DNA from: Bacteroidetes bacterium GWF2_38_335
Lineage (GTDB): Bacteria > Bacteroidota > Bacteroidia > Bacteroidales > GWF2-38-335
Assembly (NCBI GenBank): GCA_001769535.1
Contig: MEOH01000027.1
Coordinates: 32,553 to 96,552, forward strand
DNA: 64,000 nt
Direction of reading: 5' to 3'
Shown here: positions 1 to 64,000 of the stretch, one piece after another
Layout: the number at the start of each line of letters is the position of its first letter
Position numbering within the stretch: position 1 is the stretch's first letter
Translations under genes and position numbers: made by a program
Notes under the pieces: model-generated
The model's input: only the letters and a program-made list of their open reading frames with translations
Databases searched by the model: none
Told to the model about the DNA's origin: nothing

Positions 1-2099
1 TTGAATGTTAATCCGGCCTTATTCGTAAAAATGTAACTGGCATTGATGCTGTTGGTTATGGTATTTCTTTGGCGTTTTCCAAAAAAGATGGTATCAATTC
101 CAAAATCATAAAAACCATATTCATTTTGCTGGTTTTCATAGTTGAAACTGTAAGTCAGAAATGCCTGATTGGAGATTCTCCATCTGGGTCCGATATTGAA
201 TCCGTAATAAAAGGAATTGTCATTATTTTTGTATTTACCTGAAGCACCAATCCCAACTCCAAGATCGGCCATAAAAGTTTTGCGGTAATCGGGTGAATAA
301 AAAAAGTTCATGAGAAACTCACCCGGCTTAATAAACCTTCTTCCATCCGATCTGGCCTCATAATAATCGTAATGTTCTCCCGGATAAAAATAGCCATGTG
401 CTCCCAGGGAAAGATGTTTCTTTGTCTGAAACATGCTTACCAGTGCAATTTCGATGTTGGCATATCTGTTATTTTCGAAAAGTGCATTGCGTTTAATGCT
501 CATATCATTTCGTGTGGATAAAAATTTTCCAAACGGTTCGTGATAATTGTATGCAATTTCTGCAGCTGTTGAAAGATAATTATTGTACGGCATGTATCCC
601 ATGTCATTATGGTCGTAGGATTTATTTCGTGCTTCCTGTCCAACAGCCCAATGAAAATTTCCCTTTTGCTTTCCAAAGCCAAATTCAAAACTGTGGCCGT
701 AAACACTGGTATCTTTGAGATATTTCTGGCTCAGAATGTAGTTTCCACCCGTATAATATTTATTGTTGTTATCCATGACAAAAAGCTCACCACCCGAAAC
801 ATTGGCCATGTAATCGAAAGCGCTCATATTGACGTTGGTGTTGACCAGACTGAAATATGAATTTTGCTTGAAGCTCTGATCAAGCACAACCATATTGTAA
901 TTGGTAAAGGGCTGAGTAGTAATATTTACATTTGAGGAATCGGGAAGATAAATCCCAGTGGCTTCAGTTTTCGATGTCATGGCATTAAAAACGCCAATGC
1001 CAAGGCCTGAGCCGGTTCTGCCTGAAACTTTTGAGGCGTTTATTAATCTTGATTCGGATGGGTTCGTTAAAATCTGAACGGAATCATTCATAGAATAAGC
1101 ATCATCATGCAAAACCGGTTGTTGTCCGATTCGCCTTGAATAAAATATTCCGCAGCGGTCAAAAAGTTCGGTTCCTTCGGTGAAAAACTGTCTTTTTTCC
1201 TCGTAATAAGTTTCAAAGGGAGAAAGATTTAGTACCTCTTCATCGGACTGTACCTGTCCGAAATCGGGAATAAGTGTGGCATCGAGGGTAAAACTTTCGT
1301 TCAATCCAAGTTTCAGGTCCATACCGCCATTAAAGAAATATCCCCAATCTTCGCGGGTGGCGTCTTTTTCAAGATATCCTGAAATATATGGTGTTAGTGA
1401 AAGGCGTAAAGGCGGTTTGATATCTTTTATTCCCTGAAGTTCACCGGCCTGAACCAGAACATTGGCCTGCTTTTTATCTACAAAAGTCCAGGTGTCCCAT
1501 TCCCTGTACCTTCTGATATGTCTCCAGAAATTGATGTCCCATGTTTGAACTTCCTTTCCGGGAAACCGAAGAGCCGAATAGGGAATTTTCATTTCAACGA
1601 TCCAACCGTCACTAACAATTTGTACATCTGTTTCAAAGACAGCATTCCAGTTATGATCCTGTTCTTCAGAACCAACCTTTGAATCAATCTGTACTCCGGC
1701 CGCAGTAACCCCAAGGCTGAAAGAATTCAGTCCGTTTTGGTAAGCCGAGATATCCAGATTAAACCAATCGGTATTGGCATCTTCGTTATCCCTTTCGCCA
1801 AGTTCCATGAGTATGCTGTCGGGATGGTTGTCGTAAAGATACGCACCGACATAAATAGCTGTATTATCATAGACAATCTTAACTTCAGATTTCTGGGTTG
1901 GTGTGCGTCCGTTTAATGGCTCATACTGAACGAAATCAGAAGCGGGCACAGCATTTTTCCAGCATTCATCATCAAGTGATCCGTCAATTTTGGGAGAAAC
2001 TGAAGTGCGGACAGCCGTCATGCTTTTTTTGCCAACCTGTGCAAAAAAGTTAAGTGTAGAGAAAATTAATATTAAGAAGATTATTCCTTTAACCATCAT
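1..2099 (-). CDS. DUF5916 / carbohydrate-binding family 9-like secreted protein (3' end runs off the window start)
   Basis: Absent from the ORF track because it is open to the window edge. Reverse-strand ATGATG at 2099-2094 gives MMVKGIIFLILIFSTLNFFAQ (signal peptide), then SVSPKIDGSLDDECWKNAVPASDFVQYEP and later LIPDFGQVQSDEEVLNLSPFETYYEEKRQFF. I recognise this layout as the DUF5916/CBM9-like family. Confidence 0.75.
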   Translation of the reverse strand, partial: MMVKGIIFLILIFSTLNFFAQVGKKSMTAVRTSVSPKIDGSLDDECWKNAVPASDFVQYEPLNGRTPTQKSEVKIVYDNTAIYVGAYLYDNHPDSILMELGERDNEDANTDWFNLDISAYQNGLNSFSLGVTAAGVQIDSKVGSEEQDHNWNAVFETDVQIVSDGWIVEMKIPYSALRFPGKEVQTWDINFWRHIRRYREWDTWTFVDKKQANVLVQAGELQGIKDIKPPLRLSLTPYISGYLEKDATREDWGYFFNGGMDLKLGLNESFTLDATLIPDFGQVQSDEEVLNLSPFETYYEEKRQFFTEGTELFDRCGIFYSRRIGQQPVLHDDAYSMNDSVQILTNPSESRLINASKVSGRTGSGLGIGVFNAMTSKTEATGIYLPDSSNVNITTQPFTNYNMVVLDQSFKQNSYFSLVNTNVNMSAFDYMANVSGGELFVMDNNNKYYTGGNYILSQKYLKDTSVYGHSFEFGFGKQKGNFHWAVGQEARNKSYDHNDMGYMPYNNYLSTAAEIAYNYHEPFGKFLSTRNDMSIKRNALFENNRYANIEIALVSMFQTKKHLSLGAHGYFYPGEHYDYYEARSDGRRFIKPGEFLMNFFYSPDYRKTFMADLGVGIGASGKYKNNDNSFYYGFNIGPRWRISNQAFLTYSFNYENQQNEYGFYDFGIDTIFFGKRQRNTITNSINASYIFTNKAGLTF

Positions 2100-2159
2100 C
2101 CAAATAATTCAATTCACAAATGTATAATAAAAACCCATTTGGGAAAGATTTTTATAGGA

Positions 2160-2640
2160 GCTTTTGATTATTGTATACTTAATTGGTTCGGGGTTCGGGG
2201 TTGTTTTTTTTTGTTCTTTTTGTCCCGAAAATGAAATTTTCGAGGATGCTCGACTTTAGTCGGCATTCTTTTGTTCCTTTTGTTCTTGTTGGTTTGGGGT
2301 TTCTGGTTTGGGGTTAAGAATGTTGTGGAGTAAAAAACTCCGGAGGAGTTTCCCAACCATTGCTCCGGATTTCAATCCGGGGTTAATAAAAACGCGAAAA
2401 ACATTATTCCGGTGGAAATGGTTGAGAAAGTTTGGGGTGATGGGTTAATGAACTACCCCGCTGCAAGCAGACGGGGTATCACAACGGAATGTTTTATTAT
2501 TCGCATCAAGATACAGGGAACCGAGTTTACGAGCTCGGCGAAGCCAATAAAACCCGTGAGATCCCTCGGCTTCGCTCGGGATCCCTGCCTGCACTGCCGT
2601 TTCGGCAGGCAAGAGTTCGACTAAATAATTTCAGTTCACT
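2160..2640. repeat. Mosaic intergenic hairpin/stutter repeat block
   Basis: Contains GGTTCGGGGTTCGGGGTTG and GGTTTGGGGTTTCTGGTTTGGGG stutter. Module 2306-2384 is about 90 percent identical by eye to 39511-39588. Hairpins include CCGGATTTCAATCCGG and CCTGCC..GGCAGG. ORFs 2168..2356 and 2412..2624 only translate these repeats. Confidence 0.75.
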
Positions 2641-2653
2641 ATCGTTCCTGAAA

Positions 2654-3295
2654 TTATAGTCTCACTGATTTATCAATCAGTCTGAGTATTTCTCTAAACT
2701 CGCCCAACATCATAGCAGTTGCTCCCCACACATGATGTCCGTGGATATCGAAATAAGGTGCATCAATAATTCGATCTTCAATCAGAATGGTTTCAGTTTT
2801 TGCTGCATCAGGTTCAACCAATCTGAAAATATCTGTTTCAATTATATAATCAACCTCAGCGGGATCAGGGGAAAAAACAGGTTTGTAAGGAACGAATCCC
2901 ACCACCGGCAAAACCTGGGAATTACTGACGGGAATAAACAGGGGAGTCATTTTTCCAATAACTTCCACATCTGCACTGTTAATTCCGGTTTCTTCTTTAG
3001 CCTCGCGCAATGCAGTGGCTGTAAGATCGGCATCCTGCTCCTCGAATTTTCCACCCGGGAAACTTACCTGTCCGCTGTGCGGACCATCATATGACGGGCG
3101 TTTGATGAGAACAGTTTTATATTTATTTTCATCCGGGTAAACTAAAACAAGTACGGCACTTTCCCTTTTCAATGGTTTTATTTTTTTCAAAAGTGCTTCA
3201 ATGTTTCTGATAGAAGGTGCCATTTTAAGCTGTGCCTCCTGTCCGGGCAATCCTGATTCAATAACCGACCTGAGTTTATCCTTTAATGCTTCCAT
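2654..3295 (-). CDS. NUDIX hydrolase, CoA pyrophosphatase-like
   Basis: 213 aa. Nudix box GGKFEEQDADLTATALREAKEETGI, preceded by PSYDGPHSGQVSFPGG, typical of the CoA pyrophosphatase subgroup. Confidence 0.85.
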   Translation of the reverse strand: MEALKDKLRSVIESGLPGQEAQLKMAPSIRNIEALLKKIKPLKRESAVLVLVYPDENKYKTVLIKRPSYDGPHSGQVSFPGGKFEEQDADLTATALREAKEETGINSADVEVIGKMTPLFIPVSNSQVLPVVGFVPYKPVFSPDPAEVDYIIETDIFRLVEPDAAKTETILIEDRIIDAPYFDIHGHHVWGATAMMLGEFREILRLIDKSVRL

Positions 3296-3412
3296 AAATT
3301 ACAATTTCATTACAAAGGAAATAAAAACGGTAAACAATTCATATAGCTTGTTTGTTTAATAAATATAACAAAAAACAATACTAAACGTAAAAACCTTTTA
3401 TAAATGAAATAA

Positions 3413-5365
3413 ATGAAAATGCTGTTTATAAAATATCTATTGATCTTAATGACTTTATTGTCTGTACAGTGTTTTCCTAACAGAACAATTGACAGTCTTC
3501 AGATTGTTTTAGCCAAAACATTTGATAGCAACAAAAAGATTCGGATTTTAAACCTTCTAGCAGGGGAGTATCGAAGGGTAAATCCAAAAAAGGGGCTTTT
3601 ATATGCAGAGGAAGCATTAAAAATCAGTGTTGAAACCGGCAACAAAAAAGAACAAGTAAATTCGCTGATCATCATTGGAATCATAAACCAGCGATTGGGA
3701 TTTCTTGAAAAAGCCATTGAAAACAATCTTAAAGCCCTATCCATATCAGAAAAGATCAAAAACGACACACTTATTTCACTGAGCTATAATAATTTGGGCA
3801 ATATTTATCACGTACAAAAAAAATACACCAAAGCCATTGATTTTTACAAAAGATCTCTGAATCTGGAAAAAAAGATCGGAAATAAGGAACAAACCTCGAT
3901 CAGATATTACAATATTGGTGCAATTTATGAAACAATGGACAGCATTGATACCGCCATTGAATATTATAAATTTTCTCTGGTACTTGAAAAGGAGTTAAAT
4001 AATGGGGAAGGAATTTTTTACGCTTTATATGGCATTGCCGGAATCGAAACCGCCAGGGGCAATACTTCTTTGGCCGAAAAAAGTATTAATGAAGCATTGC
4101 ATCTGGCATTTCAGATGGGTGATGATGTTGGAAAAATGTTGTGCTACAGCGAAAAAGGGAATATATCCAATCAAAGGAAAGATTTTCTGAATGCTGTGGA
4201 GTTTTTCAGACAATCATTGTACTATGCCGACAAACTTAATTACAAAAACGAAGCTTATGAAGCAATGCTTAATATCTCAAATAGCTATAGAAATTGGGGA
4301 AATGCGGATAGCGCATTGGTTTATCTTTTAAAATCAACTGAAATAAAAGACTCCATAATTTCTCAGGAAGACAATGGTAAAATTGCCGAGATGGAAGCCC
4401 GTTATGAATCGGAGAAAAAAGAGCAAAAAATAAAAGAACAGGATATGATCATTGCCAAGGAAGAAGCCGCTGGCAATGCAAAAGATGCCCAGCAATTAAT
4501 TTTAGTTATTATTGTGGTTTTTATGGCTTTTGGGGCTTTTATGATTTACAGAAACAATCGCGTTAAAAATAAAGTTAATAAACAGCTCCAGGAAAAAAAC
4601 AAACAGATACATTACAGTCTGACCTATGCAAAGAAAATTCAAAGGGCTATACTTCCCTCAGACGAAAGAATGAAGCGTATTTTCCATAATTCATTTATAC
4701 TTTTTGAACCCCGTGATATTGTTTCGGGCGATTTTTATTGGGTAACCTGCATTGAAAAACGCATTATTTTTGCTTTAGCCGATTGCACAGGTCATGGGGT
4801 TCCTGGCGCCTTCATGTCCATGATCGGCAACACCCTTCTAAACGAGATAGTCATCAAGCAAAAAATCATTGAACCAAGCGAGATCCTTTCGCACTTGAAT
4901 AAAGGAATTATCCATGCACTAAACCAAAAAACATCTAATAACGAATCTCAGGACGATGGAATGGACATAACCGTTTGCAGTTTTGACCATAATTTTACCG
5001 GAATGAAAATTGCCTTGGCTAATCATCATGCAATGTTGATAAGAAATGGTGAAGTGACCGAAATTGAAGGGGATATCTTTGCCATCGGCGGAAGTTTTTC
5101 GGTAAAAGGAGATATTAACTATACGCAGCAAACAATTCCTTTAAAACAGGACGACAGGATTTATTTTTACACCGACGGATTTAAGGATCAAACCGGAGGA
5201 GAAAAAAAGGAGCTTTATGGAATGAAGCGGTTTAAAAAATTCCTTTTGGACACTTCGGACCACGAACCTTTGCTGCAAAAAGAAGCCCTTCACAACGAAT
5301 TTATCCGATGGAAGGGAAATGGCAAACAGATTGATGATGTTTTGATTGTGGGGATAAAAACTTAA
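3413..5365 (+). CDS. TPR-repeat, single-TM, PP2C/SpoIIE-family serine phosphatase
   Basis: 650 aa. N-terminal signal, multiple TPR-like repeats (YNNLGNIY, YYNIGAIY), coiled coil, TM helix LILVIIVVFMAFGAFMIY. C-terminal SpoIIE-like domain has SGDFYW, DCTGHGVPGA, YFYTDGF and DDVLIVGIK. Confidence 0.85.
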   Translation: MKMLFIKYLLILMTLLSVQCFPNRTIDSLQIVLAKTFDSNKKIRILNLLAGEYRRVNPKKGLLYAEEALKISVETGNKKEQVNSLIIIGIINQRLGFLEKAIENNLKALSISEKIKNDTLISLSYNNLGNIYHVQKKYTKAIDFYKRSLNLEKKIGNKEQTSIRYYNIGAIYETMDSIDTAIEYYKFSLVLEKELNNGEGIFYALYGIAGIETARGNTSLAEKSINEALHLAFQMGDDVGKMLCYSEKGNISNQRKDFLNAVEFFRQSLYYADKLNYKNEAYEAMLNISNSYRNWGNADSALVYLLKSTEIKDSIISQEDNGKIAEMEARYESEKKEQKIKEQDMIIAKEEAAGNAKDAQQLILVIIVVFMAFGAFMIYRNNRVKNKVNKQLQEKNKQIHYSLTYAKKIQRAILPSDERMKRIFHNSFILFEPRDIVSGDFYWVTCIEKRIIFALADCTGHGVPGAFMSMIGNTLLNEIVIKQKIIEPSEILSHLNKGIIHALNQKTSNNESQDDGMDITVCSFDHNFTGMKIALANHHAMLIRNGEVTEIEGDIFAIGGSFSVKGDINYTQQTIPLKQDDRIYFYTDGFKDQTGGEKKELYGMKRFKKFLLDTSDHEPLLQKEALHNEFIRWKGNGKQIDDVLIVGIKT

Positions 5366-6411
5366 TAATAAATGTTGTTACCTGGCACATAATAAGTGGT
5401 CACATACCTGAAACCAATAAAAGCTCTTGCTTTATCCTGATATTCAAACTGCAATCCTTCATTTTTCTTAAACCAGCTGTCGCCCATAACAAGCTTTCTT
5501 TTAAGTGCCGGAGGATCCCCGGGTTTGGCTTCATAGAAGTAATCAGGGCTAAGGTCTCCGCCATAGCTCGACAGATATGCTGATTCATCATAGGAATTTG
5601 ATGTCCATTCGGCCACATTTTGATTGAGATTATATAATCCATAAAGGTTTTTCTTGCTGCTCACCGAAGGAAAAAGCGGAATCTGATTCAGATATTCTCT
5701 TCCATCTTTGAGTGTAATTTGCTTTTTTATGTTTTTATCCTTGCCTGTAAATCCGCAAACCGAAGCATATTCCCATTCCTCAATTGCAGGCAACCGCACA
5801 TCGTTATAATACTCTTTACCATCTGCAAGAGCTTTATCATTGAGCATTTTTGTTTTCCATTGGCAAAATAATCTGGCATTTTCCCAGGAAACACCAACAA
5901 CAGGGAAATTGTCAAAAGCCGGATCAGTAAAATAATTCTTATACAACTCATAGCAATTGTCATCTTTAAACTCATCCCAGACACTCAGATCAATTGGTTT
6001 GATGTCCTTTGTCAGAACATTAATTATTTTGATACGGGATTGTCTTCTTGATTTCCACCCCTCAGTAGTGGTATCATTTTCATAAGGCTTTGTCATTGCT
6101 TTATGGTCAATATATACCCAACTTAATGTATCATCAGGATGGGATTTTAACCAATCCATATATTGGCGATACTCTTTATTCGTAACTTCCTGACTCATGT
6201 AAAATGCCTGAACCGATTTAGTGACTTTAGATGTGGAGTCACCCGGAACCCTTAGAATTGAATATGAACCCATGGGAATAAATGTCATTCCCTCAGGTGT
6301 ATTTTTTTTATGATTAGATTTGTTTTCAGGAACTCCAACCAGCGTCTTATCTTTCTGACAATTTGCATTATAAAATGCAAATAAAATAATAATAACAAGT
6401 ATTTTTTTCAT
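5362..6411 (-). CDS. SUMF1/FGE-domain (formylglycine-generating-enzyme fold) secreted protein or lipoprotein
   Basis: 349 aa with signal peptide MKKILVIIILFAFYNANC. Motifs: PVVGVSWENARLFCQW, LPAIEEWEYA, NVAEWT and GFRYV at the C-terminus. Convergent 4-nt stop overlap with the phosphatase gene. Confidence 0.75.
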   Translation of the reverse strand: MKKILVIIILFAFYNANCQKDKTLVGVPENKSNHKKNTPEGMTFIPMGSYSILRVPGDSTSKVTKSVQAFYMSQEVTNKEYRQYMDWLKSHPDDTLSWVYIDHKAMTKPYENDTTTEGWKSRRQSRIKIINVLTKDIKPIDLSVWDEFKDDNCYELYKNYFTDPAFDNFPVVGVSWENARLFCQWKTKMLNDKALADGKEYYNDVRLPAIEEWEYASVCGFTGKDKNIKKQITLKDGREYLNQIPLFPSVSSKKNLYGLYNLNQNVAEWTSNSYDESAYLSSYGGDLSPDYFYEAKPGDPPALKRKLVMGDSWFKKNEGLQFEYQDKARAFIGFRYVTTYYVPGNNIYY

Positions 6412-6488
6412 AGTACTTACGAATGGTTTTCTCTATAAAAATACGCAAATCAATTAAAAATATTGTATTTTTATTGAAAATGTGGTTT

Positions 6489-6749
6489 ATGAGTACATTT
6501 AAAAAATTAAAATCAGGGTTGCTAAGGTCAGCCATTTTTTTTCTGAACTTATTCCCCTTTAGCAGTTTCAGAAGAAAAAAACTGAATCTGGGCATTGTAT
6601 TATTGGTTACAGGGGCATTATCAGCATCCTGCTCGGGAAATGAAAATAAAAATGGAGATGATGCCGTCAAAAAAACCAATTCAGGAGATCCCGAAAAGGT
6701 TACATGTTATGAGATGACTGTTGATACCATAGTAAAAGATACTTTATGA
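6489..6749 (+). CDS. Small putative lipoprotein, paralogue 1 (start uncertain: ATG at 6423, 6480 or 6489)
   Basis: Lipobox-like LLVTGALSASC preceded by FRRKK and an extra hydrophobic segment. Paralogous to the next ORF. Ends in DTL. Its stop overlaps the next start (ATGA at 6746-6749). Confidence 0.5.
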   Translation: MSTFKKLKSGLLRSAIFFLNLFPFSSFRRKKLNLGIVLLVTGALSASCSGNENKNGDDAVKKTNSGDPEKVTCYEMTVDTIVKDTL

Positions 6750-7021
6750 AAGCAATTAAGTTACATTTGTTTAAGATTGGATTTGGTATAGTCGGAATAA
6801 TTCCCGGTACCTTTTTCAGAAAATACCGGTTGCAAATGGGTGCAACAATAATATTAGCCGGAACGGTTGCCGCCGGATGCTCATCCGACAAGGACAAAGA
6901 CATAAAAAAGTCAGGATACCCCGATGACAACGGTGGAGTAATTAATTGCTATATTGGTCCGTCCGACACAGTAATGGTAAGCGATTCAACTGAAACGGCA
7001 GCAAAAACAGACACCTTGTAA
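6746..7021 (+). CDS. Small putative lipoprotein, paralogue 2
   Basis: 91 aa. FRKYRLQMGATIILAGTVAAGCSSDKD aligns with FRRKKLNLGIVLLVTGALSASCSGNEN of the previous ORF. Shares the SG.P...(V/I).CY...DT(I/V) pattern and the C-terminal DTL. Confidence 0.5.
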   Translation: MKAIKLHLFKIGFGIVGIIPGTFFRKYRLQMGATIILAGTVAAGCSSDKDKDIKKSGYPDDNGGVINCYIGPSDTVMVSDSTETAAKTDTL

Positions 7022-7103
7022 TTTCAGTAAAACCAGAATAAAACTGTATATTGGGTTTTAATTTTTTGTCAATTGCTTTGAATGAAACACGAGAGAATCA
7101 AGG

Positions 7104-8324
7104 TCACTCTTTTTCCTGCATTTTAATCCACAAAAGTAAATTCCAAAAAGCAAAGTATACTATTCCTGCCTGAACTTCAAGCATAGACTCAACCATGATA
7201 TTAAATGCGAAAAAAAGGATAAATGCGAAATAAACCCAATATTTTTTCCGAAACGACAGCCATAAAGGAATTAAAAAAATCAGTATCAAAACGGTTAAAG
7301 CAGGAATACCTAAAGCAACAAATGACTGAATAAACTGGTTATGTGCATTTAATTTTAACTGAGCAGGATGGTTCATTCCTTTTTCGAGATATTTTTTCAC
7401 CAATTCGTCTTTAACATCGCCAGTACCTGTGCCCAACCAGAGGTTTTGCCTGGATAACTCCAAAGCAGTTTTCCAAATTAATAAACGATCGGCAGTACTC
7501 TCGCCCGATTGCTTTAATTCAGATTCATTAGTTTTAATTGTTTCAACTGCCACTTTTATTCTTCCGCTACTTTCAGGAAAAATAAATAAACTACTAAGGA
7601 ACATCGCCAAAGCACCAATTAATAAAAATACACTTCGTTTAAACCTTTTTTCATATAAGAGGAATATTATCATTAAAACAAAAGCCAGAAAAAAGGTTAT
7701 GAACCCTGATTTTGAACTAAATAAATTCAAATAAAAAATCAGGAATCCTGAAAGTATAAAATATATGGTTTTGCCCTTTATCTGTGCATTTATTACAACC
7801 ATCGAAAAAATGGCAAATATTATATACATACTAATATATGAAGTATGTAAAAAATAAGATGAATTGCTATAATAAAAAACGTATAAACTACCGGTCTCAA
7901 AATACTGAATTGAAGAAATAATAAAACTAAAAAATACAGAACCAAAACATCCTAAAAAGAAGGCTGTCACTATCCCTGAAAAAAACCGGGGACCAAATAA
8001 AAAATTGGGGGATAAAATAAAAAACAAGGGGAATAAAATAAGAGAGGCTTTGATTTCCAAATCGGACAACCCCCTTGAAATGTTAGTGGTGTAAAGCATA
8101 CCTGTCACATGCAACACATAAAAGGAAGAAAAAATAATAAAATAATTACGCGATTTTTTAATTGTACTTTTTTTACCAAAGCCAGGACTAATAAGTAAAG
8201 AAAACAAAAACAGCACGATAAACGGAAGTAAGAGTTGCTTACCGAATGGCATAAAAAAGGCGAATAAAAGCCCTGTATAATATACCCATAATCCGGATTG
8301 ATTTATGTCTTTAAATGATCTCAT
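7104..8324 (-). CDS. O-antigen ligase/polymerase-like (Wzy_C family) polytopic membrane protein
   Basis: 406 aa with about 10 or more hydrophobic helices and one large loop (ESTADRLLIWKTALELSRQNLWLGTGTGD...NAHNQFIQ), typical of the O-antigen ligase/polymerase family. Confidence 0.7.
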   Translation of the reverse strand: MRSFKDINQSGLWVYYTGLLFAFFMPFGKQLLLPFIVLFLFSLLISPGFGKKSTIKKSRNYFIIFSSFYVLHVTGMLYTTNISRGLSDLEIKASLILFPLFFILSPNFLFGPRFFSGIVTAFFLGCFGSVFFSFIISSIQYFETGSLYVFYYSNSSYFLHTSYISMYIIFAIFSMVVINAQIKGKTIYFILSGFLIFYLNLFSSKSGFITFFLAFVLMIIFLLYEKRFKRSVFLLIGALAMFLSSLFIFPESSGRIKVAVETIKTNESELKQSGESTADRLLIWKTALELSRQNLWLGTGTGDVKDELVKKYLEKGMNHPAQLKLNAHNQFIQSFVALGIPALTVLILIFLIPLWLSFRKKYWVYFAFILFFAFNIMVESMLEVQAGIVYFAFWNLLLWIKMQEKE

Positions 8325-8555
8325 TTTTTTGCAAAGTTAATGGAGATGGTTCATTAAACTTTTTAAGTACTTAATCCATCGCGATCAAAAACAAAGATAA
8401 TGATTGTTTATATAAAAATTTATTTTCGAAATCAATAAAAAAAATTTATACTAATGTTGTTATTTTAAATAACTTAGGATAATAATATTAACAACAGTCT
8501 TTTATCAAAAAAGATTAGTACTTTTGAGGCATTGTTATGAGGCAGGAAATTAACG

Positions 8556-9821
8556 ATGAAAATCAACATATTAAATAATCGTTCGGACTTTATAAAAAAT
8601 TTAATAAAACTGGGTGCCGGAACAAGTATTGCCCAAGCAATTCCATTTTTATTCACCCCGGTATTATCAAGGTTATATGAACCCAGTCAATATGGCGATT
8701 TTGCCCTCTTTATGTCAATCATCGGGGTTATTGGTGTTATTTCAACGCTGCGATATGAAATGGCCATTATTACATCAAAAACAAACGATGAAGCAAAAGC
8801 TGTATTAAAGCTTTCGTTTATTATTCTTTTCTTAATCTCCTTACTGTCTTATGTATCAACAATTGTTTTTATTTCGGATGGTATTTTCTCAAACATTACC
8901 AATACCGTTTTTCATTTATCATTTATTGGAATTTTTCTTATAGGGGCAACAAATATATTTCAACATTGGTTTAACAGATGCGGAAAGTATTCGTTAATTG
9001 CAAAAGCCAAAGTTGCCACTTCGCTTGCCAATGTTTTATTTTCAATACTTTTAGGATATATAGGCTTTATTAATTATGGATTAATTTTTGGTGCTCTGAT
9101 TGGCAGTCTGGTATTCTTTAGTTTTTTTATTTACAGTTATTTAAAAGAAAATAATTTAAAGAAGGAGTTTAATCTGCAATCAATAAAAACTGTAGCAAAA
9201 AAGCATAAAGATTTTCCCAGGTTCAACACCATACAGGCATTGCTTGATACACTGCAGTTAAATGGCATTTTATATCTGTTGACCGTATATTTTAATTCTA
9301 CAATTATTGGTTTTTATGCCTTTGCAATAAAAGTGCTTCAAGCACCCATGTGGTTAATAGGGACCTCTATTGCACAAATTTTTTACAAAGAAGCGTCCTT
9401 CAACTTTAATGACAAAAAAGACCTTACTCCTATTTTAAAAAAAAGCATGCTCATCAGTTTTATCTTTTCACTGCCGATTAGTTTAATAATACTATTTTTT
9501 GGTTCCTATATCTTTTCAGTAATTTTTGGAGTTGAATGGGAAAATTCGGGTAAATATGCTTCGATACTGGTTCCGTTTTTCTTTACCGATTTAATTAAAT
9601 ACACCATTTCTCAAACCCTAATAATTGTTGGAAAAGTAAAACATTTACTTTTTATTTCTATTTTCGCAAATATTATTATAGTTCTATCAATCATTATTGG
9701 CGGATGGTATTATAAGGATATTACAATTACTTTTTATGCACTATCAATTTCAATGACAGTATTTAATGTAATTGTGATCAGTTGGATTTACTTTTCGATT
9801 AAACGAAAAATATGGACCTGA
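8556..9821 (+). CDS. Wzx-type oligosaccharide flippase (MOP superfamily polysaccharide biosynthesis protein)
   Basis: 421 aa polytopic membrane protein. N-terminus LIKLGAGTSIAQAIPFLFTPVLSRLYEPSQYGDF is typical of Wzx flippases. Sits beside glycosyltransferase and Wzy-like genes. Confidence 0.75.
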   Translation: MKINILNNRSDFIKNLIKLGAGTSIAQAIPFLFTPVLSRLYEPSQYGDFALFMSIIGVIGVISTLRYEMAIITSKTNDEAKAVLKLSFIILFLISLLSYVSTIVFISDGIFSNITNTVFHLSFIGIFLIGATNIFQHWFNRCGKYSLIAKAKVATSLANVLFSILLGYIGFINYGLIFGALIGSLVFFSFFIYSYLKENNLKKEFNLQSIKTVAKKHKDFPRFNTIQALLDTLQLNGILYLLTVYFNSTIIGFYAFAIKVLQAPMWLIGTSIAQIFYKEASFNFNDKKDLTPILKKSMLISFIFSLPISLIILFFGSYIFSVIFGVEWENSGKYASILVPFFFTDLIKYTISQTLIIVGKVKHLLFISIFANIIIVLSIIIGGWYYKDITITFYALSISMTVFNVIVISWIYFSIKRKIWT

Positions 9822-10420
9822 AATTTATTGACAGCAACAACAAACTAAACGATTTTTTAAATTCCGAAAAAAAAACAATCGAAATCGGATGTGGCAATAT
9901 CAGAGTTTTTGAAAACTCATTAACCCTTGATATCATTGAAGGAGAAAATGTTGATATTGTATGCGATATTGAAAACGGACTTCCTTTTATTCCCGATAAT
10001 TCAATTGACGTTGTTTACTCAAGCCATGTATTGGAGCACCTTACCAAGTTTGAATTTTGCATGGCCGAAATATCCAGGGTATTAAAAAAAGGAGGTATGC
10101 AAATTTGCAAAGTTCCTCATTTTACAAATCCATATTTTTATAGCGATTATACCCATAAAAGGACTTTTGGGATATATTCATTTTCATATTTTTCAAATAC
10201 GCCTTACTTTAAAAGGGGTGTGCCAAAATACAATTCAATCCATTTTAAAATAAAAAAAGTAAAAATTGTTTTTTATTCTCATTATTGGGTTTTGAATGTA
10301 TTCAATAAACTGTTTCAATTCTTGTTCAATTCTTGTCGTTTTACACAGGAATTTTATGAGGCCTATTTTTTTAAGTTTATTTCAGCCTATGAAATTCGTT
10401 TTGAATTAGAAAAAGAATAG
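9812..10420 (+). CDS. Class I SAM-dependent methyltransferase (Methyltransf_11-like)
   Basis: 202 aa. IEIGCGN (motif I) and DVVYSSHVLEHL...VLKKGG. Start overlaps the flippase stop (ATG 9812, TGA 9819-9821). Confidence 0.7.
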   Translation: MDLKFIDSNNKLNDFLNSEKKTIEIGCGNIRVFENSLTLDIIEGENVDIVCDIENGLPFIPDNSIDVVYSSHVLEHLTKFEFCMAEISRVLKKGGMQICKVPHFTNPYFYSDYTHKRTFGIYSFSYFSNTPYFKRGVPKYNSIHFKIKKVKIVFYSHYWVLNVFNKLFQFLFNSCRFTQEFYEAYFFKFISAYEIRFELEKE

Positions 10421-10422
10421 CT

Positions 10423-11241
10423 ATGGTAAGTTTGATCACGGTTAATTATAATTGCGAAGATGAAATAGATAAATTAATCTCAAGTACTATTTCTTATTTA
10501 AAAATACCCTACGAGCTGATTATTGTTGACAATAATTCTGAAAAAAACAAATACCATTCTTTCAAATCAAAATATAGTAATATTGAGAATATAAAATTTA
10601 TTGATTTAGATGCCAATTATGGTTTTGCCGAAGCAAATAATAGAGGAAGTGATGCAGCCAAATATAATATTTTGCATTTTATAAATCCCGACATCCTGTT
10701 TAATGAACAGGCAAATCAATTATATTATGAACTTGAAAAGTTTAGTTTGAATAATCAAATCTTTGTTAATCCTTTGATTGAAAACGACGGAAAATATATG
10801 TCTTTAGGCTTTGCAATACCAACCGTTAAAAATTATTTGAAAAAAATATTTAAAATTAAAGGCGTCAAAAAATGGTATATCGGCGCCAGCATTGTTCTTG
10901 ATAAAAGAACTTTCGGAAAAATAAATAAATGGTCAAACGATTATTTTATGTATTCCGAAGATCTTGATCTGTTTTACAAATCGCATTTAATGAAAATTGA
11001 AATTATTGAATTAAACACTCCCTTATTTCATATAGGCAAGGCAAGTAGTTCCAAAGTATGGACAAACTATCAAAGAGCCAAAATCATCGAAAATTCATTA
11101 AAGCTATTTTATAAAAAATACAATATTTCCTATCAATATTATTTAATCAGAATACCTCAATTAATATATTTACTTTTAACCGATTATAAGAATTTTAAGA
11201 TTTCATTTAATGCCGTTTTCAATTCATCACCCAAAAAGTAA
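10423..11241 (+). CDS. Glycosyltransferase family 2
   Basis: 272 aa. SLITVNYNCEDEI, IIVDNNS, GFAEANNRG and YSEDLDL (GT2 signature regions). Confidence 0.8.
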   Translation: MVSLITVNYNCEDEIDKLISSTISYLKIPYELIIVDNNSEKNKYHSFKSKYSNIENIKFIDLDANYGFAEANNRGSDAAKYNILHFINPDILFNEQANQLYYELEKFSLNNQIFVNPLIENDGKYMSLGFAIPTVKNYLKKIFKIKGVKKWYIGASIVLDKRTFGKINKWSNDYFMYSEDLDLFYKSHLMKIEIIELNTPLFHIGKASSSKVWTNYQRAKIIENSLKLFYKKYNISYQYYLIRIPQLIYLLLTDYKNFKISFNAVFNSSPKK

Positions 11242-11243
11242 AC

Positions 11244-12566
11244 ATGCTTAATCGCTTACTTAAATATAAAAGTCTTTTTCTTCTCCTTTTTATTGCATCA
11301 ATAATAATCGGAGTTGCAATAAGTTATAAGCAATTATATCTATTTCATGTAATTGCAATTGCTTCACTATTTTTTATTTTTTCAAAAAATGACCATTTAG
11401 AAAATATTAAAAATAAATATCTGATTATTTTCATTGTTACAGCTTTATGGTATCTCTTTTCAATTTTATGGGCACCAATTTTTTCTGAAGCAATAAAGCA
11501 CTCATTTTATATATTAACAGGTACTTATATAGTTTTTTATTTGACAGTAAGCATAAAAAAAGAACAGGAACTTACATCAATTTTTAAAGTAGCTTCATAT
11601 CTGGTATTAATTGAAATAGTTATTTGCTTAATTGAAATATTTACCCCGTTTCGGTTGCCGGTATCCCCTTTCTCAGAATATGCCGAATTATTTGGTAGAA
11701 GCTCAATAACAGGCACAACTGCATTCGAGCAACTTTCCCTGGAAACTTCTCCAACCGGATTTCATTGGAATCCCAATAATTTAGCACTGTTTATGCTGAT
11801 GGTCTTTCCCTTCTTTTTAATGATTGCAAAAAACACCTTTATTAAGTATTTTGGGATATTATCTATAATTCTTATAATATTTGCAACCAGTTCTAAAAGC
11901 GCTTTTATCGGCATCATTTTAATAATTACAGTATATGCCATAATTAAGCGAAAATGGTTAAGTTATCTTACATTACTGCTTATTTATTCATCCATTTTTA
12001 TAATAATTTTAAACAGATCAAAATTAACCGAACATCCCATTACAAGCAAATTAACAGAAACTACCGAGTATTTTACCATAGCGTATAAACCAATATTTAA
12101 TTTGTTGGATATTAAAATAGATGATGTCGAAATAACCGGGGAAAATTCTAATGGAATGAGATTGATTTTAATAAAAAACGGATTAAAACTTTTTTCTGAA
12201 ACTTATGGATTGGGTGCAGGCGCAGGTGGTTCTATTTATGCACAGCAAAGGGAAAATTACAAAACTGAAAGCCTTCATAATTTTTGGCTGGAAATTTTAA
12301 TTGATGGGGGCGTTTTGATATTTTCATTATTCATTTATATGTACATTAGTATATTCCTTTGTTTTTCCAAAATCTATAAATCAACAAATAAAACGAGTAT
12401 CATAAATTATCTGACAAAATCCTTTATTTTACTATTTATAGGGTTTCCTATTGGGGCGCTGGGTCCCAGTTCCTTAATATACTTCCTTCCAATGTATGCA
12501 ATGTTTGGAATAGCTGTTTCTATTATAAACATTCACAAATCAAACGAGAATGCCCTTATTGTTTGA
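11244..12566 (+). CDS. Second O-antigen ligase/polymerase-like (Wzy_C family) membrane protein
   Basis: 440 aa polytopic protein. Loop contains GMRLILIKNGLKLFSETYGLGAGAGGS...SLHNFWLEILIDGG, similar in logic to 7104..8324. Confidence 0.7.
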   Translation: MLNRLLKYKSLFLLLFIASIIIGVAISYKQLYLFHVIAIASLFFIFSKNDHLENIKNKYLIIFIVTALWYLFSILWAPIFSEAIKHSFYILTGTYIVFYLTVSIKKEQELTSIFKVASYLVLIEIVICLIEIFTPFRLPVSPFSEYAELFGRSSITGTTAFEQLSLETSPTGFHWNPNNLALFMLMVFPFFLMIAKNTFIKYFGILSIILIIFATSSKSAFIGIILIITVYAIIKRKWLSYLTLLLIYSSIFIIILNRSKLTEHPITSKLTETTEYFTIAYKPIFNLLDIKIDDVEITGENSNGMRLILIKNGLKLFSETYGLGAGAGGSIYAQQRENYKTESLHNFWLEILIDGGVLIFSLFIYMYISIFLCFSKIYKSTNKTSIINYLTKSFILLFIGFPIGALGPSSLIYFLPMYAMFGIAVSIINIHKSNENALIV

Positions 12567-12815
12567 GATAACGGGAAGTAAACTACCACCGTTGAAGTCG
12601 GTGACTTTAAAATAATATACAATTCTTTTAAAAAAAAAGGAACATTGAACAAGGAACATCGATATTCGATTCTAGAAGTTTTTAAGTTCCTAAATCTAAA
12701 ATCAGTATTCCCCTGATTAAAATTACAGGCAGGCTTTGTTCTTAAATCAAAATCATTTTATGGTTATGCGCTTATTACATAACCAACTTCTTAGAAGGTG
12801 GATTTTTGATTTTTA

Positions 12816-13211
12816 TTAAAACTTAATTTCCCCGATTTTTTTCAGTCTGCCAGTGTCGGTGAGATCCATGCCCGGAATGGATATTTCGTATGTGCAGCTG
12901 CTTTCTTTAAGTTTTGTAATTTTAAACTTGAAATTTTTTCCCAGCATCCATTCCTCATTTTTATTTGTGGTTCGGTATAACTGCAGCCGGCATTCGCAAC
13001 CGCTGATCCATTTTACCTTGTAATACGATACGGTTTTTTCGGCCTTATCCCATTCAATCTGAAAATGTTCTGAGCGAAGAATCAAAACATCTTTATCGTC
13101 TTCCACAATGAATTTTCCTGTGTGAAAATCCTTGCAAGTACTGGTTTTTTGAGAAAAACCAAGTGAAACTGAAAGGGTAAAAAGCGTAATTATTAATAAT
13201 TTTCCGGACAT
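12816..13211 (-). CDS. Small secreted hypothetical protein
   Basis: 131 aa with signal peptide MSGKLLIITLFTLSVSLGFSQ and 4 Cys. No family recognised. Confidence 0.55.
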   Translation of the reverse strand: MSGKLLIITLFTLSVSLGFSQKTSTCKDFHTGKFIVEDDKDVLILRSEHFQIEWDKAEKTVSYYKVKWISGCECRLQLYRTTNKNEEWMLGKNFKFKITKLKESSCTYEISIPGMDLTDTGRLKKIGEIKF

Positions 13212-13309
13212 TTTGGTTGCATAAAATTTGAATAAAGATATAAAATTACCTTAGAGTCAAAAAAAAAATCGAAAATAATGTAATTAAACGGGTTTATCTG
13301 ATATTAAAC

Positions 13310-16300
13310 TCAAATGCCGCCGGAAGGGGAAAACACAATAAGTTTCTGAATAGCTCCGGTAATATTTCTGGTGTCTTCGAAGATTATGGCCAGTTTATCT
13401 TTTTGTTCTTTCATCTGGCAATATCTCGGATGTGTCTGCAAATAGGATAGAATCCCGTTAAAAGTTTCGGATTTGTAAAAAGCTGCATTTTGGTCAGTAA
13501 TAAAATAGCAGACCATCTTATTGTTTTTCAGAATTATCTTTTCAATGCCCAGTGAAAGTGCAAGCCAACGGAATTCCACCACATTCATGAGTTCTCTTAC
13601 TGGAACCGGAGGCTCTCCGAAACGATCGGTAAGGTTTCTTTCAAATTCATCCAGTCCGGCCTTATCGGTAATTGTATCCAATTGCCTGTAAAGCTTGATC
13701 CTTTCGGAGATGCTTTCAATATAATATTCGGGCAGCAGTATCTCCAGATCGGTTTCCATCTGGCAATCCTGAGAGAATACTCTTGGCATGGCTTTGCCGA
13801 AGGTTTCGGTTTCTCTTTCTGCAAATATTTCTTTGAATTCATCTTCCCTCAGCTCCTGCACCGCTTCGTTGAGAATTTTCTGGTAAGTTTCAAAACCTAT
13901 GTCTGCAATGAACCCGCTTTGTTCCGCTCCCAGCAGGTTTCCTGCTCCGCGTATATCCAAATCCTGCAAAGCAATATTGAACCCGCTTCCAAGTTCTGAA
14001 AACTCTTCAATGGCTTTTAGGCGGCGGCGCGCTTCCGGAGTGAGGATTGTTGGCGGGGGAGCCAGCAGGTAACAGAATGCCTTTTTGTTCGACCGTCCAA
14101 CCCGGCCACGAAGCTGATGCAAATCGCTCAGCCCAAAATTATTTGCCATGTTGATGATGATGGTATTGGCATTGGGAATATCCAGACCGTTTTCAATGAT
14201 CGAAGTGGCAATGAGCACATCATAATCGCCCTGAATAAAATCAAGCATGATGTTTTCGAGCTTGTCGCCCTCCATCTGACCGTGTCCGACAATGGTTTTC
14301 ACTTTAGGGCACAGCCTGTTGATTAACGTTTCAATTTCAAAAATACTACTGATCCTGTTGTTGATAAAGAAAACCTGTCCGCCCCGGCTTACTTCATATT
14401 CAATAGCCTCCCGTATAATATCTTCATTAAATGTATGCAATTCGGTTACGATGGGATGTCTGTTTGGCGGCGGTGTAGTGATGATGGATAAATCCCTGGC
14501 TCCCATTAGGGAAAATTGCAGGGTACGCGGAATGGGCGTGGCGGTAAGGGTTAGGGTATCCACATTTACCTTTATCTGTTTAAGTTTTTCTTTTACACCC
14601 ACACCAAACTTTTGTTCCTCGTCGATGACCAGCAATCCAAGGTCTTTGAATTTTACCTCTTTGCCAACAATTTTGTGGGTACCGATCAATACATCCACTT
14701 TGCCTTCTTCGAGTTCCCTGAGCACTTCCCTGATTTTGGTCACTGACCTTAAACGGCTCACATATTCAACCTTGCAGGGGAAATTTTTAAAACGGTCTTT
14801 GAAAGTGTTGTAGTGCTGGAGGGCTAAAATGGTTGTTGGAACCAGCACTGCCACCTGTTTGCTGTCTGCTACAGCTTTGAAAGCCGCACGCATGGCTACT
14901 TCGGTTTTTCCGAATCCCACATCTCCGCATATCAGGCGGTCCATGGACAAATCCGACTCCATGTCCTGTTTGGTGGCAATGGTAGCTTTCAACTGATCGG
15001 GCGTGTCTTCGTACAAAAATGAAGCCTCAAGTTCTTTTTGGAGGTAGGTGTCCGGACTGAATTGAAACCCTTTGTTTTCCTTGCGTTTGGCGTACAACAG
15101 GATGAGGTCACGGGCAATATCCTTGACTTTTGATTTGGTACGTTCCTTGAGCTTTTGCCAGGCACCGGTTCCCAGTTTATACACTTTTGGCGGGTCGCCC
15201 TCCTTGCCTTTGTATTTTGAAATCCGGTGCAGCGAGTGGATGCTCACATAAAGAATGTCATTATCCTTGTAAACCAAGCGAATGGCTTCCTGTTTTTTTC
15301 CGTTGATATCAACTTTTTCCAGTCCGCCAAACCTTCCAATGCCATGGTCAACATGCACCACATAATCACCCGGGTGCAGGTTAGTTATTTCACTCAGGGT
15401 GATGCTGTCGCGGCGCGAGAAATTGTCTTTCAGTTTGTAGCGGTGGTAGCGGTCGAAAATCTGGTGATCGGTATAGCAGCAAATTTTAAGGTCATGATCA
15501 ATGAAGCCTTCGTGCAATACTTTTGGAACCGGAGTAAATGGCAGGTCATAGCCTTTGTCACTGAAAATATCCCTCAGGCGTTGAATTTGCTTTTCGCTTT
15601 CAGAAAGAATAAAAACCGCGTACCCCTGATCTTCGCGCACCAATAAATCATCGATTAGCAGATCAAAATTTTTGCTAAATACCGGCTGGTGTACGGTGTT
15701 GAAATAAAATATTTTGTCGGGTTCGAAAAAACTTTTGGTTCCCGATTCGATAACGCAGAAATTTTTTATTCCTGAAAGAAATTCTTTTTCATCAATCAAT
15801 AGTCCGGATGAATTCTCCTTTCCTCCGGCTGCCTCAAAAAGTTCACCGGTGCGCATAAGGCAAAATTCCATTTCGGGGCACCACACAATGGTTGAGGGAT
15901 TGAGAAAATCAAGAAAAGAGATTCTTGCTGTATTTGACTCCCGTTCCTGGATATTGGGTACAATAGAAATGGAATCATATTTACTTACCGAAAGTTGGGA
16001 ATCCACGTCGAATGAGCGAATGGACTCAACTTCGTCGCCGAAGAAATCGATCCGGTAAGGAAGTTCGTGTGAAAAGGAAAATATGTCAATGATGCCGCCT
16101 CGCACAGCATACTGTCCGGGCTGGTAAACAAAATCGGTACGTTCGAAGTCATATTCCATGAGCACTTCAGTGATAAACTCGATGGAAATGGCAATACCTG
16201 TTTGCAACTGCAGGGTATTCAGCTCAAGTTCTTTTCCGGTAATCACTTTTTCCATCAGTGCTTCGGGATAGGAAATGGTGATAAGGGATTTCCCCTTACC

Positions 16301-16639
16301 GGTCAGTTTGTTAAGAGCTTCGGTGCGGAGGACAATTCCCGATTGATCGGGTCTGTCGTATTGCAGCGATCGTTTGTAAGATGAAGGAAAAAACAGGAGG
16401 TCATTTTCCCCGCACAATCCTGAGAGGTCGGTGTGAAAGTAGGCTGCCGATTCTTTATCAGGAAGAATGGCGAGCACACCAGCGGGGGCGTTATTGAAAA
16501 GCGCAGCAAGGAAAGCAGCCGGTGATGAACCGGAAAGACCTTTGATGTGGGCTTTGCCTGAATTTTTAGAAAAGAATTCAGCCACCTTAGCAAATTCGGG
16601 GTGGTTGTTAAAAATATTATTAAAAACAGCGTTTTCCAT
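13310..16639 (-). CDS. mfd: Transcription-repair coupling factor
   Basis: 1109 aa. Helicase motifs GDVGFGKTEVAMRAAF, VIDEEQKFGV, TATPIPRTL and QLRGRVGRS, plus a CarD-like region (GDYVVHVDHGIG). Confidence 0.97.
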   Translation of the reverse strand: MENAVFNNIFNNHPEFAKVAEFFSKNSGKAHIKGLSGSSPAAFLAALFNNAPAGVLAILPDKESAAYFHTDLSGLCGENDLLFFPSSYKRSLQYDRPDQSGIVLRTEALNKLTGKGKSLITISYPEALMEKVITGKELELNTLQLQTGIAISIEFITEVLMEYDFERTDFVYQPGQYAVRGGIIDIFSFSHELPYRIDFFGDEVESIRSFDVDSQLSVSKYDSISIVPNIQERESNTARISFLDFLNPSTIVWCPEMEFCLMRTGELFEAAGGKENSSGLLIDEKEFLSGIKNFCVIESGTKSFFEPDKIFYFNTVHQPVFSKNFDLLIDDLLVREDQGYAVFILSESEKQIQRLRDIFSDKGYDLPFTPVPKVLHEGFIDHDLKICCYTDHQIFDRYHRYKLKDNFSRRDSITLSEITNLHPGDYVVHVDHGIGRFGGLEKVDINGKKQEAIRLVYKDNDILYVSIHSLHRISKYKGKEGDPPKVYKLGTGAWQKLKERTKSKVKDIARDLILLYAKRKENKGFQFSPDTYLQKELEASFLYEDTPDQLKATIATKQDMESDLSMDRLICGDVGFGKTEVAMRAAFKAVADSKQVAVLVPTTILALQHYNTFKDRFKNFPCKVEYVSRLRSVTKIREVLRELEEGKVDVLIGTHKIVGKEVKFKDLGLLVIDEEQKFGVGVKEKLKQIKVNVDTLTLTATPIPRTLQFSLMGARDLSIITTPPPNRHPIVTELHTFNEDIIREAIEYEVSRGGQVFFINNRISSIFEIETLINRLCPKVKTIVGHGQMEGDKLENIMLDFIQGDYDVLIATSIIENGLDIPNANTIIINMANNFGLSDLHQLRGRVGRSNKKAFCYLLAPPPTILTPEARRRLKAIEEFSELGSGFNIALQDLDIRGAGNLLGAEQSGFIADIGFETYQKILNEAVQELREDEFKEIFAERETETFGKAMPRVFSQDCQMETDLEILLPEYYIESISERIKLYRQLDTITDKAGLDEFERNLTDRFGEPPVPVRELMNVVEFRWLALSLGIEKIILKNNKMVCYFITDQNAAFYKSETFNGILSYLQTHPRYCQMKEQKDKLAIIFEDTRNITGAIQKLIVFSPSGGI

Positions 16640-16749
16640 AAATCGAGGACAAAGGTAGGGATTTTAGGGGGAAATTGGCAAACAGTTGGGTTTTGAATTT
16701 ATACTGATGATAATGCGGACTTATTAACCTGTTTGCAGAGCGGGTAAAC

Positions 16750-17001
16750 ATTTTTTGGCGCAAATACCCCTTGATGTGCCGCAAATAGAACTTACATTGC
16801 CGCGATTCACAATTACATTGCCGGAATTAAATAATACATTGGCGCAATTCATACTTACATTGTCGCTATCAATATTTACATTGCAGCATTCAATAATTAC
16901 ATTGGCGGAATTAATAAATACATAAGCGCATCTCAGTATTACATTGCCGCAGTTCACAATTACATTGCAGTAATTAACATTTACATTGGTTTAATGAAAC
17001 A
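16750..17001. repeat. 12-copy tandem repeat, strict 21-bp period, core TTACATTG(C/G)
   Basis: Core starts at 16792, 16813, 16834, 16855, 16876, 16897, 16918, 16939, 16960 and 16981, always 21 bp apart. Two more degenerate in-phase copies lie at 16750 and 16771. Outside the core the units are strongly diverged. Confidence 0.9.
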
Positions 17002-17133
17002 TTGATGCGTAATATTTAACTTTTTCAGGCACTGAGAAGTTATTTGCCGGTTAATGAAGAAAAAACATGGGGAAGAAAAGTTTTTTCTTAAATTTGAATG
17101 ATTAATAGACAAACTGATTATACAAGTTATTTA

Positions 17134-17713
17134 ATGAAGCAGACAATATTGAATATACTGATAATAATTATTTTTACTGGTTGTATTCATGAATCAGAAA
17201 ATAAAACTATTAATTCGAGCAAAAAAGAAATTCCTAATGCATTTATTGGAAATTGGGAGTCTTTAGAAAGAGATTACCCATATAAATCACATTTAATAAT
17301 TAATAGTGACAAAACATTTCATTTTGAATATGTTGCATGTTTTTTCAAGTGGTTTTTCAAATGGGAAATGGCAAATGAAAGACAGTTTAATAGTATTAAA
17401 TAGCTGTAAAATTGATTCATGTATGCATTTATTACATTTTGGACAAGACTGCATTTTAATTGACGAAAATGATACATCAGAACATATAATTGAAAAAACT
17501 ATTTCTGATTGTAATCCCAAAAACGGAACTGATTATATAGAATTTGACAATGAAGAATTCTATATTGATAATGATACCTTGAAACACAAAGTAAAAAAGG
17601 TTAAACTTTGCCCTGAAATTAGAAATGATTTTTTTAGGACAATAAAAGATACAGACGTCAATCGAGTAGTTGATCCCGCAAGCAAAGCCGTCGGGGTGCG
17701 CCTTTGCTATTAG
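17134..17713 (+). pseudogene. Lipoprotein gene disrupted by a +1 frameshift at a T6 run (or a sequencing/phase-variable homopolymer)
   Basis: ORFs 17098..17403 and 17306..17713 overlap in adjacent frames. Signal/lipobox MKQTILNILIIIIFTGC. Removing one T from TTTTTT at 17340-17345 joins ...FHFEYVACF to SSGFSNGKWQMKDSLIVLNS... as one roughly 190-aa protein. Confidence 0.6.
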
Positions 17714-17815
17714 TCGGGCAAGTCTCACACCATAGTACAACCATTCAGCGGTTCATTTAAAATTTTAATCGTATTTGTTTAGAGGTTATACAATCAAGAG
17801 ACAGAGTCAATCCAA

Positions 17816-18754
17816 TTACTTTTTCTTCTGCTCCAGGTAAGTTTTAATATGCCTGTCTTTTTTCTGGGGGTAGATATCCGAAATGGTAATTAGTATTCCG
17901 GTTTCCTCCACATCACCAAAATGGTCGTTGAGTGAAGTGCCGAAGGTAACCATGGTGGGTGAAGTGTTGATATAGGTGTTGATGAGCGGGGGAATGTTTT
18001 CGCCCAGTGACCGGACTTTCTGAGAAAGAATTTTAAAATCTTCCTGGAAACTTTTTGAATGTAAGATGGCTTCCAGTTCCTTTTCATCGTGGTGGAAAGG
18101 CAGTGGTTTTATGGGAACGATAAGGTTGTTTTTATCTCCCATGTGTTTTTTGAAGAAATAGAGAATCAGGTCGCGACCAAGCTTGTTATAGGAAAGATAC
18201 ATGGTCACCTTGCCGAAAAAATATTTCATATCAGGGTAATCGGCTACCAATACTCCGAGTCCGTCCCACAGATTATCCAAAGCAAACATTCCGCGTCGTG
18301 AGGCAGAGGTTGCCTGATATGCAGGTTGAACAAACGACCTGCCCAGCTCAATGGTAGAGGGAAGAAAATCCTTCTCAAATTCTTCAGAAAGCTTCAGCAA
18401 ACCGGTAGTGGCAAGTTTGTATGAGCCATCAGGGTTGCGGCTGAGGTTATCACATAAAATATATCTGTAACCGCCCAAAATTTCCTTGTTGTCGGGGTCC
18501 CATACAATAAGTTGCTGGTATGGGTTTTCCATGGTGTCGTACTCGTCAATATCGGCATCTTTGCCGGTTCCTCCGCCCGCTGCCCGGAATGTGAGCTCAC
18601 GCAACCGGCCAATCTCAAGCATGACATTAGGGGAATTGTGGTGATCAATCTTATAAATGACATTTCCTCCATAATTGGTAGTCCGCATGAACTTATCTTC
18701 CGTAAGTTCCTTTTCAAGGACATCTTTTGGTATGGGAGAAATAATATCTTTCAT
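17816..18754 (-). CDS. GNAT-family N-acyltransferase of the OlsB/GlsB type (N-acyl amino-acid lipid synthesis)
   Basis: 312 aa. IGRLRELTFRAAGGGTGKDADIDEYD...YQQLIVWD is typical of the hemolysin-like/OlsB-like N-acyltransferase family. Paired with an acyltransferase gene immediately upstream. Confidence 0.75.
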   Translation of the reverse strand: MKDIISPIPKDVLEKELTEDKFMRTTNYGGNVIYKIDHHNSPNVMLEIGRLRELTFRAAGGGTGKDADIDEYDTMENPYQQLIVWDPDNKEILGGYRYILCDNLSRNPDGSYKLATTGLLKLSEEFEKDFLPSTIELGRSFVQPAYQATSASRRGMFALDNLWDGLGVLVADYPDMKYFFGKVTMYLSYNKLGRDLILYFFKKHMGDKNNLIVPIKPLPFHHDEKELEAILHSKSFQEDFKILSQKVRSLGENIPPLINTYINTSPTMVTFGTSLNDHFGDVEETGILITISDIYPQKKDRHIKTYLEQKKK

Positions 18755-18827
18755 TAATGAGTTCTTACAGGCGGTAAAAGTATAAAATTTGTTTGAAGTT
18801 CGAACCTTAAAAGCGAAATTTAGTTGA

Positions 18828-19655
18828 TTATTTATTCAAAGAGTAAACAATTTCTTTAACATGCTCAGCCCAATTTTCAGGTGTTTTTGTTTTATCAAAT
18901 GATTGCCAGGAAATTGGTTTTCCGATTGTGTAAGTAATTGTTTTTCCGGTTTGTTTATACATTTGGTCGGGGAGGAAAAACATCTCTATATTGGCTTTTA
19001 TTCCAAGTTTTTTTCTCCAATTAGCCACATTATAGAAAAAATTCGTGTTTCGGGCGTTTATGTGAATGGGAACAATATCCCTTTTGTGTTTTATGGCTTG
19101 TTTGATGAAATATTTTTTCCATTCAAGGTCAACAATTTTACCGTTTATTTTTCTGGATACTAGTCCGGCCGGATAGAACAAAATCTGATTATCCGAAGAA
19201 AACACCTTATCAAACATTATAATGGATTCCTTTGCCTGCATCCCATGTTTGTTGATGGGAACGAAAATCTCGTTCATATTGGTAATTGCGCAGAGGATAT
19301 CATTCACGAAAAACTTCAGTTTTTTATGGTGCTGACCGATTACATGTATCATTCCCAAGCTTTCCAATCCGCCCAGCGGATGGTTTGCAACAAAAATAAA
19401 TCTGCCATCAGACGGAATATTTTCTTCATCCCTGACCACAAGATTAAGTTTAAACATGTCGCAGGATGTTTTTGCGAAATCCACACCAATTTTATCCCTG
19501 CAGACAACTAAATGGCTATTCAGTTTTTTCATGTGCAGGATGCTTTCAATGATCATAAAAACAAAGCCAGGCATAAATTTCATGATCCGGGGATTCTTTT
19601 TTCTAAAGGTTTCCCTGATGTTCAGCTGAACGGGTTTATTATTGTCGTGCTCCAT
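18828..19655 (-). CDS. Lysophospholipid/1-acyl-glycerol-3-phosphate acyltransferase-family O-acyltransferase (GlsA/OlsA-like)
   Basis: ATG at 19655 (MEHDNNKPVQL) is preferred over the TTG at 19685. Motifs: FVANHPLGGLE (H(X)4D-like acyltransferase block) and YPAGLVSR. Confidence 0.7.
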   Translation of the reverse strand: MEHDNNKPVQLNIRETFRKKNPRIMKFMPGFVFMIIESILHMKKLNSHLVVCRDKIGVDFAKTSCDMFKLNLVVRDEENIPSDGRFIFVANHPLGGLESLGMIHVIGQHHKKLKFFVNDILCAITNMNEIFVPINKHGMQAKESIIMFDKVFSSDNQILFYPAGLVSRKINGKIVDLEWKKYFIKQAIKHKRDIVPIHINARNTNFFYNVANWRKKLGIKANIEMFFLPDQMYKQTGKTITYTIGKPISWQSFDKTKTPENWAEHVKEIVYSLNK

Positions 19656-19789
19656 AAACAATGGTTTAAGGCACAAAAATACCAAACTAATTATAAATGG
19701 AAAAGAAAAAAAGAGAAAGTTCGTTTTAGTTTGAAAAATATGGTTTCTAAAGATATACTGCGTTTGCCAAAGTGATTTTTTTACAGGGT

Positions 19790-20430
19790 TACACTTTGTT
19801 CACCCTGTGGTGGTATAATTTCCTTCCATCGGGTTACGCTGCGCTTCACCCGATGTTTTTACAAATCGGTCTTTCAGACCTTTATTTCAGATATTGCATG
19901 GGCAATGCCCCATAGCCGTCAGGACTAGGTCTGTAAAAAACAGATTATATGATATTTATTATATTTTATCCTCAAGCCGGACAGGCTTTTCTTTTGTCTG
20001 CCGCACAAAAGAAACAAAAAGCCACCACGGGTGAAAAAGTCGGGTAATCCTTCCCGCATGGCTCACCCCACTTGGGCAAGGATGACCCGCCTTTCGCACC
20101 ACCCGTGGACAAGCCAACGCACTCAGCGATCTCAAGATTCGCGTTTTGGTTTAAAATTGGCTTTATGGTTTTGAGAGCTTTCTTTAAAATTTGTCAAAAA
20201 AATATTATCCTAGTAAGCTATATAAATGTTTGTTGCAAATATTAACCTGACGGCAATGGGGCAATGCCCTGGGAGTGTAAACGCATGGGGTGAAATGGAA
20301 TGCAACCCTATGCATAAAAAAAAACATGCTGGATTTTTCCTTCCATCGGGTTACGCTGAGCTTCACCCGATGTTTTTACAAATCGGTCTTTCAGACCTTA
20401 AACTCAGATGCTGCAAGGTCAAAGTTCCAG
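19790..20430. repeat. Mosaic intergenic hairpin repeat block
   Basis: The 64-nt module at 19819-19882 recurs at 20336-20399 with a single mismatch. CCTGACGGC-ATGGGGCA(A/T)TGCCC modules occur inverted at about 19897-19927 and direct at 20246-20275. A central imperfect hairpin spans 20025-20108. Confidence 0.8.
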
Positions 20431-20434
20431 ACTA

Positions 20435-20926
20435 TTACTTGCTGCCGATTGCTTTATGTAATTTGTCCACTATCTCGGAAACGGCAGGACAAACAGGAAT
20501 ATTCTTTAATGTGATGTTCAGCAATTTGTGCATTTTTACCGAATCGGTGTGGGGATATTCGCGGCAGGCTTTGGGGCGGTTTTCATATACTGCGCAATAA
20601 TTGTCGGTGCCGAGGAACGGGCAAGGCATTGATTTGAATACAAAATCTCCGTCTTCATCTATTCTGAAGTATTGTTCTGTAATTTCTGAAGGTCTTTTTC
20701 TGAAATGTCCGGCAAGTTTTTCAATATCCTTGTTGGTGATTCTCGGGCCCAGTGACCGGCAACAGTTGGCACAATCGAGGCAATCGATGATTTCAAACAC
20801 TTCATCATGCAGTTTGTGGAAACTCTGGTCAAGGTCCTTTTTCTTTTTCAGCCGTTCGAACAAAGCTTTGTTTTTCTTTTGGTCGCGTATGGCTTTTTGT
20901 TTCAGTTGCTCAAAATCAAATGCCAT
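20435..20926 (-). CDS. YkgJ-family cysteine-cluster protein (UPF0153)
   Basis: ATG at 20926 (MAFDFEQLKQ). Motifs: CLDCANCCR and CPFLGTDNYCAVYENRPKACREYP. 11-nt overlap with the upstream EamA gene. Confidence 0.75.
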   Translation of the reverse strand: MAFDFEQLKQKAIRDQKKNKALFERLKKKKDLDQSFHKLHDEVFEIIDCLDCANCCRSLGPRITNKDIEKLAGHFRKRPSEITEQYFRIDEDGDFVFKSMPCPFLGTDNYCAVYENRPKACREYPHTDSVKMHKLLNITLKNIPVCPAVSEIVDKLHKAIGSK

Positions 20927-21800
20927 TCTTTCTGAATTTAACCTGTGATAAAAACAAACCACTGATGACAATCAGAATTCCAATGGATTTCTGTATGGTA
21001 AGCTCTTCGTCTAAAACAATCCAGGCAATAATGGCTGTCATAACCGGAATGGCATTGCTAAAAGCCCCGGTTTTTATCACCCCCAGATGTTTTATCGAAT
21101 ATATGAAAAGAACAAAGGCAGCCGATGAGGCAAACACTGAAAGCAAAAGCAGACTGGTAATGGTGTCGCTTGTGTAGTCAGTGACATTTACGGTATTGAG
21201 GTCGGTTATGAGGAAAAATGGCAGAAATAAAAAAATGCCGGTCAGGTTCTGATAGGAAATCAGGGTCAGTGGATTGTATTTTTCCGTAAGCTTCTTTACC
21301 CTGATGGAATAACCTACTGCCGCTGCCACTGCAAGAAAAAGCATGAGAATGCCGAACAAATTGGCTGAAAATGATTTTTCAAGACTTATAACAAGCACAC
21401 CTGCAACCGAAACAATTATTCCCGCAAAATTCATGAGTGAAATTTTCTCCTTCAGGAATATCCATGCAGCAAACGGCACAAACAAAGGAATGGTTGCAAT
21501 GATAACTGATGAAACAGTTGCTGAAGATTCATTTATACCATATGATTCACCGATAAAATATAACAGCGGCTGAAAACCTGCCAGTATAAGAATACTTAGA
21601 TAATCCTTCCGGTCAATTTTCTGAAGTTTTTTTAGAAATACTGCCATTACAAACAACAGGGGAACCGAAATGAGCAAACGGGTCAGAACAACTGTAAAAG
21701 GTTCAAGAGTCCTAAGAGCAATGGAACTCCACACAAATGAAAACCCCCAGAAACTCATGGAAAGAATTATACTCAGATAAACTTTAAAAGCAGAATTCAT
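20916..21800 (-). CDS. EamA/DMT-superfamily transporter
   Basis: 294 aa with 10 predicted TM helices arranged as two EamA-like halves. Confidence 0.75.
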   Translation of the reverse strand: MNSAFKVYLSIILSMSFWGFSFVWSSIALRTLEPFTVVLTRLLISVPLLFVMAVFLKKLQKIDRKDYLSILILAGFQPLLYFIGESYGINESSATVSSVIIATIPLFVPFAAWIFLKEKISLMNFAGIIVSVAGVLVISLEKSFSANLFGILMLFLAVAAAVGYSIRVKKLTEKYNPLTLISYQNLTGIFLFLPFFLITDLNTVNVTDYTSDTITSLLLLSVFASSAAFVLFIYSIKHLGVIKTGAFSNAIPVMTAIIAWIVLDEELTIQKSIGILIVISGLFLSQVKFRKNGI

Positions 21801-21876
21801 ATCTTATTTTAAGGGTGGCAATTTAGGAAAAAACTGTGGTTCTTCACCAGACACGAGAGATAAATTATCCTTCGTT

Positions 21877-22476
21877 TTACAAACCAATGGACCGCACTTT
21901 TTTGCAATAATCCTCATATTGTCTGCCATAAACCTCCTTCAACTGACTTTCTTCAACCGGAATCATTTTCAAAATAGTAAAAATAAGAATCAGGAAAAAA
22001 ATAAAATAAATCCAGGAAAAAAGCACAAGCGAAAGTCCCAGGCTCATCAATAAAACGGCCAGATACATTGGATGGCGGGCAATTCTGAAGGGGCCGCCTG
22101 TTACCAGTTTGTTGTTTTCGTCAGGTTTTACTGCTCCCAGCCTGAAATTTTCCCATAAATAAATACGTCCTGCGTATACAAGCAGACTTCCGGCAATGTA
22201 CAGAACCATTCCGGCTACCTGCAGATAACCAAAAACCGCAGCATCTCCGGTTTTAAGGGAAATTATATCGGTTATCACGGTTATTTCCTTAAAGTACACA
22301 ATTGCAATTACAGGCGTCAAAATACTCAGCACAAACAGATTGACAATATTGTAGATGAGAGGTACAATGCCGCCTCCGGGTTTTTGCAGCCTGACAGATC
22401 CCCGTGAAAACAACATGACAATTCCCATCAATACCGAGGCGATGAGAATGACCAGTCCGATGGTTTTTATTTCCAT
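21877..22476 (-). CDS. ICMT/phospholipid-methyltransferase-family membrane methyltransferase
   Basis: 199 aa polytopic protein. LVTGGPFRIARHPMYLAVLLMSLG and EESQLKEVYGRQYEDY, typical of the isoprenylcysteine carboxyl methyltransferase family. Confidence 0.7.
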   Translation of the reverse strand: MEIKTIGLVILIASVLMGIVMLFSRGSVRLQKPGGGIVPLIYNIVNLFVLSILTPVIAIVYFKEITVITDIISLKTGDAAVFGYLQVAGMVLYIAGSLLVYAGRIYLWENFRLGAVKPDENNKLVTGGPFRIARHPMYLAVLLMSLGLSLVLFSWIYFIFFLILIFTILKMIPVEESQLKEVYGRQYEDYCKKVRSIGL

Positions 22477-23255
22477 TATTTTCTTTTTTTGATATAATTT
22501 TGCAGATCACTCAACAAGCCGGCTTCAGTTTTTTCAAGAGTTTCGGCAATCTGTTCGCCTGAGCTGAACTGGAGTATGTAAAACAACTTTTGCCTTCCAT
22601 AATTCAGATCGATAAATTCCGCAAAAAAAGCAGCCCCGATGCTGTCAAGATCGGCCAATCGGTTTATTCCGGAATTTATTTCATAATCTCCGGAGTTTAT
22701 TCCTTCGGTCACATAAAGCTCAAGTCCCTGGGCAAACCATCTGATTTCTGTTGTTTTACAAACATCGGGCGAAAAATTGTACTGAGAATGAAAAATATGG
22801 ACCAATTCTCCAAGGATAAGTTTTTTCACAGCTTCTTTTTTTGTGGGGATTTTTGTGCAGGACTCTTTTTCCCATGCATCAGGCGAAAGAAGGTACAACC
22901 GCAAGGCATTGGGAAAAGCAATTTGAGAGCAGTCTGATTTAAAAGTGCTGTCCTTTTTTTCGCGGGCGATCTGGCGGTCGAGGGATTTCCTGTCGGGATA
23001 CACCGCCACTTCGAATCTTCTGTCAAAATGCTCACCGAAAAAATCCTCAATCGTTTTATGCGATTCGAGAAGATAATCATACAACACCTGATCGCTTTCA
23101 TTCATGCGGTAAAAGCTGAATTTATCGGTTTGGGTGGTGTTTTGCATTTTCTTTTCGGATGGTGTTTCTTTCCCGGTATTGTTTTCTGAACATCCGAAAA
23201 CCCCAATCAGTAAGGCAACTATAAAAACTAATGGAATGTATTTTGCTTTTTTCAC
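22476..23255 (-). CDS. Hypothetical lipoprotein
   Basis: 259 aa with lipobox LLIGVFGCSEN. 1-nt overlap with the downstream methyltransferase gene. Contains LGELVHIFH (not a canonical HExxH). Confidence 0.55.
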   Translation of the reverse strand: MKKAKYIPLVFIVALLIGVFGCSENNTGKETPSEKKMQNTTQTDKFSFYRMNESDQVLYDYLLESHKTIEDFFGEHFDRRFEVAVYPDRKSLDRQIAREKKDSTFKSDCSQIAFPNALRLYLLSPDAWEKESCTKIPTKKEAVKKLILGELVHIFHSQYNFSPDVCKTTEIRWFAQGLELYVTEGINSGDYEINSGINRLADLDSIGAAFFAEFIDLNYGRQKLFYILQFSSGEQIAETLEKTEAGLLSDLQNYIKKRK

Positions 23256-23405
23256 GGACTTTTTTTTTCAAAATTATATATTTTAACGTAACTGGATTTC
23301 ATTGTTGTGTTTTTTTTCAATAACCCCGACCATAAGGCAGGGGTTATTCAAACTACCTTTATATGAATATTTTCTCATAAATTTTTAATTATTGATTTCA
23401 AACCT

Positions 23406-23413
23406 TATCTTTG
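23406..23413 (+). promoter_or_regulatory. Candidate Bacteroidota -7 promoter box (TAnnTTTG)
   Basis: TATCTTTG lies 24 nt upstream of the lpxC/fabZ ATG. Confidence 0.4.
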
Positions 23414-23436
23414 TCCGTTTTTTATAAAATAAAAAT

Positions 23437-24834
23437 ATGTCCGACAAACAGAAAACGATTAAAAATACTGAAGTTGTAACCGGAATTGGATTGCATTCGG
23501 GTTTAAAAGCCAACCTGACTTTTAAACCGGCTCCTGAAAATACGGGTTTTGTATTCATAAGAACCGACATCGAAGGCAATCCGCAGGTAAATGCCGTGGC
23601 CGAAAATGTGGTAGACACTTCAAGAGGAACAACCATTGAGCAAAACGGAGTCAGGATTTACACTGTCGAACATGTGATTTCTGCTTTATTCGGATTGGGC
23701 ATTGACAATGCTTATATCGAAGTTGATGCTCAGGAAACTCCTATACTGGATGGAAGTTCAAAGTTTTTTACCGAAGCCTTGCTGAAAGCCGGTATTGAAG
23801 AGCAAAATGCTGAAAAGAGATATTTTACCGTAAAGGAAAAAATTGAATATACCGATAAGGAAAGAGGCGTTGAGATTGCCATTTATCCTGATGACAAACT
23901 AGATATCAGCGTAATGGTCGATTACGACACCTGCATGCAGATGAACCAGTTTGCCCAGCTTGGTAATATTGAAAATTACCGTGATGAAATTTCCAAATGC
24001 CGTACTTTTGTTTTTCTGAATGAACTGGAATACCTTCTGAACAATAATCTGATCAAGGGGGGTGACCTCAATAATGCCATCGTTATTATTGACAAGGAAG
24101 TGAAACAGGACGAACTTGACAGATTGGCCGACCTGTTTAAAAAACCTAGGGTGAAAGTTAAGGAGCATGGCATTCTGAATAATCTGGAACTCCATTTCAG
24201 AAACGAACCCGCAAGACATAAACTCCTCGATTTGATCGGCGATATCGGTCTGCTTGGAGCACCAATCAAAGGAAAAATCATTGCAAATCGTCCGGGCCAC
24301 CTTGCAAACACCGAATTTACAAAGATACTCAGGAAACAGCTTAAAAAAGACAGATTAAAACCACAGGTTCCGGTTTATGATCCCAATGCGACTCCGCTTA
24401 TGGACATCAACCAGATTCAGAAAATATTGCCGCACCGTTCGCCCTTCCTCATGATCGACAAGATTATTGATCTTACTCCGACCACTGTAGTAGGTTTGAA
24501 AAACGTGACCATGAACGAGTCGTTTTTCGTCGGCCATTTTCCCGATGAGCCCGTATTTCCCGGAGTTTTACAGGTAGAGGCTATGGCGCAGACAGGCGGA
24601 ATTCTGGCATTAAGTTCTGTTCCTGATCCGGAAAATTACCTGACTTTGTTCATGAAGATAGAAAGTGTGAAGTTTAAGAGAAAAGTTTCACCCGGAGATA
24701 CCATTATTTTCAAACTGGAACTGCTTTCACCAATACGCAGGGGAATCTGTGACATGAAAGGTGATGCTTTTGTTGGTGATAATGTAGTTATGGAAGGCCA
24801 CATGATGGCACAACTTGTAAAAGTAAAAGAATAA
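23437..24834 (+). CDS. lpxC/fabZ: Bifunctional UDP-3-O-acyl-GlcNAc deacetylase / 3-hydroxyacyl-ACP dehydratase (LpxC-FabZ fusion)
   Basis: 465 aa. N-terminal LpxC half (GIGLHSG, TVEHV, ILDGS, ARHKLLDLIGD). C-terminal FabZ half (LPHRSPFLMIDKI, FFVGHFPDEPVFPGVLQVEAMAQ). Confidence 0.95.
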   Translation: MSDKQKTIKNTEVVTGIGLHSGLKANLTFKPAPENTGFVFIRTDIEGNPQVNAVAENVVDTSRGTTIEQNGVRIYTVEHVISALFGLGIDNAYIEVDAQETPILDGSSKFFTEALLKAGIEEQNAEKRYFTVKEKIEYTDKERGVEIAIYPDDKLDISVMVDYDTCMQMNQFAQLGNIENYRDEISKCRTFVFLNELEYLLNNNLIKGGDLNNAIVIIDKEVKQDELDRLADLFKKPRVKVKEHGILNNLELHFRNEPARHKLLDLIGDIGLLGAPIKGKIIANRPGHLANTEFTKILRKQLKKDRLKPQVPVYDPNATPLMDINQIQKILPHRSPFLMIDKIIDLTPTTVVGLKNVTMNESFFVGHFPDEPVFPGVLQVEAMAQTGGILALSSVPDPENYLTLFMKIESVKFKRKVSPGDTIIFKLELLSPIRRGICDMKGDAFVGDNVVMEGHMMAQLVKVKE

Positions 24835-24845
24835 GATATTATAAA

Positions 24846-25628
24846 ATGAAACAACCGTTAGCGTATATTCATCGCGAGGCAAAAATTGCCGATAATGTTG
24901 TGATTGAACCATTTACAACTATCGACAAGGATGTGGAGATAGAGGAAGGAACATGGATTGGTTCCAATGTCACCATTATGGAAGGTGCTCGTATTGGAAA
25001 AAATTGCAGGATTTTCCCGGGTGCAGTAATTTCAGCTATTCCACAGGATCTGAAGTTTGCCGGAGAAAAAACTACTGTTGAAATTGGCGATAACACAACC
25101 ATTCGTGAGTGTGTTACCATTAACCGCGGCACCAGATCAACTTTTAAGACAGTTGTAGGGAATAACTGCCTGTTGATGGCTTACGTTCACATCGCACACG
25201 ACTGTCGTTTGGGCAATAACATTATACTTGGAAACTCAACCCAGCTTGCCGGAGAAGTTCACATAGACGATTGGGCCATACTGAGCGGAATTGTTGCAGT
25301 TCATCAGTTTGTCCATATCGGCTCGCATGTGATGATATCGGGCGGATCACTGGTCAGAAAAGACGTTCCTCCGTTTGTTAAAGCAGCCCGCGAACCGCTG
25401 GGATTTATGGGAATCAATTCGATCGGACTGAGAAGACGCGGGTTTGACAATCAAAAAATCAATGAAATTCAGGAAATTTACAGAATGTTGTACCTGAAAG
25501 GATTTAACAACACCCAGGCACTCGAATACATTGAGGCCGAACTTCCTGCCACTCCTGAACGCGATGAGGTTATCCTGTTTGTGAAAAATTCAAACAGGGG
25601 TATTATGAAGGGGTATTTTCCGGAGTAG
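24846..25628 (+). CDS. lpxA: Acyl-ACP--UDP-GlcNAc O-acyltransferase
   Basis: 260 aa with left-handed beta-helix hexapeptide repeats. VHIAHDCRLGNN and NSIGLRRRGF are typical of LpxA. Confidence 0.93.
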   Translation: MKQPLAYIHREAKIADNVVIEPFTTIDKDVEIEEGTWIGSNVTIMEGARIGKNCRIFPGAVISAIPQDLKFAGEKTTVEIGDNTTIRECVTINRGTRSTFKTVVGNNCLLMAYVHIAHDCRLGNNIILGNSTQLAGEVHIDDWAILSGIVAVHQFVHIGSHVMISGGSLVRKDVPPFVKAAREPLGFMGINSIGLRRRGFDNQKINEIQEIYRMLYLKGFNNTQALEYIEAELPATPERDEVILFVKNSNRGIMKGYFPE

Positions 25629-25644
25629 GTTCTAAGTTAAAATA

Positions 25645-25684
25645 AAAAAGAAAGCAGCTTTACAGCTGCTTTCTTTTTTATTTT
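25645..25684. terminator. Bidirectional intrinsic terminator between lpxA and thiL
   Basis: GAAAGCAGCT-TTAC-AGCTGCTTTC stem-loop, flanked by an A-run upstream and a T-run downstream. Confidence 0.75.
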
Positions 25685-25696
25685 AACTCCGCACTC

Positions 25697-26734
25697 CTAA
25701 CTACCAAAATGATTCCATCCCTGAGCCACAAGAGGAACCAGCGTTCCGTCGCGCGCAACAAGCATGCAGCCGGTTTCTTTTGGGTTAATGTGTCCGATGA
25801 TGGAAATGCCGTCAATATCATTTATTTTATCGAAGTCTTTTTGCGGCAGGGTAAACAGCAGTTCATAATCTTCTCCGCCATTTAAAGCGCATGTTGTGGG
25901 GTCGAGGTTCATTTCTCTGGCCATGCGGGCAGTGACATCTGCTACAGGAATTTTTTCTTCATAAATGCTGCAACCCACGCCTGAATTTTTACAGATATGC
26001 AGGACCTCAGATGAAAGTCCGTCCGAAACATCAATCATTGATGTTGGCACAATGCCTGTCTGCGCAAAAAATTCAATCACATCTTTTCGTGCTTCAGGTT
26101 TCAGCTGTTTTTCGAGTAAATGATCAAGACCTGTAAAATCGGGTTGTGAATGGGGATTCACTTTAAATACTTCCTTTTCTCTTTCCAGCAACTGCAGTCC
26201 GATGTAAGCAGCACCCAAATCGCCCGAAACACAAATAAGGTCATTGTCCTTTGCCCCTGAGCGATAAACGGGCTGGTTTTTGCCGAGGTCACCAAGTACG
26301 GTCAGACTAAGCACCAAACCGCCCGGTGAGGTCGTGGTGTCACCGCCAACCAGATCAACGCCGTAGATTTTGCAGGCCAGAAGAATTCCTTCGTAAAGAT
26401 CTTCAAGGTCTTCAACACAATATTTGTTTGAAATGGCCATTGACACGGTAAGTTGCTCGGGCCGTGCATTCATGGCGTAGCAATCGGAAAAGTTCACCAC
26501 AGCCGACTTGTAACCCAGATGTTTCAGGGGCGTGTACATCAGATTAAAATGCACATTTTCAACGAGCATGTCGGTGGTGATAATGGTCTGCCCGCTGTGC
26601 TTAACCACAGCTGCATCGTCGCCAATACCCTTTATTGTTGACGGGTTTTTAAGTTTTATCTTTTTTGTGAGATGTTCAATCAGGCCAAATTCGCCCAATT
26701 CACTTATTTCCTTTGGTTTTTGTTTTTTTGGCAT
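25697..26734 (-). CDS. thiL: Thiamine-monophosphate kinase
   Basis: 345 aa with AIR-synthase-like fold motifs: GIGDDAAV, GGDTT, DVSDGL. Confidence 0.88.
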   Translation of the reverse strand: MPKKQKPKEISELGEFGLIEHLTKKIKLKNPSTIKGIGDDAAVVKHSGQTIITTDMLVENVHFNLMYTPLKHLGYKSAVVNFSDCYAMNARPEQLTVSMAISNKYCVEDLEDLYEGILLACKIYGVDLVGGDTTTSPGGLVLSLTVLGDLGKNQPVYRSGAKDNDLICVSGDLGAAYIGLQLLEREKEVFKVNPHSQPDFTGLDHLLEKQLKPEARKDVIEFFAQTGIVPTSMIDVSDGLSSEVLHICKNSGVGCSIYEEKIPVADVTARMAREMNLDPTTCALNGGEDYELLFTLPQKDFDKINDIDGISIIGHINPKETGCMLVARDGTLVPLVAQGWNHFGS

Positions 26735-26735
26735 T

Positions 26736-28082
26736 TTACTTCTTCAATTTCATCTTAATTTTCTTAGTCTGTTCTTCATGACCGGGTTTTTCGAGCAAGG
26801 CAAACATATTGTTTTTATATGCTTCAACGCCGGGCTGGTCAAATGGGTTTACGTTGATAATGTAGCCGCTGATGGCACAGGCAAATTCAAAAAAGAAAAT
26901 AAGCTGACCCAGATAATATTCGTTGATTTCGGGAACTTCAATAATGATATTGGGCACGCCACCGTCGATATGGGCAATCATGGTGCCCAGTTCGGCCATC
27001 TTATTGACTTCATCCATGCGGCGACCGGCAAGGTAATTGAGTCCGTCAACATCTTCGGCAAATGCAGGAACTTTTAAAGTGTGCTTCACATCGCCCACCG
27101 ATAAAATGGTTTCAAACAGAATCCTTTCTCCTTCCTGGATATACTGTCCCATACTGTGCAAATCACTGGTGAAATTGGCACCTGCGGGGAATATGCCTTT
27201 GTTTTCCTTGCCTTCGCTCTCGCCGTAAAGCTGTTTCCACCACTCGGTAAACTGCGTGAGTTTGGGATGAAAATTGACCAGCATCTCAACTTTTTTGCCT
27301 TTTCCGTAAAGAATGTTTCTGACAGTGGCATACATTTCGGTGATGCTTTTTTCAAAAGGAATATTTTCATTGCAGTCGGCAGCAATAACCTTTGCGCCTT
27401 CAACCATTTTTTCAATATCAAATCCGGCACAGGCGATGGGCAGCAGACCAACCGGAGTGAGAATCGAATATCTTCCTCCCACGTCATCAGGAATCTCATA
27501 AGTTTTGTAACCCTCTTTGTCGGCTACTAATTTAAGTGCTCCTTTTTTCTTGTCGGTGATGGCTACTATGCGGTTTTTGACTTCGTCTTTCGAGTATTTT
27601 TCTTCCAAAAGGTTCTTCAGTAGTCTGAAAGCAATTGCAGGTTCGGTGGTGGTTCCGGACTTTGAAATGACTATGATGCTGAATGATTTGTTTTTCAGAA
27701 TTTCCAGTAATTCGTAATGATAATCTTCGCAGATATTCTGGCCGGCAAAAAGCACCTTCGTTTTGCTGTCTTCCCTTAGAAATTCAAACGAATGTGAAAG
27801 GGCTTCGATGGCAGCGCGTGCTCCAAGGTAAGAGCCGCCAATGCCTATTACTACTACATAATCAGATTGTTTACGGAGTTTTTCGGCAGTCTGATTCAGA
27901 TCGGCCAGCAAAGCCGGACTGATTTCATTGGGCAGTGTTATCCAACCAAGAAAATCATTCCCTTTTCCTTTTTTGCTAAGCAAAGAAGCAACAAGGTTCT
28001 TGGTTTCGAATTTATACTGGTTTATTGATGAAGCAGGAATAAAATTGCTTAATCCGTTCAGGTTGATGCTAATGTTTCTCAT
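26736..28082 (-). CDS. pgi: Glucose-6-phosphate isomerase
   Basis: 448 aa. VVIGIGGSYLGARA, SKSGTTTEP, GGRYS, DQPGVEAYK. Confidence 0.95.
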   Translation of the reverse strand: MRNISINLNGLSNFIPASSINQYKFETKNLVASLLSKKGKGNDFLGWITLPNEISPALLADLNQTAEKLRKQSDYVVVIGIGGSYLGARAAIEALSHSFEFLREDSKTKVLFAGQNICEDYHYELLEILKNKSFSIIVISKSGTTTEPAIAFRLLKNLLEEKYSKDEVKNRIVAITDKKKGALKLVADKEGYKTYEIPDDVGGRYSILTPVGLLPIACAGFDIEKMVEGAKVIAADCNENIPFEKSITEMYATVRNILYGKGKKVEMLVNFHPKLTQFTEWWKQLYGESEGKENKGIFPAGANFTSDLHSMGQYIQEGERILFETILSVGDVKHTLKVPAFAEDVDGLNYLAGRRMDEVNKMAELGTMIAHIDGGVPNIIIEVPEINEYYLGQLIFFFEFACAISGYIINVNPFDQPGVEAYKNNMFALLEKPGHEEQTKKIKMKLKK

Positions 28083-28233
28083 AATTATTATGGTATCTTT
28101 TACAAAGTAAATTTACATGAATGTTTTGTACTTACCAAATTAGTATTGAGTAGCAAGTAAAAAGTAGCAAGTAGCGAGAGATAATTCATATTCTCATATA
28201 ACTTTATAAACTTGACATTCTTTCAATAAAAAA

Positions 28234-29235
28234 CTATCTGAGCTTCTCCGTAAGCTTCTCAATCTCCTTAGCGGGATTTGCTTTTTCGAATAGTATTCTG
28301 TAAACGGCCTCGGTGATGGGCATTTCTGCGCTGATTTCCTTATTGATCTCATAAATGCAGCGTGTGGCATGGTATCCTTCGGCAATCATTTTCATGCTTT
28401 TAAGTGCCTGACTCACACTCATTCCTTTTCCGATAAGTTTTCCGAATGTGCGGTTGCGACTGAACTCTGAATAGGATGTAACCAACAAATCACCAAGATA
28501 GGCAGATTCATTGATGTCTCGTGAAATGGGATGAACGGCTTTGGTAAATCTTTTTATTTCCCTGATGGCATTTGAAACCAAAACTGCCTGAAAATTGTCG
28601 CCATAATCCAAACCATTGCAGATACCTGCTCCCAGCGACATGATGTTTTTCAAAACGGTTGCATATTCGGTTCCGAAAATATCATCTGATATAATGGTTT
28701 TGATGTATGGTCGGGTAAAATATATGGCAATGGCCTTGGCAAGTTTTTCGTTTTGCGAGGCAATGGTCAGGTACGACAGCTTGTTCAATGCTACCTCTTC
28801 GGAATGGCACGGACCGGATATCACACACATTTTTTGAACGGGAACATCAAAAAAATCGTTGAAATAACTGCAAATGGTGATGTTTTTTTCTTCGATAATC
28901 CCTTTGATAGCCGAAACCACAAACTTATCCTGAAGCTGTTCTGCTGTGATTGTTTTCATAATTCCCGGAAGAAATTCCGAGGGAACAACAAAAATGATCA
29001 TTTTGCTGTTTTTTATTGCTTCAGCAGGGTTGTTAAAGAAATTTATTTTTGAAATATCGAGAATAACATTTGACAGGTAATCCGGATTGTTCTTGTGCTT
29101 TTTAATAAATTCAATGGAATCCTTTTTGCGCACGTACCAGTTTACGGTAAGCTTATTCTCGGTAAGTATTTTGATCAGAGCTGTGGCCCAGCTTCCATCG
29201 CCGATCACAGCTATTGTCTTGTTCTTTTCGGGCAT
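28234..29235 (-). CDS. gpsA: NAD(P)H-dependent glycerol-3-phosphate dehydrogenase
   Basis: 333 aa. IAVIGDGSWATAL, GPCHSEEVA, KNIMSLGAGI, RNRTFG. Confidence 0.92.
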   Translation of the reverse strand: MPEKNKTIAVIGDGSWATALIKILTENKLTVNWYVRKKDSIEFIKKHKNNPDYLSNVILDISKINFFNNPAEAIKNSKMIIFVVPSEFLPGIMKTITAEQLQDKFVVSAIKGIIEEKNITICSYFNDFFDVPVQKMCVISGPCHSEEVALNKLSYLTIASQNEKLAKAIAIYFTRPYIKTIISDDIFGTEYATVLKNIMSLGAGICNGLDYGDNFQAVLVSNAIREIKRFTKAVHPISRDINESAYLGDLLVTSYSEFSRNRTFGKLIGKGMSVSQALKSMKMIAEGYHATRCIYEINKEISAEMPITEAVYRILFEKANPAKEIEKLTEKLR

Positions 29236-29237
29236 TG

Positions 29238-30965
29238 TTATTTTGTTTCAATCCAGGCTTTTACATCCTCGATTTTGGGGTTTGGCAATTCAAGTTTGTG
29301 TTTTTTGTTCAGTCCGCACAATTGTTGGTGCAGTTTGTTGGGATTGGCTTCCTTTAAATCGGATATGCTCATGTAACCGGCTTTCTGAACAATGGGAATC
29401 CATTCGGCCGGAATGCCAAGTTCAAGGAATTTATCAGTGTCGTCTTTCTGTACTTTCTTTTCAGGGCGCATTTGCGGGAAGAAAAGTACATCCTGGATTG
29501 AAGCCGAATTGGTCATGATCATGGCCAGACGGTCAATGCCAATTCCCAATCCTGCTGTTGGCGGCATCCCGTATTCCATGGCTTTTAGAAAATCTTCATC
29601 CAACAACATGGCTTCTTCGTCGCCGCGTTTGGCAAGGAGTAACTGCTCTTCGAACCTTTCACGCTGATCGATTGGATCGTTGAGCTCAGAATAAGCATTG
29701 CAAATTTCTTTACCGTTGCAGATGGCTTCAAACCGTTCAACCAGACCGTCAACCGAACGGTGCTTTTTAGCCAGCGGAGACATTTCAACAGGATAATCCA
29801 TGATGAAAGTGGGCTGAATGAGTTTTCCTTCGCATTTTTCGCCGAAAATTTCATCAATCAGTTTGCCTTTGCCCATGGAATCATCAGTTTTGATGCCCAT
29901 CTGAACAGCGGTAGCCCTGAGTTCTGATTCGTTCATTTTTGAAATGTCAATACCGGTGAATTCATGGATGGCTTCGAACATGGTATAGCGTTTCCATGGA
30001 CGTTTGAAATCAATGAGGTTTTCGCCAACCTGAACTTTTGTGGTTCCGTGAATATCTAGGGCAATTTTTTCAACCATTTCCTCGACCAATTCCTGCATCC
30101 AGAAATAATCCTTGTATGCAACGTAAAGCTCCATCTGGGTAAATTCGGGATTGTGGAAGCGGTCCATACCTTCGTTTCTGAAATCTTTGGCAAATTCGTA
30201 AACACCTTCGAAACCGCCTACAATAAGTCTTTTAAGATACAGCTCATCGGCAATCCTTAGGTATAATGTCATGTCGAGAGTATTGTGATGGGTTTTAAAC
30301 GGACGGGCAGCAGCGCCACCGTATAATGGCTGTAAAATTGGTGTTTCAACCTCAAGGTAACCTTTTCCGTTGAGGAAGTCGCGCATGGAGTTGGTGAGTT
30401 TTGATCTTTTGATGAAAGCATCTTTCACATGCGGGTTCACGATAAGGTCGAGTGAGCGCTGGCGGTAACGCTGATCGGGATCGGTAAAAGCATCATACAC
30501 CACACCGTCTTTTTCTTTAACAATGGGGAGTGGACGGATGGATTTGCTGAGGACTTTAAATTCCTTTACATCGATGGTGATTTCACCCATCTGCGTTCTG
30601 AAAACGCGGCCATGAATACCGATGATGTCACCGATATCAAGCAGACGTTTGAAAATCTCATTGTATTGGGTTTTGTCTTCGCCCGGGCAAACCACATCGC
30701 GGTTGAAATATACCTGGATTTTTCCCTTCTCGTCCATGATTTCCACGAACGAAGCTTTTCCCATAATACGGCGTGACATGATGCGGCCGGCAATGGCAAC
30801 ATCCTGATAATTATTTTTTTCATCAGAGAAATTTCCAAGAATTTCAACTGAGCTGACATTGGTTTCAAATTTTTCGGCAGGATAGGGGTTAATCCCTCTT
30901 GACTTTAGTTCTTCAAGTGCCTGACGGCGCAACACTTCCTGTTCGCTGAGATCAAGTATGTTCAT
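29238..30965 (-). CDS. lysS: Lysine--tRNA ligase (class II) with C-terminal extension
   Basis: ATG at 30965 ([10 protein letters not shown]) is preferred over the TTG at 30992. Class II motifs: [22 protein letters not shown]. About 70 extra C-terminal residues, as is usual in Bacteroidota LysS. Confidence 0.95.
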
Positions 30966-31017
30966 TTTATTTTTTTTAAAAACAGGATGCAAAGATAAGA
31001 AGATAGTTGGAGTATTT

Positions 31018-31221
31018 TGGGGTGAGGATATTAAAATTTATTATCTTTATGGTTCAGTGGTGGGAATAGAAATTGGCCAGGACAAAGTACAAGGCCAGGA
31101 TTTCGCCTACAACATCAATGGATGGCTAAAAGGTATTAACAGCAACAGTTTGGAATCGAAAAGGGACATATTATACGATTGTAATATAAAGTTTCTGAAG
31201 AAAATGTTAAATCCTTCTTAG
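31018..31221 (+). pseudogene. Possible remnant of an Rhs/YD-repeat protein
   Basis: The stretch ...GQDFAYNINGWLKGINSNSLESKRD resembles the x-Y-x-(I/L)-x-GW(L/I)KG(V/I)N motif I associate with Bacteroidota YD/Rhs repeat proteins. There is no credible start and no upstream body; it abuts the lysS promoter region. Confidence 0.3.
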
Positions 31222-31370
31222 AAAAAGATTATGAAGAAATGATTTGTAAAATTGGATGTAAATTTTGAAGGTCATTATCAAGGAACTTATAAGATTGATT
31301 TTGGTTTAAAAAATGCAAAATCTGCCTCAGGCGGTATTGGTTCTGCAGGCATTCAAATATTAAAATATTT

Positions 31371-32069
31371 ATGATACGATTTTTAACCTTTTTATTATTG
31401 ATTGGTTTTCTAGTTAATTGTTCTGGTAGTAAACAACCTTATGAAACCCAAATTAGTAAATTTGAGAATAAGGCGATAGAAAAATATCAATTAGGAAAGT
31501 TTGAAGAAGCATTGTTTCTATGCGATAAGGCAATTATAGAAGACTCAATGAATATTAATTTACTAACTATTGAAGCCCTTTGTTTAGAAGAGTTATATTG
31601 TGAAAAAATGGCGTTAGAAGTTTGGAATAGAATTCTGGATATTGATTCCACCAATGTATTTTCTTTGTATTCATTAGCTTTTTATTATATCAATATAACT
31701 GATTTTAAAAGAGCTGAAATATTTATAAATAAAGCAATAATGTATTATAATGACACATATCAGTATAGTATTTCAATAAACAACATGGATAAATTTGGAT
31801 TTCACAACTTATTTTTCAATAATATAACAAATGCTGAATTAGTTTTTTTAAGGGGTATCGTTAATTATGAGTTCGAAAAATTTAGAGAAGCATTTGTTGA
31901 TTTTAAATATTGTATTGAAAATAATTACAATGTTGGGGCATCGCATCATTGGTTGGCATATATTTATTATTGTTTTAACGATATCGACAAAGCCTGTTTG
32001 GAACTTGAATATGCCATGAAAAATGGATTTTCTGAAGCCAAAGAATTAAAGGATAGTATCTGCAAATGA
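31371..32069 (+). CDS. TPR-like lipoprotein (hypothetical)
   Basis: 232 aa with lipobox LIGFLVNCSGS and TPR-like helices. AT-rich. Its start overlaps (ATGA) the stop of an unannotated short reading frame ending ...GIGSAGIQILKYL. Confidence 0.6.
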   Translation: MIRFLTFLLLIGFLVNCSGSKQPYETQISKFENKAIEKYQLGKFEEALFLCDKAIIEDSMNINLLTIEALCLEELYCEKMALEVWNRILDIDSTNVFSLYSLAFYYINITDFKRAEIFINKAIMYYNDTYQYSISINNMDKFGFHNLFFNNITNAELVFLRGIVNYEFEKFREAFVDFKYCIENNYNVGASHHWLAYIYYCFNDIDKACLELEYAMKNGFSEAKELKDSICK

Positions 32070-32409
32070 TATTCAATTTCTCTCACCCTTTAATCCTGCA
32101 TAATCATGTAAATATAGCATTTACAAATAAAGGAAAAACAATAACAGGGTATCTTCTAAATTTAAATGGTTATATACAAACACTGAGCGATGCACATTCC
32201 TAAACTTCTAATCCCAAAATTGGGAACTCACGCACCTTAAGTGTTCGAACAAAACCATAAAGCAGTTTAAAGTTTATAACTTGGAGCGGTAATTTGGGCA
32301 AGACAATTATAGAAACAACCAAGAAGGTCATATCCCCTTCACCAAGCAAGTCTCGAAAATTTTATGACAGGAAGTTAAATTTGATTAATGGGGCAGTCAC
32401 AGGTCAATA

Positions 32410-32722
32410 AATCATTAAAACTTGCAAAAATTACAAGTTTTAATGATTTATAATTCTTGACCTGATTTTCTAATTACATTATTGCAGCAATTCATCTCAG
32501 TTTCCTTGGCTTTTCAGAAAAACCATGAGATGCATTTATGTTTTGTTTTAGTTTAGTTAATCTTTAAGGTCGCAAAATGCGACTTTAAAGCGGGGCTAAT
32601 TCCCCAAAGTCAGGGCGCGACTTGGAGTCGCGCCCTGACTATTATAAGTGAGCTGGTCGCATTTTGCGACCACATCATTTACAAGTTTTAATGATTTAAT
32701 ATTTCTTAACCTGATTTTCAAA
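32410..32722. repeat. Hairpin cluster bracketed by a 42-43 bp direct repeat
   Basis: Direct repeat TACAAGTTTTAATGATTTA..TTCTT(G/A)ACCTGATTTTC.AA at 32432-32473 and 32680-32722. Perfect hairpins: 32410-32448 (15-bp stem) and 32608-32640 (15-bp stem, 3-nt loop). Mutually complementary GGTCGCAAAATGCGAC (32568-32583) and GGTCGCATTTTGCGACC (32655-32671). Confidence 0.8.
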
Positions 32723-32869
32723 ATATACAAAACCTTCGTTCCTGTTCAGTTTCGAATAAAACATTACTAAAATCCAAGGCAATTTTTTATTAAATGTATA
32801 ATTAAGAATAATGATGGAATTTCATATTGCAGGTCTAATATCCGTCAGGATAAGGTCTTTCTAAATAAA

Positions 32870-33100
32870 ACTTAATTAATATAAATGAGATCCCTCACCG
32901 CTTTGGGCGGTTCGGGATGACAAGGGTCTCTTTGATAAAGGGGCAGACGGGATGGGGAAGGCGGCAAGCCGCCTTCCCCATCCCGTCTGCCCAACCAAAA
33001 AAAAGGAGTTGTCATCCCGAGTGCAGCGAGGGATCTTTTTGATACTGTTTGATAATCTAATCATTATAAAATAAACCTGACGGCTGTGTGCACATCACCT
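32870..33100. repeat. Nested palindromic repeat block
   Basis: Perfect 24-bp stem / 4-nt loop hairpin at 32941-32992. It is flanked by inverted GATCCCTC...CGGGATGAC (32889-32921) and GTCATCCCG...GAGGGATC (33011-33035) modules. A related GATCCCTCGG...CGGGATC module lies at about 2558-2585. AACCTGACGGC module at about 33076. Confidence 0.8.
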
Positions 33101-33126
33101 AAAAATCCCGAGATATTTGCTTAATT

Positions 33127-33822
33127 TTGCAAAAAAAAATGCCAACCATAAAATATACCGATCTCGGACTCATTGATTACAAGGAAGCGTGGGACTTTCA
33201 GGAAAGGATTTTTAATGAGAGCTCCGAAATGAAAATCAGGGAACGTAAAGGGGAGCTCCCTGCTCCCGAAATCATCAACCACCTGCTTTTTTGCGAGCAT
33301 CCGCATGTGTACACACTGGGAAAAAGCGGAAAAGACAACAATTTGCTCATTGATGAAAATATTCTCAAACGCATCAATGCCTCTTTTTACAGGATTGACA
33401 GGGGCGGCGACATTACCTATCATGGGCCCGGACAGCTTGTCGGATACCCGGTTTTTGATCTGGAACAGTTCTCGATGCAGGTCAAACAGTACATCCACTC
33501 CCTTGAGGAAGCAATAATTCTGTCGGTCGGAGAATTCGGGATTAAAGCAGAACGACTTGATGGGGCGACAGGCGTGTGGATTGACGTGGGAAAACCAAAT
33601 GTGAGAAAAATCTGCGCCATCGGGGTGAAAGCAGGTCGCAACATCACCATGCACGGATTTGCATTGAACGTAAACACCAATCTTGATTATTTCAGATACA
33701 TCAACCCCTGCGGTTTTATTGACAAGGGAGTGACTTCCATCCAAAAGGAAACAGGCAGGGAAATTTCTATGGACGAAGTCAAAAATATTGTCAGGGAAAA
33801 GATTTTGAAAGTTTTTGCATAG
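33127..33822 (+). CDS. lipB: Lipoyl(octanoyl) transferase
   Basis: 231 aa. RGGDITYHGPGQLVGYP, RKICAIGVK, TMHGFALNV. The antisense 207-aa ORF 33121..33744 is a shadow ORF. Confidence 0.93.
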   Translation: MQKKMPTIKYTDLGLIDYKEAWDFQERIFNESSEMKIRERKGELPAPEIINHLLFCEHPHVYTLGKSGKDNNLLIDENILKRINASFYRIDRGGDITYHGPGQLVGYPVFDLEQFSMQVKQYIHSLEEAIILSVGEFGIKAERLDGATGVWIDVGKPNVRKICAIGVKAGRNITMHGFALNVNTNLDYFRYINPCGFIDKGVTSIQKETGREISMDEVKNIVREKILKVFA

Positions 33823-33875
33823 AAACTCCTTTTTGATTTACATAAAATTATCGCTTATTTTGCAGTAGATTAAAA

Positions 33876-35246
33876 ATGGCTGAAATGAGAATACTGTTTA
33901 TTGTGTTTATCTGCTTTTTGAGTTTTTCAAATTCTATTGCACAGGAAAAAATAGAAAAAACCATGCTGCTTGCCGACCTTGACAGTCTGGTATCCTGGAT
34001 TGACCAGATTCACCCCGATATGTATGCATCTATTGGTAAGGAAAAATTTAATATGGAACTTGAAAAAACCCGGAGTAAAATCACCGGTGATATGACAGCA
34101 ATTGACTTTTACTCCATTGTTTCTCCCTTGGTTTCCTCTTTGGGCGATGGCCATACAATGATGCATTTTCCTTATATGGAGTTAAAAAACAGCAGTGATT
34201 TGTTTTTTCCTGTAACTGTAACAATCAATACAAATGATTCAACCGTATTCGTTGACGAATGTCTGGTTAAAGGTGAAAATGAAATTCCTTCCGGCTCGAA
34301 GATCATCAGCATAAACAAAGTGCCAATAAAGGATATTGAAACGGAAATGATGAAATATTGCAGCGGTGAACAGTACTTTTTTAAATTATCAATTGCTGAA
34401 TATTATTTCACACCATTATTATATACCATTTACAGGAAAGATGAGTTTGATGTTGAATACCTTGAAAACGGGGTTTTACAATCAAAAAAAATAAATGGAA
34501 TCGGTGCTGAGGAACGCTTTTTTACCCGTCAAAACTCAGTTAAAAGAAAAATGGATTATTATTACAGTTTTAAAATATTACCTGATGAAAATGTTGGCGT
34601 CATCGACTTTGTGAGCTTTGTTGATCTGAAAAAATTCAAGCATTTTCTGGATTCTGTTTTTACAATTGTTAATGAAAAGAATATTCAGAATATCATTATT
34701 GATATCCGAAGAAACGGAGGCGGAAATTCAGCACTTGGAGATGAGTTTTTTCAATACATTTCTCATGTGCCTTTTTCACAGTTTGGTAAAACAATGGTGA
34801 AATATTCGGACAGACAACATGATTTTTATGAAAGTAAAAAATCTGTAAGAAAAAAACAGCCGAACGGAATCCATACTCATGAAGCAGATAGTACTAATTT
34901 AATTAAACTTCGGAAAAGTAAACTCAGGTTTAATGGTCAGGTGTATCTTTTGACCAGCCATTACTCATTTTCATCAGCTGCCGATTTTGCAGGTGCTTTT
35001 CAGCACTTTAAAATGGGTACAATTGTGGGTGAAGAAACAGGCGGATTAAAAGTCTGTTTTGGTGATGTGATCTCCCAACAACTGCCAAATACAAAGCTTT
35101 TTTTCGGTGTGTCTTTCAAAAAATTCTATCTTTACGGTGCCAACGACAGTGATACACACGGGGTTATTCCGGATATTATTGTTCCAGCCGATAAAGCCAT
35201 GGATCAGACTTTAAAACTTATCAGGGAAAAAACGGGAAACGAATAG
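33876..35246 (+). CDS. S41-family peptidase (tail-specific protease-like), secreted
   Basis: 456 aa with a signal peptide. IIIDIRRNGGGNS and TSHYSFSSAADFA (S41 catalytic-region blocks). Confidence 0.75.
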   Translation: MAEMRILFIVFICFLSFSNSIAQEKIEKTMLLADLDSLVSWIDQIHPDMYASIGKEKFNMELEKTRSKITGDMTAIDFYSIVSPLVSSLGDGHTMMHFPYMELKNSSDLFFPVTVTINTNDSTVFVDECLVKGENEIPSGSKIISINKVPIKDIETEMMKYCSGEQYFFKLSIAEYYFTPLLYTIYRKDEFDVEYLENGVLQSKKINGIGAEERFFTRQNSVKRKMDYYYSFKILPDENVGVIDFVSFVDLKKFKHFLDSVFTIVNEKNIQNIIIDIRRNGGGNSALGDEFFQYISHVPFSQFGKTMVKYSDRQHDFYESKKSVRKKQPNGIHTHEADSTNLIKLRKSKLRFNGQVYLLTSHYSFSSAADFAGAFQHFKMGTIVGEETGGLKVCFGDVISQQLPNTKLFFGVSFKKFYLYGANDSDTHGVIPDIIVPADKAMDQTLKLIREKTGNE

Positions 35247-35357
35247 TTTTTACAAGTATTTGCAGCATATTTCCCCTTTTTTTATGGTTTATTTATAAAA
35301 ATGGGATTCGTGGTTCTTTTTTTCGTCAAAATCCTGTTTCAATTGAAAAAAATCCTT

Positions 35358-35365
35358 TATATTTG
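35358..35365 (+). promoter_or_regulatory. Candidate -7 promoter box (TAnnTTTG) for the suf operon
   Basis: CTTTATATTTGCG, with TATATTTG 33 nt upstream of the sufB ATG. The same CTTTATATTTG context recurs at 42326 before sufE. Confidence 0.45.
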
Positions 35366-35397
35366 CGTTTATTTAGATTTATTCTAATTAAGAAGTA

Positions 35398-36846
35398 ATG
35401 GAAAAAGAACAGGATAAAATAATTTCTGAAGTTACCGGAGGCGAGTATAAATACGGGTTTTATACGAATGTGGAGACTGAGTTTATCCCGAAAGGATTAA
35501 ATGAAGATACCATCAGATTGATCTCCTCTAAGAAAGGAGAGCCCGAATTCATGCTTGAGTTCAGGTTGAAAGCTTTTGAGAAATGGAAAACCATGAAAAT
35601 GCCCGAATGGGCTCAGTTGAATATTCCCGAAATTGATTTTCAGAATATAATATATTATGCGGCGCCAAAAAAGCAAAAGGAACTTGGCAGCATTGATGAA
35701 ATTGACCCCAAACTTAAAGCAACTTTCGATAAGCTTGGTATTCCGCTCGACGAACAAAAACGGCTCAGCGGAGTGGCTGTTGATGCGGTTATCGACAGCG
35801 TTTCGGTTAAAACTACTTTCAAGGATTCCCTTGCCGATAAAGGAATCATTTTCTGCTCATTCAGCGAAGCGGTTCATGAACACCCCGATCTGATTAAAAA
35901 ATACATGGGCTCGGTGGTGCCCGTGGGCGACAATTATTTTGCAGCTCTGAATTCGGCTGTGTTCAGCGATGGTTCTTTTGTGTACATCCCCAAAGGCGTG
36001 AGATGTCCAATGGAACTCTCAACCTATTTCAGGATTAACGCAGCCAATACCGGACAGTTTGAACGCACATTGATAGTAGCCGATGAAGGTGCTTATGTAA
36101 GTTACCTCGAAGGATGTACCGCCCCGCAACGCGACGAAAACCAGCTTCATGCTGCCATCGTCGAAATCATTGCCGAAAAAGATGCCGATGTAAAATATTC
36201 AACCGTGCAAAACTGGTATCCGGGCGATAAGGACGGAAAAGGCGGAATTTACAATTTTGTTACCAAACGCGGAATTTGCCGTGGCGATAACTCCAAAATA
36301 TCATGGACACAGGTGGAAACCGGCTCGGCCATTACCTGGAAATATCCAAGCTGCATTCTAAAAGGAAATAACTCGGTGGGCGAATTTTATTCCGTTGCCG
36401 TGACCAACAATCACCAGCAAGCCGATACCGGAACCAAGATGATTCATTTGGGCAAAAACACCAAAAGCACCATTGTTTCTAAAGGTATTTCGGCAGGCAA
36501 ATCACAAAACAGTTACCGTGGATTGGTCAAGGTGACCAAAAAAGCCGAAAACTCCAGAAACTTTTCTCAGTGCGATTCGCTCCTGTTAGGCAGCAATTGC
36601 GGTGCCCATACCTTCCCGTATATTCAGGTTGACAATAAAAGTTCCATCGTCGAACACGAAGCCACCACTTCAAAAATTGGCGAGGACCAGATTTTTTACT
36701 GCAACCAGCGCGGGATATCCACCGAAGATGCCATCGGACTCATCGTTAACGGATACGCCAAGGAAGTTTTAAACCAGCTTCCCATGGAATTTGCCGTTGA
36801 AGCGCAAAAGCTTCTTCAGATTAGTCTGGAAGGCAGCGTTGGGTAG
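35398..36846 (+). CDS. sufB: Fe-S cluster assembly scaffold protein SufB
   Basis: 482 aa. YKYGF near the N-terminus, [31 protein letters not shown]. Confidence 0.96.
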
Positions 36847-37150
36847 AATGAGTGTGAGTGTGAAGAGTGAGTGTGGAGTGTTCTATGAAATATTGTAGTT
36901 AAACCTGAATTTACCAACTCTGAAAGAGTTGAATAACAATAGCCCCGGATGAAATCCTGGGTGAAGGATAGGCAAAGAAAGCGCCGGCCGAGAACAAGTT
37001 AAGACAACAAAACCTTGTTCCGGCGCAAATGAATGATAAATTTAGAATGAACAGTAGAATAAACAGCATAATTGCAACAGTTCTACTAACCCCGGCTTAT
37101 GAGCCGGTATCATAAGAACCCACCCCTAACCCCTCCGGGGTAGGGGAATA
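36847..37150. repeat. Mosaic hairpin/stutter repeat block inside the suf operon (sufB|sufC)
   Basis: GAGTGTGAGTGTGAAGAGTGAGTGTGGAGTG stutter directly after the sufB stop. GCGCCGG..CCGGCGC hairpin at 36981-37026 with inner GAACAAG/CTTGTTC. CCCCTAACCCCTCCGGGGTAGGGG hairpin just before sufC. Confidence 0.8.
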
Positions 37151-37161
37151 AAGAAAAAGAT

Positions 37162-37920
37162 ATGTTAAAGATTAAAAACTTAAAAGCAAAGATTGACGGA
37201 AAAGAAATTCTGAAAGGAATCAATCTTGAAGTGAAACCCGGTGAAGTACACGCCATCATGGGTCCGAACGGATCAGGAAAAAGCACGCTGGCAGCAGTAT
37301 TGGCCGGAAGGGAAATTTTTGAAGTTACCGAGGGCGAAGTGGAATATTTGGGCAAAAACCTGCTGGAGATGACTCCCGAAGAACGTGCCAAAGAAGGCAT
37401 CTTTCTGGGTTTTCAATACCCGATTGAAATTCCGGGCGTGAGCATGGTCAATTTCATGAAAACCGCTGTCAATGAAAAAAGAAAATATCACAACCAGGAA
37501 CCTCTTTCTGCTGCTGAATTTCTAAAACTCATGCGCGAGAAAAAAGCTGTGGTGGAGATTGATTCAAACCTTACCAACCGCTCTGTAAACGAGGGTTTTT
37601 CAGGTGGCGAAAAGAAAAAGAACGAAATTTTCCAGATGGCCATGCTTGAACCCAAACTGGCCATTCTTGATGAAACCGACTCAGGTCTAGATATTGATGC
37701 ACTCAGAATCGTGGCAAACGGGGTAAACAAATTAAAAACTCCTGAAAATGCCACAATTGTCATCACCCACTACCAAAGATTGCTCGATTATATTGTTCCC
37801 GATGTGGTGCATGTGCTCTATCAGGGCAGGATCGTGAAAACCAGCGGCAAGGAGCTGGCATTGGAACTTGAAGAAAAAGGATACGACTGGATTAAAAAGG
37901 AAGTGGAGCAGGAATCATAA
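37162..37920 (+). CDS. sufC: Fe-S cluster assembly ATPase SufC
   Basis: 252 aa. Walker A GPNGSGKST, signature FSGGEKKKNE, Walker B LAILDETDSGLD. Confidence 0.96.
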   Translation: MLKIKNLKAKIDGKEILKGINLEVKPGEVHAIMGPNGSGKSTLAAVLAGREIFEVTEGEVEYLGKNLLEMTPEERAKEGIFLGFQYPIEIPGVSMVNFMKTAVNEKRKYHNQEPLSAAEFLKLMREKKAVVEIDSNLTNRSVNEGFSGGEKKKNEIFQMAMLEPKLAILDETDSGLDIDALRIVANGVNKLKTPENATIVITHYQRLLDYIVPDVVHVLYQGRIVKTSGKELALELEEKGYDWIKKEVEQES

Positions 37921-37931
37921 AATAAAAGAAA

Positions 37932-39302
37932 ATGGAAAATCAGGTTTTAGCCGATATCAACACCATATTTATTGACAGGTTTAAAAACGAAAAGTCTGTC
38001 CTTTGCGAGGGCTCATCTGAGTTAATTAACAGCCACCGCGAAAAAGCTTTTGAAATTTTTCAGAAAACCGGAATTCCTACCAAAGCCGATGAAAGATACC
38101 GGTATATCACACTGGATCCTGTTTTCAGGGTTGATTACAAATCATATCTCAGAAAAAGGGACATACTTTTCAATATTGACGATGTTTTTCATTGTGATGT
38201 TCCCAATCTTGAAACACATACCATTTTATTGGTTAACGGCTGGTATCACGACAAGGAAAATCAATTGACAAGTCTGCCCGGTGGAGCAGTAATTGGCAGT
38301 TTCATGGCTGCTGCTCAAAAATATCCACGGTTATTTGAAAAATATTACGGAAAATATGCTGACCCGAATACAGACGGACTTACAGCCCTCAACACCGCTT
38401 TTGCACAGGACGGAATATTTCTGTATGTGCCGAAAGGGGTAATTCTTGATAAATCAATACAGATCATCAACATTTTGCTGTCTGATGAAGATGTGATGGC
38501 CCAGCCAAGAAACCTTTTCATTCTTGAAGAAAATTCTCAGGCACAAATCGTAGTTTGCGACCATACCCTTTCTTCACAAAGATTCCTGACCAACTCGGTT
38601 ACCGAAATAGCTGCCGGAAAAAACTCCCTTTTCGATTTTTATAAAATTCAAAATGAACACAACGGGTCTGTTCAGCTTTCATCAGTGTTTATAAATCAGA
38701 AAAAAGCAAGCAACGTTGTAAGTGGCGTTATTACTTTGCATGGCGGCATTATCCGAAACAACATCCACGTGAAACTCGAAGAGGAATATTGTGAAAACAG
38801 TACCATGGGACTGTATCTTTCGGATAAAGGACAACATGTTGATAATTATACATTTATTGATCACGCCAGTCCGAACTGCACCTCAAACGAACTTTTCAAA
38901 GGTGTGTTGGATGACTATGCCACCGGCGCATTTACCGGAAAAATCCTGGTAAGGAAAGATGCCCAAAACACAAGAGCATTCCAGGCAAACAACAACATAC
39001 TGCTCACCGATGACGCCAAGATCAATACCAAGCCGCAGCTTGAGATCTGGGCCGATGACGTGAAATGTTCACACGGAGCTACCGTGGGGCAACTTGATGA
39101 CAATGCACTTTTTTACCTGCGCTCAAGGGGAATTAATGAAAAGGAAGCCCGCATGCTGCTTATGTTCGGATTTACTTATGAAATCATGAACAAAATAAAA
39201 ATCGAACCATTGAAAATCAGAATCAGCAACCTCATTGAAAAACGGCTTCGTGGCGAACTTTCGAGATGTAATAGTTGTGTGATGAATTGTAGGGAATGTT
39301 AG
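37932..39302 (+). CDS. sufD: Fe-S cluster assembly protein SufD
   Basis: 456 aa. C-terminal SufD block TKPQLEIWADDVKCSHGATVGQLDDNALFYLRSRGI. Confidence 0.9.
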   Translation: MENQVLADINTIFIDRFKNEKSVLCEGSSELINSHREKAFEIFQKTGIPTKADERYRYITLDPVFRVDYKSYLRKRDILFNIDDVFHCDVPNLETHTILLVNGWYHDKENQLTSLPGGAVIGSFMAAAQKYPRLFEKYYGKYADPNTDGLTALNTAFAQDGIFLYVPKGVILDKSIQIINILLSDEDVMAQPRNLFILEENSQAQIVVCDHTLSSQRFLTNSVTEIAAGKNSLFDFYKIQNEHNGSVQLSSVFINQKKASNVVSGVITLHGGIIRNNIHVKLEEEYCENSTMGLYLSDKGQHVDNYTFIDHASPNCTSNELFKGVLDDYATGAFTGKILVRKDAQNTRAFQANNNILLTDDAKINTKPQLEIWADDVKCSHGATVGQLDDNALFYLRSRGINEKEARMLLMFGFTYEIMNKIKIEPLKIRISNLIEKRLRGELSRCNSCVMNCREC

Positions 39303-39715
39303 TTGGGGGGTTATAGGTTATGGGTTATGAGTTATAAGTGATGGGTAAATGTTCTTAAATTCTGATGAGCAAACGGCCTGAAAGGCCAGGTCAATTCAGC
39401 CCGGGGCAGCGCCCCGGGAATGATTATGCAATGAAAAACCGCCGGCCGTAATCTGTTAAAAACCAAAACTCCGTTCCGGCGGAAATGAAAGGGGGAGTTT
39501 GGAGTATAGGGGTTGGGGTTAAGATTGTTGTGGAGTAAAAACTCCGAAGGAGTTGCCCAATCATAGCCCCGGATTTCAATCCGGGGTTTGAAAGATTTGA
39601 AAAACACCGCCGGCCGTAATCATTTTAGAACTAAAAATACTGTTCCGGCGGAAATGGATGAGGAGGTTTAGGGTTTGGGTTGTGGGTGATGGATTATAGG
39701 TTAGATTACGAAAAA
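39303..39715. repeat. Mosaic hairpin/stutter repeat block inside the suf operon (sufD|sufS)
   Basis: GGTTATAGGTTATGGGTTATGAGTTATAAGTGATGGG stutter after the sufD stop. Modules at 39384-39418 (shared with 43341-43375), 39434-39487 and 39601-39657 (CCGCCGG..CCGGCGG), and 39511-39588 (shared with 2306-2384). Terminal GGTTTAGGGTTTGGGTTGTGGGTGATGG stutter. ORF 39332..39607 is a repeat translation. Confidence 0.85.
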
Positions 39716-39726
39716 ATAATTAAACA

Positions 39727-40947
39727 GTGATACAAAACATTAAAAAAATCAGGGAAGATTTTCCGATTCTGAGTCAGACAGCATACGGAAAACCATTGGT
39801 ATATTTCGATAATGCGGCCACCACACAAAAACCATCGACTGTGTTGGACATCATGGACGAGTATTATAAAAATTACAACGGCAACATCCACCGTGGCGTG
39901 CATTTTATGAGTGACAAAGCCACTGCAGGTTTTGAAAAAGCCAGAAAAACCGTTCAGAAATTTATCAATGCCTCATCCGACAGAGAAATAATATTTACTT
40001 CGGGAACCACAGGATCAATCAATCTTGTGGCAAGTTCCTTTGGTGAAAAATTTGTGGGAGAAGGAGATGAAATCATCGTTTCAGAAATGGAACACCATTC
40101 AAACATCGTTCCCTGGCAACTTCTCTGCGAAAGAAAAAAAGCAGTCCTGAAAGTGATTCCCTTCAACTTAAAAGGCGAGCTTGAATACGACAAAATTCCG
40201 TCGCTGATTTCTGAAAAAACAAAACTTATATCGGTAACCCATATTTCAAATGCACTGGGAACAGTCAATGACATCAGGCAAATCATTGGACTTGCTCATA
40301 AAAACAACATTCCGGTTCTGATTGACGGCGCCCAGGCCATCCAACATCTGAAAGTGGATGTGCAGGAACTGGATTGTGATTTTTATGCTTTCTCCGGACA
40401 TAAAATATATGGTCCGACCGGCACCGGAGTCCTTTACGGAAAAGAAAGCTGGCTCGAAAAAATGCCGCCCTATCAGGGAGGTGGAGAGATGATCAGAAAA
40501 GTGTCCTTCAAAAAAACCACTTTCAACGACCTGCCTTTTAAATTTGAGGCCGGAACGCCCAATTATATCGGTGCAATCGGAATGGGCGCAGCCATAGAAT
40601 ATGTCCAGAACCTCGGAATAGAAAATATCGCTGAAGCAGAAAATGAACTTTTGAATTACGGAACAAAGAAACTCAGTGAATTTGAAGAGATTGTTTTTTA
40701 CGGAACAGCCGAAAAAAAGGCCTCAGTCATTTCATTCCTGTTCAACAACCTGAACCCCTACGACGTAGGCACTATCCTCGATAAACTCGGAATAGCCGTA
40801 AGAACAGGCACCCACTGCACCGAACCGCTGATGGAAAAATTCAACATCACCGGAACAGTGCGTGCATCCTTTGCCTTTTATAATACAAAGGAGGAAATAG
40901 ACAAACTGATTGAGGGTCTGGTCAAGGTCAAAAAACTTTTCGGATAA
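39727..40947 (+). CDS. sufS: Cysteine desulfurase SufS (GTG start)
   Basis: 406 aa. IREDFPIL, FSGHKIYGPTGTG (PLP lysine), RTGTHCTEP (catalytic Cys). Confidence 0.95.
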   Translation: MIQNIKKIREDFPILSQTAYGKPLVYFDNAATTQKPSTVLDIMDEYYKNYNGNIHRGVHFMSDKATAGFEKARKTVQKFINASSDREIIFTSGTTGSINLVASSFGEKFVGEGDEIIVSEMEHHSNIVPWQLLCERKKAVLKVIPFNLKGELEYDKIPSLISEKTKLISVTHISNALGTVNDIRQIIGLAHKNNIPVLIDGAQAIQHLKVDVQELDCDFYAFSGHKIYGPTGTGVLYGKESWLEKMPPYQGGGEMIRKVSFKKTTFNDLPFKFEAGTPNYIGAIGMGAAIEYVQNLGIENIAEAENELLNYGTKKLSEFEEIVFYGTAEKKASVISFLFNNLNPYDVGTILDKLGIAVRTGTHCTEPLMEKFNITGTVRASFAFYNTKEEIDKLIEGLVKVKKLFG

Positions 40948-40999
40948 TGCTTTTTGTAAAAAGCACTTTAATAATTTGCTTTTTGTAAAAACTATTTTG

Positions 41000-41007
41000 T
41001 ATATTTG
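41000..41007 (+). promoter_or_regulatory. Candidate -7 promoter box (TAnnTTTG) for the ATPase gene
   Basis: TATATTTG 20 nt upstream of ATG 41027, within three TGCTTTTT(G/A)TAAA direct repeats spanning 40948-41018. Confidence 0.4.
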
Positions 41008-41026
41008 CTTTTTAAAGACAGCAATT

Positions 41027-42208
41027 ATGGAAATTTTAATTGAGAAATCCGAAAAAAAAGCCAAATTAATATCTGGGAAAAAAAGGAGATATTTATTTGA
41101 TCAGATTGATTGGAGTCAACGGCTTATAGTAATTCTTGGCTATAGGGGCACAGGCAAAACCACACTTATATTGCAACACTTGTCAGTTATCAAAGAAAAA
41201 GGCATTTATTTGAGTATGGATGACCTTTATTTTGAAACACATCGGCTTGTTGAAACGGTCGGAAAATTATATGATTTGGGGTATAGGACTTTTCTTGTTG
41301 ATGAGGTACACAGGTATGGCTGGTGGTCGAAAGATTTAAAACAACTTTATGACGATTATGAAGACATAAAAGTCATAGCGACCGGTTCTTCGATCCTTAA
41401 TATTTCAAAAGGCAGCGCAGATCTTTCGCGCAGAGCTGCCATCTATTACCTTCATGGGTTATCTTTCAGGGAATATCTCAGTTTTCAGAAAAACATTAAT
41501 TTGCCCCCATTGAAATTGGAGGATATCTTAAACAATCATCATGTTATTGCGCCCGACTTGGTTGATTCTTTTAACTATAATAAAGATTTTCAGCATTACC
41601 TTGAATATGGGTTTTACCCATTCTTTATGGAGGCAAAACAAACCTATTATCAGAAATTGCTGGAAACAATAAATCTGGTAATTGATACAGATATTGCGCC
41701 ATTTGAGGATTTGCAGCATTCCACAACAAGGACTATGAAAAAACTTTTATATGTACTGAGTGAGTCTGTGCCGTTTACACCAAATATCAATAAACTTTCC
41801 GATAAGCTGGAAACACCGAGAAATACTATTTTGAGAATTCTTGACTTTTTGGACAAGGCACAAATAATTCAATTATTAAAAACATCTGTAAAAGGGGTCA
41901 GTTATTTGCAGAAGCCAGAAAAAGTCTATCTGCAAAACACAAATTTTGTTTACATGTTCTCGCCAAGGCAGGCCAATGTTGGCAATGTTAGGGAAACTTT
42001 TTTTTTAAATCAGCTAAACGTTGTTCATGAGGTTACCTCAGCAAGGTTCGGCGATTTCATGGTTGATGCTACCTATGCGTTTGAAGTCGGAGGACCTTCA
42101 AAAACCAATGAGCAAATTCGCGGAGTTCCAAATGCATACCTGGCTCTGCACATAGAAAGCGGGAATACAAATAGAATACCTCTGTGGCTATTTGGGATGT
42201 TGTACTAA
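41027..42208 (+). CDS. AAA-type ATP-binding protein with DUF4143-like C-terminal region
   Basis: ATG at 41027 (MEILIEKSEKK). Walker A GYRGTGKTT, Walker B TFLVDEVH. AAA_14/DUF4143-type layout. Inserted between sufS and sufE. Confidence 0.7.
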   Translation: MEILIEKSEKKAKLISGKKRRYLFDQIDWSQRLIVILGYRGTGKTTLILQHLSVIKEKGIYLSMDDLYFETHRLVETVGKLYDLGYRTFLVDEVHRYGWWSKDLKQLYDDYEDIKVIATGSSILNISKGSADLSRRAAIYYLHGLSFREYLSFQKNINLPPLKLEDILNNHHVIAPDLVDSFNYNKDFQHYLEYGFYPFFMEAKQTYYQKLLETINLVIDTDIAPFEDLQHSTTRTMKKLLYVLSESVPFTPNINKLSDKLETPRNTILRILDFLDKAQIIQLLKTSVKGVSYLQKPEKVYLQNTNFVYMFSPRQANVGNVRETFFLNQLNVVHEVTSARFGDFMVDATYAFEVGGPSKTNEQIRGVPNAYLALHIESGNTNRIPLWLFGMLY

Positions 42209-42325
42209 AGTGAAGCTAATCATCGTTAATTGATGCTCAGTAAAAGGGGAATATAAAAATCTTCTTGCGTAGAAATATGAACCTAAAGACAATCTCAAGT
42301 GTTATAATACTAAATTGGAATTCTT

Positions 42326-42333
42326 TATATTTG
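42326..42333 (+). promoter_or_regulatory. Candidate -7 promoter box (TAnnTTTG) before sufE
   Basis: TTCTTTATATTTGTTGG, with TATATTTG 50 nt upstream of ATG 42383. Confidence 0.35.
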
Positions 42334-42382
42334 TTGGTTATTTAAAAAAGAGCAAGCAACTTTCTTGCAAAAAAGAAATTAT

Positions 42383-42808
42383 ATGAACATCGAAGAAAAA
42401 CAAATTGAGATAATCGAAGAATTCAGCGCCTTCGACGACTGGATGGACAAATACGAGTACCTCATTGACCTGGGAAAAGAACTTCCTGCTATTGCCCCCG
42501 AACTGAAAACAGAGGAAAACCTCATTGAGGGCTGCCAGTCGAAGGTATGGGTAGATGCCGAACTAAAAGACGGTAAAGTATACTTCACAGCCGACAGCGA
42601 CGCCATCATCACCAAGGGAATTATTTCATTGCTGATAAAAGTACTATCTAGCCAGCCGCCAAAAGATATTTACGAAGCCGATTTATTTTTTGTGAAGCAG
42701 ATCGGACTGGATCAACATTTGTCGCCCACCCGCTCGAACGGACTCCTTTCCATGATCAAACAAATGAAAATGTATGCGCTGGCTTATCAAACAAAAATGA
42801 ACGGATGA
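42383..42808 (+). CDS. sufE: SufE-family sulfur acceptor protein
   Basis: ATG at 42383 (MNIEEKQ). EGCQSKVWV motif with the acceptor Cys, and GLLSMIKQMK. Confidence 0.88.
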   Translation: MNIEEKQIEIIEEFSAFDDWMDKYEYLIDLGKELPAIAPELKTEENLIEGCQSKVWVDAELKDGKVYFTADSDAIITKGIISLLIKVLSSQPPKDIYEADLFFVKQIGLDQHLSPTRSNGLLSMIKQMKMYALAYQTKMNG

Positions 42809-43131
42809 TGAAAACAACAGGAAAACACAAAGAGCTTGAAAATGCTATCGTTACTGTGCTTGAGCACATTTACGATCCCGAAATACCGGTGAACATTCTG
42901 GACCTCGGGCTCATTTACGAACTGAATATTGACGACGAAAAAAACGTGGAGATCGTCATGACCCTCACAGCTCCCAACTGTCCCATGGCCGAGGATCTTG
43001 TTTACGAAGTCAACGAAAAAACCAACAACATTCCCGATGTTAAAAAATCAACGGTAAAACTCGTATTCGACCCACCCTGGGATAAAAGCATGCTCAGCGA
43101 TGAGGCGTTGCTGGAGTTGGGGTTGCTTTAG
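42805..43131 (+). CDS. DUF59-type SUF system Fe-S assembly protein
   Basis: 108 aa. IYDPEIPVNILDLGLIY and MTLTAPNCPMAE. 4-nt overlap with sufE. Confidence 0.88.
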   Translation: MMKTTGKHKELENAIVTVLEHIYDPEIPVNILDLGLIYELNIDDEKNVEIVMTLTAPNCPMAEDLVYEVNEKTNNIPDVKKSTVKLVFDPPWDKSMLSDEALLELGLL

Positions 43132-43385
43132 GTTAGGGGTTTCGGGTTTGTGGTTTCTGGTTTGTTCTTTTTGTTTATTTGTTTAGATGTGTAGATGTTT
43201 AATTGTTCGCTTAGTTTTTTTTATTCCTTTTGTTCATTAGTTCTTTTTTGGAGGTTTGAAGGATTCGGAAAAACCGACCTTTGATCGCTCCGTTTTCCCA
43301 CGGTCTGACCACCTTGGCTGAAGCTTTGGTGGTTAAAAAGGGCCAGGTCAATTCAGCCCCGGCTAACGGCCGGGGTTAATAAAAC
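43132..43385. repeat. Mosaic hairpin/stutter repeat block after the suf operon
   Basis: GGTTAGGGGTTTCGGGTTTGTGGTTTCTGGTTTG stutter directly after the stop. TTGTTCTTTTTGTTTATTTGTTTAGATGTGTAGATG stutter. Module 43341-43375 shared with 39384-39418. Half-module AAAACCGCCGGACG at 43392. Confidence 0.8.
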
Positions 43386-43640
43386 GTGAACAAAACCGCC
43401 GGACGTGAAGTTCGCCTATATCCTAATCCAAATAAAGGAATGTTTAATCTATTTGTTTCCGGGGATGTATCATCCTTTGGAGAAATTGAAATATTTAACA
43501 TGCTCGGAAATGTCATTTTTCGAAAAAGAATAACTGGAAGTGAAACGGAGATTGATATTTCAGATAAACCAAATGGAGTTTATTATATTAAGGCAACAAT
43601 TAATAATTCGGTTTTTGTAGAAAGGGTTATTAAACAGTAA
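43386..43640 (+). pseudogene. Orphan T9SS type A C-terminal sorting domain (remnant of a secreted-protein gene)
   Basis: An 84-aa frame with only a GTG start, two TAA codons just upstream and no signal peptide. LYPNPNKGMFNLFV...NGVYYIKATINNSVFVERVIKQ is a complete Por_Secre_tail-type CTD with no cargo. Its N-terminal codons are repeat-module sequence. Confidence 0.6.
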
Positions 43641-43648
43641 AAGAAATT

Positions 43649-43672
43649 AGCCCCCGCTTGGGGCTTTTTTTT
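43649..43672. terminator. Intrinsic terminator
   Basis: AGCCCC-CGCTT-GGGGCT followed by T8. Lies between the CTD remnant and the convergent S46 peptidase gene. Confidence 0.7.
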
Positions 43673-43675
43673 CTT

Positions 43676-45823
43676 CTACTCCACAACATCCAGCTCGTCA
43701 ATAATATTCTGTGCCCCCGCAACCTTATCTATAACAAATAAAAGATAACGGGCATCCATGCAGATGGTACGCTGAAGTTTGGGCTCAAACTCAATGTCAC
43801 CGCTCATGGCTTCCCAGTTTCCATCGAAGGCCAGACCAATAAGGTTCCCGTCGCCGTCAATGACCGGACTGCCTGAGTTGCCTCCGGTGATATCGTTGTT
43901 GGTGATGAAGTTGACATACATTTCTCCGTCTTTTCCATATCGTCCGTATTCCTTTTTCGCATAAAGTTCCTTCAGCTTTTCACCAATATGAAATTCCCAG
44001 TCGTTGGGCTTTTCCTTTTCCATAACGCCTTTCAGAGTGGTAAAATAATCGTAGTGAACGGCGTCGGCCGGGTAATAATCCATAACCGTTCCATAAGTGA
44101 GCCGCATGGTTGAATTGGCATCCGGAGCAAATTTCTTGTCGGGCATCATTTCCCTGATTCCCTTGATAAATAACCTGTTTCCTTTATTCAGCAATTCATC
44201 TGCCTCGGATGATAACTGTGCTGCCTGCTGATAGGATTCAACAAATGCAGTCATGAGCAGATAACCGGGATCCTGACTGAAAGATTTTGGGTTTTCAATC
44301 AGCGCCATCATTTTTTCATTTGATGCAAAAACCGACTCAGTATAAATATAATCAGCATACTTTGCAAAATCGCCTTTGTATTTCTTCTTCATTTTAATGA
44401 AATATGCCGGTTGAAACTGTTCTTCCACATTTTTACTGTACATGTCCATCATGGCTATGAAAAGTTTTTTATCGGCGGGCAAATTATAATCCTTAAAGAA
44501 TTTTTCTGTTTCCTTTTTCCTTTCTGCCAAAAAAGTTTCTCGATTCAGTTTTTCAAAATTACTCTCAATGGCCATCTGAAATCTTCTTGACATCAGAGCA
44601 AAACGCAACAATTCATTTCCCTGATAAATGGCTTCGTTAAAATAATTGGTGGCTACCTCATATTTTTCAAGAATCTCATAAGCAGATTTGATATCTCTCA
44701 TGCAATTTCCATATTCGTTGATGCGGTCATCCTCGCGCCTCATCCACAAATCGAATTTTGTCTCAAGTTCCTGTTTTCTTTCCAATACCCTGTTCCTCTT
44801 CAACTGTTTTGCCTGCCCGATATAATATTTCCAGTAGTTGCTGATCCTTGCCTGTTTGGATGCGTACTGAATGCGTACATTATCATCTTCATCCATGGCC
44901 TGCCTCATGATTTCGAGGATTTTTGTACGGACACTCACAATGGTTGGAGCTGTTTTATCAAGCAGCATTTTTACTCCGAACGATGTCATGTGTCGCTCTG
45001 TCCTTCCGGGGTAGCCCAGAATCATGGCATAATCGCCTTGTTTTACTCCTTTAATTGATATGGGAAGATGGTGTTTGGGCTTCATGGGAACATTGTCTTT
45101 CGAATAGGCTGCAGGTTTGCCATCCGGAGCCGTATAAACCCTAAACAGGCAGAAATCGCCTTTGTGACGCGGCCACATCCAGTTGTCGGTATCAGCACCG
45201 AATTTGCCGATGTACCATGGCGGCGCACCGACCATTCTTACGTCCTGATATATTTCATACACGAAAAGATAAAATTCATTGCCTCCAAAAAATGCACTGA
45301 TCTGTGTTTTGTAGTGTGTGTCGCCCTTAGCTTCTTTTTCAATCGCCTTACATTTTTCTTCAATTTGTTTGTTTCTTTCAGATTCCGAGATTCCTTCCTT
45401 GATGCCATCCAGCACTTTTGAAGTCACATCTTCGATCCTGATTAAAAAAGAAACCGTCAAACCCGCATTAGGAAGCTCCTCAGCCATATTTTTTGCCCAA
45501 AAACCGTTGGTCAGATAATCATTCTCGGGTGAGCTGTGTGCCTGAATCTGTCCCAATCCGCAATGGTGGTTCGTAAGAATAAGTCCCTTATCAGAAATCA
45601 CCTCGCCGGTACATCCGCCGCCAAACATGACTATGGCATCTTTCAGACTTGATTTGTTTACGCTGTAAATTTCTTCGGCAGATAATCTGCAGCCCTTTTT
45701 CTGCATGTCTTCATAATTGAGCCGGTTCACAAACAGTGGCAGCCACATGCCTTCGTCGGCCCGTGCAATAAATGAAGTTAAAAGCAAAGAGATAAGAGAG
45801 AAACTGAGAACTATTTTTTTCAT
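43676..45823 (-). CDS. S46-family dipeptidyl-peptidase (DPP7/DPP11-like)
   Basis: ATG at 45823 (MKKIVLSFSLISLL signal peptide). ADEGMWLP at the mature N-terminus, TNHHCG (His), GGNSGSPV (Ser). Confidence 0.9.
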   Translation of the reverse strand: MKKIVLSFSLISLLLTSFIARADEGMWLPLFVNRLNYEDMQKKGCRLSAEEIYSVNKSSLKDAIVMFGGGCTGEVISDKGLILTNHHCGLGQIQAHSSPENDYLTNGFWAKNMAEELPNAGLTVSFLIRIEDVTSKVLDGIKEGISESERNKQIEEKCKAIEKEAKGDTHYKTQISAFFGGNEFYLFVYEIYQDVRMVGAPPWYIGKFGADTDNWMWPRHKGDFCLFRVYTAPDGKPAAYSKDNVPMKPKHHLPISIKGVKQGDYAMILGYPGRTERHMTSFGVKMLLDKTAPTIVSVRTKILEIMRQAMDEDDNVRIQYASKQARISNYWKYYIGQAKQLKRNRVLERKQELETKFDLWMRREDDRINEYGNCMRDIKSAYEILEKYEVATNYFNEAIYQGNELLRFALMSRRFQMAIESNFEKLNRETFLAERKKETEKFFKDYNLPADKKLFIAMMDMYSKNVEEQFQPAYFIKMKKKYKGDFAKYADYIYTESVFASNEKMMALIENPKSFSQDPGYLLMTAFVESYQQAAQLSSEADELLNKGNRLFIKGIREMMPDKKFAPDANSTMRLTYGTVMDYYPADAVHYDYFTTLKGVMEKEKPNDWEFHIGEKLKELYAKKEYGRYGKDGEMYVNFITNNDITGGNSGSPVIDGDGNLIGLAFDGNWEAMSGDIEFEPKLQRTICMDARYLLFVIDKVAGAQNIIDELDVVE

Positions 45824-45886
45824 TTTACAGATTTTGAAAATTAATATGTAAAGATAGGAAATTGTAGAAATGCACACGGTGCCTCT

Positions 45887-47929
45887 CTATTTTATTTCCG
45901 AACCCGGTTTAAAATCTTTGATGCTTGAAATAAAACTCATTTCGCCCTGGGCATTTTCGGCCATCAATACCATTCCCTTCGATTCGATGCCTTTTATTTC
46001 ACGGGGGGCAAGGTTTACCAGAATGCACACTTTCTTTCCGATAATGTCCTCGGGATTGTAAAATTCGGCAATGCCCGAAACAACGGTGCGTTTGTCAATT
46101 CCGGTATCTATGAGAAGCTTGAGCAGTTTTTTGGTTTTGGCAACTTTCTCTGCTTCAAGTATCACGCCGGTTCTGATGTCAAGCTTTGTAAAATCATCAA
46201 AAGAAATATTTTCTTTGGCAGCTTTGGCAGGTGCGTTCGATTCGTTGGCTTTTTTGGTATTCTGCAATTTTAGAATTTGTGCATCAATTACATCATCTTC
46301 AATTTTATCAAACAAAAGACTTGGTTCTTTGATCTGGTGGCCTGCTGCAATCAGGTCTGATTTTCCCAGCTTATCCCATCCGGCTTTTTCCATATTCATA
46401 AATTCTAAAAGCTTTTTGGAAGTGAATGGCAGGAACGGTTCGAATACTATGGCCAGATTTGCTGTGATCTGCAAAGAAATATTCAGAATGGTTTTTACCC
46501 TTTCAGGATCGGTTTTGATCAGTTTCCAGGGTTCTGAATCTGCCAGATATTTATTCCCCAGCCGTGCCAGATTCATGGCATCTTTCAGCGCTTCCCTGAA
46601 ATGGAATGTTTCCAGGTTGCTTTCGATTTTTTGCTTCACTGATGCGAGTTCGGCCAATGCCTCTTTGTCAAAATCAGTGAGGGTGGTAATTTCGGGAACC
46701 TTTCCCTCATAATATTTTTGGGTAAGAACCAGCGTGCGGTTAACGAAATTACCAAAAACAGCCACCAGTTCATTGTTGTTTCTTGCCTGAAAATCTTTCC
46801 AGGTAAAATCATTGTCCTTTGATTCGGGCGCGTTGGCGCAAAGAACATATCGCAGCACATCCTCCTTACCGGGAAATTCATCAAGATACTCGTGCAACCA
46901 AACAGCCCAGTTTCTTGAAGTGGAAATTTTATCATTTTCAAGATTCAGGAATTCGTTGGCGGGTACATTTTCGGGTAGAATAAATTCTCCATGGGTTTTG
47001 AGCATCACAGGGAAAATAATGCAATGGAAAACGATATTGTCCTTGCCAATGAAATGTACCAGCTTGGTATCATCTGATTTCCAGTATTTTTCCCAGTCTT
47101 TTCCTTCTTTTTCAGCCCATTCAATGGTGTTTGAGATGTATCCGATGGGTGCATCAAACCACACATACAGAACTTTTCCTTCGGCACCTTCAACAGGCAC
47201 AGGTACGCCCCAATCCAGATCGCGGCTAACTGCTCTTGGCTGCAAACCCTGGTCGAGCCATGACTTGCACTGACCGCTCACATTGGGTTTCCATTCCTTA
47301 TGATCTTCAAGAATCCATTTTCTGAGAAAAGGTTCATGTTTGTCCAGGGGTAGATACCAATGGCTGGTTTCTTTTAAAACCGGCTTGTTCCCGCTTATGG
47401 TCGATTTGGGATTGATCAGTTCCGTGGAGCTTAAAGTAGTTCCGCATTTTTCACACTGGTCGCCATAAGCTTTTTCGTTTCCGCAATGTGGACAGGTTCC
47501 GGTGATATACCTGTCGGCCAAAAACTGTTTGGCTTCCTCGTCGTAATATTGCTCCGATGTTTTTTCAATAAACTCACCCGCATCATACAGTTTCCTGAAA
47601 AAATCAGAAGAGGTTTTATGGTGTGTCTTAGAGGTTGTTCTTGAGTAAATATCGGTTGAAATGCCCAATCTTTCAAAAGCTGATTTAATGATTGTATGGT
47701 ATTTATCCACAATATCCTGAGGAGAAACATTTTCCTGGCGTGCTTTGAGGGTGATGGGAACGCCGTGTTCATCAGATCCACAGACGAACAGAACATCTTC
47801 GCCCTTTAGTCTCTGGTATCTGGCATAAATATCTGCAGGAACATAAACACCTGCCAGATGGCCGATATGAACAGGCCCGTTGGCATAAGGCAACGCGGCG
47901 GTAATGGTATAGCGGTTAAATTTTTTCAT
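45887..47929 (-). CDS. metG: Methionine--tRNA ligase with C-terminal tRNA-binding domain
   Basis: 680 aa. [14 protein letters not shown] (HIGH), CPHCG...CEKCG zinc knuckles, KISTSRN (KMSKS-like), C-terminal EMAP-like domain. Confidence 0.96.
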
Positions 47930-47997
47930 GTAAGAAATAGTTTCTTTTCAATTATTTATTTAATTTGCAAAGATATATATTCGGTATCAAAATTTCA

Positions 47998-48029
47998 TTT
48001 GCTGATTCGCTAATTTGCTAATTTGCTAA
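47998..48029. repeat. TTGCTAAT octamer stutter (4 tandem units) in the divergent metG/ldcA promoter region
   Basis: TTGCTGAT TCGCTAAT TTGCTAAT TTGCTAAT. A related AATCTGCTAAT array lies at 57238-57288. Confidence 0.7.
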
Positions 48030-48094
48030 TTTTTGAAACCTTTAAATACAATTGTTCATTGCATAAATGTTTATTACAATAATCAGACAATAAA

Positions 48095-49000
48095 ATGATT
48101 ACACCAAACTTTCTTAAAAAAGGCGATACCATAGGAATTGTTGCTCCGGCAAGGAAAATATCATCCATCGAGCTTAAACCTGCAGCAGATAAATTAAAAA
48201 AATGGGGACTGAATGTGGTTTTTGCTAAAAACATCAACAAGTCATTTCACCAGTTTGCAGGCAATGATGAGGTCAGACTGGCAGGATTCCAGAGTTTGCT
48301 TGACGATGACAATGTGCAGGCAATTATTGCGGGAAGAGGAGGATACGGAACCATCAGAATCATTGAGAAACTGAATTTTGACAAGTTTGTTAAAAATCCG
48401 AAGTGGATTATTGGCTACAGTGATATTACCGTGCTTCATTCCTATATCCACGAAAAATTCGGCATCGAAACCATGCATGCCGTGATGCCGGTCAATTTTC
48501 CTTTTAATGGTGACGACAGCGAATCAATACTGAGTCTGAAAAAAGCCATTTTCGGAGAGTCACTGAAGTACCATTTCGATCCTGATGAAAAAAACAGGGA
48601 GGGTAGTGCAACCGGACAGCTTGTTGGAGGCAATCTTTCGGTACTTTACAGCATGCGGGGCACTTCATTTGATTTAAATACCGATGGTAAAATACTCTTT
48701 ATCGAAGATTTGGATGAGTACCTGTATCATATTGACAGAATGATTATGAACTTTAAAATCGGCGGTAAATTTGATAAAATTAAAGGATTGATCGTGGGCG
48801 CATTAAGCGATATGAACGACAATCTTGTTCCTTATGGAAAAGATGCTTATGAAATTGTAGCCGATGCAGTTAAAGATTTTAATTTTCCGGTTTGCTTTAA
48901 TTTCCCCGCAGGACATATTGACCCCAATGAAGCCATGATTTTTGGTAGAAAAATTAAGATGTCGGTGACAGATAAGGGTACCAAAATTTCCTTTGAATAG
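48095..49000 (+). CDS. S66-family LD-carboxypeptidase (muramoyltetrapeptide carboxypeptidase-like)
   Basis: 301 aa. GIVAPA, RGGYGT, GYSDIT (nucleophile Ser), GH near the C-terminus. Confidence 0.85.
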   Translation: MITPNFLKKGDTIGIVAPARKISSIELKPAADKLKKWGLNVVFAKNINKSFHQFAGNDEVRLAGFQSLLDDDNVQAIIAGRGGYGTIRIIEKLNFDKFVKNPKWIIGYSDITVLHSYIHEKFGIETMHAVMPVNFPFNGDDSESILSLKKAIFGESLKYHFDPDEKNREGSATGQLVGGNLSVLYSMRGTSFDLNTDGKILFIEDLDEYLYHIDRMIMNFKIGGKFDKIKGLIVGALSDMNDNLVPYGKDAYEIVADAVKDFNFPVCFNFPAGHIDPNEAMIFGRKIKMSVTDKGTKISFE

Positions 49001-49007
49001 AAATGTA

Positions 49008-49060
49008 ATAGCCACGAATACACTAATAAAAAATTCGTGTATTCGTGGCTATATTTTTTA
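49008..49060. terminator. Bidirectional intrinsic terminator
   Basis: 16-bp perfect stem ATAGCCACGAATACAC / GTGTATTCGTGGCTAT (49008-49023 / 49037-49052) followed by ATTTTTTA. Lies between convergent genes. Confidence 0.8.
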
Positions 49061-49061
49061 T

Positions 49062-49742
49062 TTACCTATCGAAAGATTTGAAATCTTTGGGGATTTCAAA
49101 TAAATTATCATTCAATTGCTTTTTCTCTACATCCACAACGGACTGACGGGTTCTTTCTTCACGAAGTAAAGTCCTTTCAACCTGAAGCATAGGGAAGAAG
49201 CCCATCACATCCGGAATCTTTAAAAAGAAAATAGCACTGTTTTCTGTACGGTTCCAGAGTTTCAGAAAATCTTCGAAGAATGAAAAATTATCATAGGCAA
49301 CCCAATAGGCTATTTCAGTGTTCAGTTTTTTGTTTTTCACCCTCCACTGATAGCAGTTATACCCATTGATAACCTTGTTGTTTTTTGATTTGATGATTTC
49401 ATACTCATCATTGTCCGATTCCACATAAGGCTTAACAGCTATGCTCATGAACAATTTTCTTTTCGGACTGATGGCATGTATTGTTTTTTCATCCAGATCG
49501 AAAAGCAGACTGTTTTCAACTTCGTTGTTTTTGCCATGCTCATCAACCCTGACTTTTTGCCCTTTAACATGATAAGTATAATACAAAGTATCGATCATGG
49601 TTTGTTGAACACACTTGATACTTCCCTCAAAAGCTTTTTTGTTTTCATCAGGCTGCTGGGGAGTTACACGGGGCTGAGCTACCAGTCCGTTAAACGCACA
49701 CAGAAGAAAAACAGAAATAATTGTATTTCTAAAGAAAACCAT
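49062..49742 (-). CDS. Secreted hypothetical protein (DUF4412-like)
   Basis: 226 aa with a signal peptide ending in AQ. The family assignment is by resemblance only. Confidence 0.5.
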   Translation of the reverse strand: MVFFRNTIISVFLLCAFNGLVAQPRVTPQQPDENKKAFEGSIKCVQQTMIDTLYYTYHVKGQKVRVDEHGKNNEVENSLLFDLDEKTIHAISPKRKLFMSIAVKPYVESDNDEYEIIKSKNNKVINGYNCYQWRVKNKKLNTEIAYWVAYDNFSFFEDFLKLWNRTENSAIFFLKIPDVMGFFPMLQVERTLLREERTRQSVVDVEKKQLNDNLFEIPKDFKSFDR

Positions 49743-49852
49743 TACCTTTGAATTAATCGGTCAAAATTAATATTCATTTTGCAATATTACGCTTTTTAAT
49801 TACGCGGCCGACAAGGAAAAAGTTACTTTTTTTTAATGTTTTTTTAACAAAC

Positions 49853-50233
49853 ATGATGAATAACATACAATTAGGAAACAAAGGAGAAAAAGAAGCTGTT
49901 GATTTTCTGATATTTAGCGGTTATAAAATAATTGCAAAAAACTGGAAAAAAGGCAAAAAGGAAATTGATATTATTGCGAAAAAAAATAACACCATTGCTT
50001 TTATTGAAGTAAAAACCAGGTCAACAGATGCATTTATGGATCCGGCTGAGGCTGTAGATTCGAAAAAACAGAGAAATATAATTGACGCTGCTGAAAAATA
50101 TATAATTGAAAAAAATTTAGAGGAAGACATCCGATTTGACATCATCACCCTGGTTAAAGATTCAAACAATACCAGAATTGAACATTACGAAGATGCCTTC
50201 AGATCTGAACCCCGATTTAATCATGAATATTGA
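49853..50233 (+). CDS. YraN-family (UPF0102) endonuclease-like protein
   Basis: 126 aa. GEKEAVDFL..GYKIIAKNWK....EIDIIA.....IAFIEVKTR. Confidence 0.85.
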   Translation: MMNNIQLGNKGEKEAVDFLIFSGYKIIAKNWKKGKKEIDIIAKKNNTIAFIEVKTRSTDAFMDPAEAVDSKKQRNIIDAAEKYIIEKNLEEDIRFDIITLVKDSNNTRIEHYEDAFRSEPRFNHEY

Positions 50234-50570
50234 AGAACTGCGCGAATATTGCCTTAAAAAACCAGGCGTTTCGGAAAGTATGCCCTTTGGCGACGATACT
50301 CTTGTTTTTAAAGTTGCAGATAAAATGTTTGCACTATTAAACCTTGATGGTGAACCTGGTGTAAACCTGAAAGCTGATCCCGAAGATGTTATCAGCCTTT
50401 GTGAAACCTATCCCTCCGTAACACCGGGATACCACATGAGCAAAAAACACTGGGTCACTGTAAACCTCGATGGCTCGGTAAAAGACGGACTGATTTGCAA
50501 ATGGATTGACAATTCATATTTTCTGGTTGCACAGAATCTCACAAAAAAACAAAAAGAAAACTTAAAGTAA
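50223..50570 (+). CDS. MmcQ/YjbR-family DNA-binding protein
   Basis: ATG at 50223 (MNIEELREYCLKKPG) is preferred over the 50136 extension. Contains FKV..KMFA and HMSKKHWVTV. Confidence 0.8.
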   Translation: MNIEELREYCLKKPGVSESMPFGDDTLVFKVADKMFALLNLDGEPGVNLKADPEDVISLCETYPSVTPGYHMSKKHWVTVNLDGSVKDGLICKWIDNSYFLVAQNLTKKQKENLK

Positions 50571-50583
50571 TAATAAAAATACC

Positions 50584-51159
50584 ATGAAAATTTTAAAAAT
50601 TCTTAAAACCTTTTTCCGATATTTCCTTCAGGGACTCCTTTATACAGCGCCTCTTGGTGCAACTGCCTATATTATCTATTTTATTTTTAGTTTCACCAGT
50701 AATTTTCTTGAGGAAAATTATGTTGAAGGCTACTGGATTGGCATTGTGGCAATCATTCTTTTAATTACTTTTTTAGGGTATATCGGACGCACCATTATCG
50801 CCCAACCCCTGATGGCCCTTGTTGAACAAATTCTGAAAAACACTCCGTTTGTCAAGTTTGTGTACTCTTCCATCAAAGATGTGCTGGGGGCTTTTGTTGG
50901 GAAAGACAAAAAATTCAAAAAACCCGTACTGGTAAAAATGTATGGTACTGAAATTGAAAAAATCGGGTTCGTTACTCAAAGTGACCTGTCGGTGCTGAAT
51001 ATCGTCGGAAAAAAAGTTGCTGTGTATTTTCCTTATACCTACACTTTTATGGGAGAGCTTTTTATTGTTCCTGCCGAAAGTGTCACTCCGCTTAACATTC
51101 CCACGTCTGATGCGCTCAAGTTCGTCATTTCAGGCGGGGTAACCAATGTGAACAATTAA
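50584..51159 (+). CDS. DUF502-family membrane protein
   Basis: 191 aa. Two N-terminal TM helices followed by a soluble domain (GFVTQ...FPYTYTF..GELFIVP). Confidence 0.65.
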   Translation: MKILKILKTFFRYFLQGLLYTAPLGATAYIIYFIFSFTSNFLEENYVEGYWIGIVAIILLITFLGYIGRTIIAQPLMALVEQILKNTPFVKFVYSSIKDVLGAFVGKDKKFKKPVLVKMYGTEIEKIGFVTQSDLSVLNIVGKKVAVYFPYTYTFMGELFIVPAESVTPLNIPTSDALKFVISGGVTNVNN

Positions 51160-51212
51160 TTGCCGGTTTTATGTTTTTTTATTAATTTTAGAAAAATTCA
51201 ATACTGCTCATT

Positions 51213-51878
51213 ATGAAATATTCATTTTTAATTATCGCTTTGATATTCATATCGTTAAGTTCGTTTTCGCAACACAAAATAAAAGTTGAGGAAGATGATT
51301 ATTCCTTTTCCGTAGGACGCACCAACGCTCTTTCTGTTACCATTTACGAAAGCAATAAGGATGATGTCGAAAAAGAATGGAAAAAATTCATCAAAGACTA
51401 TAAAGCAAAGGTCAGCATTAAAAAGGAAATCTTTGCCGATGATGCTGAAATAAAAGATATCTCATCAAATGTAATTGATGTTTACGCGGTTGCAGAAGTT
51501 GATAAAGATGGCAATGTGATTCTATATGTTGGGTTTGATCTGGGCGGAGCTTTTCTTTCTTCCTCACAACACCCCGACAAGTTCAGATACGCCAAGGATA
51601 TGATGTACAAATTCGGAAAGGAAGCTACCCTTACTGCAATTGACGGCCATCTTGAAGCTGAAGGCAAGATTCTGAAAAAGAAGGAAAGCGAACAGGAAAA
51701 ACTGGTGAAAGAAAATGAACAGCTTCTGAAAAATATTGCCGATTGGGAAAAAAGTATCGAAAAGGCCAAAGCCGACATCGAAACAAATAAAAAAGACCAG
51801 GAACTAAAACTTGGTGAAATCGAAGCACAGAAAAAAGTTGTTGAAGAAATTACAGATAAAAAAAATAAAGTTGACTAA
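51213..51878 (+). CDS. Secreted hypothetical protein with C-terminal coiled coil
   Basis: 221 aa with a signal peptide and a K/E-rich heptad C-terminus. Confidence 0.55.
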   Translation: MKYSFLIIALIFISLSSFSQHKIKVEEDDYSFSVGRTNALSVTIYESNKDDVEKEWKKFIKDYKAKVSIKKEIFADDAEIKDISSNVIDVYAVAEVDKDGNVILYVGFDLGGAFLSSSQHPDKFRYAKDMMYKFGKEATLTAIDGHLEAEGKILKKKESEQEKLVKENEQLLKNIADWEKSIEKAKADIETNKKDQELKLGEIEAQKKVVEEITDKKNKVD

Positions 51879-51879
51879 C

Positions 51880-53022
51880 ATGAAATTATTAATTGCTCTT
51901 TTTGCACTCTGCTTAACTTTTGGATTAACTGCCCAGGAAAATCACAAAGACTATTCTTTTTCGAAAATTTATGATTTAAAAACAACTCCGGTAAAAAACC
52001 AGCAAAGCTCAGGCACCTGCTGGAGTTTTGCCACGGTTTCTTTTCTGGAGACCGAAATACTGCGCACCAAAAATATTGAAATAGATTTATCGGAAATGTT
52101 TTTTGTGAGAATGGCTTATTTTACTAAAGCCGAACTTTATATCCGTTTGCACGGAAACTCAAATTTTTCTGAAGGCGGACAGGCACATGATGTTTTTAAT
52201 GTGCTCAGAAAATATGGAATGGTTACCGAAGAAACTTACAAAGGGCTTTGCTATGGCGAAGAACAGCATGTCCATTCTGAACTCGTTGATGGTTTGAAAG
52301 GATATATTTCGGGAGTTAACAAAAAGAGCAACGGTAAACTTTCCACTGCATGGACTGCCGCTGTGAACGGAATTCTGGATGCCTATTTCTGCACAGTTCC
52401 CAAAAATTTTTCATACGAAGGAAAAACCTATAAACCCACCGAATTTGTTGGTTTTTCAGGCATCAACCCCGACGATTACATCGAAATTACCTCTTACTCC
52501 AACGAACCTTTTTATAAAAAGATTATTCTCAGGATTCCTGATAACTGGTCAGGCGACCAATACTACAACGTTCCCGCCGATGACATGATGAAAATAATCG
52601 AAAATGCCCTTAAGAACGGCTATAGTGTTTGCTGGGACGGTGATGTGAGCGAAAGAAGTTTTTGTTTTTCGGCAGGTATAGCCATTATTCCGGATGATGA
52701 CTGGAGCGATATTTCAAGAGCTGAAGCAGCCAAAAAATTCGAATCATACAATAAAGAAAAGGCTGTAACGCAGGAAATGCGACAGCTTACATTTGACAAT
52801 CTGACCACCACCGACGACCATCTGATGCACATTACCGGAATGTATAAAGACGCAAAAGGAGTTTTTTACTACAAAACCAAAAACTCCTGGAGCGCCGAAA
52901 GCAACAGCCAGGGCGGGTATCTTATGATGTCAGACTCCTATGTGCGCCTGAAAACAACCGCCATCCTTATCCATAAAAAGGCAGTCCCCGAGGAACTTGC
53001 TAAGAAGATAGGAGTAAATTAA
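51880..53022 (+). CDS. C1-family cysteine peptidase (aminopeptidase C / bleomycin hydrolase-like)
   Basis: ATG at 51880 (MKLLIALFALCL signal peptide). NQQSSGTCWSFA (catalytic Cys) and DHLMHITG (His). Confidence 0.85.
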   Translation: MKLLIALFALCLTFGLTAQENHKDYSFSKIYDLKTTPVKNQQSSGTCWSFATVSFLETEILRTKNIEIDLSEMFFVRMAYFTKAELYIRLHGNSNFSEGGQAHDVFNVLRKYGMVTEETYKGLCYGEEQHVHSELVDGLKGYISGVNKKSNGKLSTAWTAAVNGILDAYFCTVPKNFSYEGKTYKPTEFVGFSGINPDDYIEITSYSNEPFYKKIILRIPDNWSGDQYYNVPADDMMKIIENALKNGYSVCWDGDVSERSFCFSAGIAIIPDDDWSDISRAEAAKKFESYNKEKAVTQEMRQLTFDNLTTTDDHLMHITGMYKDAKGVFYYKTKNSWSAESNSQGGYLMMSDSYVRLKTTAILIHKKAVPEELAKKIGVN

Positions 53023-53107
53023 GCAGTATGGTTTTTGAGGAGGTTTTGAAAATGGGTGGGGGGTATAGATTCGGCTTCCAGAGATAACAGATCATACTTT
53101 TTAAAAA

Positions 53108-56100
53108 CTACCTCATCAAAGTAACCTTCCCGGCTACTTCATGCTTGTTCTCATCCTTGTCAAAATAAATAACCAGCCAGGTGTACACATCGGTGGGTGC
53201 TTTTTTATTGCCTTTTACCCTGCCGTCCCAGCCTGTTAACTGAGGTGCAAGGGGGTCATAGTCGGTGGTTTCGTAAATCAGCTCGCCCCAACGGTCGTAT
53301 ATTCCCATGAAAAATCCATCGGTAACCATTCCGGTGCCCACCACATAAAACAGTTCATTTATTCCGTCGTTATCCGGTGTAAACGCTGTTGGTGCCCAGA
53401 AAGTAAAATAGTCATTGATAATCACATAATCTGTGACTGTATCCCTGCATCCGAATTCAGTTACTGTAACCAGGGTTACTTCGTAAGTGCCCGGCTCAAA
53501 ATATTCATGCATGGGGTTTACCAGTTCCGAAGAATCATGATCACCAAAGAACCAATAATTATAATAATTGTAAACAGAGGTGTTTTGGAAATATATTTTT
53601 GGCTCCAGAATAGTAGTAACCCAAGGATCCGGAATAAAAGAAGCTTCGGGCTCAGGATATACGGTTATCATATCTTCATAGGTCATATCTGAACTACACC
53701 CAAACTCATTGGTAACAGTTAGGGTCACATCATACACCCCTGAATTCTGATATGTATGTTGCGGATTTGGCAATTCAGATGAATTATAACTGTCAGGATC
53801 ACCAAAATCCCAGTCGAACTGAATTCCAGGATCTGCCTCAGTTATTTCAGTGAAATGAACAATGAGTGGCGGACAACCATTGACAATATCTGATACAAAT
53901 CCTACCGGTGGAGCCGGAATAATTATAAAATTTGCTCCATCGAAAACCATGGGTGTATTACATCCATCTTCCATGGTAACGCTTATTTCAGCTGATTCCT
54001 CAGGGTAGTAACTATAAGGAAATGTTATGGCTGTTGTGCCATCGAAGATAAACTCATATGGTCCGCCATTTCCTCCTGAATAAACTGCGTTTACAGTAAG
54101 CATTTCGCCCCTGCAGATTGTATCATCAGCAAGAATAATTTCCAGATGCAGGGAGTCATGCAGATTAATATCCACGCTCTCGGGTGCAGCAGTGCAGCCA
54201 TTATTGTCGGTTACTGTTACGGTATAGGTTGCTGCTGCATCCGGACTAACTTCAATATATGCCGAGGTAGTGCCAATGTTCCACTGGTAAAAATAAGGAT
54301 AGGTTCCTCCTGTTGTTGCAGCATTGACAACAACGGTATCGTCAATGCAAATGGTTATTTCATCTGGCAGAACCACAATAAGCTGTCCGGGTTCATTTAG
54401 ATAAAAACTCTCTGATTGTACGCAATTATTATTATCCGTAACTGTCAGGGTGTACATTCCTGCAAGCAATCCGCCAATATCCTGATTTGTACTTCCATTT
54501 GACCAGTGGTAAGTGTAACCCGGTGTTCCTCCTGTTACCGACGCGTCAATAGCGCCTGTTCCAACTCCAAAGCAAACCAGATCGGTAATGGATGCGGTAA
54601 TAACAATTTGGGTTGTTAAATCAAAAATTTCAATGCTTCCAATAATATTACAGTCATTGGCATCTGATACAGTAACTGTATAAACACCCGAATGCAATCC
54701 GCTCAGATCAGATGTAGTCTGTCCCGTATTCCATAAATAAGAATAAGGCGGTGTTCCTCCGGATGTAAGCTGAAGGATACTTCCGTTGCTGTATCCAAAA
54801 CAAAGAATATCAGTCCCTGTGAGTGTTGTCACAAGTGCAGCGTCGGGTGCATTAATATTAACTGTTTCGTTGATAACACATGAATTATCGTCGGTTACTG
54901 TAACGGTAAAAGTTCCTGCTGATAATCCGGTGATATCTTCGGTTACAGCTCCGGTGCTCCAGTCATACGAATACGGAGTGGTTCCTCCCGAAACGGTAAG
55001 GTCAATATTTCCGTCGGTGCCGCCAAAACAGTTTACATCAGAATAATCAAAATCGAGATTCAGCGCGTTTGGTTCGTTTATATCAACTGTATATTCATCC
55101 TGGCATCCATCGCTTCCGGTTACGGTTACGGTATAAGTACCTGCCTCAATCCCTGAAATATCCTGCAAAACGCTACCATTACTCCATGCGTAGGTAAAAG
55201 GCGCGGCGCCACCGGTAACCGTCAGATCTATTGAACCAGTTGCAAAGCCATTGCATTCGGCATCAACACTGGTAGCAGACAAAGTAAATCCCGGAATATT
55301 ATCGACAGTTACAACCTGAGTTATTATGCAGCCATTCTGGTCGGTAACCTCAACAGTATAAGGGCCTTGACAAAGATTAACCGCAGTGGCAGTATTTTGA
55401 ACCGGAGAGGTGGTCCATTCGTAAGTGTAGCCCGGACTGCCGCCCGAAACGCTGATGGATGCTTCACCAATACACTGATCGCAGAAATCGTCTTCTGAAG
55501 ATGTTGTGAAAATAATCTCATCGGGAATATCAATGGTATAGGAACCGTTGGATGGTTCGCATGATTCCATTATTGTTTCAAGAGTGATGTTGTATGAAGA
55601 TCCCGGCGTCGGGAATGTAACCTGCATTGGTCCGGGCCCGGAAATATCACCGGCAATTACAGTGCCACCACCTAAATTCCAGTTATACACCACATCGCCG
55701 GCAGCAGTACCGGTATAGGTAATCAGTGCATAACCATCGGAGCATGCGGGCGGAACAATGTTAACTGTAACCGGAGGAGTTTCACAGTAGCAATCCATAT
55801 CAAAAGGAATTGACTGGGTTGCAGCAAGGTTTCCGCAATTGTCGGCAACCGATCCCGAAGCAGAGGCATTTAATGTAAGATTATAGGTTCCGCTGAAAGT
55901 AATGGCCGGACTAAATGTAACAGTAAAAGTATTGCCAAAATCAGCTCCGGCATCACATTCAGGCGAAGACATTCCGGTAATTGTAAATGGCCCGCCCGGA
56001 CCGGTAACCTGAAAATCAGCAATTTCGACCGTTTCACAAATAACGTATTCAGAAAAATTAATGGTAATCTGGTTGCCTTCACAATCAGGTGGGTCAATAT

Positions 56101-57094
56101 CTGTCATAAAAGGATTTACATCATCAAAAATAACTGCAGTAGAAGCCCCAAAGTTGATATCATAACCATAATTTGAACCAGACCAGTTTGAAACATACAG
56201 CACATAGGTATTACCAGCCGTGACCGGAATATCAGAGTTCCACTGATTCCAGGCTCCTGTTCCGGGCCCATTGCAATTACCCGATGACGCAGCGTTGGCT
56301 GAATTGGCACCGGTCGGACCTGCATTAACCGGAGGCAGACTGCCGTCGCCTCCAGCCGTACTGGCACTTACAAGATATGCCCAGGGATTAACAAGCAAGT
56401 CGGCACATGAACCTGTTGTCAGATTGAAAACCGCCCAATCGTAATCATCATCATCATTGTGGGGATCAAGAGTGAAACGGAAAACCCCATTGGTCTGGGC
56501 CGAAAAAATATACCATAAACCATTATTTTCCTGGGGAATACAGCTGGCTGCATCAACATTTATTTCATCAAGGAAATTCCCATCACCTGAATATGCATAG
56601 GGATCAGGCTCAACATAGGTGCTTTGGCAAATAGGAATTGCTCCCAAACAATCCTGAACTGTGGCAGCAGGAGGATCAATATCACAATCAACCGTGGCAG
56701 TCCAGCCGGCAGCGCCCACAGAGCCATCAGAAATAAACTGAATGGTTATGCATGAGGTGGTTGAAACTGCATTAAAACTTGAGGTTGTCCCGGTAAAAGG
56801 ACTACCTGCAACCTGCGGGGCAGATGTGTTTGTGCCTGAATAAATATACAAATAATCGAAATTTGTTTCAAGATCAAGCATTGAAAAAACCAGCCCTATA
56901 TTTTCGGAACTACCCGAACAAAAAGTTACTGTAAAAGTCTCGGAACTATTATAATCCCCTCCGCTCCCACCGCTGTCATAAAATGTTCCCGAGCAGGTGG
57001 TAACAGTCTGACCATTATAGGAATTAATCTGATACACCTGAGCAAAAGTGCCAAGTATAGAGAATAAAAAAGCTATGGTCAGAAACCGTTTCAT
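53108..57094 (-). CDS. Giant T9SS cargo adhesin-like protein: CUB-like N-domain, SprB-type repeats, PKD domains, type B (gliding-motility CHU_C) sorting domain
   Basis: 1328 aa with a signal peptide. About 6 units of C.G..(D/N)GSI.L.V.GG..PY.Y.WS.G....DI.GL.AG.Y.VTVTD.N.C. Two PKD-like domains (FDWDFGD..., WFFGDHD...). C-terminus FTPDNDGINE...GWDGR...YTWLV...AGKVTLMR. Confidence 0.9.
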   Translation of the reverse strand: MKRFLTIAFLFSILGTFAQVYQINSYNGQTVTTCSGTFYDSGGSGGDYNSSETFTVTFCSGSSENIGLVFSMLDLETNFDYLYIYSGTNTSAPQVAGSPFTGTTSSFNAVSTTSCITIQFISDGSVGAAGWTATVDCDIDPPAATVQDCLGAIPICQSTYVEPDPYAYSGDGNFLDEINVDAASCIPQENNGLWYIFSAQTNGVFRFTLDPHNDDDDYDWAVFNLTTGSCADLLVNPWAYLVSASTAGGDGSLPPVNAGPTGANSANAASSGNCNGPGTGAWNQWNSDIPVTAGNTYVLYVSNWSGSNYGYDINFGASTAVIFDDVNPFMTDIDPPDCEGNQITINFSEYVICETVEIADFQVTGPGGPFTITGMSSPECDAGADFGNTFTVTFSPAITFSGTYNLTLNASASGSVADNCGNLAATQSIPFDMDCYCETPPVTVNIVPPACSDGYALITYTGTAAGDVVYNWNLGGGTVIAGDISGPGPMQVTFPTPGSSYNITLETIMESCEPSNGSYTIDIPDEIIFTTSSEDDFCDQCIGEASISVSGGSPGYTYEWTTSPVQNTATAVNLCQGPYTVEVTDQNGCIITQVVTVDNIPGFTLSATSVDAECNGFATGSIDLTVTGGAAPFTYAWSNGSVLQDISGIEAGTYTVTVTGSDGCQDEYTVDINEPNALNLDFDYSDVNCFGGTDGNIDLTVSGGTTPYSYDWSTGAVTEDITGLSAGTFTVTVTDDNSCVINETVNINAPDAALVTTLTGTDILCFGYSNGSILQLTSGGTPPYSYLWNTGQTTSDLSGLHSGVYTVTVSDANDCNIIGSIEIFDLTTQIVITASITDLVCFGVGTGAIDASVTGGTPGYTYHWSNGSTNQDIGGLLAGMYTLTVTDNNNCVQSESFYLNEPGQLIVVLPDEITICIDDTVVVNAATTGGTYPYFYQWNIGTTSAYIEVSPDAAATYTVTVTDNNGCTAAPESVDINLHDSLHLEIILADDTICRGEMLTVNAVYSGGNGGPYEFIFDGTTAITFPYSYYPEESAEISVTMEDGCNTPMVFDGANFIIIPAPPVGFVSDIVNGCPPLIVHFTEITEADPGIQFDWDFGDPDSYNSSELPNPQHTYQNSGVYDVTLTVTNEFGCSSDMTYEDMITVYPEPEASFIPDPWVTTILEPKIYFQNTSVYNYYNYWFFGDHDSSELVNPMHEYFEPGTYEVTLVTVTEFGCRDTVTDYVIINDYFTFWAPTAFTPDNDGINELFYVVGTGMVTDGFFMGIYDRWGELIYETTDYDPLAPQLTGWDGRVKGNKKAPTDVYTWLVIYFDKDENKHEVAGKVTLMR

Positions 57095-57149
57095 ATTACA
57101 CAGACTGTAAAAAGCACAAAAAGTTGCTTTTCAGACTTGTAAATATACA

Positions 57150-57290
57150 AAAAATAATTAGCTGATTTGCAAATGTGATGATGTGATAATGTGCAAATTC
57201 CCAAATAATAAATTTACAAGTAAATTTATTATTTGCCAATCTGCAAATCTGCTAATCAACCAATCTGCTAATCAATCAATCTGCTAAGGA
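57150..57290. repeat. Palindrome plus stutter repeats in the divergent promoter region
   Basis: 15-bp perfect inverted repeat CAAATAATAAATTTA-CAAG-TAAATTTATTATTTG at 57202-57235. GTGATGATGTGATAATGTG stutter. AATCTGC(A/T)A occurs 4 times at 57238, 57246, 57262 and 57278. Confidence 0.75.
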
Positions 57291-57380
57291 ATTTCCCTTA
57301 TTAAAAAATCTGTTATTTCATCTATTTTTTTTAACCATTCATTATCGTATTTTTACATTAAATCAAAAAAATGTTTCTAT

Positions 57381-58862
57381 ATGAAAAAATTCCTACTAAT
57401 CCTTTTTGCTGCAAGCACATTTTCGTTTGCTGCAAATTCACAGGTTACCCTGACCACTGCGGCTGACTTTACAGCTACAGATGTTAATGGCAACACAGTG
57501 AATCTTTTTTCCCTGCTTGATGCGGGCAAACATGTAGTACTCGAGTTTTGGGCCACATGGTGAGGCACCTGTCCCGGTGTCGCAACGATCACCAACGAAG
57601 CTTATACCTATTTTGGATGCAACAATGGAGATGTTGTATTTATAGGTGTCAATGTTGAACCCTCAGACGACGATGCTGCATGCATTGCATGGGATGAGAC
57701 CAACGGAGTGGAATATATTACCATCAGCGGTGTTGCTGGCGGTGATGCAATCGGAACCACTTACGGTGTTTCAGCACTCCCGACTCTTTGTCTTATTAAG
57801 CCTGATCATTCAGTTGTTCTTCAGGACATCTGGCCAATCTCTGCTGTCAGTGACATTATTACTCCCCTCGAAGGCCAGGGCTTATCAGAAACTGCTTGTT
57901 CTTCAGTATTAACAGCAAACTTTTCAGCCACTCCCACTACAATCATGGTAGGCGGTTCTGTTAATTTCAACGACGGTTCTTCGGGCACTCCAACCTCATG
58001 GTCATGGACATTTCCCGGAGGAACTCCCGGTACCTCAACCGCAGAAAACCCCACCGGAATTGTATATAATACTGCTGGAACCTATGATGTAACTCTTGAA
58101 GTTTCTGACGGCACATCCACACATTCAACTACCAAAACTGCCTATATTTTTGTATCTGAAGATGCGGTTTATTGTGATGCAGGATCAACTGGAGTTTACG
58201 AATTTATTGATGCTGTTTCATTTGGAACCATTGTAAGCACAGCCACTGGAATTGGCGCAGGAGGTTATCAGGATCATACCGACATGACAACCAACATACT
58301 TCAGGGAAATACCTATCCTATTACAATTACACTAGGAAGCGGATATGCTTCGGATCAGGGAAGGGTATGGATTGACTGGAATCAGGATGGTGACCACCTG
58401 GATGCAGATGAAATGGTTTTTGAATCTACAGTTGGCGTCGGACCATATTCAGGAAATATTACTGTTCCTGCAACGGCTACCCTTGGCGAAACAGTTATGA
58501 GAATTAGGGTATGGGACACCAGCTCAGCCGGCGCAAATAATACTCCTTGCGGAGATGCAGACTGGGGCGAAGTTGAAGATTACAATGTTGTGGTTGAATC
58601 ATCAGGCGTTTCTGTTAATGAAATGAATAGTGTTTCTTATTTAATATATCCCAATCCTGCAGAAAACGAAGTTTTTGTTAATGTTGGCAACAGCAATGTT
58701 AATAAAATTGAATTGACCGATATTACAGGAAAAGTACTTATGGTTACCGAAAAAATCAATGACCTCAATAAATTTGATCTTTCGGGAAAAGTAGCAGGAA
58801 TGTACTTCTTCCGTATTTATACTGACAGTTCAGTTAAAACTCACAAAATCATAGTGAAATAA
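57381..58862 (+). CDS. T9SS-secreted thioredoxin-fold (TlpA/redoxin-like) protein with in-frame TGA at the CxxC position: candidate selenoprotein (UxxC), paralogue A
   Basis: ORFs 57381..57563 and 57708..58862 share a frame and are separated only by TGA 57561-57563. Read-through gives VVLEFWATW-U-GTCPG. Also has a signal peptide, a PKD domain (WSWTFPGGTPGTS...YDVTLEVSDG), a GEVED domain (ADWGEVEDY) and a type A CTD (YPNPAENEVFV...GMYFFRIY...HKIIVK). Confidence 0.8.
57576..57593 (+). promoter_or_regulatory. Candidate SECIS hairpin for paralogue A
   Basis: GGTG-TC-GCAAC-GA-T-CACC. The stem starts 12 nt after the TGA, has a bulged T, and the apical loop GCAAC starts 18 nt after the TGA. Confidence 0.6.
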
Positions 58863-58879
58863 TTTGTTTCAATTAATTT

Positions 58880-58911
58880 AAAAAATCCGGACTTGCTCCG
58901 GATTTTTTTTT
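58880..58911 (+). terminator. Intrinsic terminator after paralogue A
   Basis: AAAAAATCCGGA-CTTGC-TCCGGATTTTTTTTT. Confidence 0.8.
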
Positions 58912-58930
58912 GCCGCAATTTCATTTGAAA

Positions 58931-58938
58931 TAATTTTG
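58931..58938 (+). promoter_or_regulatory. Candidate -7 promoter box (TAnnTTTG) for paralogue B
   Basis: TAATTTTG 61 nt upstream of ATG 58999. Confidence 0.3.
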
Positions 58939-58998
58939 ATCAATGTTGATTTTCTTGAAAACGTATGCTACTTTTACACCAAAGTAATCGTTTACCAA

Positions 58999-60477
58999 AT
59001 GAAAAAAATCCTGTTTATTTTTTTTTCTTTATTAACCCTGTCCTTTTCAGTAAAATCGCAGGTCACACTCACCACTGCCGCTGATTTTAATGTCACTGAT
59101 ATCAATGGAAACCCTGTCCATCTTTTTGATTATTTGGATAATGGGAAATATGTAGTCCTTGATTTTTTCGGGACTTACTGAACCTCCTGTGCAGCCATTG
59201 CAACAATGGCAAATCAGGCATACCAGTATTTTGGTTGTAATTATCACGACGTCATTTTTATTGGTGTAAATCAGGATGCTGATGACGCTGCCTGCGAAGC
59301 CTGGGATATTGAAAACGGAGTTGAATATATTACCATCAGCGGAACATCAGGTGGTGCAGATATATTTGTTGACTATGGAATATCTGCTATTCCGACCATG
59401 TGCCTGATCGCGTCCGATCATACTGTTGTTATGCAAAACATCACGCCCATTGAATCTGTTTCGGATATCATTACACCACTTGAGGCGCAAGGCATTTCAG
59501 CAAACACCTGCGATATAATTTTAATTGCTGATTTTATTGCATCCGCCAACTTCATTATGCCCGGTGAAGCAATTGATTTTACTGATTTGTCACTGAACTC
59601 ACCATCCTCATGGTCATGGTCTTTCCCGGGTGGAACACCCGAAACATCATCTGAACAAAATCCCACCGGAATACTTTACAGTAACCCGGGAACCTTTGAT
59701 GTTACCCTTGAAGTTTCGGATGGCACAAACACAAATTCATTTACTAAATTCGGATACATAGTTGTTTCAGAAGTGCCTGTTTACTGTGATGCCGGAACTG
59801 TAAGCACAATTTATGAATACATTGATGCCGTTTCTTTTAACACCATCAATAATTCAGAAACCGGGAGCGGAACAGGAGGATATCAGGATTACACAACCAT
59901 TTCAACCACAATTAATCAGGGTCATTCATATCCAATAACCATTGGTCTTGGCAACGGATACTCACAGGATAAGGCTAAAGTGTGGATTGACTGGAATCAG
60001 GATGGAGATTTGCTCGACTCAGATGAAATGGTATTTGAGTCGGAAATTGGAGACGGACCATTTACCGGAGATGTTTTCGTCCCGGCAACTTCTGTTCCGG
60101 GCAACACCAGAATGAGAATAAGGATTTGGGATACTTCATCGCCCGAGGCAAATGATACGCCTTGCGGGGATTCTGACTGGGGCGAAGTTGAAGACTATAC
60201 GGTTATTATTGATTCAACCGGAGTTTCAGCAGATGAGTTAATTAATAACAATATTATCATTTTTCCCAACCCTGTGGAAAATAAAATATTTGTCAGTATT
60301 CAGGACCAGAAGATTTACAGAATTGAACTTACGGATCTGACAGGAAAAATAATTTTTCAATCAGAAATAATTGAAAACATGAATTGTTTTGACCTTTCAG
60401 AAAATAATTCGGGTATTTATTTTTTCCGTATTTATTCTGATTATGGAATCAGCACCCATAAAATAATTGTTAAGTAA
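58999..60477 (+). CDS. T9SS-secreted thioredoxin-fold protein with in-frame TGA at the CxxC position: candidate selenoprotein (UxxC), paralogue B
   Basis: ATG at 58999 (MKKILFIFFSLL). ORFs ..59181 and 59206..60477 share a frame and are separated only by TGA 59179-59181. Read-through gives VVLDFFGTY-U-TSCAA. Same PKD + GEVED (SDWGEVEDY) + type A CTD architecture as paralogue A. Confidence 0.8.
59194..59210 (+). promoter_or_regulatory. Candidate SECIS hairpin for paralogue B
   Basis: GCCATT-GCAAC-AATGGC, a 6-bp perfect stem starting 12 nt after the TGA, with apical loop GCAAC starting 18 nt after the TGA. Confidence 0.6.
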
Positions 60478-60718
60478 TAACAAAAACAATTAAAAAATTC
60501 TGATTTAATTTATTTGATGTTTCTTGATGTTTCAAGTCTCCCGACTTGAAACATCCCAGTTCAATCTCATTCAGAAATCAGCCCATAGAATTTTCTACAG
60601 GTAAGTAATAAAACCTACAAAAAAACAATAAAATCACGCAGTTAAAATCTGTGATTGCATGGATTTTTATTTAATTCTCAATACATTATCTTTATTCCTG
60701 TAACCAAATTACATTCAT

Positions 60719-63700
60719 ATGAAAAAAACAATTCTGATTTTCTTAGGCCTTTTGTTTACATACGGCCTTTTTTCACAGACCATCGTGAGCACCACCGTGC
60801 AAAAACGAAAAGTCGTTCTCGAAGAATATACCGGAATTTATTGCACCTGGTGTCCCGAAGGACATGAGATTGCATATAATCTGGCCACTGCAAATCCGGG
60901 CAATTTTTTTGCTATCAATTATCATTATGGCGGATATGCGGCTCCCAGCGGATCTGATCCCGATTACCGAACACCCGATGGCGATATCATCGGTGGATTC
61001 TTTGGTCCGACCGGTTTCCCCATGGGTCAAATAAGCAGACATGATTTTGGTGCCGGTATTGTTACAGGCCGCGGAGACTGGACTGCCAATACCAATACGG
61101 TGAAAAACGAAGACTCTTACGTTAACGTGGGAGTAGAAGCGACATACAACAGCACTACCAAACTTCTGACCGTACACGTAGAAGCATATTATACAGGAAA
61201 CTCTCCTGCCCCAACCAACTACCTTTCTGTTGCCCTGCTGCAGAGTAATATTATTGGACCGCAAACCGGCGGATCAGGAAATCCTTATGGTTACATTAGT
61301 GCTACACAATACAGGCATGCACACATGTTCCGGGATATGATCAATCCGGTATGGGGCGATGCCATTTCCACAACTACAACAGGAACATTTGTAAACAAAT
61401 ATTATTATTACCTTGTTCCAACTTCATTTAACGGTGTGGCAGTTGTTCCTGGTGACCTTGAGATAGTTGCTATGGTACATGAAACAGAAGCTGAACTTGA
61501 ATCAGCCAACGGATGCGTTCCAACCATCACTTCGACAGTACCAACCCTTGATGCTGTACTTACCAGTGTTACTACTCCCGAAACTGTTTGCGGCGACCTC
61601 AGTCCGGTTGCTACCATCCTCAACAACGGAAGCACTACGCTTACTTCAGTAGGATTTTCATATAATGTAAACGGCGGAACTCCCCAGACATACACATGGA
61701 CAGGGTCATTAACCACAGGTCAGAGTGCCAACGTGACTCTTCCTGTAATTTCTTTTACACCTATAACAACAAACACCTGCAACGTTTCAATAACTACAGT
61801 CAACGGAGGGGCTGACGGCGTAACCACAAACAATACGGGCAACGCCTCATTTGCTGCTGCAATAACTGGTACCACCACAGTTTATCTTGAATTGATGACC
61901 GATAATTATGGTACGGAAACCACTTGGAACCTGAAAAACAGTGCAGGAACCACTCTCTATAGCGGAGGACCCTACACAAATGCACAGGTTACTTATAACC
62001 AGACATGGACACTGGCAGCAGACTGTTACACCTTTACCATCAATGACGCATATGGTGACGGCATGTGCTGCAGCTATGGAAACGGTTATTTTACCATTGA
62101 CGACTCAAACAGCACACTCCTTGGCTCAGGCGGGCAGTTTGGCTCATCAGACCAGGTGGTTTTCAGAGTGGCATCTGCCGCTCCTCCTGTTACGAATTTT
62201 ACTGCCAGCGCAACATCTGTTTGTGCAGGAAGTACCATTACATTTACTGATAACAGCACCAATTCCCCGACTTCATGGTCATGGAATTTTAACGGAGGCG
62301 CCACAAATTCAACTGTTCAGAATCCCACAGTCACTTTCAATACTCCGGGAACCTATACAATTGCCTTAACTGCTACCAACGGAGCCGGCTCAAATACAAA
62401 TACAAAAACCAATTATATAACCGTATACGCCAATCCTACTGCTTCTTCAAGTGCAGCAGCTGTTGCATGTTTTGGCGGAACAACCGGAACAGCAACCGTA
62501 ACTCCTTCTGGAGGTACTTCACCCTATACATACCTTTGGAGCAACGGCGGAACATCGGCTTCAATTACCGGACTCGCTGCCGCAACATACAATGTAACTG
62601 TTACCGATTCACATAACTGCAAAGCTTATGCAAGCTCTGTTGTTACTCAGCCAGCCACTGCAGTCAATGGATCCATTACTTCAAGTACAAACGTTTCCTG
62701 CTATGGGTTGACCAACGGTTCAGCAACTGCTGCCGGATCCGGAGGAACATCTCCTTACACTTATACATGGTCCAGTGGTGCATTAGTTGCCACTGCAACC
62801 GGACTAGCTTCCGGCACTTATACCGTTACCATCAGGGATGCAAATTTATGTACCATCACCAGAACTGTTACCATTACCCAGCCAACAGCACTCAACGCTT
62901 CGACCTCAACCACCGCTGCAAACTGCTTTGGCCAATCAAACGGAACTGCCACAGTGACAGCTTCGGGAGGTTCACCAACCTATACTTATCTGTGGACAGG
63001 CGGGGCAACTACTGCAGCTGCAACCGGACTGGCAGCTGGTACTTACACCGTGACTGTTACCGACTCACACAACTGTACCACAACAACCACTGCTACCGTT
63101 AGTCAGCCCACAGCTGTTTCCGGCTCACACACATCAACCAACGTAATCTGCAATGGCGGATCAACAGGAACAGCCTCTGTTTCAGCAACAGGCGGAACAC
63201 CTTCCTATACCTACAGCTGGAACACCGGTTCAACCAGTGCTTCAATCAGCGGACTTATTGCCGGTACCTATACAGCCACCATCACCGATACACACGGATG
63301 TACCGATACCGAATCGGTTACCATTACCCAGCCATCAGCCCTGGTAGCCTCAACAACTGTTGTGAATGTTTCCTGCTTCGGATCATGCAACGGAAGCGTT
63401 ACAGGTGGTGCAACAGGCGGTGGAGGAACATTGATTACCTATTCCTGGTCAAACGGAAGTGTTAACCCCGTAATAAGCGGACTTTGTGCCGGTACCTACA
63501 CCCTGACTGTTACCAATGACCTTGGCTGTCAGGATACCGAAACTGCAACGGTTACATCGCCAACGGCTATAGTTGTCACTCCTTCGGTGACAAACGCAAC
63601 ATGCGGAACAGCCAACGGATCGGCTACTGTTTCAGTTTCCGGCGGATCATCGCCCTATACCTACAGCTGGAGTACCGGGTCAACAACAACCGGCATCACA

Positions 63701-64000
63701 GGTGTGGTTTCAGGAACATACTATGTAACCGTAACCGACAGCCACAGCTGTCAGCAAATTCAGACAGTCAATATCTCTGATGTGGGCGGTGCAACAGTGA
63801 CCACAAACTTTACCCCGGTAAGCTGCTTCGGTGGAAGCAACGGAACTGCTTCGGTTTCAGCAACCGGTGGAACATCTCCTTACTCATACAACTGGTCAGC
63901 AGGCGGATCGGGAACTTCGGTTGCCGGACTGGCAGCAGGAACATATACCGTTACTGTAACCGACAACAGCGGTTGCGTTTCAACCCAGACTGTCACCGTT
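60719..64000 (+). CDS. Giant T9SS-type cargo protein: Omp28-related thioredoxin-like N-domain (CTWC), YGDGMCC module, PKD domain, SprB-type repeats (3' end runs off the window)
   Basis: Absent from the ORF track because it is open to the window end. I read frame 2 from ATG 60719 to 64000 without a stop. MKKTILIFLGLLFTYGLFSQ, VVLEEYTGIYCTWCPEGH, INDAYGDGMCCSYGNGYF, WSWNFNGGATNS...YTIALTATNG, then at least 8 units of C(F/Y)G..(N/T)G.A.V.A.GG..PY.Y.W..G......GL.AGTYTVTVTD...C. Confidence 0.88.
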   Translation, partial: MKKTILIFLGLLFTYGLFSQTIVSTTVQKRKVVLEEYTGIYCTWCPEGHEIAYNLATANPGNFFAINYHYGGYAAPSGSDPDYRTPDGDIIGGFFGPTGFPMGQISRHDFGAGIVTGRGDWTANTNTVKNEDSYVNVGVEATYNSTTKLLTVHVEAYYTGNSPAPTNYLSVALLQSNIIGPQTGGSGNPYGYISATQYRHAHMFRDMINPVWGDAISTTTTGTFVNKYYYYLVPTSFNGVAVVPGDLEIVAMVHETEAELESANGCVPTITSTVPTLDAVLTSVTTPETVCGDLSPVATILNNGSTTLTSVGFSYNVNGGTPQTYTWTGSLTTGQSANVTLPVISFTPITTNTCNVSITTVNGGADGVTTNNTGNASFAAAITGTTTVYLELMTDNYGTETTWNLKNSAGTTLYSGGPYTNAQVTYNQTWTLAADCYTFTINDAYGDGMCCSYGNGYFTIDDSNSTLLGSGGQFGSSDQVVFRVASAAPPVTNFTASATSVCAGSTITFTDNSTNSPTSWSWNFNGGATNSTVQNPTVTFNTPGTYTIALTATNGAGSNTNTKTNYITVYANPTASSSAAAVACFGGTTGTATVTPSGGTSPYTYLWSNGGTSASITGLAAATYNVTVTDSHNCKAYASSVVTQPATAVNGSITSSTNVSCYGLTNGSATAAGSGGTSPYTYTWSSGALVATATGLASGTYTVTIRDANLCTITRTVTITQPTALNASTSTTAANCFGQSNGTATVTASGGSPTYTYLWTGGATTAAATGLAAGTYTVTVTDSHNCTTTTTATVSQPTAVSGSHTSTNVICNGGSTGTASVSATGGTPSYTYSWNTGSTSASISGLIAGTYTATITDTHGCTDTESVTITQPSALVASTTVVNVSCFGSCNGSVTGGATGGGGTLITYSWSNGSVNPVISGLCAGTYTLTVTNDLGCQDTETATVTSPTAIVVTPSVTNATCGTANGSATVSVSGGSSPYTYSWSTGSTTTGITGVVSGTYYVTVTDSHSCQQIQTVNISDVGGATVTTNFTPVSCFGGSNGTASVSATGGTSPYSYNWSAGGSGTSVAGLAAGTYTVTVTDNSGCVSTQTVTV

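What the first reader, a model, noticed from the sequence alone, without database searches (positions are those of the whole stretch)
53108..64000. T9SS cargo island in which three consecutive genes begin with thiol-redox modules (U-x-x-C, U-x-x-C, C-T-W-C)
Seen in sequence: four adjacent genes all have signal peptides and T9SS-type architectures. They are 53108..57094 (type B CTD), 57381..58862 and 58999..60477 (type A CTD), and 60719..>64000 (SprB-type repeats, 3' end outside the window). The three plus-strand genes each start, directly after the signal peptide, with a thioredoxin-like module. Two are redoxin-like with TGA-x-x-C, and one is Omp28-related with EEYTGIYCTWCPEGH. Inference: this looks like a dedicated cell-surface redox toolkit attached to adhesin-like scaffolds (PKD, GEVED, SprB repeats), not a periplasmic Dsb/Tlp system. 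Possible roles are reduction of extracellular disulfides, peroxides or metal(loid)s.
Basis: partly seen in the sequence, partly recalled or inferred. Interest (0 to 1): 0.6.

Follow-up and report, generated by a model that had tools for sequence, protein, structure and literature searches.

The report
Secreted selenocysteine redoxins in a Bacteroidota
Two neighbouring genes encode thioredoxin-like enzymes that have selenocysteine (read from a UGA "stop" codon) in the active site and carry the tag for export to the cell surface by the Bacteroidota type IX secretion system; databases currently record them as truncated hypothetical proteins, and relatives occur in about 20 other metagenomic loci.

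Summary
Genes 57381..58862 and 58999..60477 each have one in-frame TGA at codon 61 (W-U-G-T-C and Y-U-T-S-C). It falls on the first Cys of the CxxC motif of a ResA/TlpA-like redoxin domain, which is followed by PKD, GEVED and a T9SS type A sorting domain.

Evidence that the TGA encodes selenocysteine:
- At the same position, 105 homologues have Cys and 22 have TGA.
- A hairpin 13-20 nt downstream shows compensatory changes in the Sec forms and is absent from the Cys forms.
- The same MAG (Bacteroidetes bacterium GWF2_38_335) encodes tRNA-Sec, SelA, SelB and SelD.
- In other genomes the homologue lies directly beside tRNA-Sec/selA/selB.

The third gene is a Cys-form member of the HBP35/Omp28-related family, whose Sec forms are known as "GOS_C". 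Sequence beyond the window shows that it ends in a type A sorting domain.

The "dedicated toolkit" reading is only partly supported. The trio is not syntenic in more than 120 related loci, and PKD and GEVED are ordinary cargo spacers.

The most likely function is a surface or extracellular thiol-disulfide oxidoreductase; this is inferred, not shown. UxxC redoxin selenoproteins are already known. The T9SS-cargo form appears undescribed and is misannotated, so I rate it a new variant of a known kind.

The parts
53108..57094 (-). Gene D: 1328-aa T9SS cargo (signal peptide, CUB, 5 SprB repeats, PKD, type B sorting domain). It has no redox module and is a neighbour only.
   Evidence: CHU_C 48.9 bits; TIGR04131 39.5 bits against cut-off 35
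57381..58862 (+). Gene A: 493-codon selenoprotein gene. Order of parts: signal peptide, ResA/TlpA-like redoxin (UGTC), PKD, GEVED, T9SS type A CTD.
   Evidence: GenBank annotates only the 384-aa C-terminal fragment (P0001) and a 60-aa N-terminal ORF.
57456..57818 (+). Gene A redoxin (thioredoxin-fold) domain, residues 26-146. Includes the cis-Pro loop ALPT.
   Evidence: AhpC-TSA E 7e-12; ResA 4nmu E 5e-10, alignment through twCgtC and alPT
57561..57563 (+). UGA = selenocysteine codon 61 of gene A (W-U-G-T-C).
   Evidence: aligned with Cys in 105 homologues and with TGA in 22; identical in independent assemblies
57576..57593 (+). SECIS-like hairpin of gene A: GGUG-U-CG[CAA]CG-AU-CACC, 7 pairs with a bulge, -6.9 kcal/mol. 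It begins 13 nt after the UGA.
   Evidence: Same register as gene B, L003 and L047, with compensatory changes. In isolation it competes with a hairpin at +4..+21, which a ribosome sitting on the UGA would melt (inference).
57915..58139 (+). Gene A PKD domain (residues 179-253).
58362..58589 (+). Gene A GEVED domain (residues 328-403).
   Evidence: 74 bits
58644..58859 (+). Gene A T9SS type A C-terminal sorting domain (residues 422-493).
   Evidence: TIGR04183 56.8 bits, cut-off 23
58880..58911 (+). Terminator-like hairpin after gene A (AAAAAA-TCCGGA-CTTGC-TCCGGA-TTTTTTTTT). It suggests A and B are transcribed separately.
   Evidence: read directly from the sequence; the consensus scan did not flag it
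58999..60477 (+). Gene B: 492-codon paralogue of gene A with the same architecture (UTSC). The redoxin domains are 63% identical.
59179..59181 (+). UGA = selenocysteine codon 61 of gene B (Y-U-T-S-C).
59186..59218 (+). SECIS-like hairpin of gene B: core GCCAUUG[CAA]CAAUGGC at 59194-59210 (7 pairs, -9.0 kcal/mol, pair probabilities >0.96), plus an outer CCUG/CAGG stem.
60259..60474 (+). Gene B T9SS type A sorting domain (residues 421-492).
60719..64000 (+). Gene C (5' 1094 codons of a 1547-codon gene): signal peptide, HBP35/Omp28-related thioredoxin-like module with C42-T-W-C45, PKD, SprB repeats. The rest, read from L127, holds further repeats (11 in all) and a type A CTD.
60842..60853 (+). 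CTWC motif of gene C. It is the Cys form of the UxxC site of the Omp28-related (GOS_C) selenoprotein family and aligns with C48..C51 of HBP35.
   Evidence: PMC2907840; PMC2398784

Best explanation
Genes A and B encode selenoproteins.

How the protein is made and exported:
1. Translation starts at the ATG upstream of a Sec-type signal peptide.
2. At codon 61, SelB with Sec-tRNA(Sec) reads UGA as selenocysteine, guided by a hairpin that starts about 13 nt downstream.
3. The product is a ResA/TlpA-like thioredoxin-fold domain with a W/Y-U-x-x-C active site and a cis-Pro loop, followed by PKD and GEVED spacer domains and a type A C-terminal sorting domain.
4. The protein crosses the inner membrane through SecYEG and folds in the periplasm.
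5. The type IX secretion system carries it across the outer membrane. The sorting domain is then cleaved, and the protein is either anchored to surface lipopolysaccharide or released.

Proposed activity: outside the cell the selenolate attacks disulfides and forms a transient selenenylsulfide with Cys64. Ambient low-molecular-weight thiols or sulfide in the anoxic habitat reduce it again. Selenium would give high reactivity at ambient pH and resistance to irreversible over-oxidation in a compartment that has no repair system.

Gene C is a Cys-form relative of P. gingivalis HBP35, a T9SS cargo with proven thioredoxin activity, mounted on a long SprB-repeat stalk.

What is shown here: the domain identities, the Sec/Cys pairing, the conserved hairpin, the Sec machinery in the same genome, and the sorting domains. 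What is inferred: actual Sec insertion, actual secretion, the substrate and the reductant.
For: 1. Sec/Cys pair: at the TGA position 105 homologues have TGT/TGC and 22 have TGA. Every Sec form reads through exactly one TGA at residue ~60 and continues for 256-801 aa.
2. The signal peptide lies upstream of the TGA and the sorting domain downstream, so only read-through gives a protein that makes sense.
3. A hairpin is present 13-20 nt after the UGA in three sequence subgroups, each with compensatory changes. In group I, 88% of cells are paired, 3 of 7 pairs change on both sides, 0 of 500 shuffles reach the covariation score, and slid controls reach at most 46%.
4. The region +13..+45 folds better in Sec forms than in Cys forms: mean -7.9 vs -3.9 kcal/mol, p 6.5e-8. 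The composition-controlled z-score is -2.47 vs -0.43, p 3.5e-8, with no difference further downstream.
5. The same MAG (GCA_001769705.1) has tRNA-Sec, selA, selB, Se-carrier genes and selD on contig MEPF01000006.1.
6. Physical linkage elsewhere: tRNA-Sec-selA-selB lies immediately upstream of the homologue in L084; selB is adjacent in L014, L095 and L027; tRNA-Sec lies 355 bp upstream in L123.
7. All 18 complete Sec forms and 78 of 80 Cys forms carry Por_Secre_tail.
8. ResA alignment places U on the nucleophilic Cys of WCxxC and conserves the cis-Pro loop.
9. Precedent: HBP35 is a T9SS cargo, anchored to A-LPS, whose insulin-reducing activity depends on C48/C51 (PMC2907840). Gene C's family matches it by profile (E 2.5e-11) and by fold (E 4.9e-12).
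Against: - There is no experimental evidence for Sec insertion, secretion or activity.
- The hairpin loops (CAA/GCAAC, UCACC, CCUUAUUUA) do not all show the conserved loop guanosine of the classical bacterial SECIS model.
- Gene A's hairpin is weak (-6.9 kcal/mol) and is out-competed in an isolated 60-nt fold.
- The upstream control region is also somewhat more structured in Sec forms (z -1.0 vs -0.14).
- The sequences are phylogenetically related, so the p-values overstate independence.
- No electron donor is known for a thioredoxin outside the outer membrane.
- T9SS core genes of this MAG were not examined. Only a PorK/GldK-like paralogue below cut-off lies in the window.
Confidence: 0.7

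Rival explanations
1. The TGAs are real stops. Genes A and B would be pseudogenes or split genes giving a 60-aa peptide plus an internally initiated fragment, as the current annotation has it.
For: GenBank, ENA and JGI gene calls split both genes this way.
Against: - The TGA falls exactly on the catalytic Cys in two paralogues and in about 20 further loci.
- Sequence is conserved on both sides of the TGA.
- The downstream fragment would lack a signal peptide, which makes its sorting domain useless.
- A covarying hairpin follows the UGA.
- The Sec machinery is present in the same genome and is linked to the homologue in other genomes.
Confidence: 0.03
2. The redoxin domains act in the periplasm, like TlpA/ResA/DsbE, for example on other T9SS cargo during folding. 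Export would then be secondary or a means of disposal.
For: The closest solved relatives (ResA, DsbE, DsbF) are extracytoplasmic reductants fed by CcdA/DsbD. A known electron donor exists only in the periplasm. T9SS cargo fold in the periplasm before export (established knowledge).
Against: The sorting domain is kept in 96 of 98 complete family members, which argues that export is part of the function. HBP35 is found on the cell surface (PMC2907840). No CcdA/DsbD gene recurs beside the loci.
Confidence: 0.12
3. The UxxC site does not act on disulfides. It would instead serve as a peroxidase-like scavenger of peroxides, or as a binder or reducer of soft metals and metalloids (Hg, As, Se, Cu) at the cell surface.
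For: The best Pfam hit is AhpC-TSA. UxxC/CxxU sites occur in mercury- and arsenic-handling selenoproteins (Table 1 of PMC13188914). The organism comes from Rifle aquifer groundwater.
Against: The motif and cis-Pro loop align with ResA and thioredoxin (W-C-x-x-C), and the Cys forms carry CGPC, the thioredoxin motif. I did not see the peroxiredoxin PxxxT/SxxC signature in the alignments. No metal-resistance genes lie nearby.
Confidence: 0.15
4. One reading: genes A, B and C, with D, form one co-evolved, co-regulated cell-surface redox system.
For: Four T9SS cargo genes are adjacent and three of them carry N-terminal redox modules.
Against: No synteny in >120 related loci. A terminator-like hairpin separates A from B. 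A and B are a lineage-specific duplication, since L047 and L003 have one copy each. The flanks are housekeeping genes.
Confidence: 0.12

Closest known systems
[quoted passage not shown]
   Same: Thioredoxin fold; Sec replaces the N-terminal Cys of CxxC; Sec/Cys pairs exist among homologues; a SECIS hairpin follows the UGA.
   Different: Here the domain follows a signal peptide and is fused to PKD (plus or minus GEVED) and a T9SS type A sorting domain. This predicts export beyond the outer membrane. No NCBIfam model is specific for it: the best hit is ResA at 50 bits against a cut-off of 170. No paper in the searched library links selenoproteins with T9SS.
Bacillus ResA / TlpA-family extracytoplasmic thiol-disulfide oxidoreductases (PDB 4nmu, 1st9)
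   Same: Closest solved structures by sequence (E 5e-10). The W-C-x-x-C and cis-Pro loops align. Both act outside the cytoplasm.
   Different: ResA is membrane-anchored, uses Cys, and is reduced by CcdA for cytochrome c maturation. Genes A and B use Sec, have no anchor, carry a secretion tag, and have no known reductant.
Porphyromonas gingivalis HBP35 (PG0616; PDB 5y1a)
   Same: A T9SS cargo with an N-terminal thioredoxin-like CxxC module and a type A CTD, anchored to A-LPS on the surface, with proven CxxC-dependent insulin reduction (PMC2907840). Gene C is a true homologue. Genes A and B share the design logic.
   Different: HBP35 and gene C belong to the Omp28-related family, not the ResA-like family of A and B. 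HBP35 uses Cys and binds hemin through its C-terminal part. Gene C adds PKD and 11 SprB repeats.
Omp28-related selenoprotein (NCBIfam NF045500; 'hypothetical protein GOS_C', PMC2398784)
   Same: Same family as gene C's N-terminal module. The UxxC of GOS_C corresponds to gene C's CTWC.
   Different: Gene C has Cys, not Sec, and scores 22.9 bits against a cut-off of 200, so it is a Cys-form relative and not a member of that equivalog.

Membership tests
Bacterial selenoprotein (UGA-Sec decoding) | In-frame UGA aligned with Cys in homologues, with the ORF conserved on both sides | tested here: met
Bacterial selenoprotein (UGA-Sec decoding) | SECIS hairpin shortly downstream of the UGA (apical loop about 16-37 nt away), conserved in structure | tested here: met
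   Hairpins with compensatory changes. They are enriched over Cys forms. Caveat: there is no uniformly conserved loop G, and gene A's hairpin is weak.
Bacterial selenoprotein (UGA-Sec decoding) | tRNA-Sec, SelA, SelB and SelD in the same genome | tested here: met
   GCA_001769705.1 contig MEPF01000006.1
Bacterial selenoprotein (UGA-Sec decoding) | Selenium demonstrated in the protein | not testable with these tools
   Needs 75Se labelling or mass spectrometry.
TlpA/ResA-like thioredoxin-fold oxidoreductase (Redoxin/AhpC-TSA) | Thioredoxin-fold domain with CxxC (here UxxC) and a cis-Pro loop | tested here: met
   Pfam AhpC-TSA 45.8 and 39.2 bits (cut-off 26) and Redoxin 37.7 and 28.4 bits (cut-off 26.6). 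ResA alignment. Below the NCBIfam ResA subfamily cut-off (50 vs 170 bits), so this is a superfamily member and not a ResA orthologue.
TlpA/ResA-like thioredoxin-fold oxidoreductase (Redoxin/AhpC-TSA) | Reduction by a CcdA/DsbD-type membrane electron donor | not tested
   No such gene recurs near the loci. The whole genome was not searched.
T9SS type A cargo | N-terminal Sec signal peptide | tested here: met
   By inspection: MKKFLLILFAASTFSFAANSQ and MKKILFIFFSLLTLSFSVKSQ. No predictor was available.
T9SS type A cargo | C-terminal sorting domain TIGR04183 / PF18962 | tested here: met
   Gene A 56.8 bits, gene B 47.6 bits (cut-off 23). Gene C 66.8 bits in L127. 18 of 18 Sec forms and 78 of 80 Cys forms.
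T9SS type A cargo | T9SS machinery in the genome, and secretion dependent on it | not tested
   Only indirect: many CTD proteins in the MAG and a PorK/GldK-like paralogue below cut-off.
HBP35 / Omp28-related family (gene C) | N-terminal VVLEEFTG-x-C-x-x-C-P-x-G motif followed by the Omp28 beta-sandwich | tested here: met
   Alignment. Profile vs PDB: 5y1a E 2.5e-11, 2r2c E 1.4e-11. AF2 model pLDDT 93, Foldseek 5y1a E 4.9e-12. NF033782 at 81 bits is below its cut-off of 150.
Omp28-related selenoprotein NF045500 (gene C) | Sec at the UxxC site and a score above 200 bits | tested here: not met
   Gene C has Cys (TGT/TGC) and scores 22.9 bits.

The most novel reading that the evidence does not exclude
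A set of Bacteroidota may keep the whole selenocysteine-decoding apparatus largely to supply an enzyme that works outside the cell. This would be a T9SS-exported, surface-displayed selenoenzyme recharged by environmental thiols or sulfide. It could reduce disulfide-rich substrates or keep secreted cysteine peptidases active. The gene's position directly downstream of tRNA-Sec-selA-selB in several genomes would then mark it as the principal client of the trait.
Probability: 0.25. Interest if true: 0.75.

Novelty: new variant of a known kind. Interest (0 to 1): 0.55.

Why it matters
Bacterial selenoproteins are known mainly from the cytoplasm and periplasm. A family that carries a type IX secretion tag would place a selenolate catalyst on the cell surface or in the medium of common anaerobic Bacteroidota from groundwater, digesters and sediments.

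This matters in three ways:
- It raises a concrete, testable question: what reduces a thioredoxin-like enzyme outside the outer membrane, and why is selenium preferred there?
- It has a practical side. These genes are systematically mis-called in public databases, either as a 60-aa ORF plus a truncated "PKD domain-containing protein" or with TGA translated as Trp. Selenoproteome and T9SS cargo censuses therefore both miss them.
- It gives HBP35, a virulence-associated surface thioredoxin, a much wider family context. That context includes Sec forms.

Tried and rejected
- Rfam (gathering thresholds) and ARAGORN on the window found nothing. The Sec tRNA lies on another contig.
- The whole-window scan for further TGA-interrupted ORFs gave only antisense or intergenic artefacts besides genes A and B.
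- A search for selA/selB in the window found none.
- A search for gene C-like, gene D-like or second redoxin copies beside homologues found none, except that a peptidase C1 gene also neighbours the L123 homologue.
- Clustering of neighbouring genes across all loci found only lineage-level synteny among rumen Bacteroidales Cys forms and nothing shared by the Sec loci.
- The promoter/terminator consensus scan was uninformative.
- Global TGA reassignment (code 4 or 25) was considered and rejected.
- A single common SECIS alignment for all Sec forms was not attempted, because the hairpins of the three subgroups sit in different registers.
Full report
**What is in the sequence.** The region holds four adjacent genes.
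- Gene D (53108..57094, minus strand, 1328 aa) has a signal peptide, CUB, five SprB repeats, PKD and a type B sorting domain.
- Gene A (57381..58862) and gene B (58999..60477) are paralogues. Each is open across exactly one TGA at codon 61 (57561-57563 and 59179-59181).
- With that codon read through, both A and B match AhpC-TSA/Redoxin/Thioredoxin at residues 26-146, then PKD, GEVED and Por_Secre_tail/TIGR04183.
- Gene C (60719..>64000) starts with a signal peptide and the motif EEYTGIYCTWCPEGH, followed by an Omp28 match, PKD and SprB repeats.

**Source organism and reproducibility.** The window comes from the groundwater MAG "Bacteroidetes bacterium GWF2_38_335" (GCA_001769705.1). Its annotation records gene A as a 384-aa hypothetical protein that begins after the TGA (P0001). 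Gene callers also list the 60-aa N-terminal pieces as separate genes. The 63-nt stretches around both TGAs are identical in six further independent assemblies from different samples. TGA ends 6 of the 37 long ORFs in the window, so it is a normal stop in this genome. No other gene in the window shows a plausible internal TGA.

**Is the TGA selenocysteine?** Scans of metagenome and genome collections with the redoxin domain returned 124 loci.
- At the aligned position, 105 homologues have TGT or TGC, 22 have TGA, 16 have Asp and 1 has Asn. The Asp cases are a degenerate second domain.
- One database protein (P0004) shows Trp there only because its caller read TGA as Trp. Its DNA has TGA.
- Every Sec form has a signal peptide, a single TGA at residue 59-73, and a further 200-740 codons that end in a sorting-domain-like tail.
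- The signal peptide lies upstream of the TGA and the sorting domain downstream. Termination at the TGA would therefore leave a tagged fragment with no way to reach the periplasm.

**The hairpin downstream of the UGA.** A hairpin follows the UGA in nearly all Sec forms. Three sequence subgroups can be told apart:
- Group I: CGUU[9 nt]AACG with an outer AGC/GCU stem.
- Group II: UAUCG[CAA]CGAUA. This group contains both window genes, L003 and L047.
- Group III: CAUCY[UCACC]RGAUG.

Each subgroup shows compensatory double substitutions, which in coding sequence require coordinated amino-acid changes. For group I, 88% of cells pair, 3 of 7 pairs change on both sides, none of 500 shuffles reaches the observed covariation, and sliding the partners drops pairing to 46% or less.

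The stretch +13..+45 is markedly more stable in Sec forms than in Cys forms. The means are -7.9 and -3.9 kcal/mol. The composition-controlled z-scores are -2.47 and -0.43 (p 3.5e-8), with no difference further downstream.

Caveats:
- The upstream control differs weakly in the same direction.
- The sequences are related, so they are not independent observations.
- The loops lack a uniformly conserved guanosine.
- Gene A's hairpin (57576-57593, -6.9 kcal/mol) is weaker than gene B's (59194-59210, -9.0 kcal/mol).

**Selenocysteine machinery.** The window holds no tRNA and no sel genes. Using SelA from a related locus as the query, I found SelA of this same MAG (P0245). Its contig carries tRNA-Sec, selA, selB, a class V aminotransferase, TusA/DsrE, a Se/S-carrier protein and a Cys-form selD.

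In other genomes the redoxin gene is physically linked to the machinery:
- L084 has tRNA-Sec, selA, selB and then the Sec-redoxin in direct succession.
- selB is adjacent in L014, L095 and L027.
- tRNA-Sec lies 355 bp upstream in L123.

Taken together, I put the selenoprotein reading above 0.9.

**What kind of protein it is.**
- The closest solved structures by sequence are ResA thiol-disulfide oxidoreductases (E 5e-10). The alignment puts U on the nucleophilic first Cys of W-C-x-x-C and conserves the cis-Pro loop.
- Cys-form relatives mostly carry CGPC or CGTC.
- All 18 complete Sec forms and 78 of 80 Cys forms carry the T9SS type A sorting domain. 17 of 18 Sec forms but only 1 of 80 Cys forms also carry PKD.
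- In a rough neighbour-joining tree the Sec forms fall into two blocks, which correspond to the hairpin subgroups (I plus II, and III with L123 and L115). Window A is nearer to L047 than to window B.
- Two further Cys residues are conserved across the family: FGCN, and one at the end of the domain. I infer a structural disulfide, as expected for an exported protein.

**Gene C.**
- Its N-terminal module belongs to the Omp28-related family, with a strongly conserved VVLEEFTGxxCxxCPxGH motif.
- A profile of this family matches P. gingivalis HBP35 (5y1a, E 2.5e-11, aligned through the CxxCP motif) and Omp28 (2r2c).
- An AlphaFold model (pLDDT 93) finds 5y1a as its best structural match.
- HBP35 is a T9SS cargo anchored to A-LPS, and its insulin-reducing activity requires C48 and C51 (PMC2907840).
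- NCBIfam also has an "Omp28-related selenoprotein" model (NF045500). The 2026 review equates it with "hypothetical protein GOS_C", a Trx-like UxxC family from ocean metagenomes (PMC13188914, PMC2398784). Gene C is a Cys-form relative and scores far below that model's cut-off.
- Sequence beyond the window (L127) shows gene C to be 1547 aa, with 11 SprB repeats and a type A sorting domain.

**Is it a "toolkit"?** I found no support for a conserved system.
- None of the related loci has a gene C-like or gene D-like neighbour or a second redoxin copy.
- Neighbour clustering shows nothing shared by the Sec loci apart from the sel genes.
- The closest homologue sits among PBP1, RadA, TopA and arginase genes.
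- A terminator-like hairpin separates A from B.
- The rest of the window is housekeeping: the SUF operon, MetRS, LysRS, LpxA/C, Mfd and O-antigen genes.

The adjacency of three redox-headed cargo genes is real, but on present evidence it is specific to this lineage.

**Most likely mechanism.**
1. SelB-dependent insertion of Sec at codon 61.
2. Sec-dependent export across the inner membrane.
3. T9SS transport across the outer membrane.
4. CTD removal, with surface anchoring or release.
5. Thiol-disulfide exchange by the selenolate, with a selenenylsulfide to Cys64 as the intermediate, and recharging by ambient thiols or sulfide.

Steps 1 to 4 rest on strong sequence signatures and on established knowledge of these pathways. 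The catalytic step and the reductant are inference, from ResA and thioredoxin homology and from the HBP35 precedent. The rivals (periplasmic action, peroxide or metal chemistry, pseudogene) are listed separately with their tests.

**Novelty.** UxxC selenoproteins of the TlpA/Redoxin type have been catalogued since 2004-2005 (PMC1088965; Table 1 of PMC13188914). The chemistry is therefore a known kind. What I could not find described is a selenoprotein with a T9SS sorting domain.
- No paper in the library joins the two topics in substance. The only co-occurrence is an unrelated rabbit-nutrition paper.
- The 2026 review mentions neither T9SS nor Bacteroidota.
- No NCBIfam model is specific for the family.
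- Public annotations truncate it.

I rate it a new variant of a known kind, of moderate interest.

Noticed in passing
L001 806-3211 (protein P0004): A public protein record carries Trp where the DNA has the Sec-TGA, because the gene caller used a TGA=Trp code on this short contig. This kind of silent mistranslation hides selenoproteins.
   Followed up: yes
L051, L052, L059-L063, L067, L073, L075-L078, L081, L090 (e.g. L051 10001-11524): In rumen Bacteroidales the Cys-form protein is a tandem in a single ~507-aa ORF: a CxxC redoxin domain, then a second degenerate redoxin-like domain with Asp in place of the first Cys (DxxS), then the sorting domain.
   Followed up: partly
Sec-form loci vs Cys-form loci (alignments A5, A6): 17 of 18 Sec forms but only 1 of 80 Cys forms carry a PKD domain between the redoxin and the sorting domain. 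Whether this is only phylogenetic is not resolved.
   Followed up: no
window 57246-57287: A 16-nt tandem repeat (AATCTGCTAATCAACC, 2.6 copies, 96% matches) lies in the 286-bp intergenic region between the divergent genes D and A. It could be a regulatory site.
   Followed up: no
window 51880-53022 and L123 8270-9505: A signal-peptide-bearing papain-family (C1) peptidase gene lies close to the Sec-redoxin both in the window and in L123 (35% identity). This may hint at a link with cysteine peptidases, or it may be coincidence.
   Followed up: no
window 35398-43131: A SUF Fe-S assembly operon (sufB, sufC, sufD, sufS, sufE, FeS_assembly_P) has an AAA_14 ATPase ORF (40910-42208) inserted between sufS and sufE.
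   Followed up: no
window 5362-6411 (-): An FGE-sulfatase-fold protein matches the T9SS ring lipoprotein PorK/GldK at 195 bits, below the 350-bit cut-off. It is a paralogue rather than the core component.
   Followed up: no
L133 8243-17723 (same MAG, contig MEPF01000006.1): The selenium gene cluster runs tRNA-Sec, a 452-aa ORF on the opposite strand with no Pfam hit, selA, selB, class V aminotransferase, TusA/DsrE, Se/S carrier, Fic, selD (Cys form), and then a HEPN/nucleotidyltransferase pair.
   Followed up: partly
L127 16783-20932 (downstream of gene C, beyond the window): Four consecutive ORFs (152, 611, 276 and 192 aa) have no Pfam match. They lie between gene C and a Proton_antipo_M gene.
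   Followed up: no
one search hit list (e.g. P0153, P0157, P0162, P0171): Several Omp28-related hits cover only ~80% of the query. In the alignment these turned out to be complete at the N-terminus and short at the C-terminus, and P0157, P0162 and P0171 end in sequence that no longer aligns with the family. The cause was not examined.
   Followed up: partly

Follow-up and report, generated by a model that had tools for sequence, protein, structure and literature searches.

Thioredoxin-fold proteins of the ResA/TlpA/CcmG (DsbE) type (cd02966, TlpA-like) are exported and carry a W-C-x-x-C motif where helix 1 begins, with a conserved cis-Pro in the motif LPT. Selenoproteins of this kind have already been catalogued: the UxxC TlpA-like families have selenocysteine (Sec, U) at the first Cys of CxxC, a TlpA/Prx-like fold, Cys homologues and a SECIS just past the UGA, and come from Deltaproteobacteria, Clostridia and marine metagenomes (PMC1794560; reviews PMC9312934, PMC13188914). 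The NCBIfam model NF041054 ('ResA-like WAxxUGC motif-containing protein') likewise describes a ResA-like fold with Sec in W-A-x-x-U. The same fold is also found in thiol-disulfide oxidoreductases that act beyond the cytoplasmic membrane, with surface or secreted proteins as substrates, namely S. pneumoniae Etrx1/Etrx2, S. gordonii SdbA and the secreted M. tuberculosis DsbE/DsbF; these are Cys-based, are lipoproteins or Sec-secreted and adjoin the membrane electron donor CcdA. Cargo of the type IX secretion system (T9SS) with a type A sorting domain (Por_Secre_tail/TIGR04183), for instance peptidases and adhesins that are secreted and contain PKD and GEVED domains, is built from a signal peptide followed by Gln, a catalytic domain, PKD/GEVED spacers and a C-terminal sorting domain (CTD) of about 72 aa, and its genes cluster with other CTD-bearing genes.

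A gene pair from the uncultured groundwater Bacteroidota organism Bacteroidetes bacterium GWF2_38_335 shares features with each of these systems. The pair lies in a 64-kb stretch of DNA that was analysed as a whole and is referred to here as the window. Each gene is a single reading frame interrupted by one TGA, and both products have the domain order putative signal peptide, ResA/TlpA-like thioredoxin fold with a predicted U61xxC64, PKD, GEVED and T9SS type A CTD, as laid out below. Domains were scored with U read as C, and the curated cut-offs in bits were AhpC-TSA 26, Redoxin 26.6, Thioredoxin 23.5, PKD 23.5, GEVED 24.4 and Por_Secre_tail (PF18962) 27 for Pfam and 23 for NCBIfam TIGR04183.

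57381..58862, + strand: gene 1, 493-codon read-through CDS by translation (ATG 57381, TAA 58860-58862) with one internal TGA
57381..57440, + strand: gene 1 putative signal peptide by inspection, MKKFLLILFAASTFSFAANS, conserved Gln next
57456..57818, + strand: gene 1 thioredoxin-fold (ResA/TlpA-like) domain, residues 26-146; AhpC-TSA 45.8, Redoxin 37.7, Thioredoxin 32.4 bits, all above cut-off
57561..57563, + strand: gene 1 predicted Sec codon, TGA, residue 61, VVLEFWATW-TGA-GTC; sole in-frame TGA
57915..58154, + strand: gene 1 PKD, residues 179-258; PF00801 41.8 bits, PF18911 36.5 bits
58362..58589, + strand: gene 1 GEVED, residues 328-403; PF20009 74 bits
58644..58859, + strand: gene 1 T9SS type A CTD, residues 422-493; PF18962 46.1 bits, TIGR04183 56.8 bits
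58999..60477, + strand: gene 2, 492-codon read-through CDS by translation, domain architecture as gene 1
59074..59430, + strand: gene 2 thioredoxin-fold domain, residues 26-144; AhpC-TSA 39.2, Thioredoxin_8 29.0, Thioredoxin 28.6, Redoxin 28.4 bits; AhpC-TSA, Redoxin and Thioredoxin all above cut-off
59179..59181, + strand: gene 2 predicted Sec codon, TGA, residue 61, VVLDFFGTY-TGA-TSC; sole in-frame TGA
59539..59748, + strand: gene 2 PKD, residues 181-250; PF00801 33.1 bits
59974..60204, + strand: gene 2 GEVED, residues 326-402; PF20009 72.9 bits
60259..60474, + strand: gene 2 T9SS type A CTD, residues 421-492; PF18962 43.2 bits, TIGR04183 47.6 bits

The Por_Secre_tail/TIGR04183 match reached the last residue in both genes. 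An earlier note on this DNA had given both proteins a signal peptide together with PKD, GEVED and T9SS type A sorting domains; the three domains scored above their curated cut-offs, and by inspection the N-termini across the family, both window genes included, consist of MKK, a hydrophobic stretch and (A/S)Q. The start of gene 2 had to be moved. The TTG at 58936 given before is a product of the ORF track and lies 63 nt off, while the true start is almost certainly the ATG at 58999 (MKKILFIFF…), in agreement with gene 1 and with all homologues.

The thioredoxin domain was compared with known structures and families. The best PDB sequence match was ResA (4nmu, E=5e-10); in the alignment with ResA 4nmu/2f9s, U fell on the nucleophilic first Cys of WCxxC and the cis-Pro LPT was conserved. 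Fold comparison was run on the AF2 model of a Cys homologue (P0002) that is 49-51% identical to the window proteins. In both window proteins the residue ahead of UxxC is aromatic. In the P0002 model the motif precedes a helix (62-78), and the top Foldseek matches were ResA (E=1.6e-10, target-normalised TM-score 0.8-0.87), with further matches to the surface thioredoxins Etrx1/2 and to SdbA. Narrower assignments were rejected. The ResA equivalog model (NF002854), for which the cut-off is 170 bits, gave scores of 50.0 and 45.8, indicating a ResA-like fold but not ResA. NF041054 (WAxxUGC_long), with its cut-off of 300 bits, gave 17.6 bits for gene 1 and no match for gene 2. The residues before U, V-L-E-F-W-A-T-W in gene 1 and V-L-D-F-F-G-T-Y in gene 2, lack the Pro at -7 and the Thr at -3 of the PxxxTxx(C/U) motif of peroxiredoxins (AhpC/TSA proper), and the AhpC-TSA match of both genes reflects the shared fold.

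Set beside the described systems, the window proteins differ from ResA/TlpA/CcmG in having a predicted Sec as nucleophile in place of Cys, in lacking a membrane anchor or lipobox and in the fusion to PKD, GEVED and a T9SS sorting domain. The position x2 of the active site was Pro in 48 of 66 Cys forms (CxPC) but in none of 21 Sec forms. Gene 1 reads W-A-T-W-U, similar to NF041054, but the window motif is UxxC and not UGC. The usual T9SS cargo has a hydrolase or adhesin module where these proteins have a redox thioredoxin fold with a predicted Sec. Unlike Etrx1/Etrx2, SdbA and DsbE/DsbF, they would be T9SS cargo carried past the outer membrane with no obvious tie to a donor such as CcdA. The searched literature on the catalogued UxxC families (representatives MAK15852.1, MGB1650493.1) made no mention of a T9SS sorting domain or a PKD/GEVED fusion, although one of these families may coincide with the window family. 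Words beginning 'Bacteroid' were absent from the searched recent selenoprotein reviews and database papers, and the GOS selenoprotein sequence sets did not contain the signature motifs of the window family. The earlier note knew of no description of this architecture; we likewise found no NCBIfam model and no description in the searched literature of a T9SS-sorted selenoprotein, and the T9SS-exported Sec thioredoxin-like family is apparently undescribed.

The two TGAs could be read as ordinary stops in decayed genes or as assembly or sequencing errors, with only 60-aa peptides or nothing made. In favour of this, gene callers split both genes, and no Sec machinery was found in the window. However, both TGAs were identical in six independent assemblies of the organism (NCBI GCA_001769705.1, one ENA, four JGI), which excludes sequencing error. 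The same alignment column is TGA in gene 1, gene 2 and 20 other loci (22 TGA forms), so chance is ruled out as well. These TGA forms span four clades, one with gene 1, gene 2 and two further loci (L001 and L009) and three others. At this column TGA is absent from the remaining 72 family loci, most of which have an intact CxxC, and about 70 homologues carry TGC/TGT. The family alignment showed no insertion or deletion from U to the FGCN motif. This comparison of homologues at the TGA column, which had been proposed as a check, gave a clean Sec/Cys split and bears out the placement of the TGA at the attacking Cys of WCxxC.

The sequence past the TGA is under purifying selection. Genes 1 and 2 are sister sequences with 59% amino acid identity, yet each has kept the TGA and the hairpin described below. 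Downstream of the TGA about 430 codons follow without a further stop or frameshift, with dN 0.31 and dS ~2 between the two genes (dN/dS ~0.15), and the values upstream were alike. All 15 distinct complete TGA forms read on to a T9SS CTD, which was confirmed by Pfam and NCBIfam in gene 1, gene 2, L001, L026 and L065, and most Cys forms also keep this domain. The suggestion that coding sequence is conserved past the TGA therefore holds, and reading the genes as pseudogenes or errors is extremely improbable and effectively refuted.

Reassignment of TGA to a sense codon for Trp or Gly (tables 4 or 25) would also restore both frames, and in the public gene-caller translation of a homologue (P0001) the TGA site reads W. 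Against this, 6 of the 37 window ORFs of at least 200 aa end in TGA, well-supported genes among them, and the two sites cited before as TGA stops (9819-9821, and 20916-20918 on the minus strand) were both checked and are TGA stops, as the earlier note had held for TGA elsewhere in the window. When the whole window was scanned for read-through, in-frame TGAs within convincing coding flanks occurred only at the catalytic-Cys column, where homologues carry Cys and not Trp or Gly. We give a reassigned code a negligible probability.

Sec decoding in bacteria is directed from just past the UGA, and SECIS-like structures were found at this position in both genes.

57576..57593, + strand: gene 1 SECIS-like hairpin, GGUGUCG-CAA-CGAUCACC with one bulged U; loop 19 nt past the UGA
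59186..59218, + strand: gene 2 SECIS-like element, lower stem CCUG/CAGG, upper stem GCCAUU(G)/(C)AAUGGC (59194-59210), apex G-CAA-C

The gene 2 element had an MFE of -13.8 kcal/mol (z = -2.19), and 4 of 200 shuffles were equally good. The gene 1 hairpin is borderline: it folded at -6.9 to -7.5 kcal/mol without a lower stem, and an alternative hairpin immediately behind the UGA reached -10.8 kcal/mol. Conservation of the helix was assessed across relatives. In subgroup A (gene 1, gene 2, L001 and L009), helix columns 16-22/26-32 after the UGA reached 89% pairing and included 4 compensatory pairs, while slid controls reached 18-64%, and in subgroup B the hairpin was 91% paired with 8 compensatory cells, matched by 0 of 500 shuffles. 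The mean fold of positions +10 to +51 was -8.4 kcal/mol in U forms versus -3.9 kcal/mol in Cys forms (p = 3.5e-6, kinship ignored). The bSECIS consensus limits are a loop of 3-9 nt, a stem of 4-16 bp, a G in loop positions 1-2, a spacing of 16-37 nt and an MFE of <= -7.5 kcal/mol (PMC13188914). Gene 2 had a spacing of 18-19 nt and a stem of 6-7 bp at -13.8 kcal/mol. Its CAA apical triloop contains no G, and the loop-G criterion is satisfied only if the G-C pair closing the triloop counts as loop (GCAAC); the loops of subgroup B lack any conserved G. The hairpins are therefore atypical under the published bSECIS model, and the Rfam SECIS families gave zero matches. The SECIS prediction that the earlier note had recommended was thus borne out in part, with a covarying hairpin past both TGAs that is strong in gene 2 and only borderline in gene 1.

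The Sec machinery was searched for next to the family genes. None of selA, selB, selC or selD was present in the 64-kb window or the examined flanks of GWF2_38_335, and the GWF2_38_335 label was absent among the best 120 SelD and the best 120 SelB relatives. In one related locus (L169), tRNA-Sec, selA, selB, yedF and selD are followed at once by a tandem pair of TGA-containing family genes resembling the window pair, with scores of 525 bits for selA (cut-off 268), 316 for selB (242), 186 for yedF (110) and 373 for selD (125). Genes for selB/yedF/selD also flank TGA forms in L023, L047/L048 and L050. Adjacent sel genes were found at 5 of 20 U loci versus 0 of 72 Cys loci (Fisher p = 3e-4). Two types of putative cargo were seen with such Sec islands (tRNA-Sec-selA-selB-yedF-selD), the thioredoxin-like family and at least one family, unrelated to it, that carries the motif CYCLG-U-GG.

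The absence of GWF2_38_335 from these SelD and SelB relatives and the weak SECIS of gene 1 favour read-through of the UGA without Sec, by a near-cognate Cys or Trp tRNA or by Cys on tRNA-Sec when selenium is scarce. The UGA would then be a translational throttle and the functional product mainly a CxxC or WxxC protein. However, a covarying hairpin at SECIS distance would be useless for passive read-through, and the TGA forms are genetically linked to selC-selA-selB-yedF-selD. A throttle also leaves unexplained why four separate clades have the stop precisely where the nucleophilic Cys belongs. We regard Sec-free read-through as very unlikely, and the reading of both TGAs as Sec is strongly supported by the comparative sequence evidence.

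Flanking sequences were inspected for expression signals and for possible partners.

57348..57355, + strand: possible Bacteroidetes-type -7 promoter box of gene 1 by inspection, TATTTTTA, 26 nt before the ATG
58880..58915, + strand: intergenic hairpin with T-run resembling an intrinsic terminator, AAAAAATCCGGA-CTTGC-TCCGGATTTTTTTTT, fold -13.9 kcal/mol
58969..58976, + strand: possible -7 promoter box of gene 2 by inspection, TACTTTTA, 23 nt before the ATG

The motif TANNTTTR occurred 151 times in the window versus 150.7 expected, which is chance frequency, and the boxes ahead of genes 1 and 2 are possible -7 elements. The terminator-like hairpin was not picked up by a consensus terminator scan; it suggests that genes 1 and 2 may be separate transcription units. 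The neighbouring genes are further T9SS cargo, an SprB/CHU_C gene at 53108-57094 and an Omp28/PKD/SprB/Por_Secre_tail gene from ~60719. No T9SS machinery genes (porV, sprA, porU etc.) were seen within the 64-kb window. Apart from selD, the family neighbourhoods contained no conserved functional partner; ccdA, dsbD and cytochrome-maturation genes were not conserved near the family loci, and no electron donor for an extracellular reductase was evident.

The proteins might be true selenoproteins that work in the periplasm like ResA/TlpA/CcmG, for example in cytochrome or copper-centre maturation with reduction by CcdA/DsbD, the CTD being a non-functional or regulatory appendage. The nearest structures are indeed reductases located in the periplasm or elsewhere outside the cytoplasm and reliant on CcdA/DsbD, T9SS cargo passes through the periplasm, and an extracellular reductant has no known candidate. 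Such a role fits poorly with a CTD that scores well above curated cut-offs and is kept in every complete TGA form and most Cys forms, with PKD/GEVED spacers and neighbouring CTD-bearing genes typical of T9SS cargo, and with the lack of conserved maturation genes nearby. We consider a periplasmic role unlikely.

The explanation that we favour, and consider likely, is that genes 1 and 2 are intact selenoprotein genes whose UGA is decoded as Sec with the help of the hairpin and whose products are exported by the T9SS as extracellular or surface thiol-disulfide enzymes. In GWF2_38_335, the UGA at residue 61 would be decoded by SelB and Sec-tRNA(Sec), directed by the short hairpin with its apical loop ~19 nt past the UGA. 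The signal peptide would take the product over the inner membrane via the Sec translocon, and in the periplasm it would fold into a ResA/TlpA-like U-x-x-C thioredoxin fold, PKD and GEVED spacers and a type A CTD. The type IX secretion system would then read the CTD and carry the protein across the outer membrane, to be released or attached to the surface; the domains point to an anchored or released extracellular oxidoreductase. Sec is more nucleophilic than Cys and resists irreversible over-oxidation. Outside the cell the U61 selenolate could attack disulfides or other oxidised sulfur of substrates, and C64 could resolve the resulting selenenylsulfide; by these two steps the protein would act as a thiol-disulfide reductase or isomerase, either extracellular or at the cell surface. 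Thiols or sulfide from the anoxic surroundings of the organism might return the oxidised enzyme to its reduced state, or the enzyme might be pre-charged in the periplasm.

More broadly, and tentatively, T9SS-sorted selenoproteins may be general but unrecognised in anaerobic Bacteroidota, with the Sec islands travelling with them and these proteins being the main reason the Sec trait is kept; we hold this to be a possibility somewhat short of even. If true, these would be the first bacterial selenoproteins to be presented at the cell surface or released from it, and they would account for Bacteroidetes that have Sec machinery and have been reported as having no known selenoprotein.

The two tandem TGA-containing paralogues of Bacteroidetes bacterium GWF2_38_335 (source, the Rifle aquifer), gene 1 (W1) and gene 2 (W2), are located inside a cluster of genes for secreted proteins.

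Features of the tandem pair and its surroundings, in window coordinates
51811-53022, + strand: papain-family (C1) peptidase, upstream of the pair
53108-57094, - strand: SprB-repeat/PKD/CHU_C protein of 1328 aa, upstream of the pair
57381-58862, + strand: gene 1, ATG to TAA, with one in-frame stop, TGA 57561-57563
58880-58915: T-run hairpin between gene 1 and gene 2, -13.9 kcal/mol
58999-60477, + strand: gene 2, ATG to TAA, with one in-frame stop, TGA 59179-59181
about 60719 to past 64000, + strand: Omp28/PKD/SprB/Por_Secre_tail protein of 1547 aa, downstream of the pair and exceeding the window end

With TGA taken as Cys the products are 493 aa (gene 1) and 492 aa (gene 2) long and share 59% identity. 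The earlier note had placed a single in-frame TGA in each gene at the first Cys of a CxxC motif, and this was borne out by the sequence; its start for gene 2, a TTG at 58936, was an artefact of the ORF track, the homologous MKK... start being at 58999. As it had also stated, TGA is an ordinary stop elsewhere, closing 6 of 37 long ORFs, both of its examples included. The identical sequence, with both TGAs, was found in six independent assemblies. All public sources seen show these genes either as two separate ORFs each or with a false Trp at the TGA. Matches to the -7 promoter pattern of Bacteroidetes were no commoner than chance. Both products exceeded the curated Pfam and NCBIfam thresholds for a Trx-superfamily domain (residues 26-146), PKD, GEVED and Por_Secre_tail/TIGR04183, with the type A T9SS sorting domain (CTD) extending to the final residue, and by appearance both begin with a putative Sec signal peptide followed by a conserved Gln. 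The domains proposed for them in the earlier note stood by score, behind a putative signal peptide. Elsewhere in the window, an orphan 66-aa ORF (43440-43640, + strand) directly after the suf Fe-S cluster genes had a Pfam match to Por_Secre_tail and may be the remnant of a T9SS cargo gene.

Comparison of the active-site codon across homologues, a check proposed in the earlier note, resolved the TGA column into a Sec/Cys column. A protein search returned two close relatives, P0001 and P0002. P0002, from a Marinilabiliales MAG, reads FFYVT-C-PYC at the site. P0001 is stored with Trp at this position, and this Trp was rejected as a gene-caller artefact because the DNA reads TGA (FWATW-TGA-STC). 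The Trp comes from the public Logan gene call for P0001 (locus L001, 187-966) and for locus L002, presumably through fallback on genetic code 4, suggesting that selenoprotein genes can hide in protein databases as full-length entries with a spurious active-site W. DNA-level searches of metagenomes and genomes then brought the family to about 90 loci. Their products, typically of 255-270 aa and in some cases of 400-800 aa, combine a signal peptide, a Trx domain and a CTD, with spacer domains ahead of the CTD in part of them. The codon for the first Cys of CxxC is TGA in 20 loci as well as in the two window genes; the remaining 72 loci had no TGA there, and in most of them CxxC was intact and its first Cys encoded by TGC or TGT. 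No indels occurred between the TGA/Cys codon and the invariant FGCN motif, and read-through reached the CTD in all 15 distinct complete TGA forms. TGA was absent from the active site in 69 generic TlpA-like matches from isolate genomes (Chitinophaga, Pedobacter, Mucilaginibacter and others). Between W1 and W2, dN/dS was about 0.15 on the 3' side of the TGA, equal to that on the 5' side, confirming the conservation of the downstream coding sequence seen earlier. In a neighbour-joining tree without support values the TGA forms fell into four clades nested among Cys forms, with W1 and W2 as sisters. As both sisters carry TGA, the duplication would be later than Sec acquisition, and Sec has been retained in both copies through long divergence.

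The residues around the site were also compared. Pro at x2 of UxxC was found in 0 of 21 Sec forms, while 48 of 66 Cys forms read CxPC (family alignment, loci L009-L099; window 57564-57569 and 59182-59187), a difference that redox tuning, or a constraint imposed by the adjacent RNA structure, may explain. Further cysteines are conserved beyond the active site (C80, C101, C137 and C173 in W1 numbering). The Cys of FGCN and the Cys closing the Trx domain are kept in nearly all family members, C101 is shared by the majority of Sec forms and by some of the Cys forms, and C137 (PTLCLI) was found in the two window genes only; judged from sequence, these extra cysteines may form structural disulfides.

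Each of the four TGA clades (the W1/W2 group with L001 and L009; L011-L054, or subgroup B; L065/L068/L084; and L039) had a different hairpin at a roughly equal distance directly 3' of the UGA. In the W1/W2/L001/L009 clade the helix joins +16 to +22 with +26 to +32 under a G-CAA-C apex and was 89% paired (slid controls, 18-64%), with compensatory changes at 4 of 7 pairs among the four sequences. The hairpin of the largest clade was 91% paired over 11 sequences with 8 compensatory cells, a result reached by 0 of 500 shuffles, and in this clade a concerted amino-acid change from Ala...Arg to Val...Asn preserves the pairs. The mean fold of the +10 to +51 region was -8.4 kcal/mol in 17 TGA forms as compared to -3.9 kcal/mol in 57 Cys forms (p = 3.5e-6, with no correction for relatedness). 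Published bSECIS limits (PMC13188914) were used as a yardstick for both window hairpins. The gene 2 hairpin fits them in energy (-13.8 kcal/mol) and spacing (18-19 nt), with the G available only when the loop is taken to include the closing pair. The gene 1 hairpin is borderline, at -6.9 to -7.5 kcal/mol and with no lower stem. Gene 1 can also form a rival hairpin, GGCACC-UGUCCC-GGUGUC (57564-57581; region -10.8 kcal/mol), which begins directly 3' of the UGA and shares sequence with the 5' arm of the SECIS-like helix, making the two structures mutually exclusive. No RNA family reached the Rfam gathering score in the whole window, and when 57400-59400 was scanned at a permissive Rfam setting, no SECIS family appeared and the terminator alone drew weak matches. 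The loop in the largest clade is 9 nt long (CCCUAUAUA-like) and lacks a conserved G. This departs from the published bSECIS model, and consensus-based predictors would likely miss the hairpins of this clade.

The Sec machinery was sought in the window and in relatives. Aragorn found no tRNA in the window, and tblastn of SelA, SelB and SelD gave no match in the window or in the flanking sequence searched. A 345-aa AIRS-domain (AIR-synthase-family) protein (25697-26734, - strand) is like SelD in size and domain and was rejected as such; it is ThiL, thiamine-phosphate kinase (TIGR01379, 318.7 bits, cut-off 184; selD, 52.7 bits, cut-off 125). With a Bacteroidota SelD and SelB as queries, none of the 120 top-ranked matches (out of at least 6,700) was labelled GWF2_38_335, and look-ups by cluster name and contig gave sel operons of other organisms and none of GWF2_38_335. 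Both SelB and SelD occur widely among MAGs of Bacteroidales, Marinilabiliales and Lentimicrobiaceae. Among relatives, selD directly adjoins TGA-form genes in loci L023, L036, L047/L048 and L050, and a longer 64.5-kb contig around L036, designated L169, carries the following island.

5890-13888 of L169 (ENA ERZ27227323 k141_1617155; also L170/L036): Sec island

It contains tRNA-Sec (anticodon UCA), selA, selB, yedF and selD, the protein genes all above NCBIfam cut-offs, followed immediately by a convergent tandem pair of TGA-containing family genes (416 and 414 aa) that mirrors the arrangement of the window pair. Sel genes were adjacent to 5 of 20 TGA loci and to none of the 72 Cys loci (p = 3e-4); dereplication left 4 of 14 as compared to 0 of 52 (p = 1.4e-3). 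Over 66 dereplicated loci selD was the sole neighbour specific to TGA forms, and no other conserved partner was found save lineage-specific synteny among Cys forms. In the window, paralogues at 59% identity have kept the TGA, a hairpin and 430 clean downstream codons, which is a strong, if indirect, argument that the lineage has long decoded Sec.

The Sec/Cys column, the conserved hairpin and the sel-operon linkage in relatives support the earlier Sec interpretation, and both genes probably encode Sec-containing T9SS cargo oxidoreductases. The assignment as probable T9SS cargo rests on the CTD, the PKD/GEVED spacers and the CTD-bearing genes on either side of the pair. In its Trx domain the family resembles ResA/TlpA, with ResA as the top PDB sequence match (E=5e-10); U aligns to the solvent-exposed nucleophilic Cys of ResA, and the cis-Pro loop is common to both. 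For P0002, the Cys homologue, an AF2 model (pLDDT 83-93 across the Trx core) gave target-normalised TM-scores of 0.8-0.87 to ResA, and also matched the surface thioredoxins Etrx1/2, SdbA and secreted DsbE/DsbF. The window proteins are outside ResA proper (at best 50 bits, cut-off 170) and outside the WAxxUGC selenoprotein family curated in NCBIfam (cut-off 300), in which gene 1 scored 17.6 bits and gene 2 had no match. A peroxiredoxin reading, prompted by an AhpC-TSA match, was rejected as the peroxidatic PxxxTxxC motif is missing. As a plausible mechanism, the proteins would be Sec-dependent thiol-disulfide reductases or isomerases exported to the cell surface or medium, in which U61 would attack the substrate and C64 would resolve the selenenylsulfide. 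We conjecture that re-reduction could come from environmental sulfide or thiols in anoxic habitats, and that the targets could be disulfide-rich proteins or secreted cysteine proteases.

A second, unrelated candidate T9SS-sorted selenoprotein was found next to Sec machinery.

2596-4389 of L176, + strand (same in L177 and L179, GCA_964421215.1): 597-aa ORF

It has a signal peptide, a single in-frame TGA (...STMGCYCLG-U-GGTPPG...) with a -15.7 kcal/mol fold 3' of the UGA, and, as its sole Pfam domain, Por_Secre_tail at the C-terminus (37.4 bits). A sel operon follows it directly, with tRNA-Sec at 4473-4565 and selA-selB-yedF-selD at 4596-9705.

To our knowledge, the selenoproteins described from bacteria are redox enzymes of the cytoplasm or periplasm. 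UxxC Trx-fold selenoproteins, TlpA-like ones included, are already catalogued (PMC1794560, PMC2398784, PMC9312934, PMC13188914), so the chemistry is not new in kind. The architecture, which the earlier note believed undescribed, matched no NCBIfam model beyond the sorting domain, and our literature search found no link between selenoproteins and type IX secretion. The recent selenoprotein reviews and database papers searched and the Haft 2022 preprint contained neither a word beginning with 'Bacteroid' nor mention of T9SS or a sorting domain, and the family signature motifs were absent among the GOS selenoprotein sequences listed. Earlier cataloguing at the domain level (a 'thiol-disulfide isomerase-like' family, BSepDB) may exist. 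Zhang et al. (2006) found no evidence of the Sec trait among Bacteroidetes (PMC1794560), and Peng et al. (2016) listed six Bacteroidetes among Sec-utilising organisms, five of which (Cyclobacterium qasimii, three Dyadobacter species and Spirosoma linguale) had zero known selenoproteins (PMC5029168, Table S2), suggesting undiscovered families in the phylum. Families such as this one, whose atypical SECIS hairpins would escape consensus-based predictors, are obvious candidates for the missing Bacteroidetes selenoproteins. Together these negatives and the Bacteroidetes record point to a selenoprotein family that is new and widespread, and to a new destination and phylum for such proteins. For annotation, these genes are miscalled in the public sources seen as split ORFs or as Trp-containing proteins. 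The Bacteroidetes orphan-Sec puzzle becomes testable. If the proteins are exported by the T9SS, the targets and the reductant of an extracellular selenolate reductase would become a concrete biochemical question, and polymer-degrading Bacteroidota would carry out selenocysteine chemistry at their surface or in their surroundings.

Follow-up and report, generated by a model that had tools for sequence, protein, structure and literature searches.

In the 64,000-nucleotide stretch of DNA analysed here (hereafter the window), from the Bacteroidetes bacterium GWF2_38_335 MAG, two tandem plus-strand genes, A and B, carry one in-frame TGA each at the catalytic Cys position, and on comparative grounds the hairpins that directly follow these codons are with high confidence bacterial SECIS elements directing selenocysteine (Sec) insertion. 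A and B are mis-annotated UxxC Prx/TlpA-like selenoproteins of a known kind, in which the SECIS is an ordinary one and the mechanism is not new. A preliminary description of this DNA had proposed an SECIS-type RNA embedded in the coding sequence, and the Sec-specific folding and the covariation reported below support that proposal.

Read-through translation of gene A (57381..58862, plus strand) gave an ORF of 493 residues, and that of its paralogue gene B (58999..60477, plus strand) an ORF of 492 residues with the same domain order, the N-terminal domain of B being 62% identical to that of A. The predicted Sec-UGA codons, at 57561..57563 in gene A and 59179..59181 in gene B (both plus strand), correspond to the first Cys of the family CxxC motif, with the contexts FWATW-U-GTCP (U61-x-x-C) in A and FFGTY-U-TSCA in B, and the homologues listed in the protein search almost always have at this position the first Cys of DFFFTT-C-GP-C. 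Coding continues after the TGA for about 430 codons with Pfam domains above cut-offs. From the N-terminus, both products comprise a hydrophobic, signal peptide-like segment (MKKFLLILFAASTFSFA in A and MKKILFIFFSLLTLSFS in B, read by eye from the translations), an AhpC-TSA/Redoxin domain of TlpA-like thioredoxin fold, PKD, GEVED and a T9SS C-terminal sorting domain. All Pfam matches exceeded the curated cut-offs, including PF00578 (AhpC-TSA; 45.8 and 39.2 bits in A and B, cut-off 26) and PF18962 (Por_Secre_tail; 46.1 and 43.2 bits, cut-off 27). The C-terminal Por_Secre_tail together with the putative N-terminal signal peptide are traits of T9SS cargo. Since a U-x-x-C TlpA/Prx-like fold is followed by PKD, GEVED and the T9SS domain, the products are presumably exported thiol-disulfide oxidoreductases of about 490 aa with a U-x-x-C redox centre. 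Between the two genes lies a terminator-like hairpin (58880..58911, without strand assignment; A6-TCCGGA-CTTGC-TCCGGA-T9, read directly from the letters), and given this terminator-like form A and B are probably transcribed separately. This hairpin was missed by the scan, presumably since its A and T tracts lengthen the stem.

Both SECIS candidates were found exactly where the preliminary description had placed them, each starting 12 nt after its TGA. In gene A, the TGA (57561-57563) is followed by the 12 nt GGCACCTGTCCC and then by GGTGTC-GCAAC-GATCACC (57576-57593); in gene B, the TGA (59179-59181) is followed by the 12 nt ACCTCCTGTGCA and then by GCCATT-GCAAC-AATGGC (59194-59210). The loop of both can be read in two ways, as a pentaloop GCAAC or as a triloop CAA closed by a G-C pair, and, as had been described, it begins 18 nt after the TGA in A and B alike (19 nt if the triloop is taken). 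The two stems had been called unrelated; they do differ, but their 5′ arms agree at two of six bases.

SECIS B (59186..59218, plus strand) is composed of the upper hairpin GCCAUU(G)-CAA-(C)AAUGGC (59194-59210), with 6-7 bp and a loop of 5 or 3 nt, and of a lower stem pairing CCUG (59186-59189) with CAGG (59215-59218). The hairpin was the minimum free energy (MFE) structure in every context folded (40-, 62- and 120-nt), with −7.5 kcal/mol alone and −13.3 kcal/mol with the 4-bp lower stem, and ViennaRNA closes the G-C of GCAAC to give a CAA triloop. Hairpin A (57576..57593, plus strand; GGUGUC(G)-CAA-(C)GA[U]CACC, 6-7 bp with a bulged U at 57589) has −5.4 kcal/mol alone and −7.1 kcal/mol in its 30-nt context. 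Plain MFE folding of the free gene A RNA gave, instead of hairpin A (−5.4), a competing hairpin (57564..57581, plus strand; GGCACC-UGUCCC-GGUGUC, −7.6 kcal/mol) that takes the same GGUGUC arm, while hairpin A became the MFE structure once the 12 nt after the UGA were held unpaired. The stable fold expected for both was thus obtained throughout for hairpin B and, for hairpin A, only with +1..+12 unpaired. The loss of hairpin A in plain folding is not a refutation, because the competitor needs +1..+6, which are within the ribosome during decoding, and because it is not conserved in clade relatives, in which the downstream SECIS hairpin forms directly. The comparison with SECIS covariance models that had been proposed brought no match to any Rfam model; neither at the gathering threshold on the whole window nor at E≤10 on 57300-59400 was an SECIS or other relevant family detected. 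The only Rfam matches were weak and lay over the terminator-like hairpin between the genes.

From the active site up to a YFGCN motif 15 residues further on, the codon register is fixed among members of the family, and public contigs were therefore scanned with the pattern TGA-N6-TGY-N21-AAY-N6-TWY-N6-TWY-GGN-TGY-AAY. Within the window this pattern matched the A and B sites only, with 0 matches expected by chance. The metagenome scan yielded 79 stretches and a genome scan with TGH at the first position yielded at least 120; after the read-through translations were checked against the domain HMM, at least 49 distinct TGA (Sec) and at least 79 distinct TGY (Cys) members were obtained. Among the matches listed from species-representative genomes, the Sec forms came mostly from Bacteroidales MAGs and one Fibrobacterota MAG; the Cys forms among the matches listed came from Flavobacteriales, Saprospiraceae, Bacteroidales and others. 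Protein searches were run with domain-limited queries, a full-length query being swamped by PKD/GEVED matches, and the query with the post-UGA domain recovered split gene calls in which an ORF of 60-62 aa ending at the TGA is followed by one of about 190 aa. A recurrent pattern match, YS-TGA-KMCF[RG]LF, occurring on about 20 unrelated contigs, was rejected as not belonging to the family, and an Rfam search of one such case (L094) matched no family.

Across the family, the apical loop begins 17-21 nt after the UGA in 44 of 48 Sec members, and the stems of 4-7 bp are wholly different between clades. The loops also vary, including UGUCCC (encoding Val-Pro), CCUUAUUUA, CAA/GCAAC, UAC, CAC and others, and in 25 of the 48 family hairpins one of the first two bases of the loop is a G. 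In masked folds the stem started at +13 or +14 in 43 of 49 members, a start that is partly imposed by the mask, and weight was therefore given to where the loop lies and to the 30-nt test described below. In unmasked 105-nt folds, the stems started at +12 to +18; 53% of Sec versus 10% of Cys genes had the hairpin in the MFE structure. One clearly Sec-linked member (L011) gave no hairpin when +13..+42 was folded.

That the hairpins act without SelB, through ribosome pausing, stimulation of read-through or mRNA stability, is a reading to which the short stems (4-7 bp), the loops that vary among clades and the lack of the canonical loop G in half of them lend something. Against it stand the fixed distance from a UGA at the catalytic Cys and the presence of selA, selB and selC beside family members, which together form a SelB-dependent arrangement, and the published model itself admits 4-bp stems and varied loops (PMC13188914); we consider this reading very unlikely. 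The linkage was observed directly: at locus L011, tRNA-Sec, selA (533 bits) and selB (315 bits) are followed by the family gene, after which come a MauG/MbnH-like di-haem gene and then selD (484 bits), and in a Bacteroidales MAG (L096) a tRNA-Sec lies about 0.5 kb upstream of the family gene. In the 64-kb window, ARAGORN found no tRNA, and an NCBIfam search found no sel gene among the ten ORFs of the size expected for SelA, SelB or SelD, all of which are housekeeping only (thiL, gpsA, lpxC-fabZ, sufB, sufD, pgi, metG and a GldK-like gene). We infer the Sec competence of the GWF2_38_335 MAG from the sel genes of its relatives, its own 64-kb window being without them.

To separate RNA structure from coding constraint, the MFE of the 30 nt at +13..+42 was compared, for each gene, with that of 300 synonymous recodings drawn from its own codon usage. 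The 49 Sec genes had a mean MFE of −5.05 against a null mean of −1.86 (mean z −2.5), with p≤0.05 in 59% of them, while the 79 Cys genes had a mean MFE of −1.71 against −1.77 (mean z +0.09), with p≤0.05 in 1% (Mann-Whitney p of about 1e-14 for the Sec-versus-Cys difference). A 48-nt window gave the same direction. When non-independence was accounted for by grouping sequences into clades (single linkage at 35% nucleotide divergence), z was below 0 in 10 of 12 Sec clades and below −1 in nine, compared with a mean z of +0.14 over 17 Cys clades (p 0.0013). The expectation that homologues with Cys codons lack the hairpin was thereby confirmed. For the two genes of the window, the 30 nt of gene A had −7.1 against a mean of −2.2 (z −3.75; none of 300 synonymous recodings was as stable), and those of gene B had −9.2 against −5.5 (z −2.1, p 0.037; 11 of 300).

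These values bear on the view that the hairpins are by-products of amino-acid constraint or chance runs of self-complementary codons, which has in its favour that GCAAC merely encodes Ala-Thr, that these two residues dictate the G-C pair closing the loop and that hairpin A is weak. Recodings that keep the peptide nevertheless fold far worse, in A, in B and on average across the family, and no excess structure is present in the Cys homologues, including those with the same peptide or on the same contig. For the peptide C-I-A-S-V-P-T, the Sec genes use GCG UCU GUC CCG ACG and form a CGUC/GACG stem, while the Cys genes use GCA UCU GUU CCA ACU and form none; on contig L052, the Sec paralogue carries GAUCG-UGUAUC-CGAUC (−5.1), and the adjacent Cys paralogue, with a near-identical peptide, has a broken stem (−1.6).

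Stem changes that are compensatory speak against the by-product view as well. The split gene calls brought the A/B clade to eight distinct members (A, B, L001, L045, L163, L203, L206 and L207), and their ungapped alignment had the 7-bp stem paired in 85.7% of cells, compared with 16-66% when the 3′ partner was slid by 1-3 columns. The compensatory substitutions for which a test had been suggested were present, four of the seven stem pairs changing on both sides among these eight sequences (C-G/U-A, G-C/A-U, U-A/C-G and C-G/G-U), and the covariation score of 0.423 was reached by none of 500 shuffles; covariation had also been scored earlier on a five-sequence version. A compensatory pair in which A differs from B joins two synonymous third positions (GUC...ACG versus AUU...ACA), and pair 9-39 of the lower stem of SECIS B covaries with L001 and L045. 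With hairpins that are Sec-specific, fixed in position and covarying, the by-product view is already largely refuted, and we assign it a chance smaller still than that of a SelB-independent role.

Two details of the preliminary description did not hold. It had taken the identical GCAAC loop as evidence at the RNA level; GCAAC equals a conserved Ala-Thr dipeptide (GCN ACN) and clade relatives carry GCCAC (L203) and GCUAC (L206), so the loop identity of A and B is not independent evidence, and the idea that GCAAC is a conserved loop motif bound by SelB was dropped. The bulged U, regarded as an SECIS feature, occurs in A only, being lacking in B and in all six other members of the clade.

If the TGAs were real stops, A and B would be pseudogenes or split genes (60 aa plus about 400 aa), with a hairpin that has no recoding role, and public gene calls do read them so (P0001, P0002, P0241 and P0242). 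The public record of gene A holds only a 384-aa tail from a GTG at 57708 (P0001), 100% identical to [quoted passage not shown], and that of gene B only a 306-aa fragment of the tail; relatives are split in public annotation into genes of 60 aa and about 190 aa, or are given W at the Sec site. We give this reading hardly any credence: in the 12 clades, at least 49 distinct sequences each retain a single TGA, which invariably falls on the catalytic Cys, the reading frames are intact and conserved on either side of it, sel genes are linked to the family at two loci (L011 and L096), and the N-terminal half of a thioredoxin fold is functionless by itself. The practical point is one of annotation: the public record of this MAG has both genes cut short and relatives are split or given W, so the catalytic half of the enzyme is absent from databases.

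Two relatives (P0121 and P0004) are stored with a W where Sec would stand, which could point to reassignment of TGA to Trp or Gly. Such a reassignment is extremely unlikely: the DNA of both relatives reads TGA and the W arose because gene callers applied a TGA=Trp code, TGA terminates 6 of the window's 39 long ORFs, so that the genetic code there is the standard one, a scan of the window for further in-frame TGAs gave no convincing second candidate, and Trp or Gly in place of the nucleophilic Cys of CxxC would inactivate the enzyme.

With the hairpins read as SECIS elements, decoding would proceed as follows. The ribosome would take the UGA into its A site with the next 12 or so nt in the mRNA channel, and in gene A entry into the channel would melt the competing hairpin. 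A stem-loop starting about 12-13 nt downstream would then be positioned at the channel entrance, where SelB-GTP-Sec-tRNA(Sec) could bind it, so that selenocysteine is inserted in place of termination. The binding of SelB, actual Sec insertion in GWF2_38_335 and the export of A and B are what we infer from these comparisons.

The biology is the expected one: an oxidoreductase of thioredoxin fold exchanged a redox Cys for Sec, and its coding sequence acquired a short hairpin. With one codon register in common and a dozen independent stem solutions, the 49 Sec and 79 Cys homologues could be used as a natural experiment to define what a bacterial SECIS minimally needs in order to function in Bacteroidota, and would also document predicted exported selenoproteins bearing a T9SS signal. 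A wider proposal is put forward tentatively and is rather doubtful: that anaerobic Bacteroidales and related FCB lineages have widespread, essentially unannotated, type-IX-secreted selenoproteins at the surface or outside the cell, decoded with minimal SECIS elements of 4-7 bp located 12-18 nt after the UGA, about half of them without the loop G. If true, the half lacking the loop G would mean that SelB recognises the hairpin in a way specific to these lineages. A survey of 2006, an early one, recorded no Sec-decoding trait in Bacteroidetes (PMC1794560), and a full-text literature search for selenoproteins as type IX secretion cargo found none, the two terms co-occurring in just one paper, an unrelated rabbit-nutrition study. 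The lineage and the architecture may be less documented, and the family is not claimed to be undescribed.

According to the summary in PMC13188914, the bacterial SECIS (bSECIS) model of Zhang & Gladyshev (2005) comprises a loop of 3-9 nt with a G within its first two positions, a stem of 4-16 bp, 16-37 nt from the UGA to the loop and an MFE of −7.5 kcal/mol or lower. As in this model, the stem-loops of A and B lie within the ORF directly 3′ of the Sec-UGA, with a loop of 3-5 nt, a stem of 6-7 bp and a loop start 18-19 nt after the UGA. Regarding the G rule, A and B have a G first, followed by C, if the loop is read as GCAAC, and no G if it is read as the CAA triloop preferred by ViennaRNA; the usual bSECIS loop has a G followed by G or U, unlike the G-C-A-A-C of A and B. 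The energy threshold is reached by B, both alone (−7.5) and with its lower stem (−13.3), while A is borderline and falls short of it (−5.4 alone and −7.1 in 30-nt context). Neither hairpin resembles the E. coli fdhF SECIS in sequence, and a bulged U of the fdhF type is present in A only and is not conserved. Liu et al. are said to have placed, in 1998, the minimal upper stem-loop of fdhF 11 nt after the UGA, compared with 12 nt in A and B. Reviews describe bacterial SECIS elements as being without conserved sequence features, with which the diversity of loops in the family is consistent, and about 13% of catalogued selenoprotein genes as having no canonical SECIS.

At the protein level, a UxxC selenoprotein of this fold is of a known kind, because reviews list both the Prx-like UxxC family and a "UGC-containing TlpA" family. 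The former, a predicted selenoprotein family of Prx-like thiol:disulfide oxidoreductases (PF00578, UxxC/UxxU), has the Geobacter-type WP_010940744.1 as its representative (PMC13188914, PMC9312934). A and B share with this family PF00578 and a UxxC motif with Sec first; unlike the Geobacter-type representative, they belong to a Bacteroidota clade and carry a putative signal peptide, PKD, GEVED and a T9SS sorting domain. The predicted "UGC-containing TlpA" selenoproteins have a TlpA-like fold with Sec, as do A and B, with the motif U-G-C there and UGTC/UTSC here. The closest likeness in Cys form is to the exported thiol-disulfide reductases of the TlpA/ResA type, which have the same fold, domain matches, DFFxTxCxxC context and YFGCN motif. 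NCBI gives the Cys homologues the name "TlpA family protein disulfide reductase", and a signal peptide and a T9SS tail like those of A and B occur in many homologues. What distinguishes A and B from this Cys form is the Sec at the position of the first Cys together with the RNA hairpin within their coding sequence.

On L052, a contig carrying relatives of genes A and B, a Sec member of the family adjoins a Cys paralogue (positions 135 and 1732), and the hairpin is present in the Sec copy only, not in the Cys copy. A compact cluster was found at L011 (1764-9548), comprising tRNA-Sec, selA, selB, a UxxC TlpA-like gene, a gene for a MauG/MbnH-like di-haem enzyme and selD. Folding the segment from +13 to +42 after the Sec codon of this family member yielded no hairpin, and its SECIS may therefore sit at a different placement.

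An additional Sec-containing clade, represented by L209 (1483-1540) and the database proteins P0246, P0248 and P0250, has the downstream motif YGSN in place of FGCN (U-PTC-ATVVPDINAEY). This clade was not caught by the nucleotide pattern used to gather relatives, which ends on YFGCN, and was left out of the Sec member count; thus, the Sec members of the family exceed the number counted. Two further proteins, P0121 (L001/L002) and P0004 (L003), are stored with Trp at the Sec position, where the underlying DNA reads TGA, because the gene callers used a TGA=Trp code on short contigs. Such miscalls are a general pitfall in any search for Cys/Sec homologues. The pattern also matched a recurring element, translated as YS-TGA-KMCF[RG]LF, in many contigs (L005, L016, L020, L024, L028, L094 and about 15 more), Methanobrevibacter included. 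This element was rejected as unrelated to the A/B family, and an Rfam search of L094 gave no match.

The A/B pair is flanked by two large repeat-rich open frames, one of 1328 aa on the minus strand (53108-57094) and one of at least 1100 codons on the plus strand (60701-64000) that continues past the window end, which may encode further secreted or cell-surface proteins. Upstream of gene A, the intergenic region at 57157-57290 is made up of repeats with an 8-nt period (ATCTGCNA), within which AATCTGCTA occurs four times, mostly spaced by 16 nt, and an imperfect 55-nt inverted repeat lies at 57163-57217 and 57220-57274. This region might serve as an array of regulator-binding sites.

Between genes A and B, the hairpin A6-TCCGGA-CTTGC-TCCGGA-T9 (58880-58911) looks like a two-way terminator, and was not picked up in a consensus scan. 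Weak Rfam matches to sRNAs and leaders were attributable to this hairpin. Within gene A, a competing hairpin (57564-57581) carries the loop UGUCCC just 6 nt after the UGA. The same loop is the most frequent one in the SECIS of the other clades of the family, a likeness that is probably coincidental and due to Cys-Pro codons.
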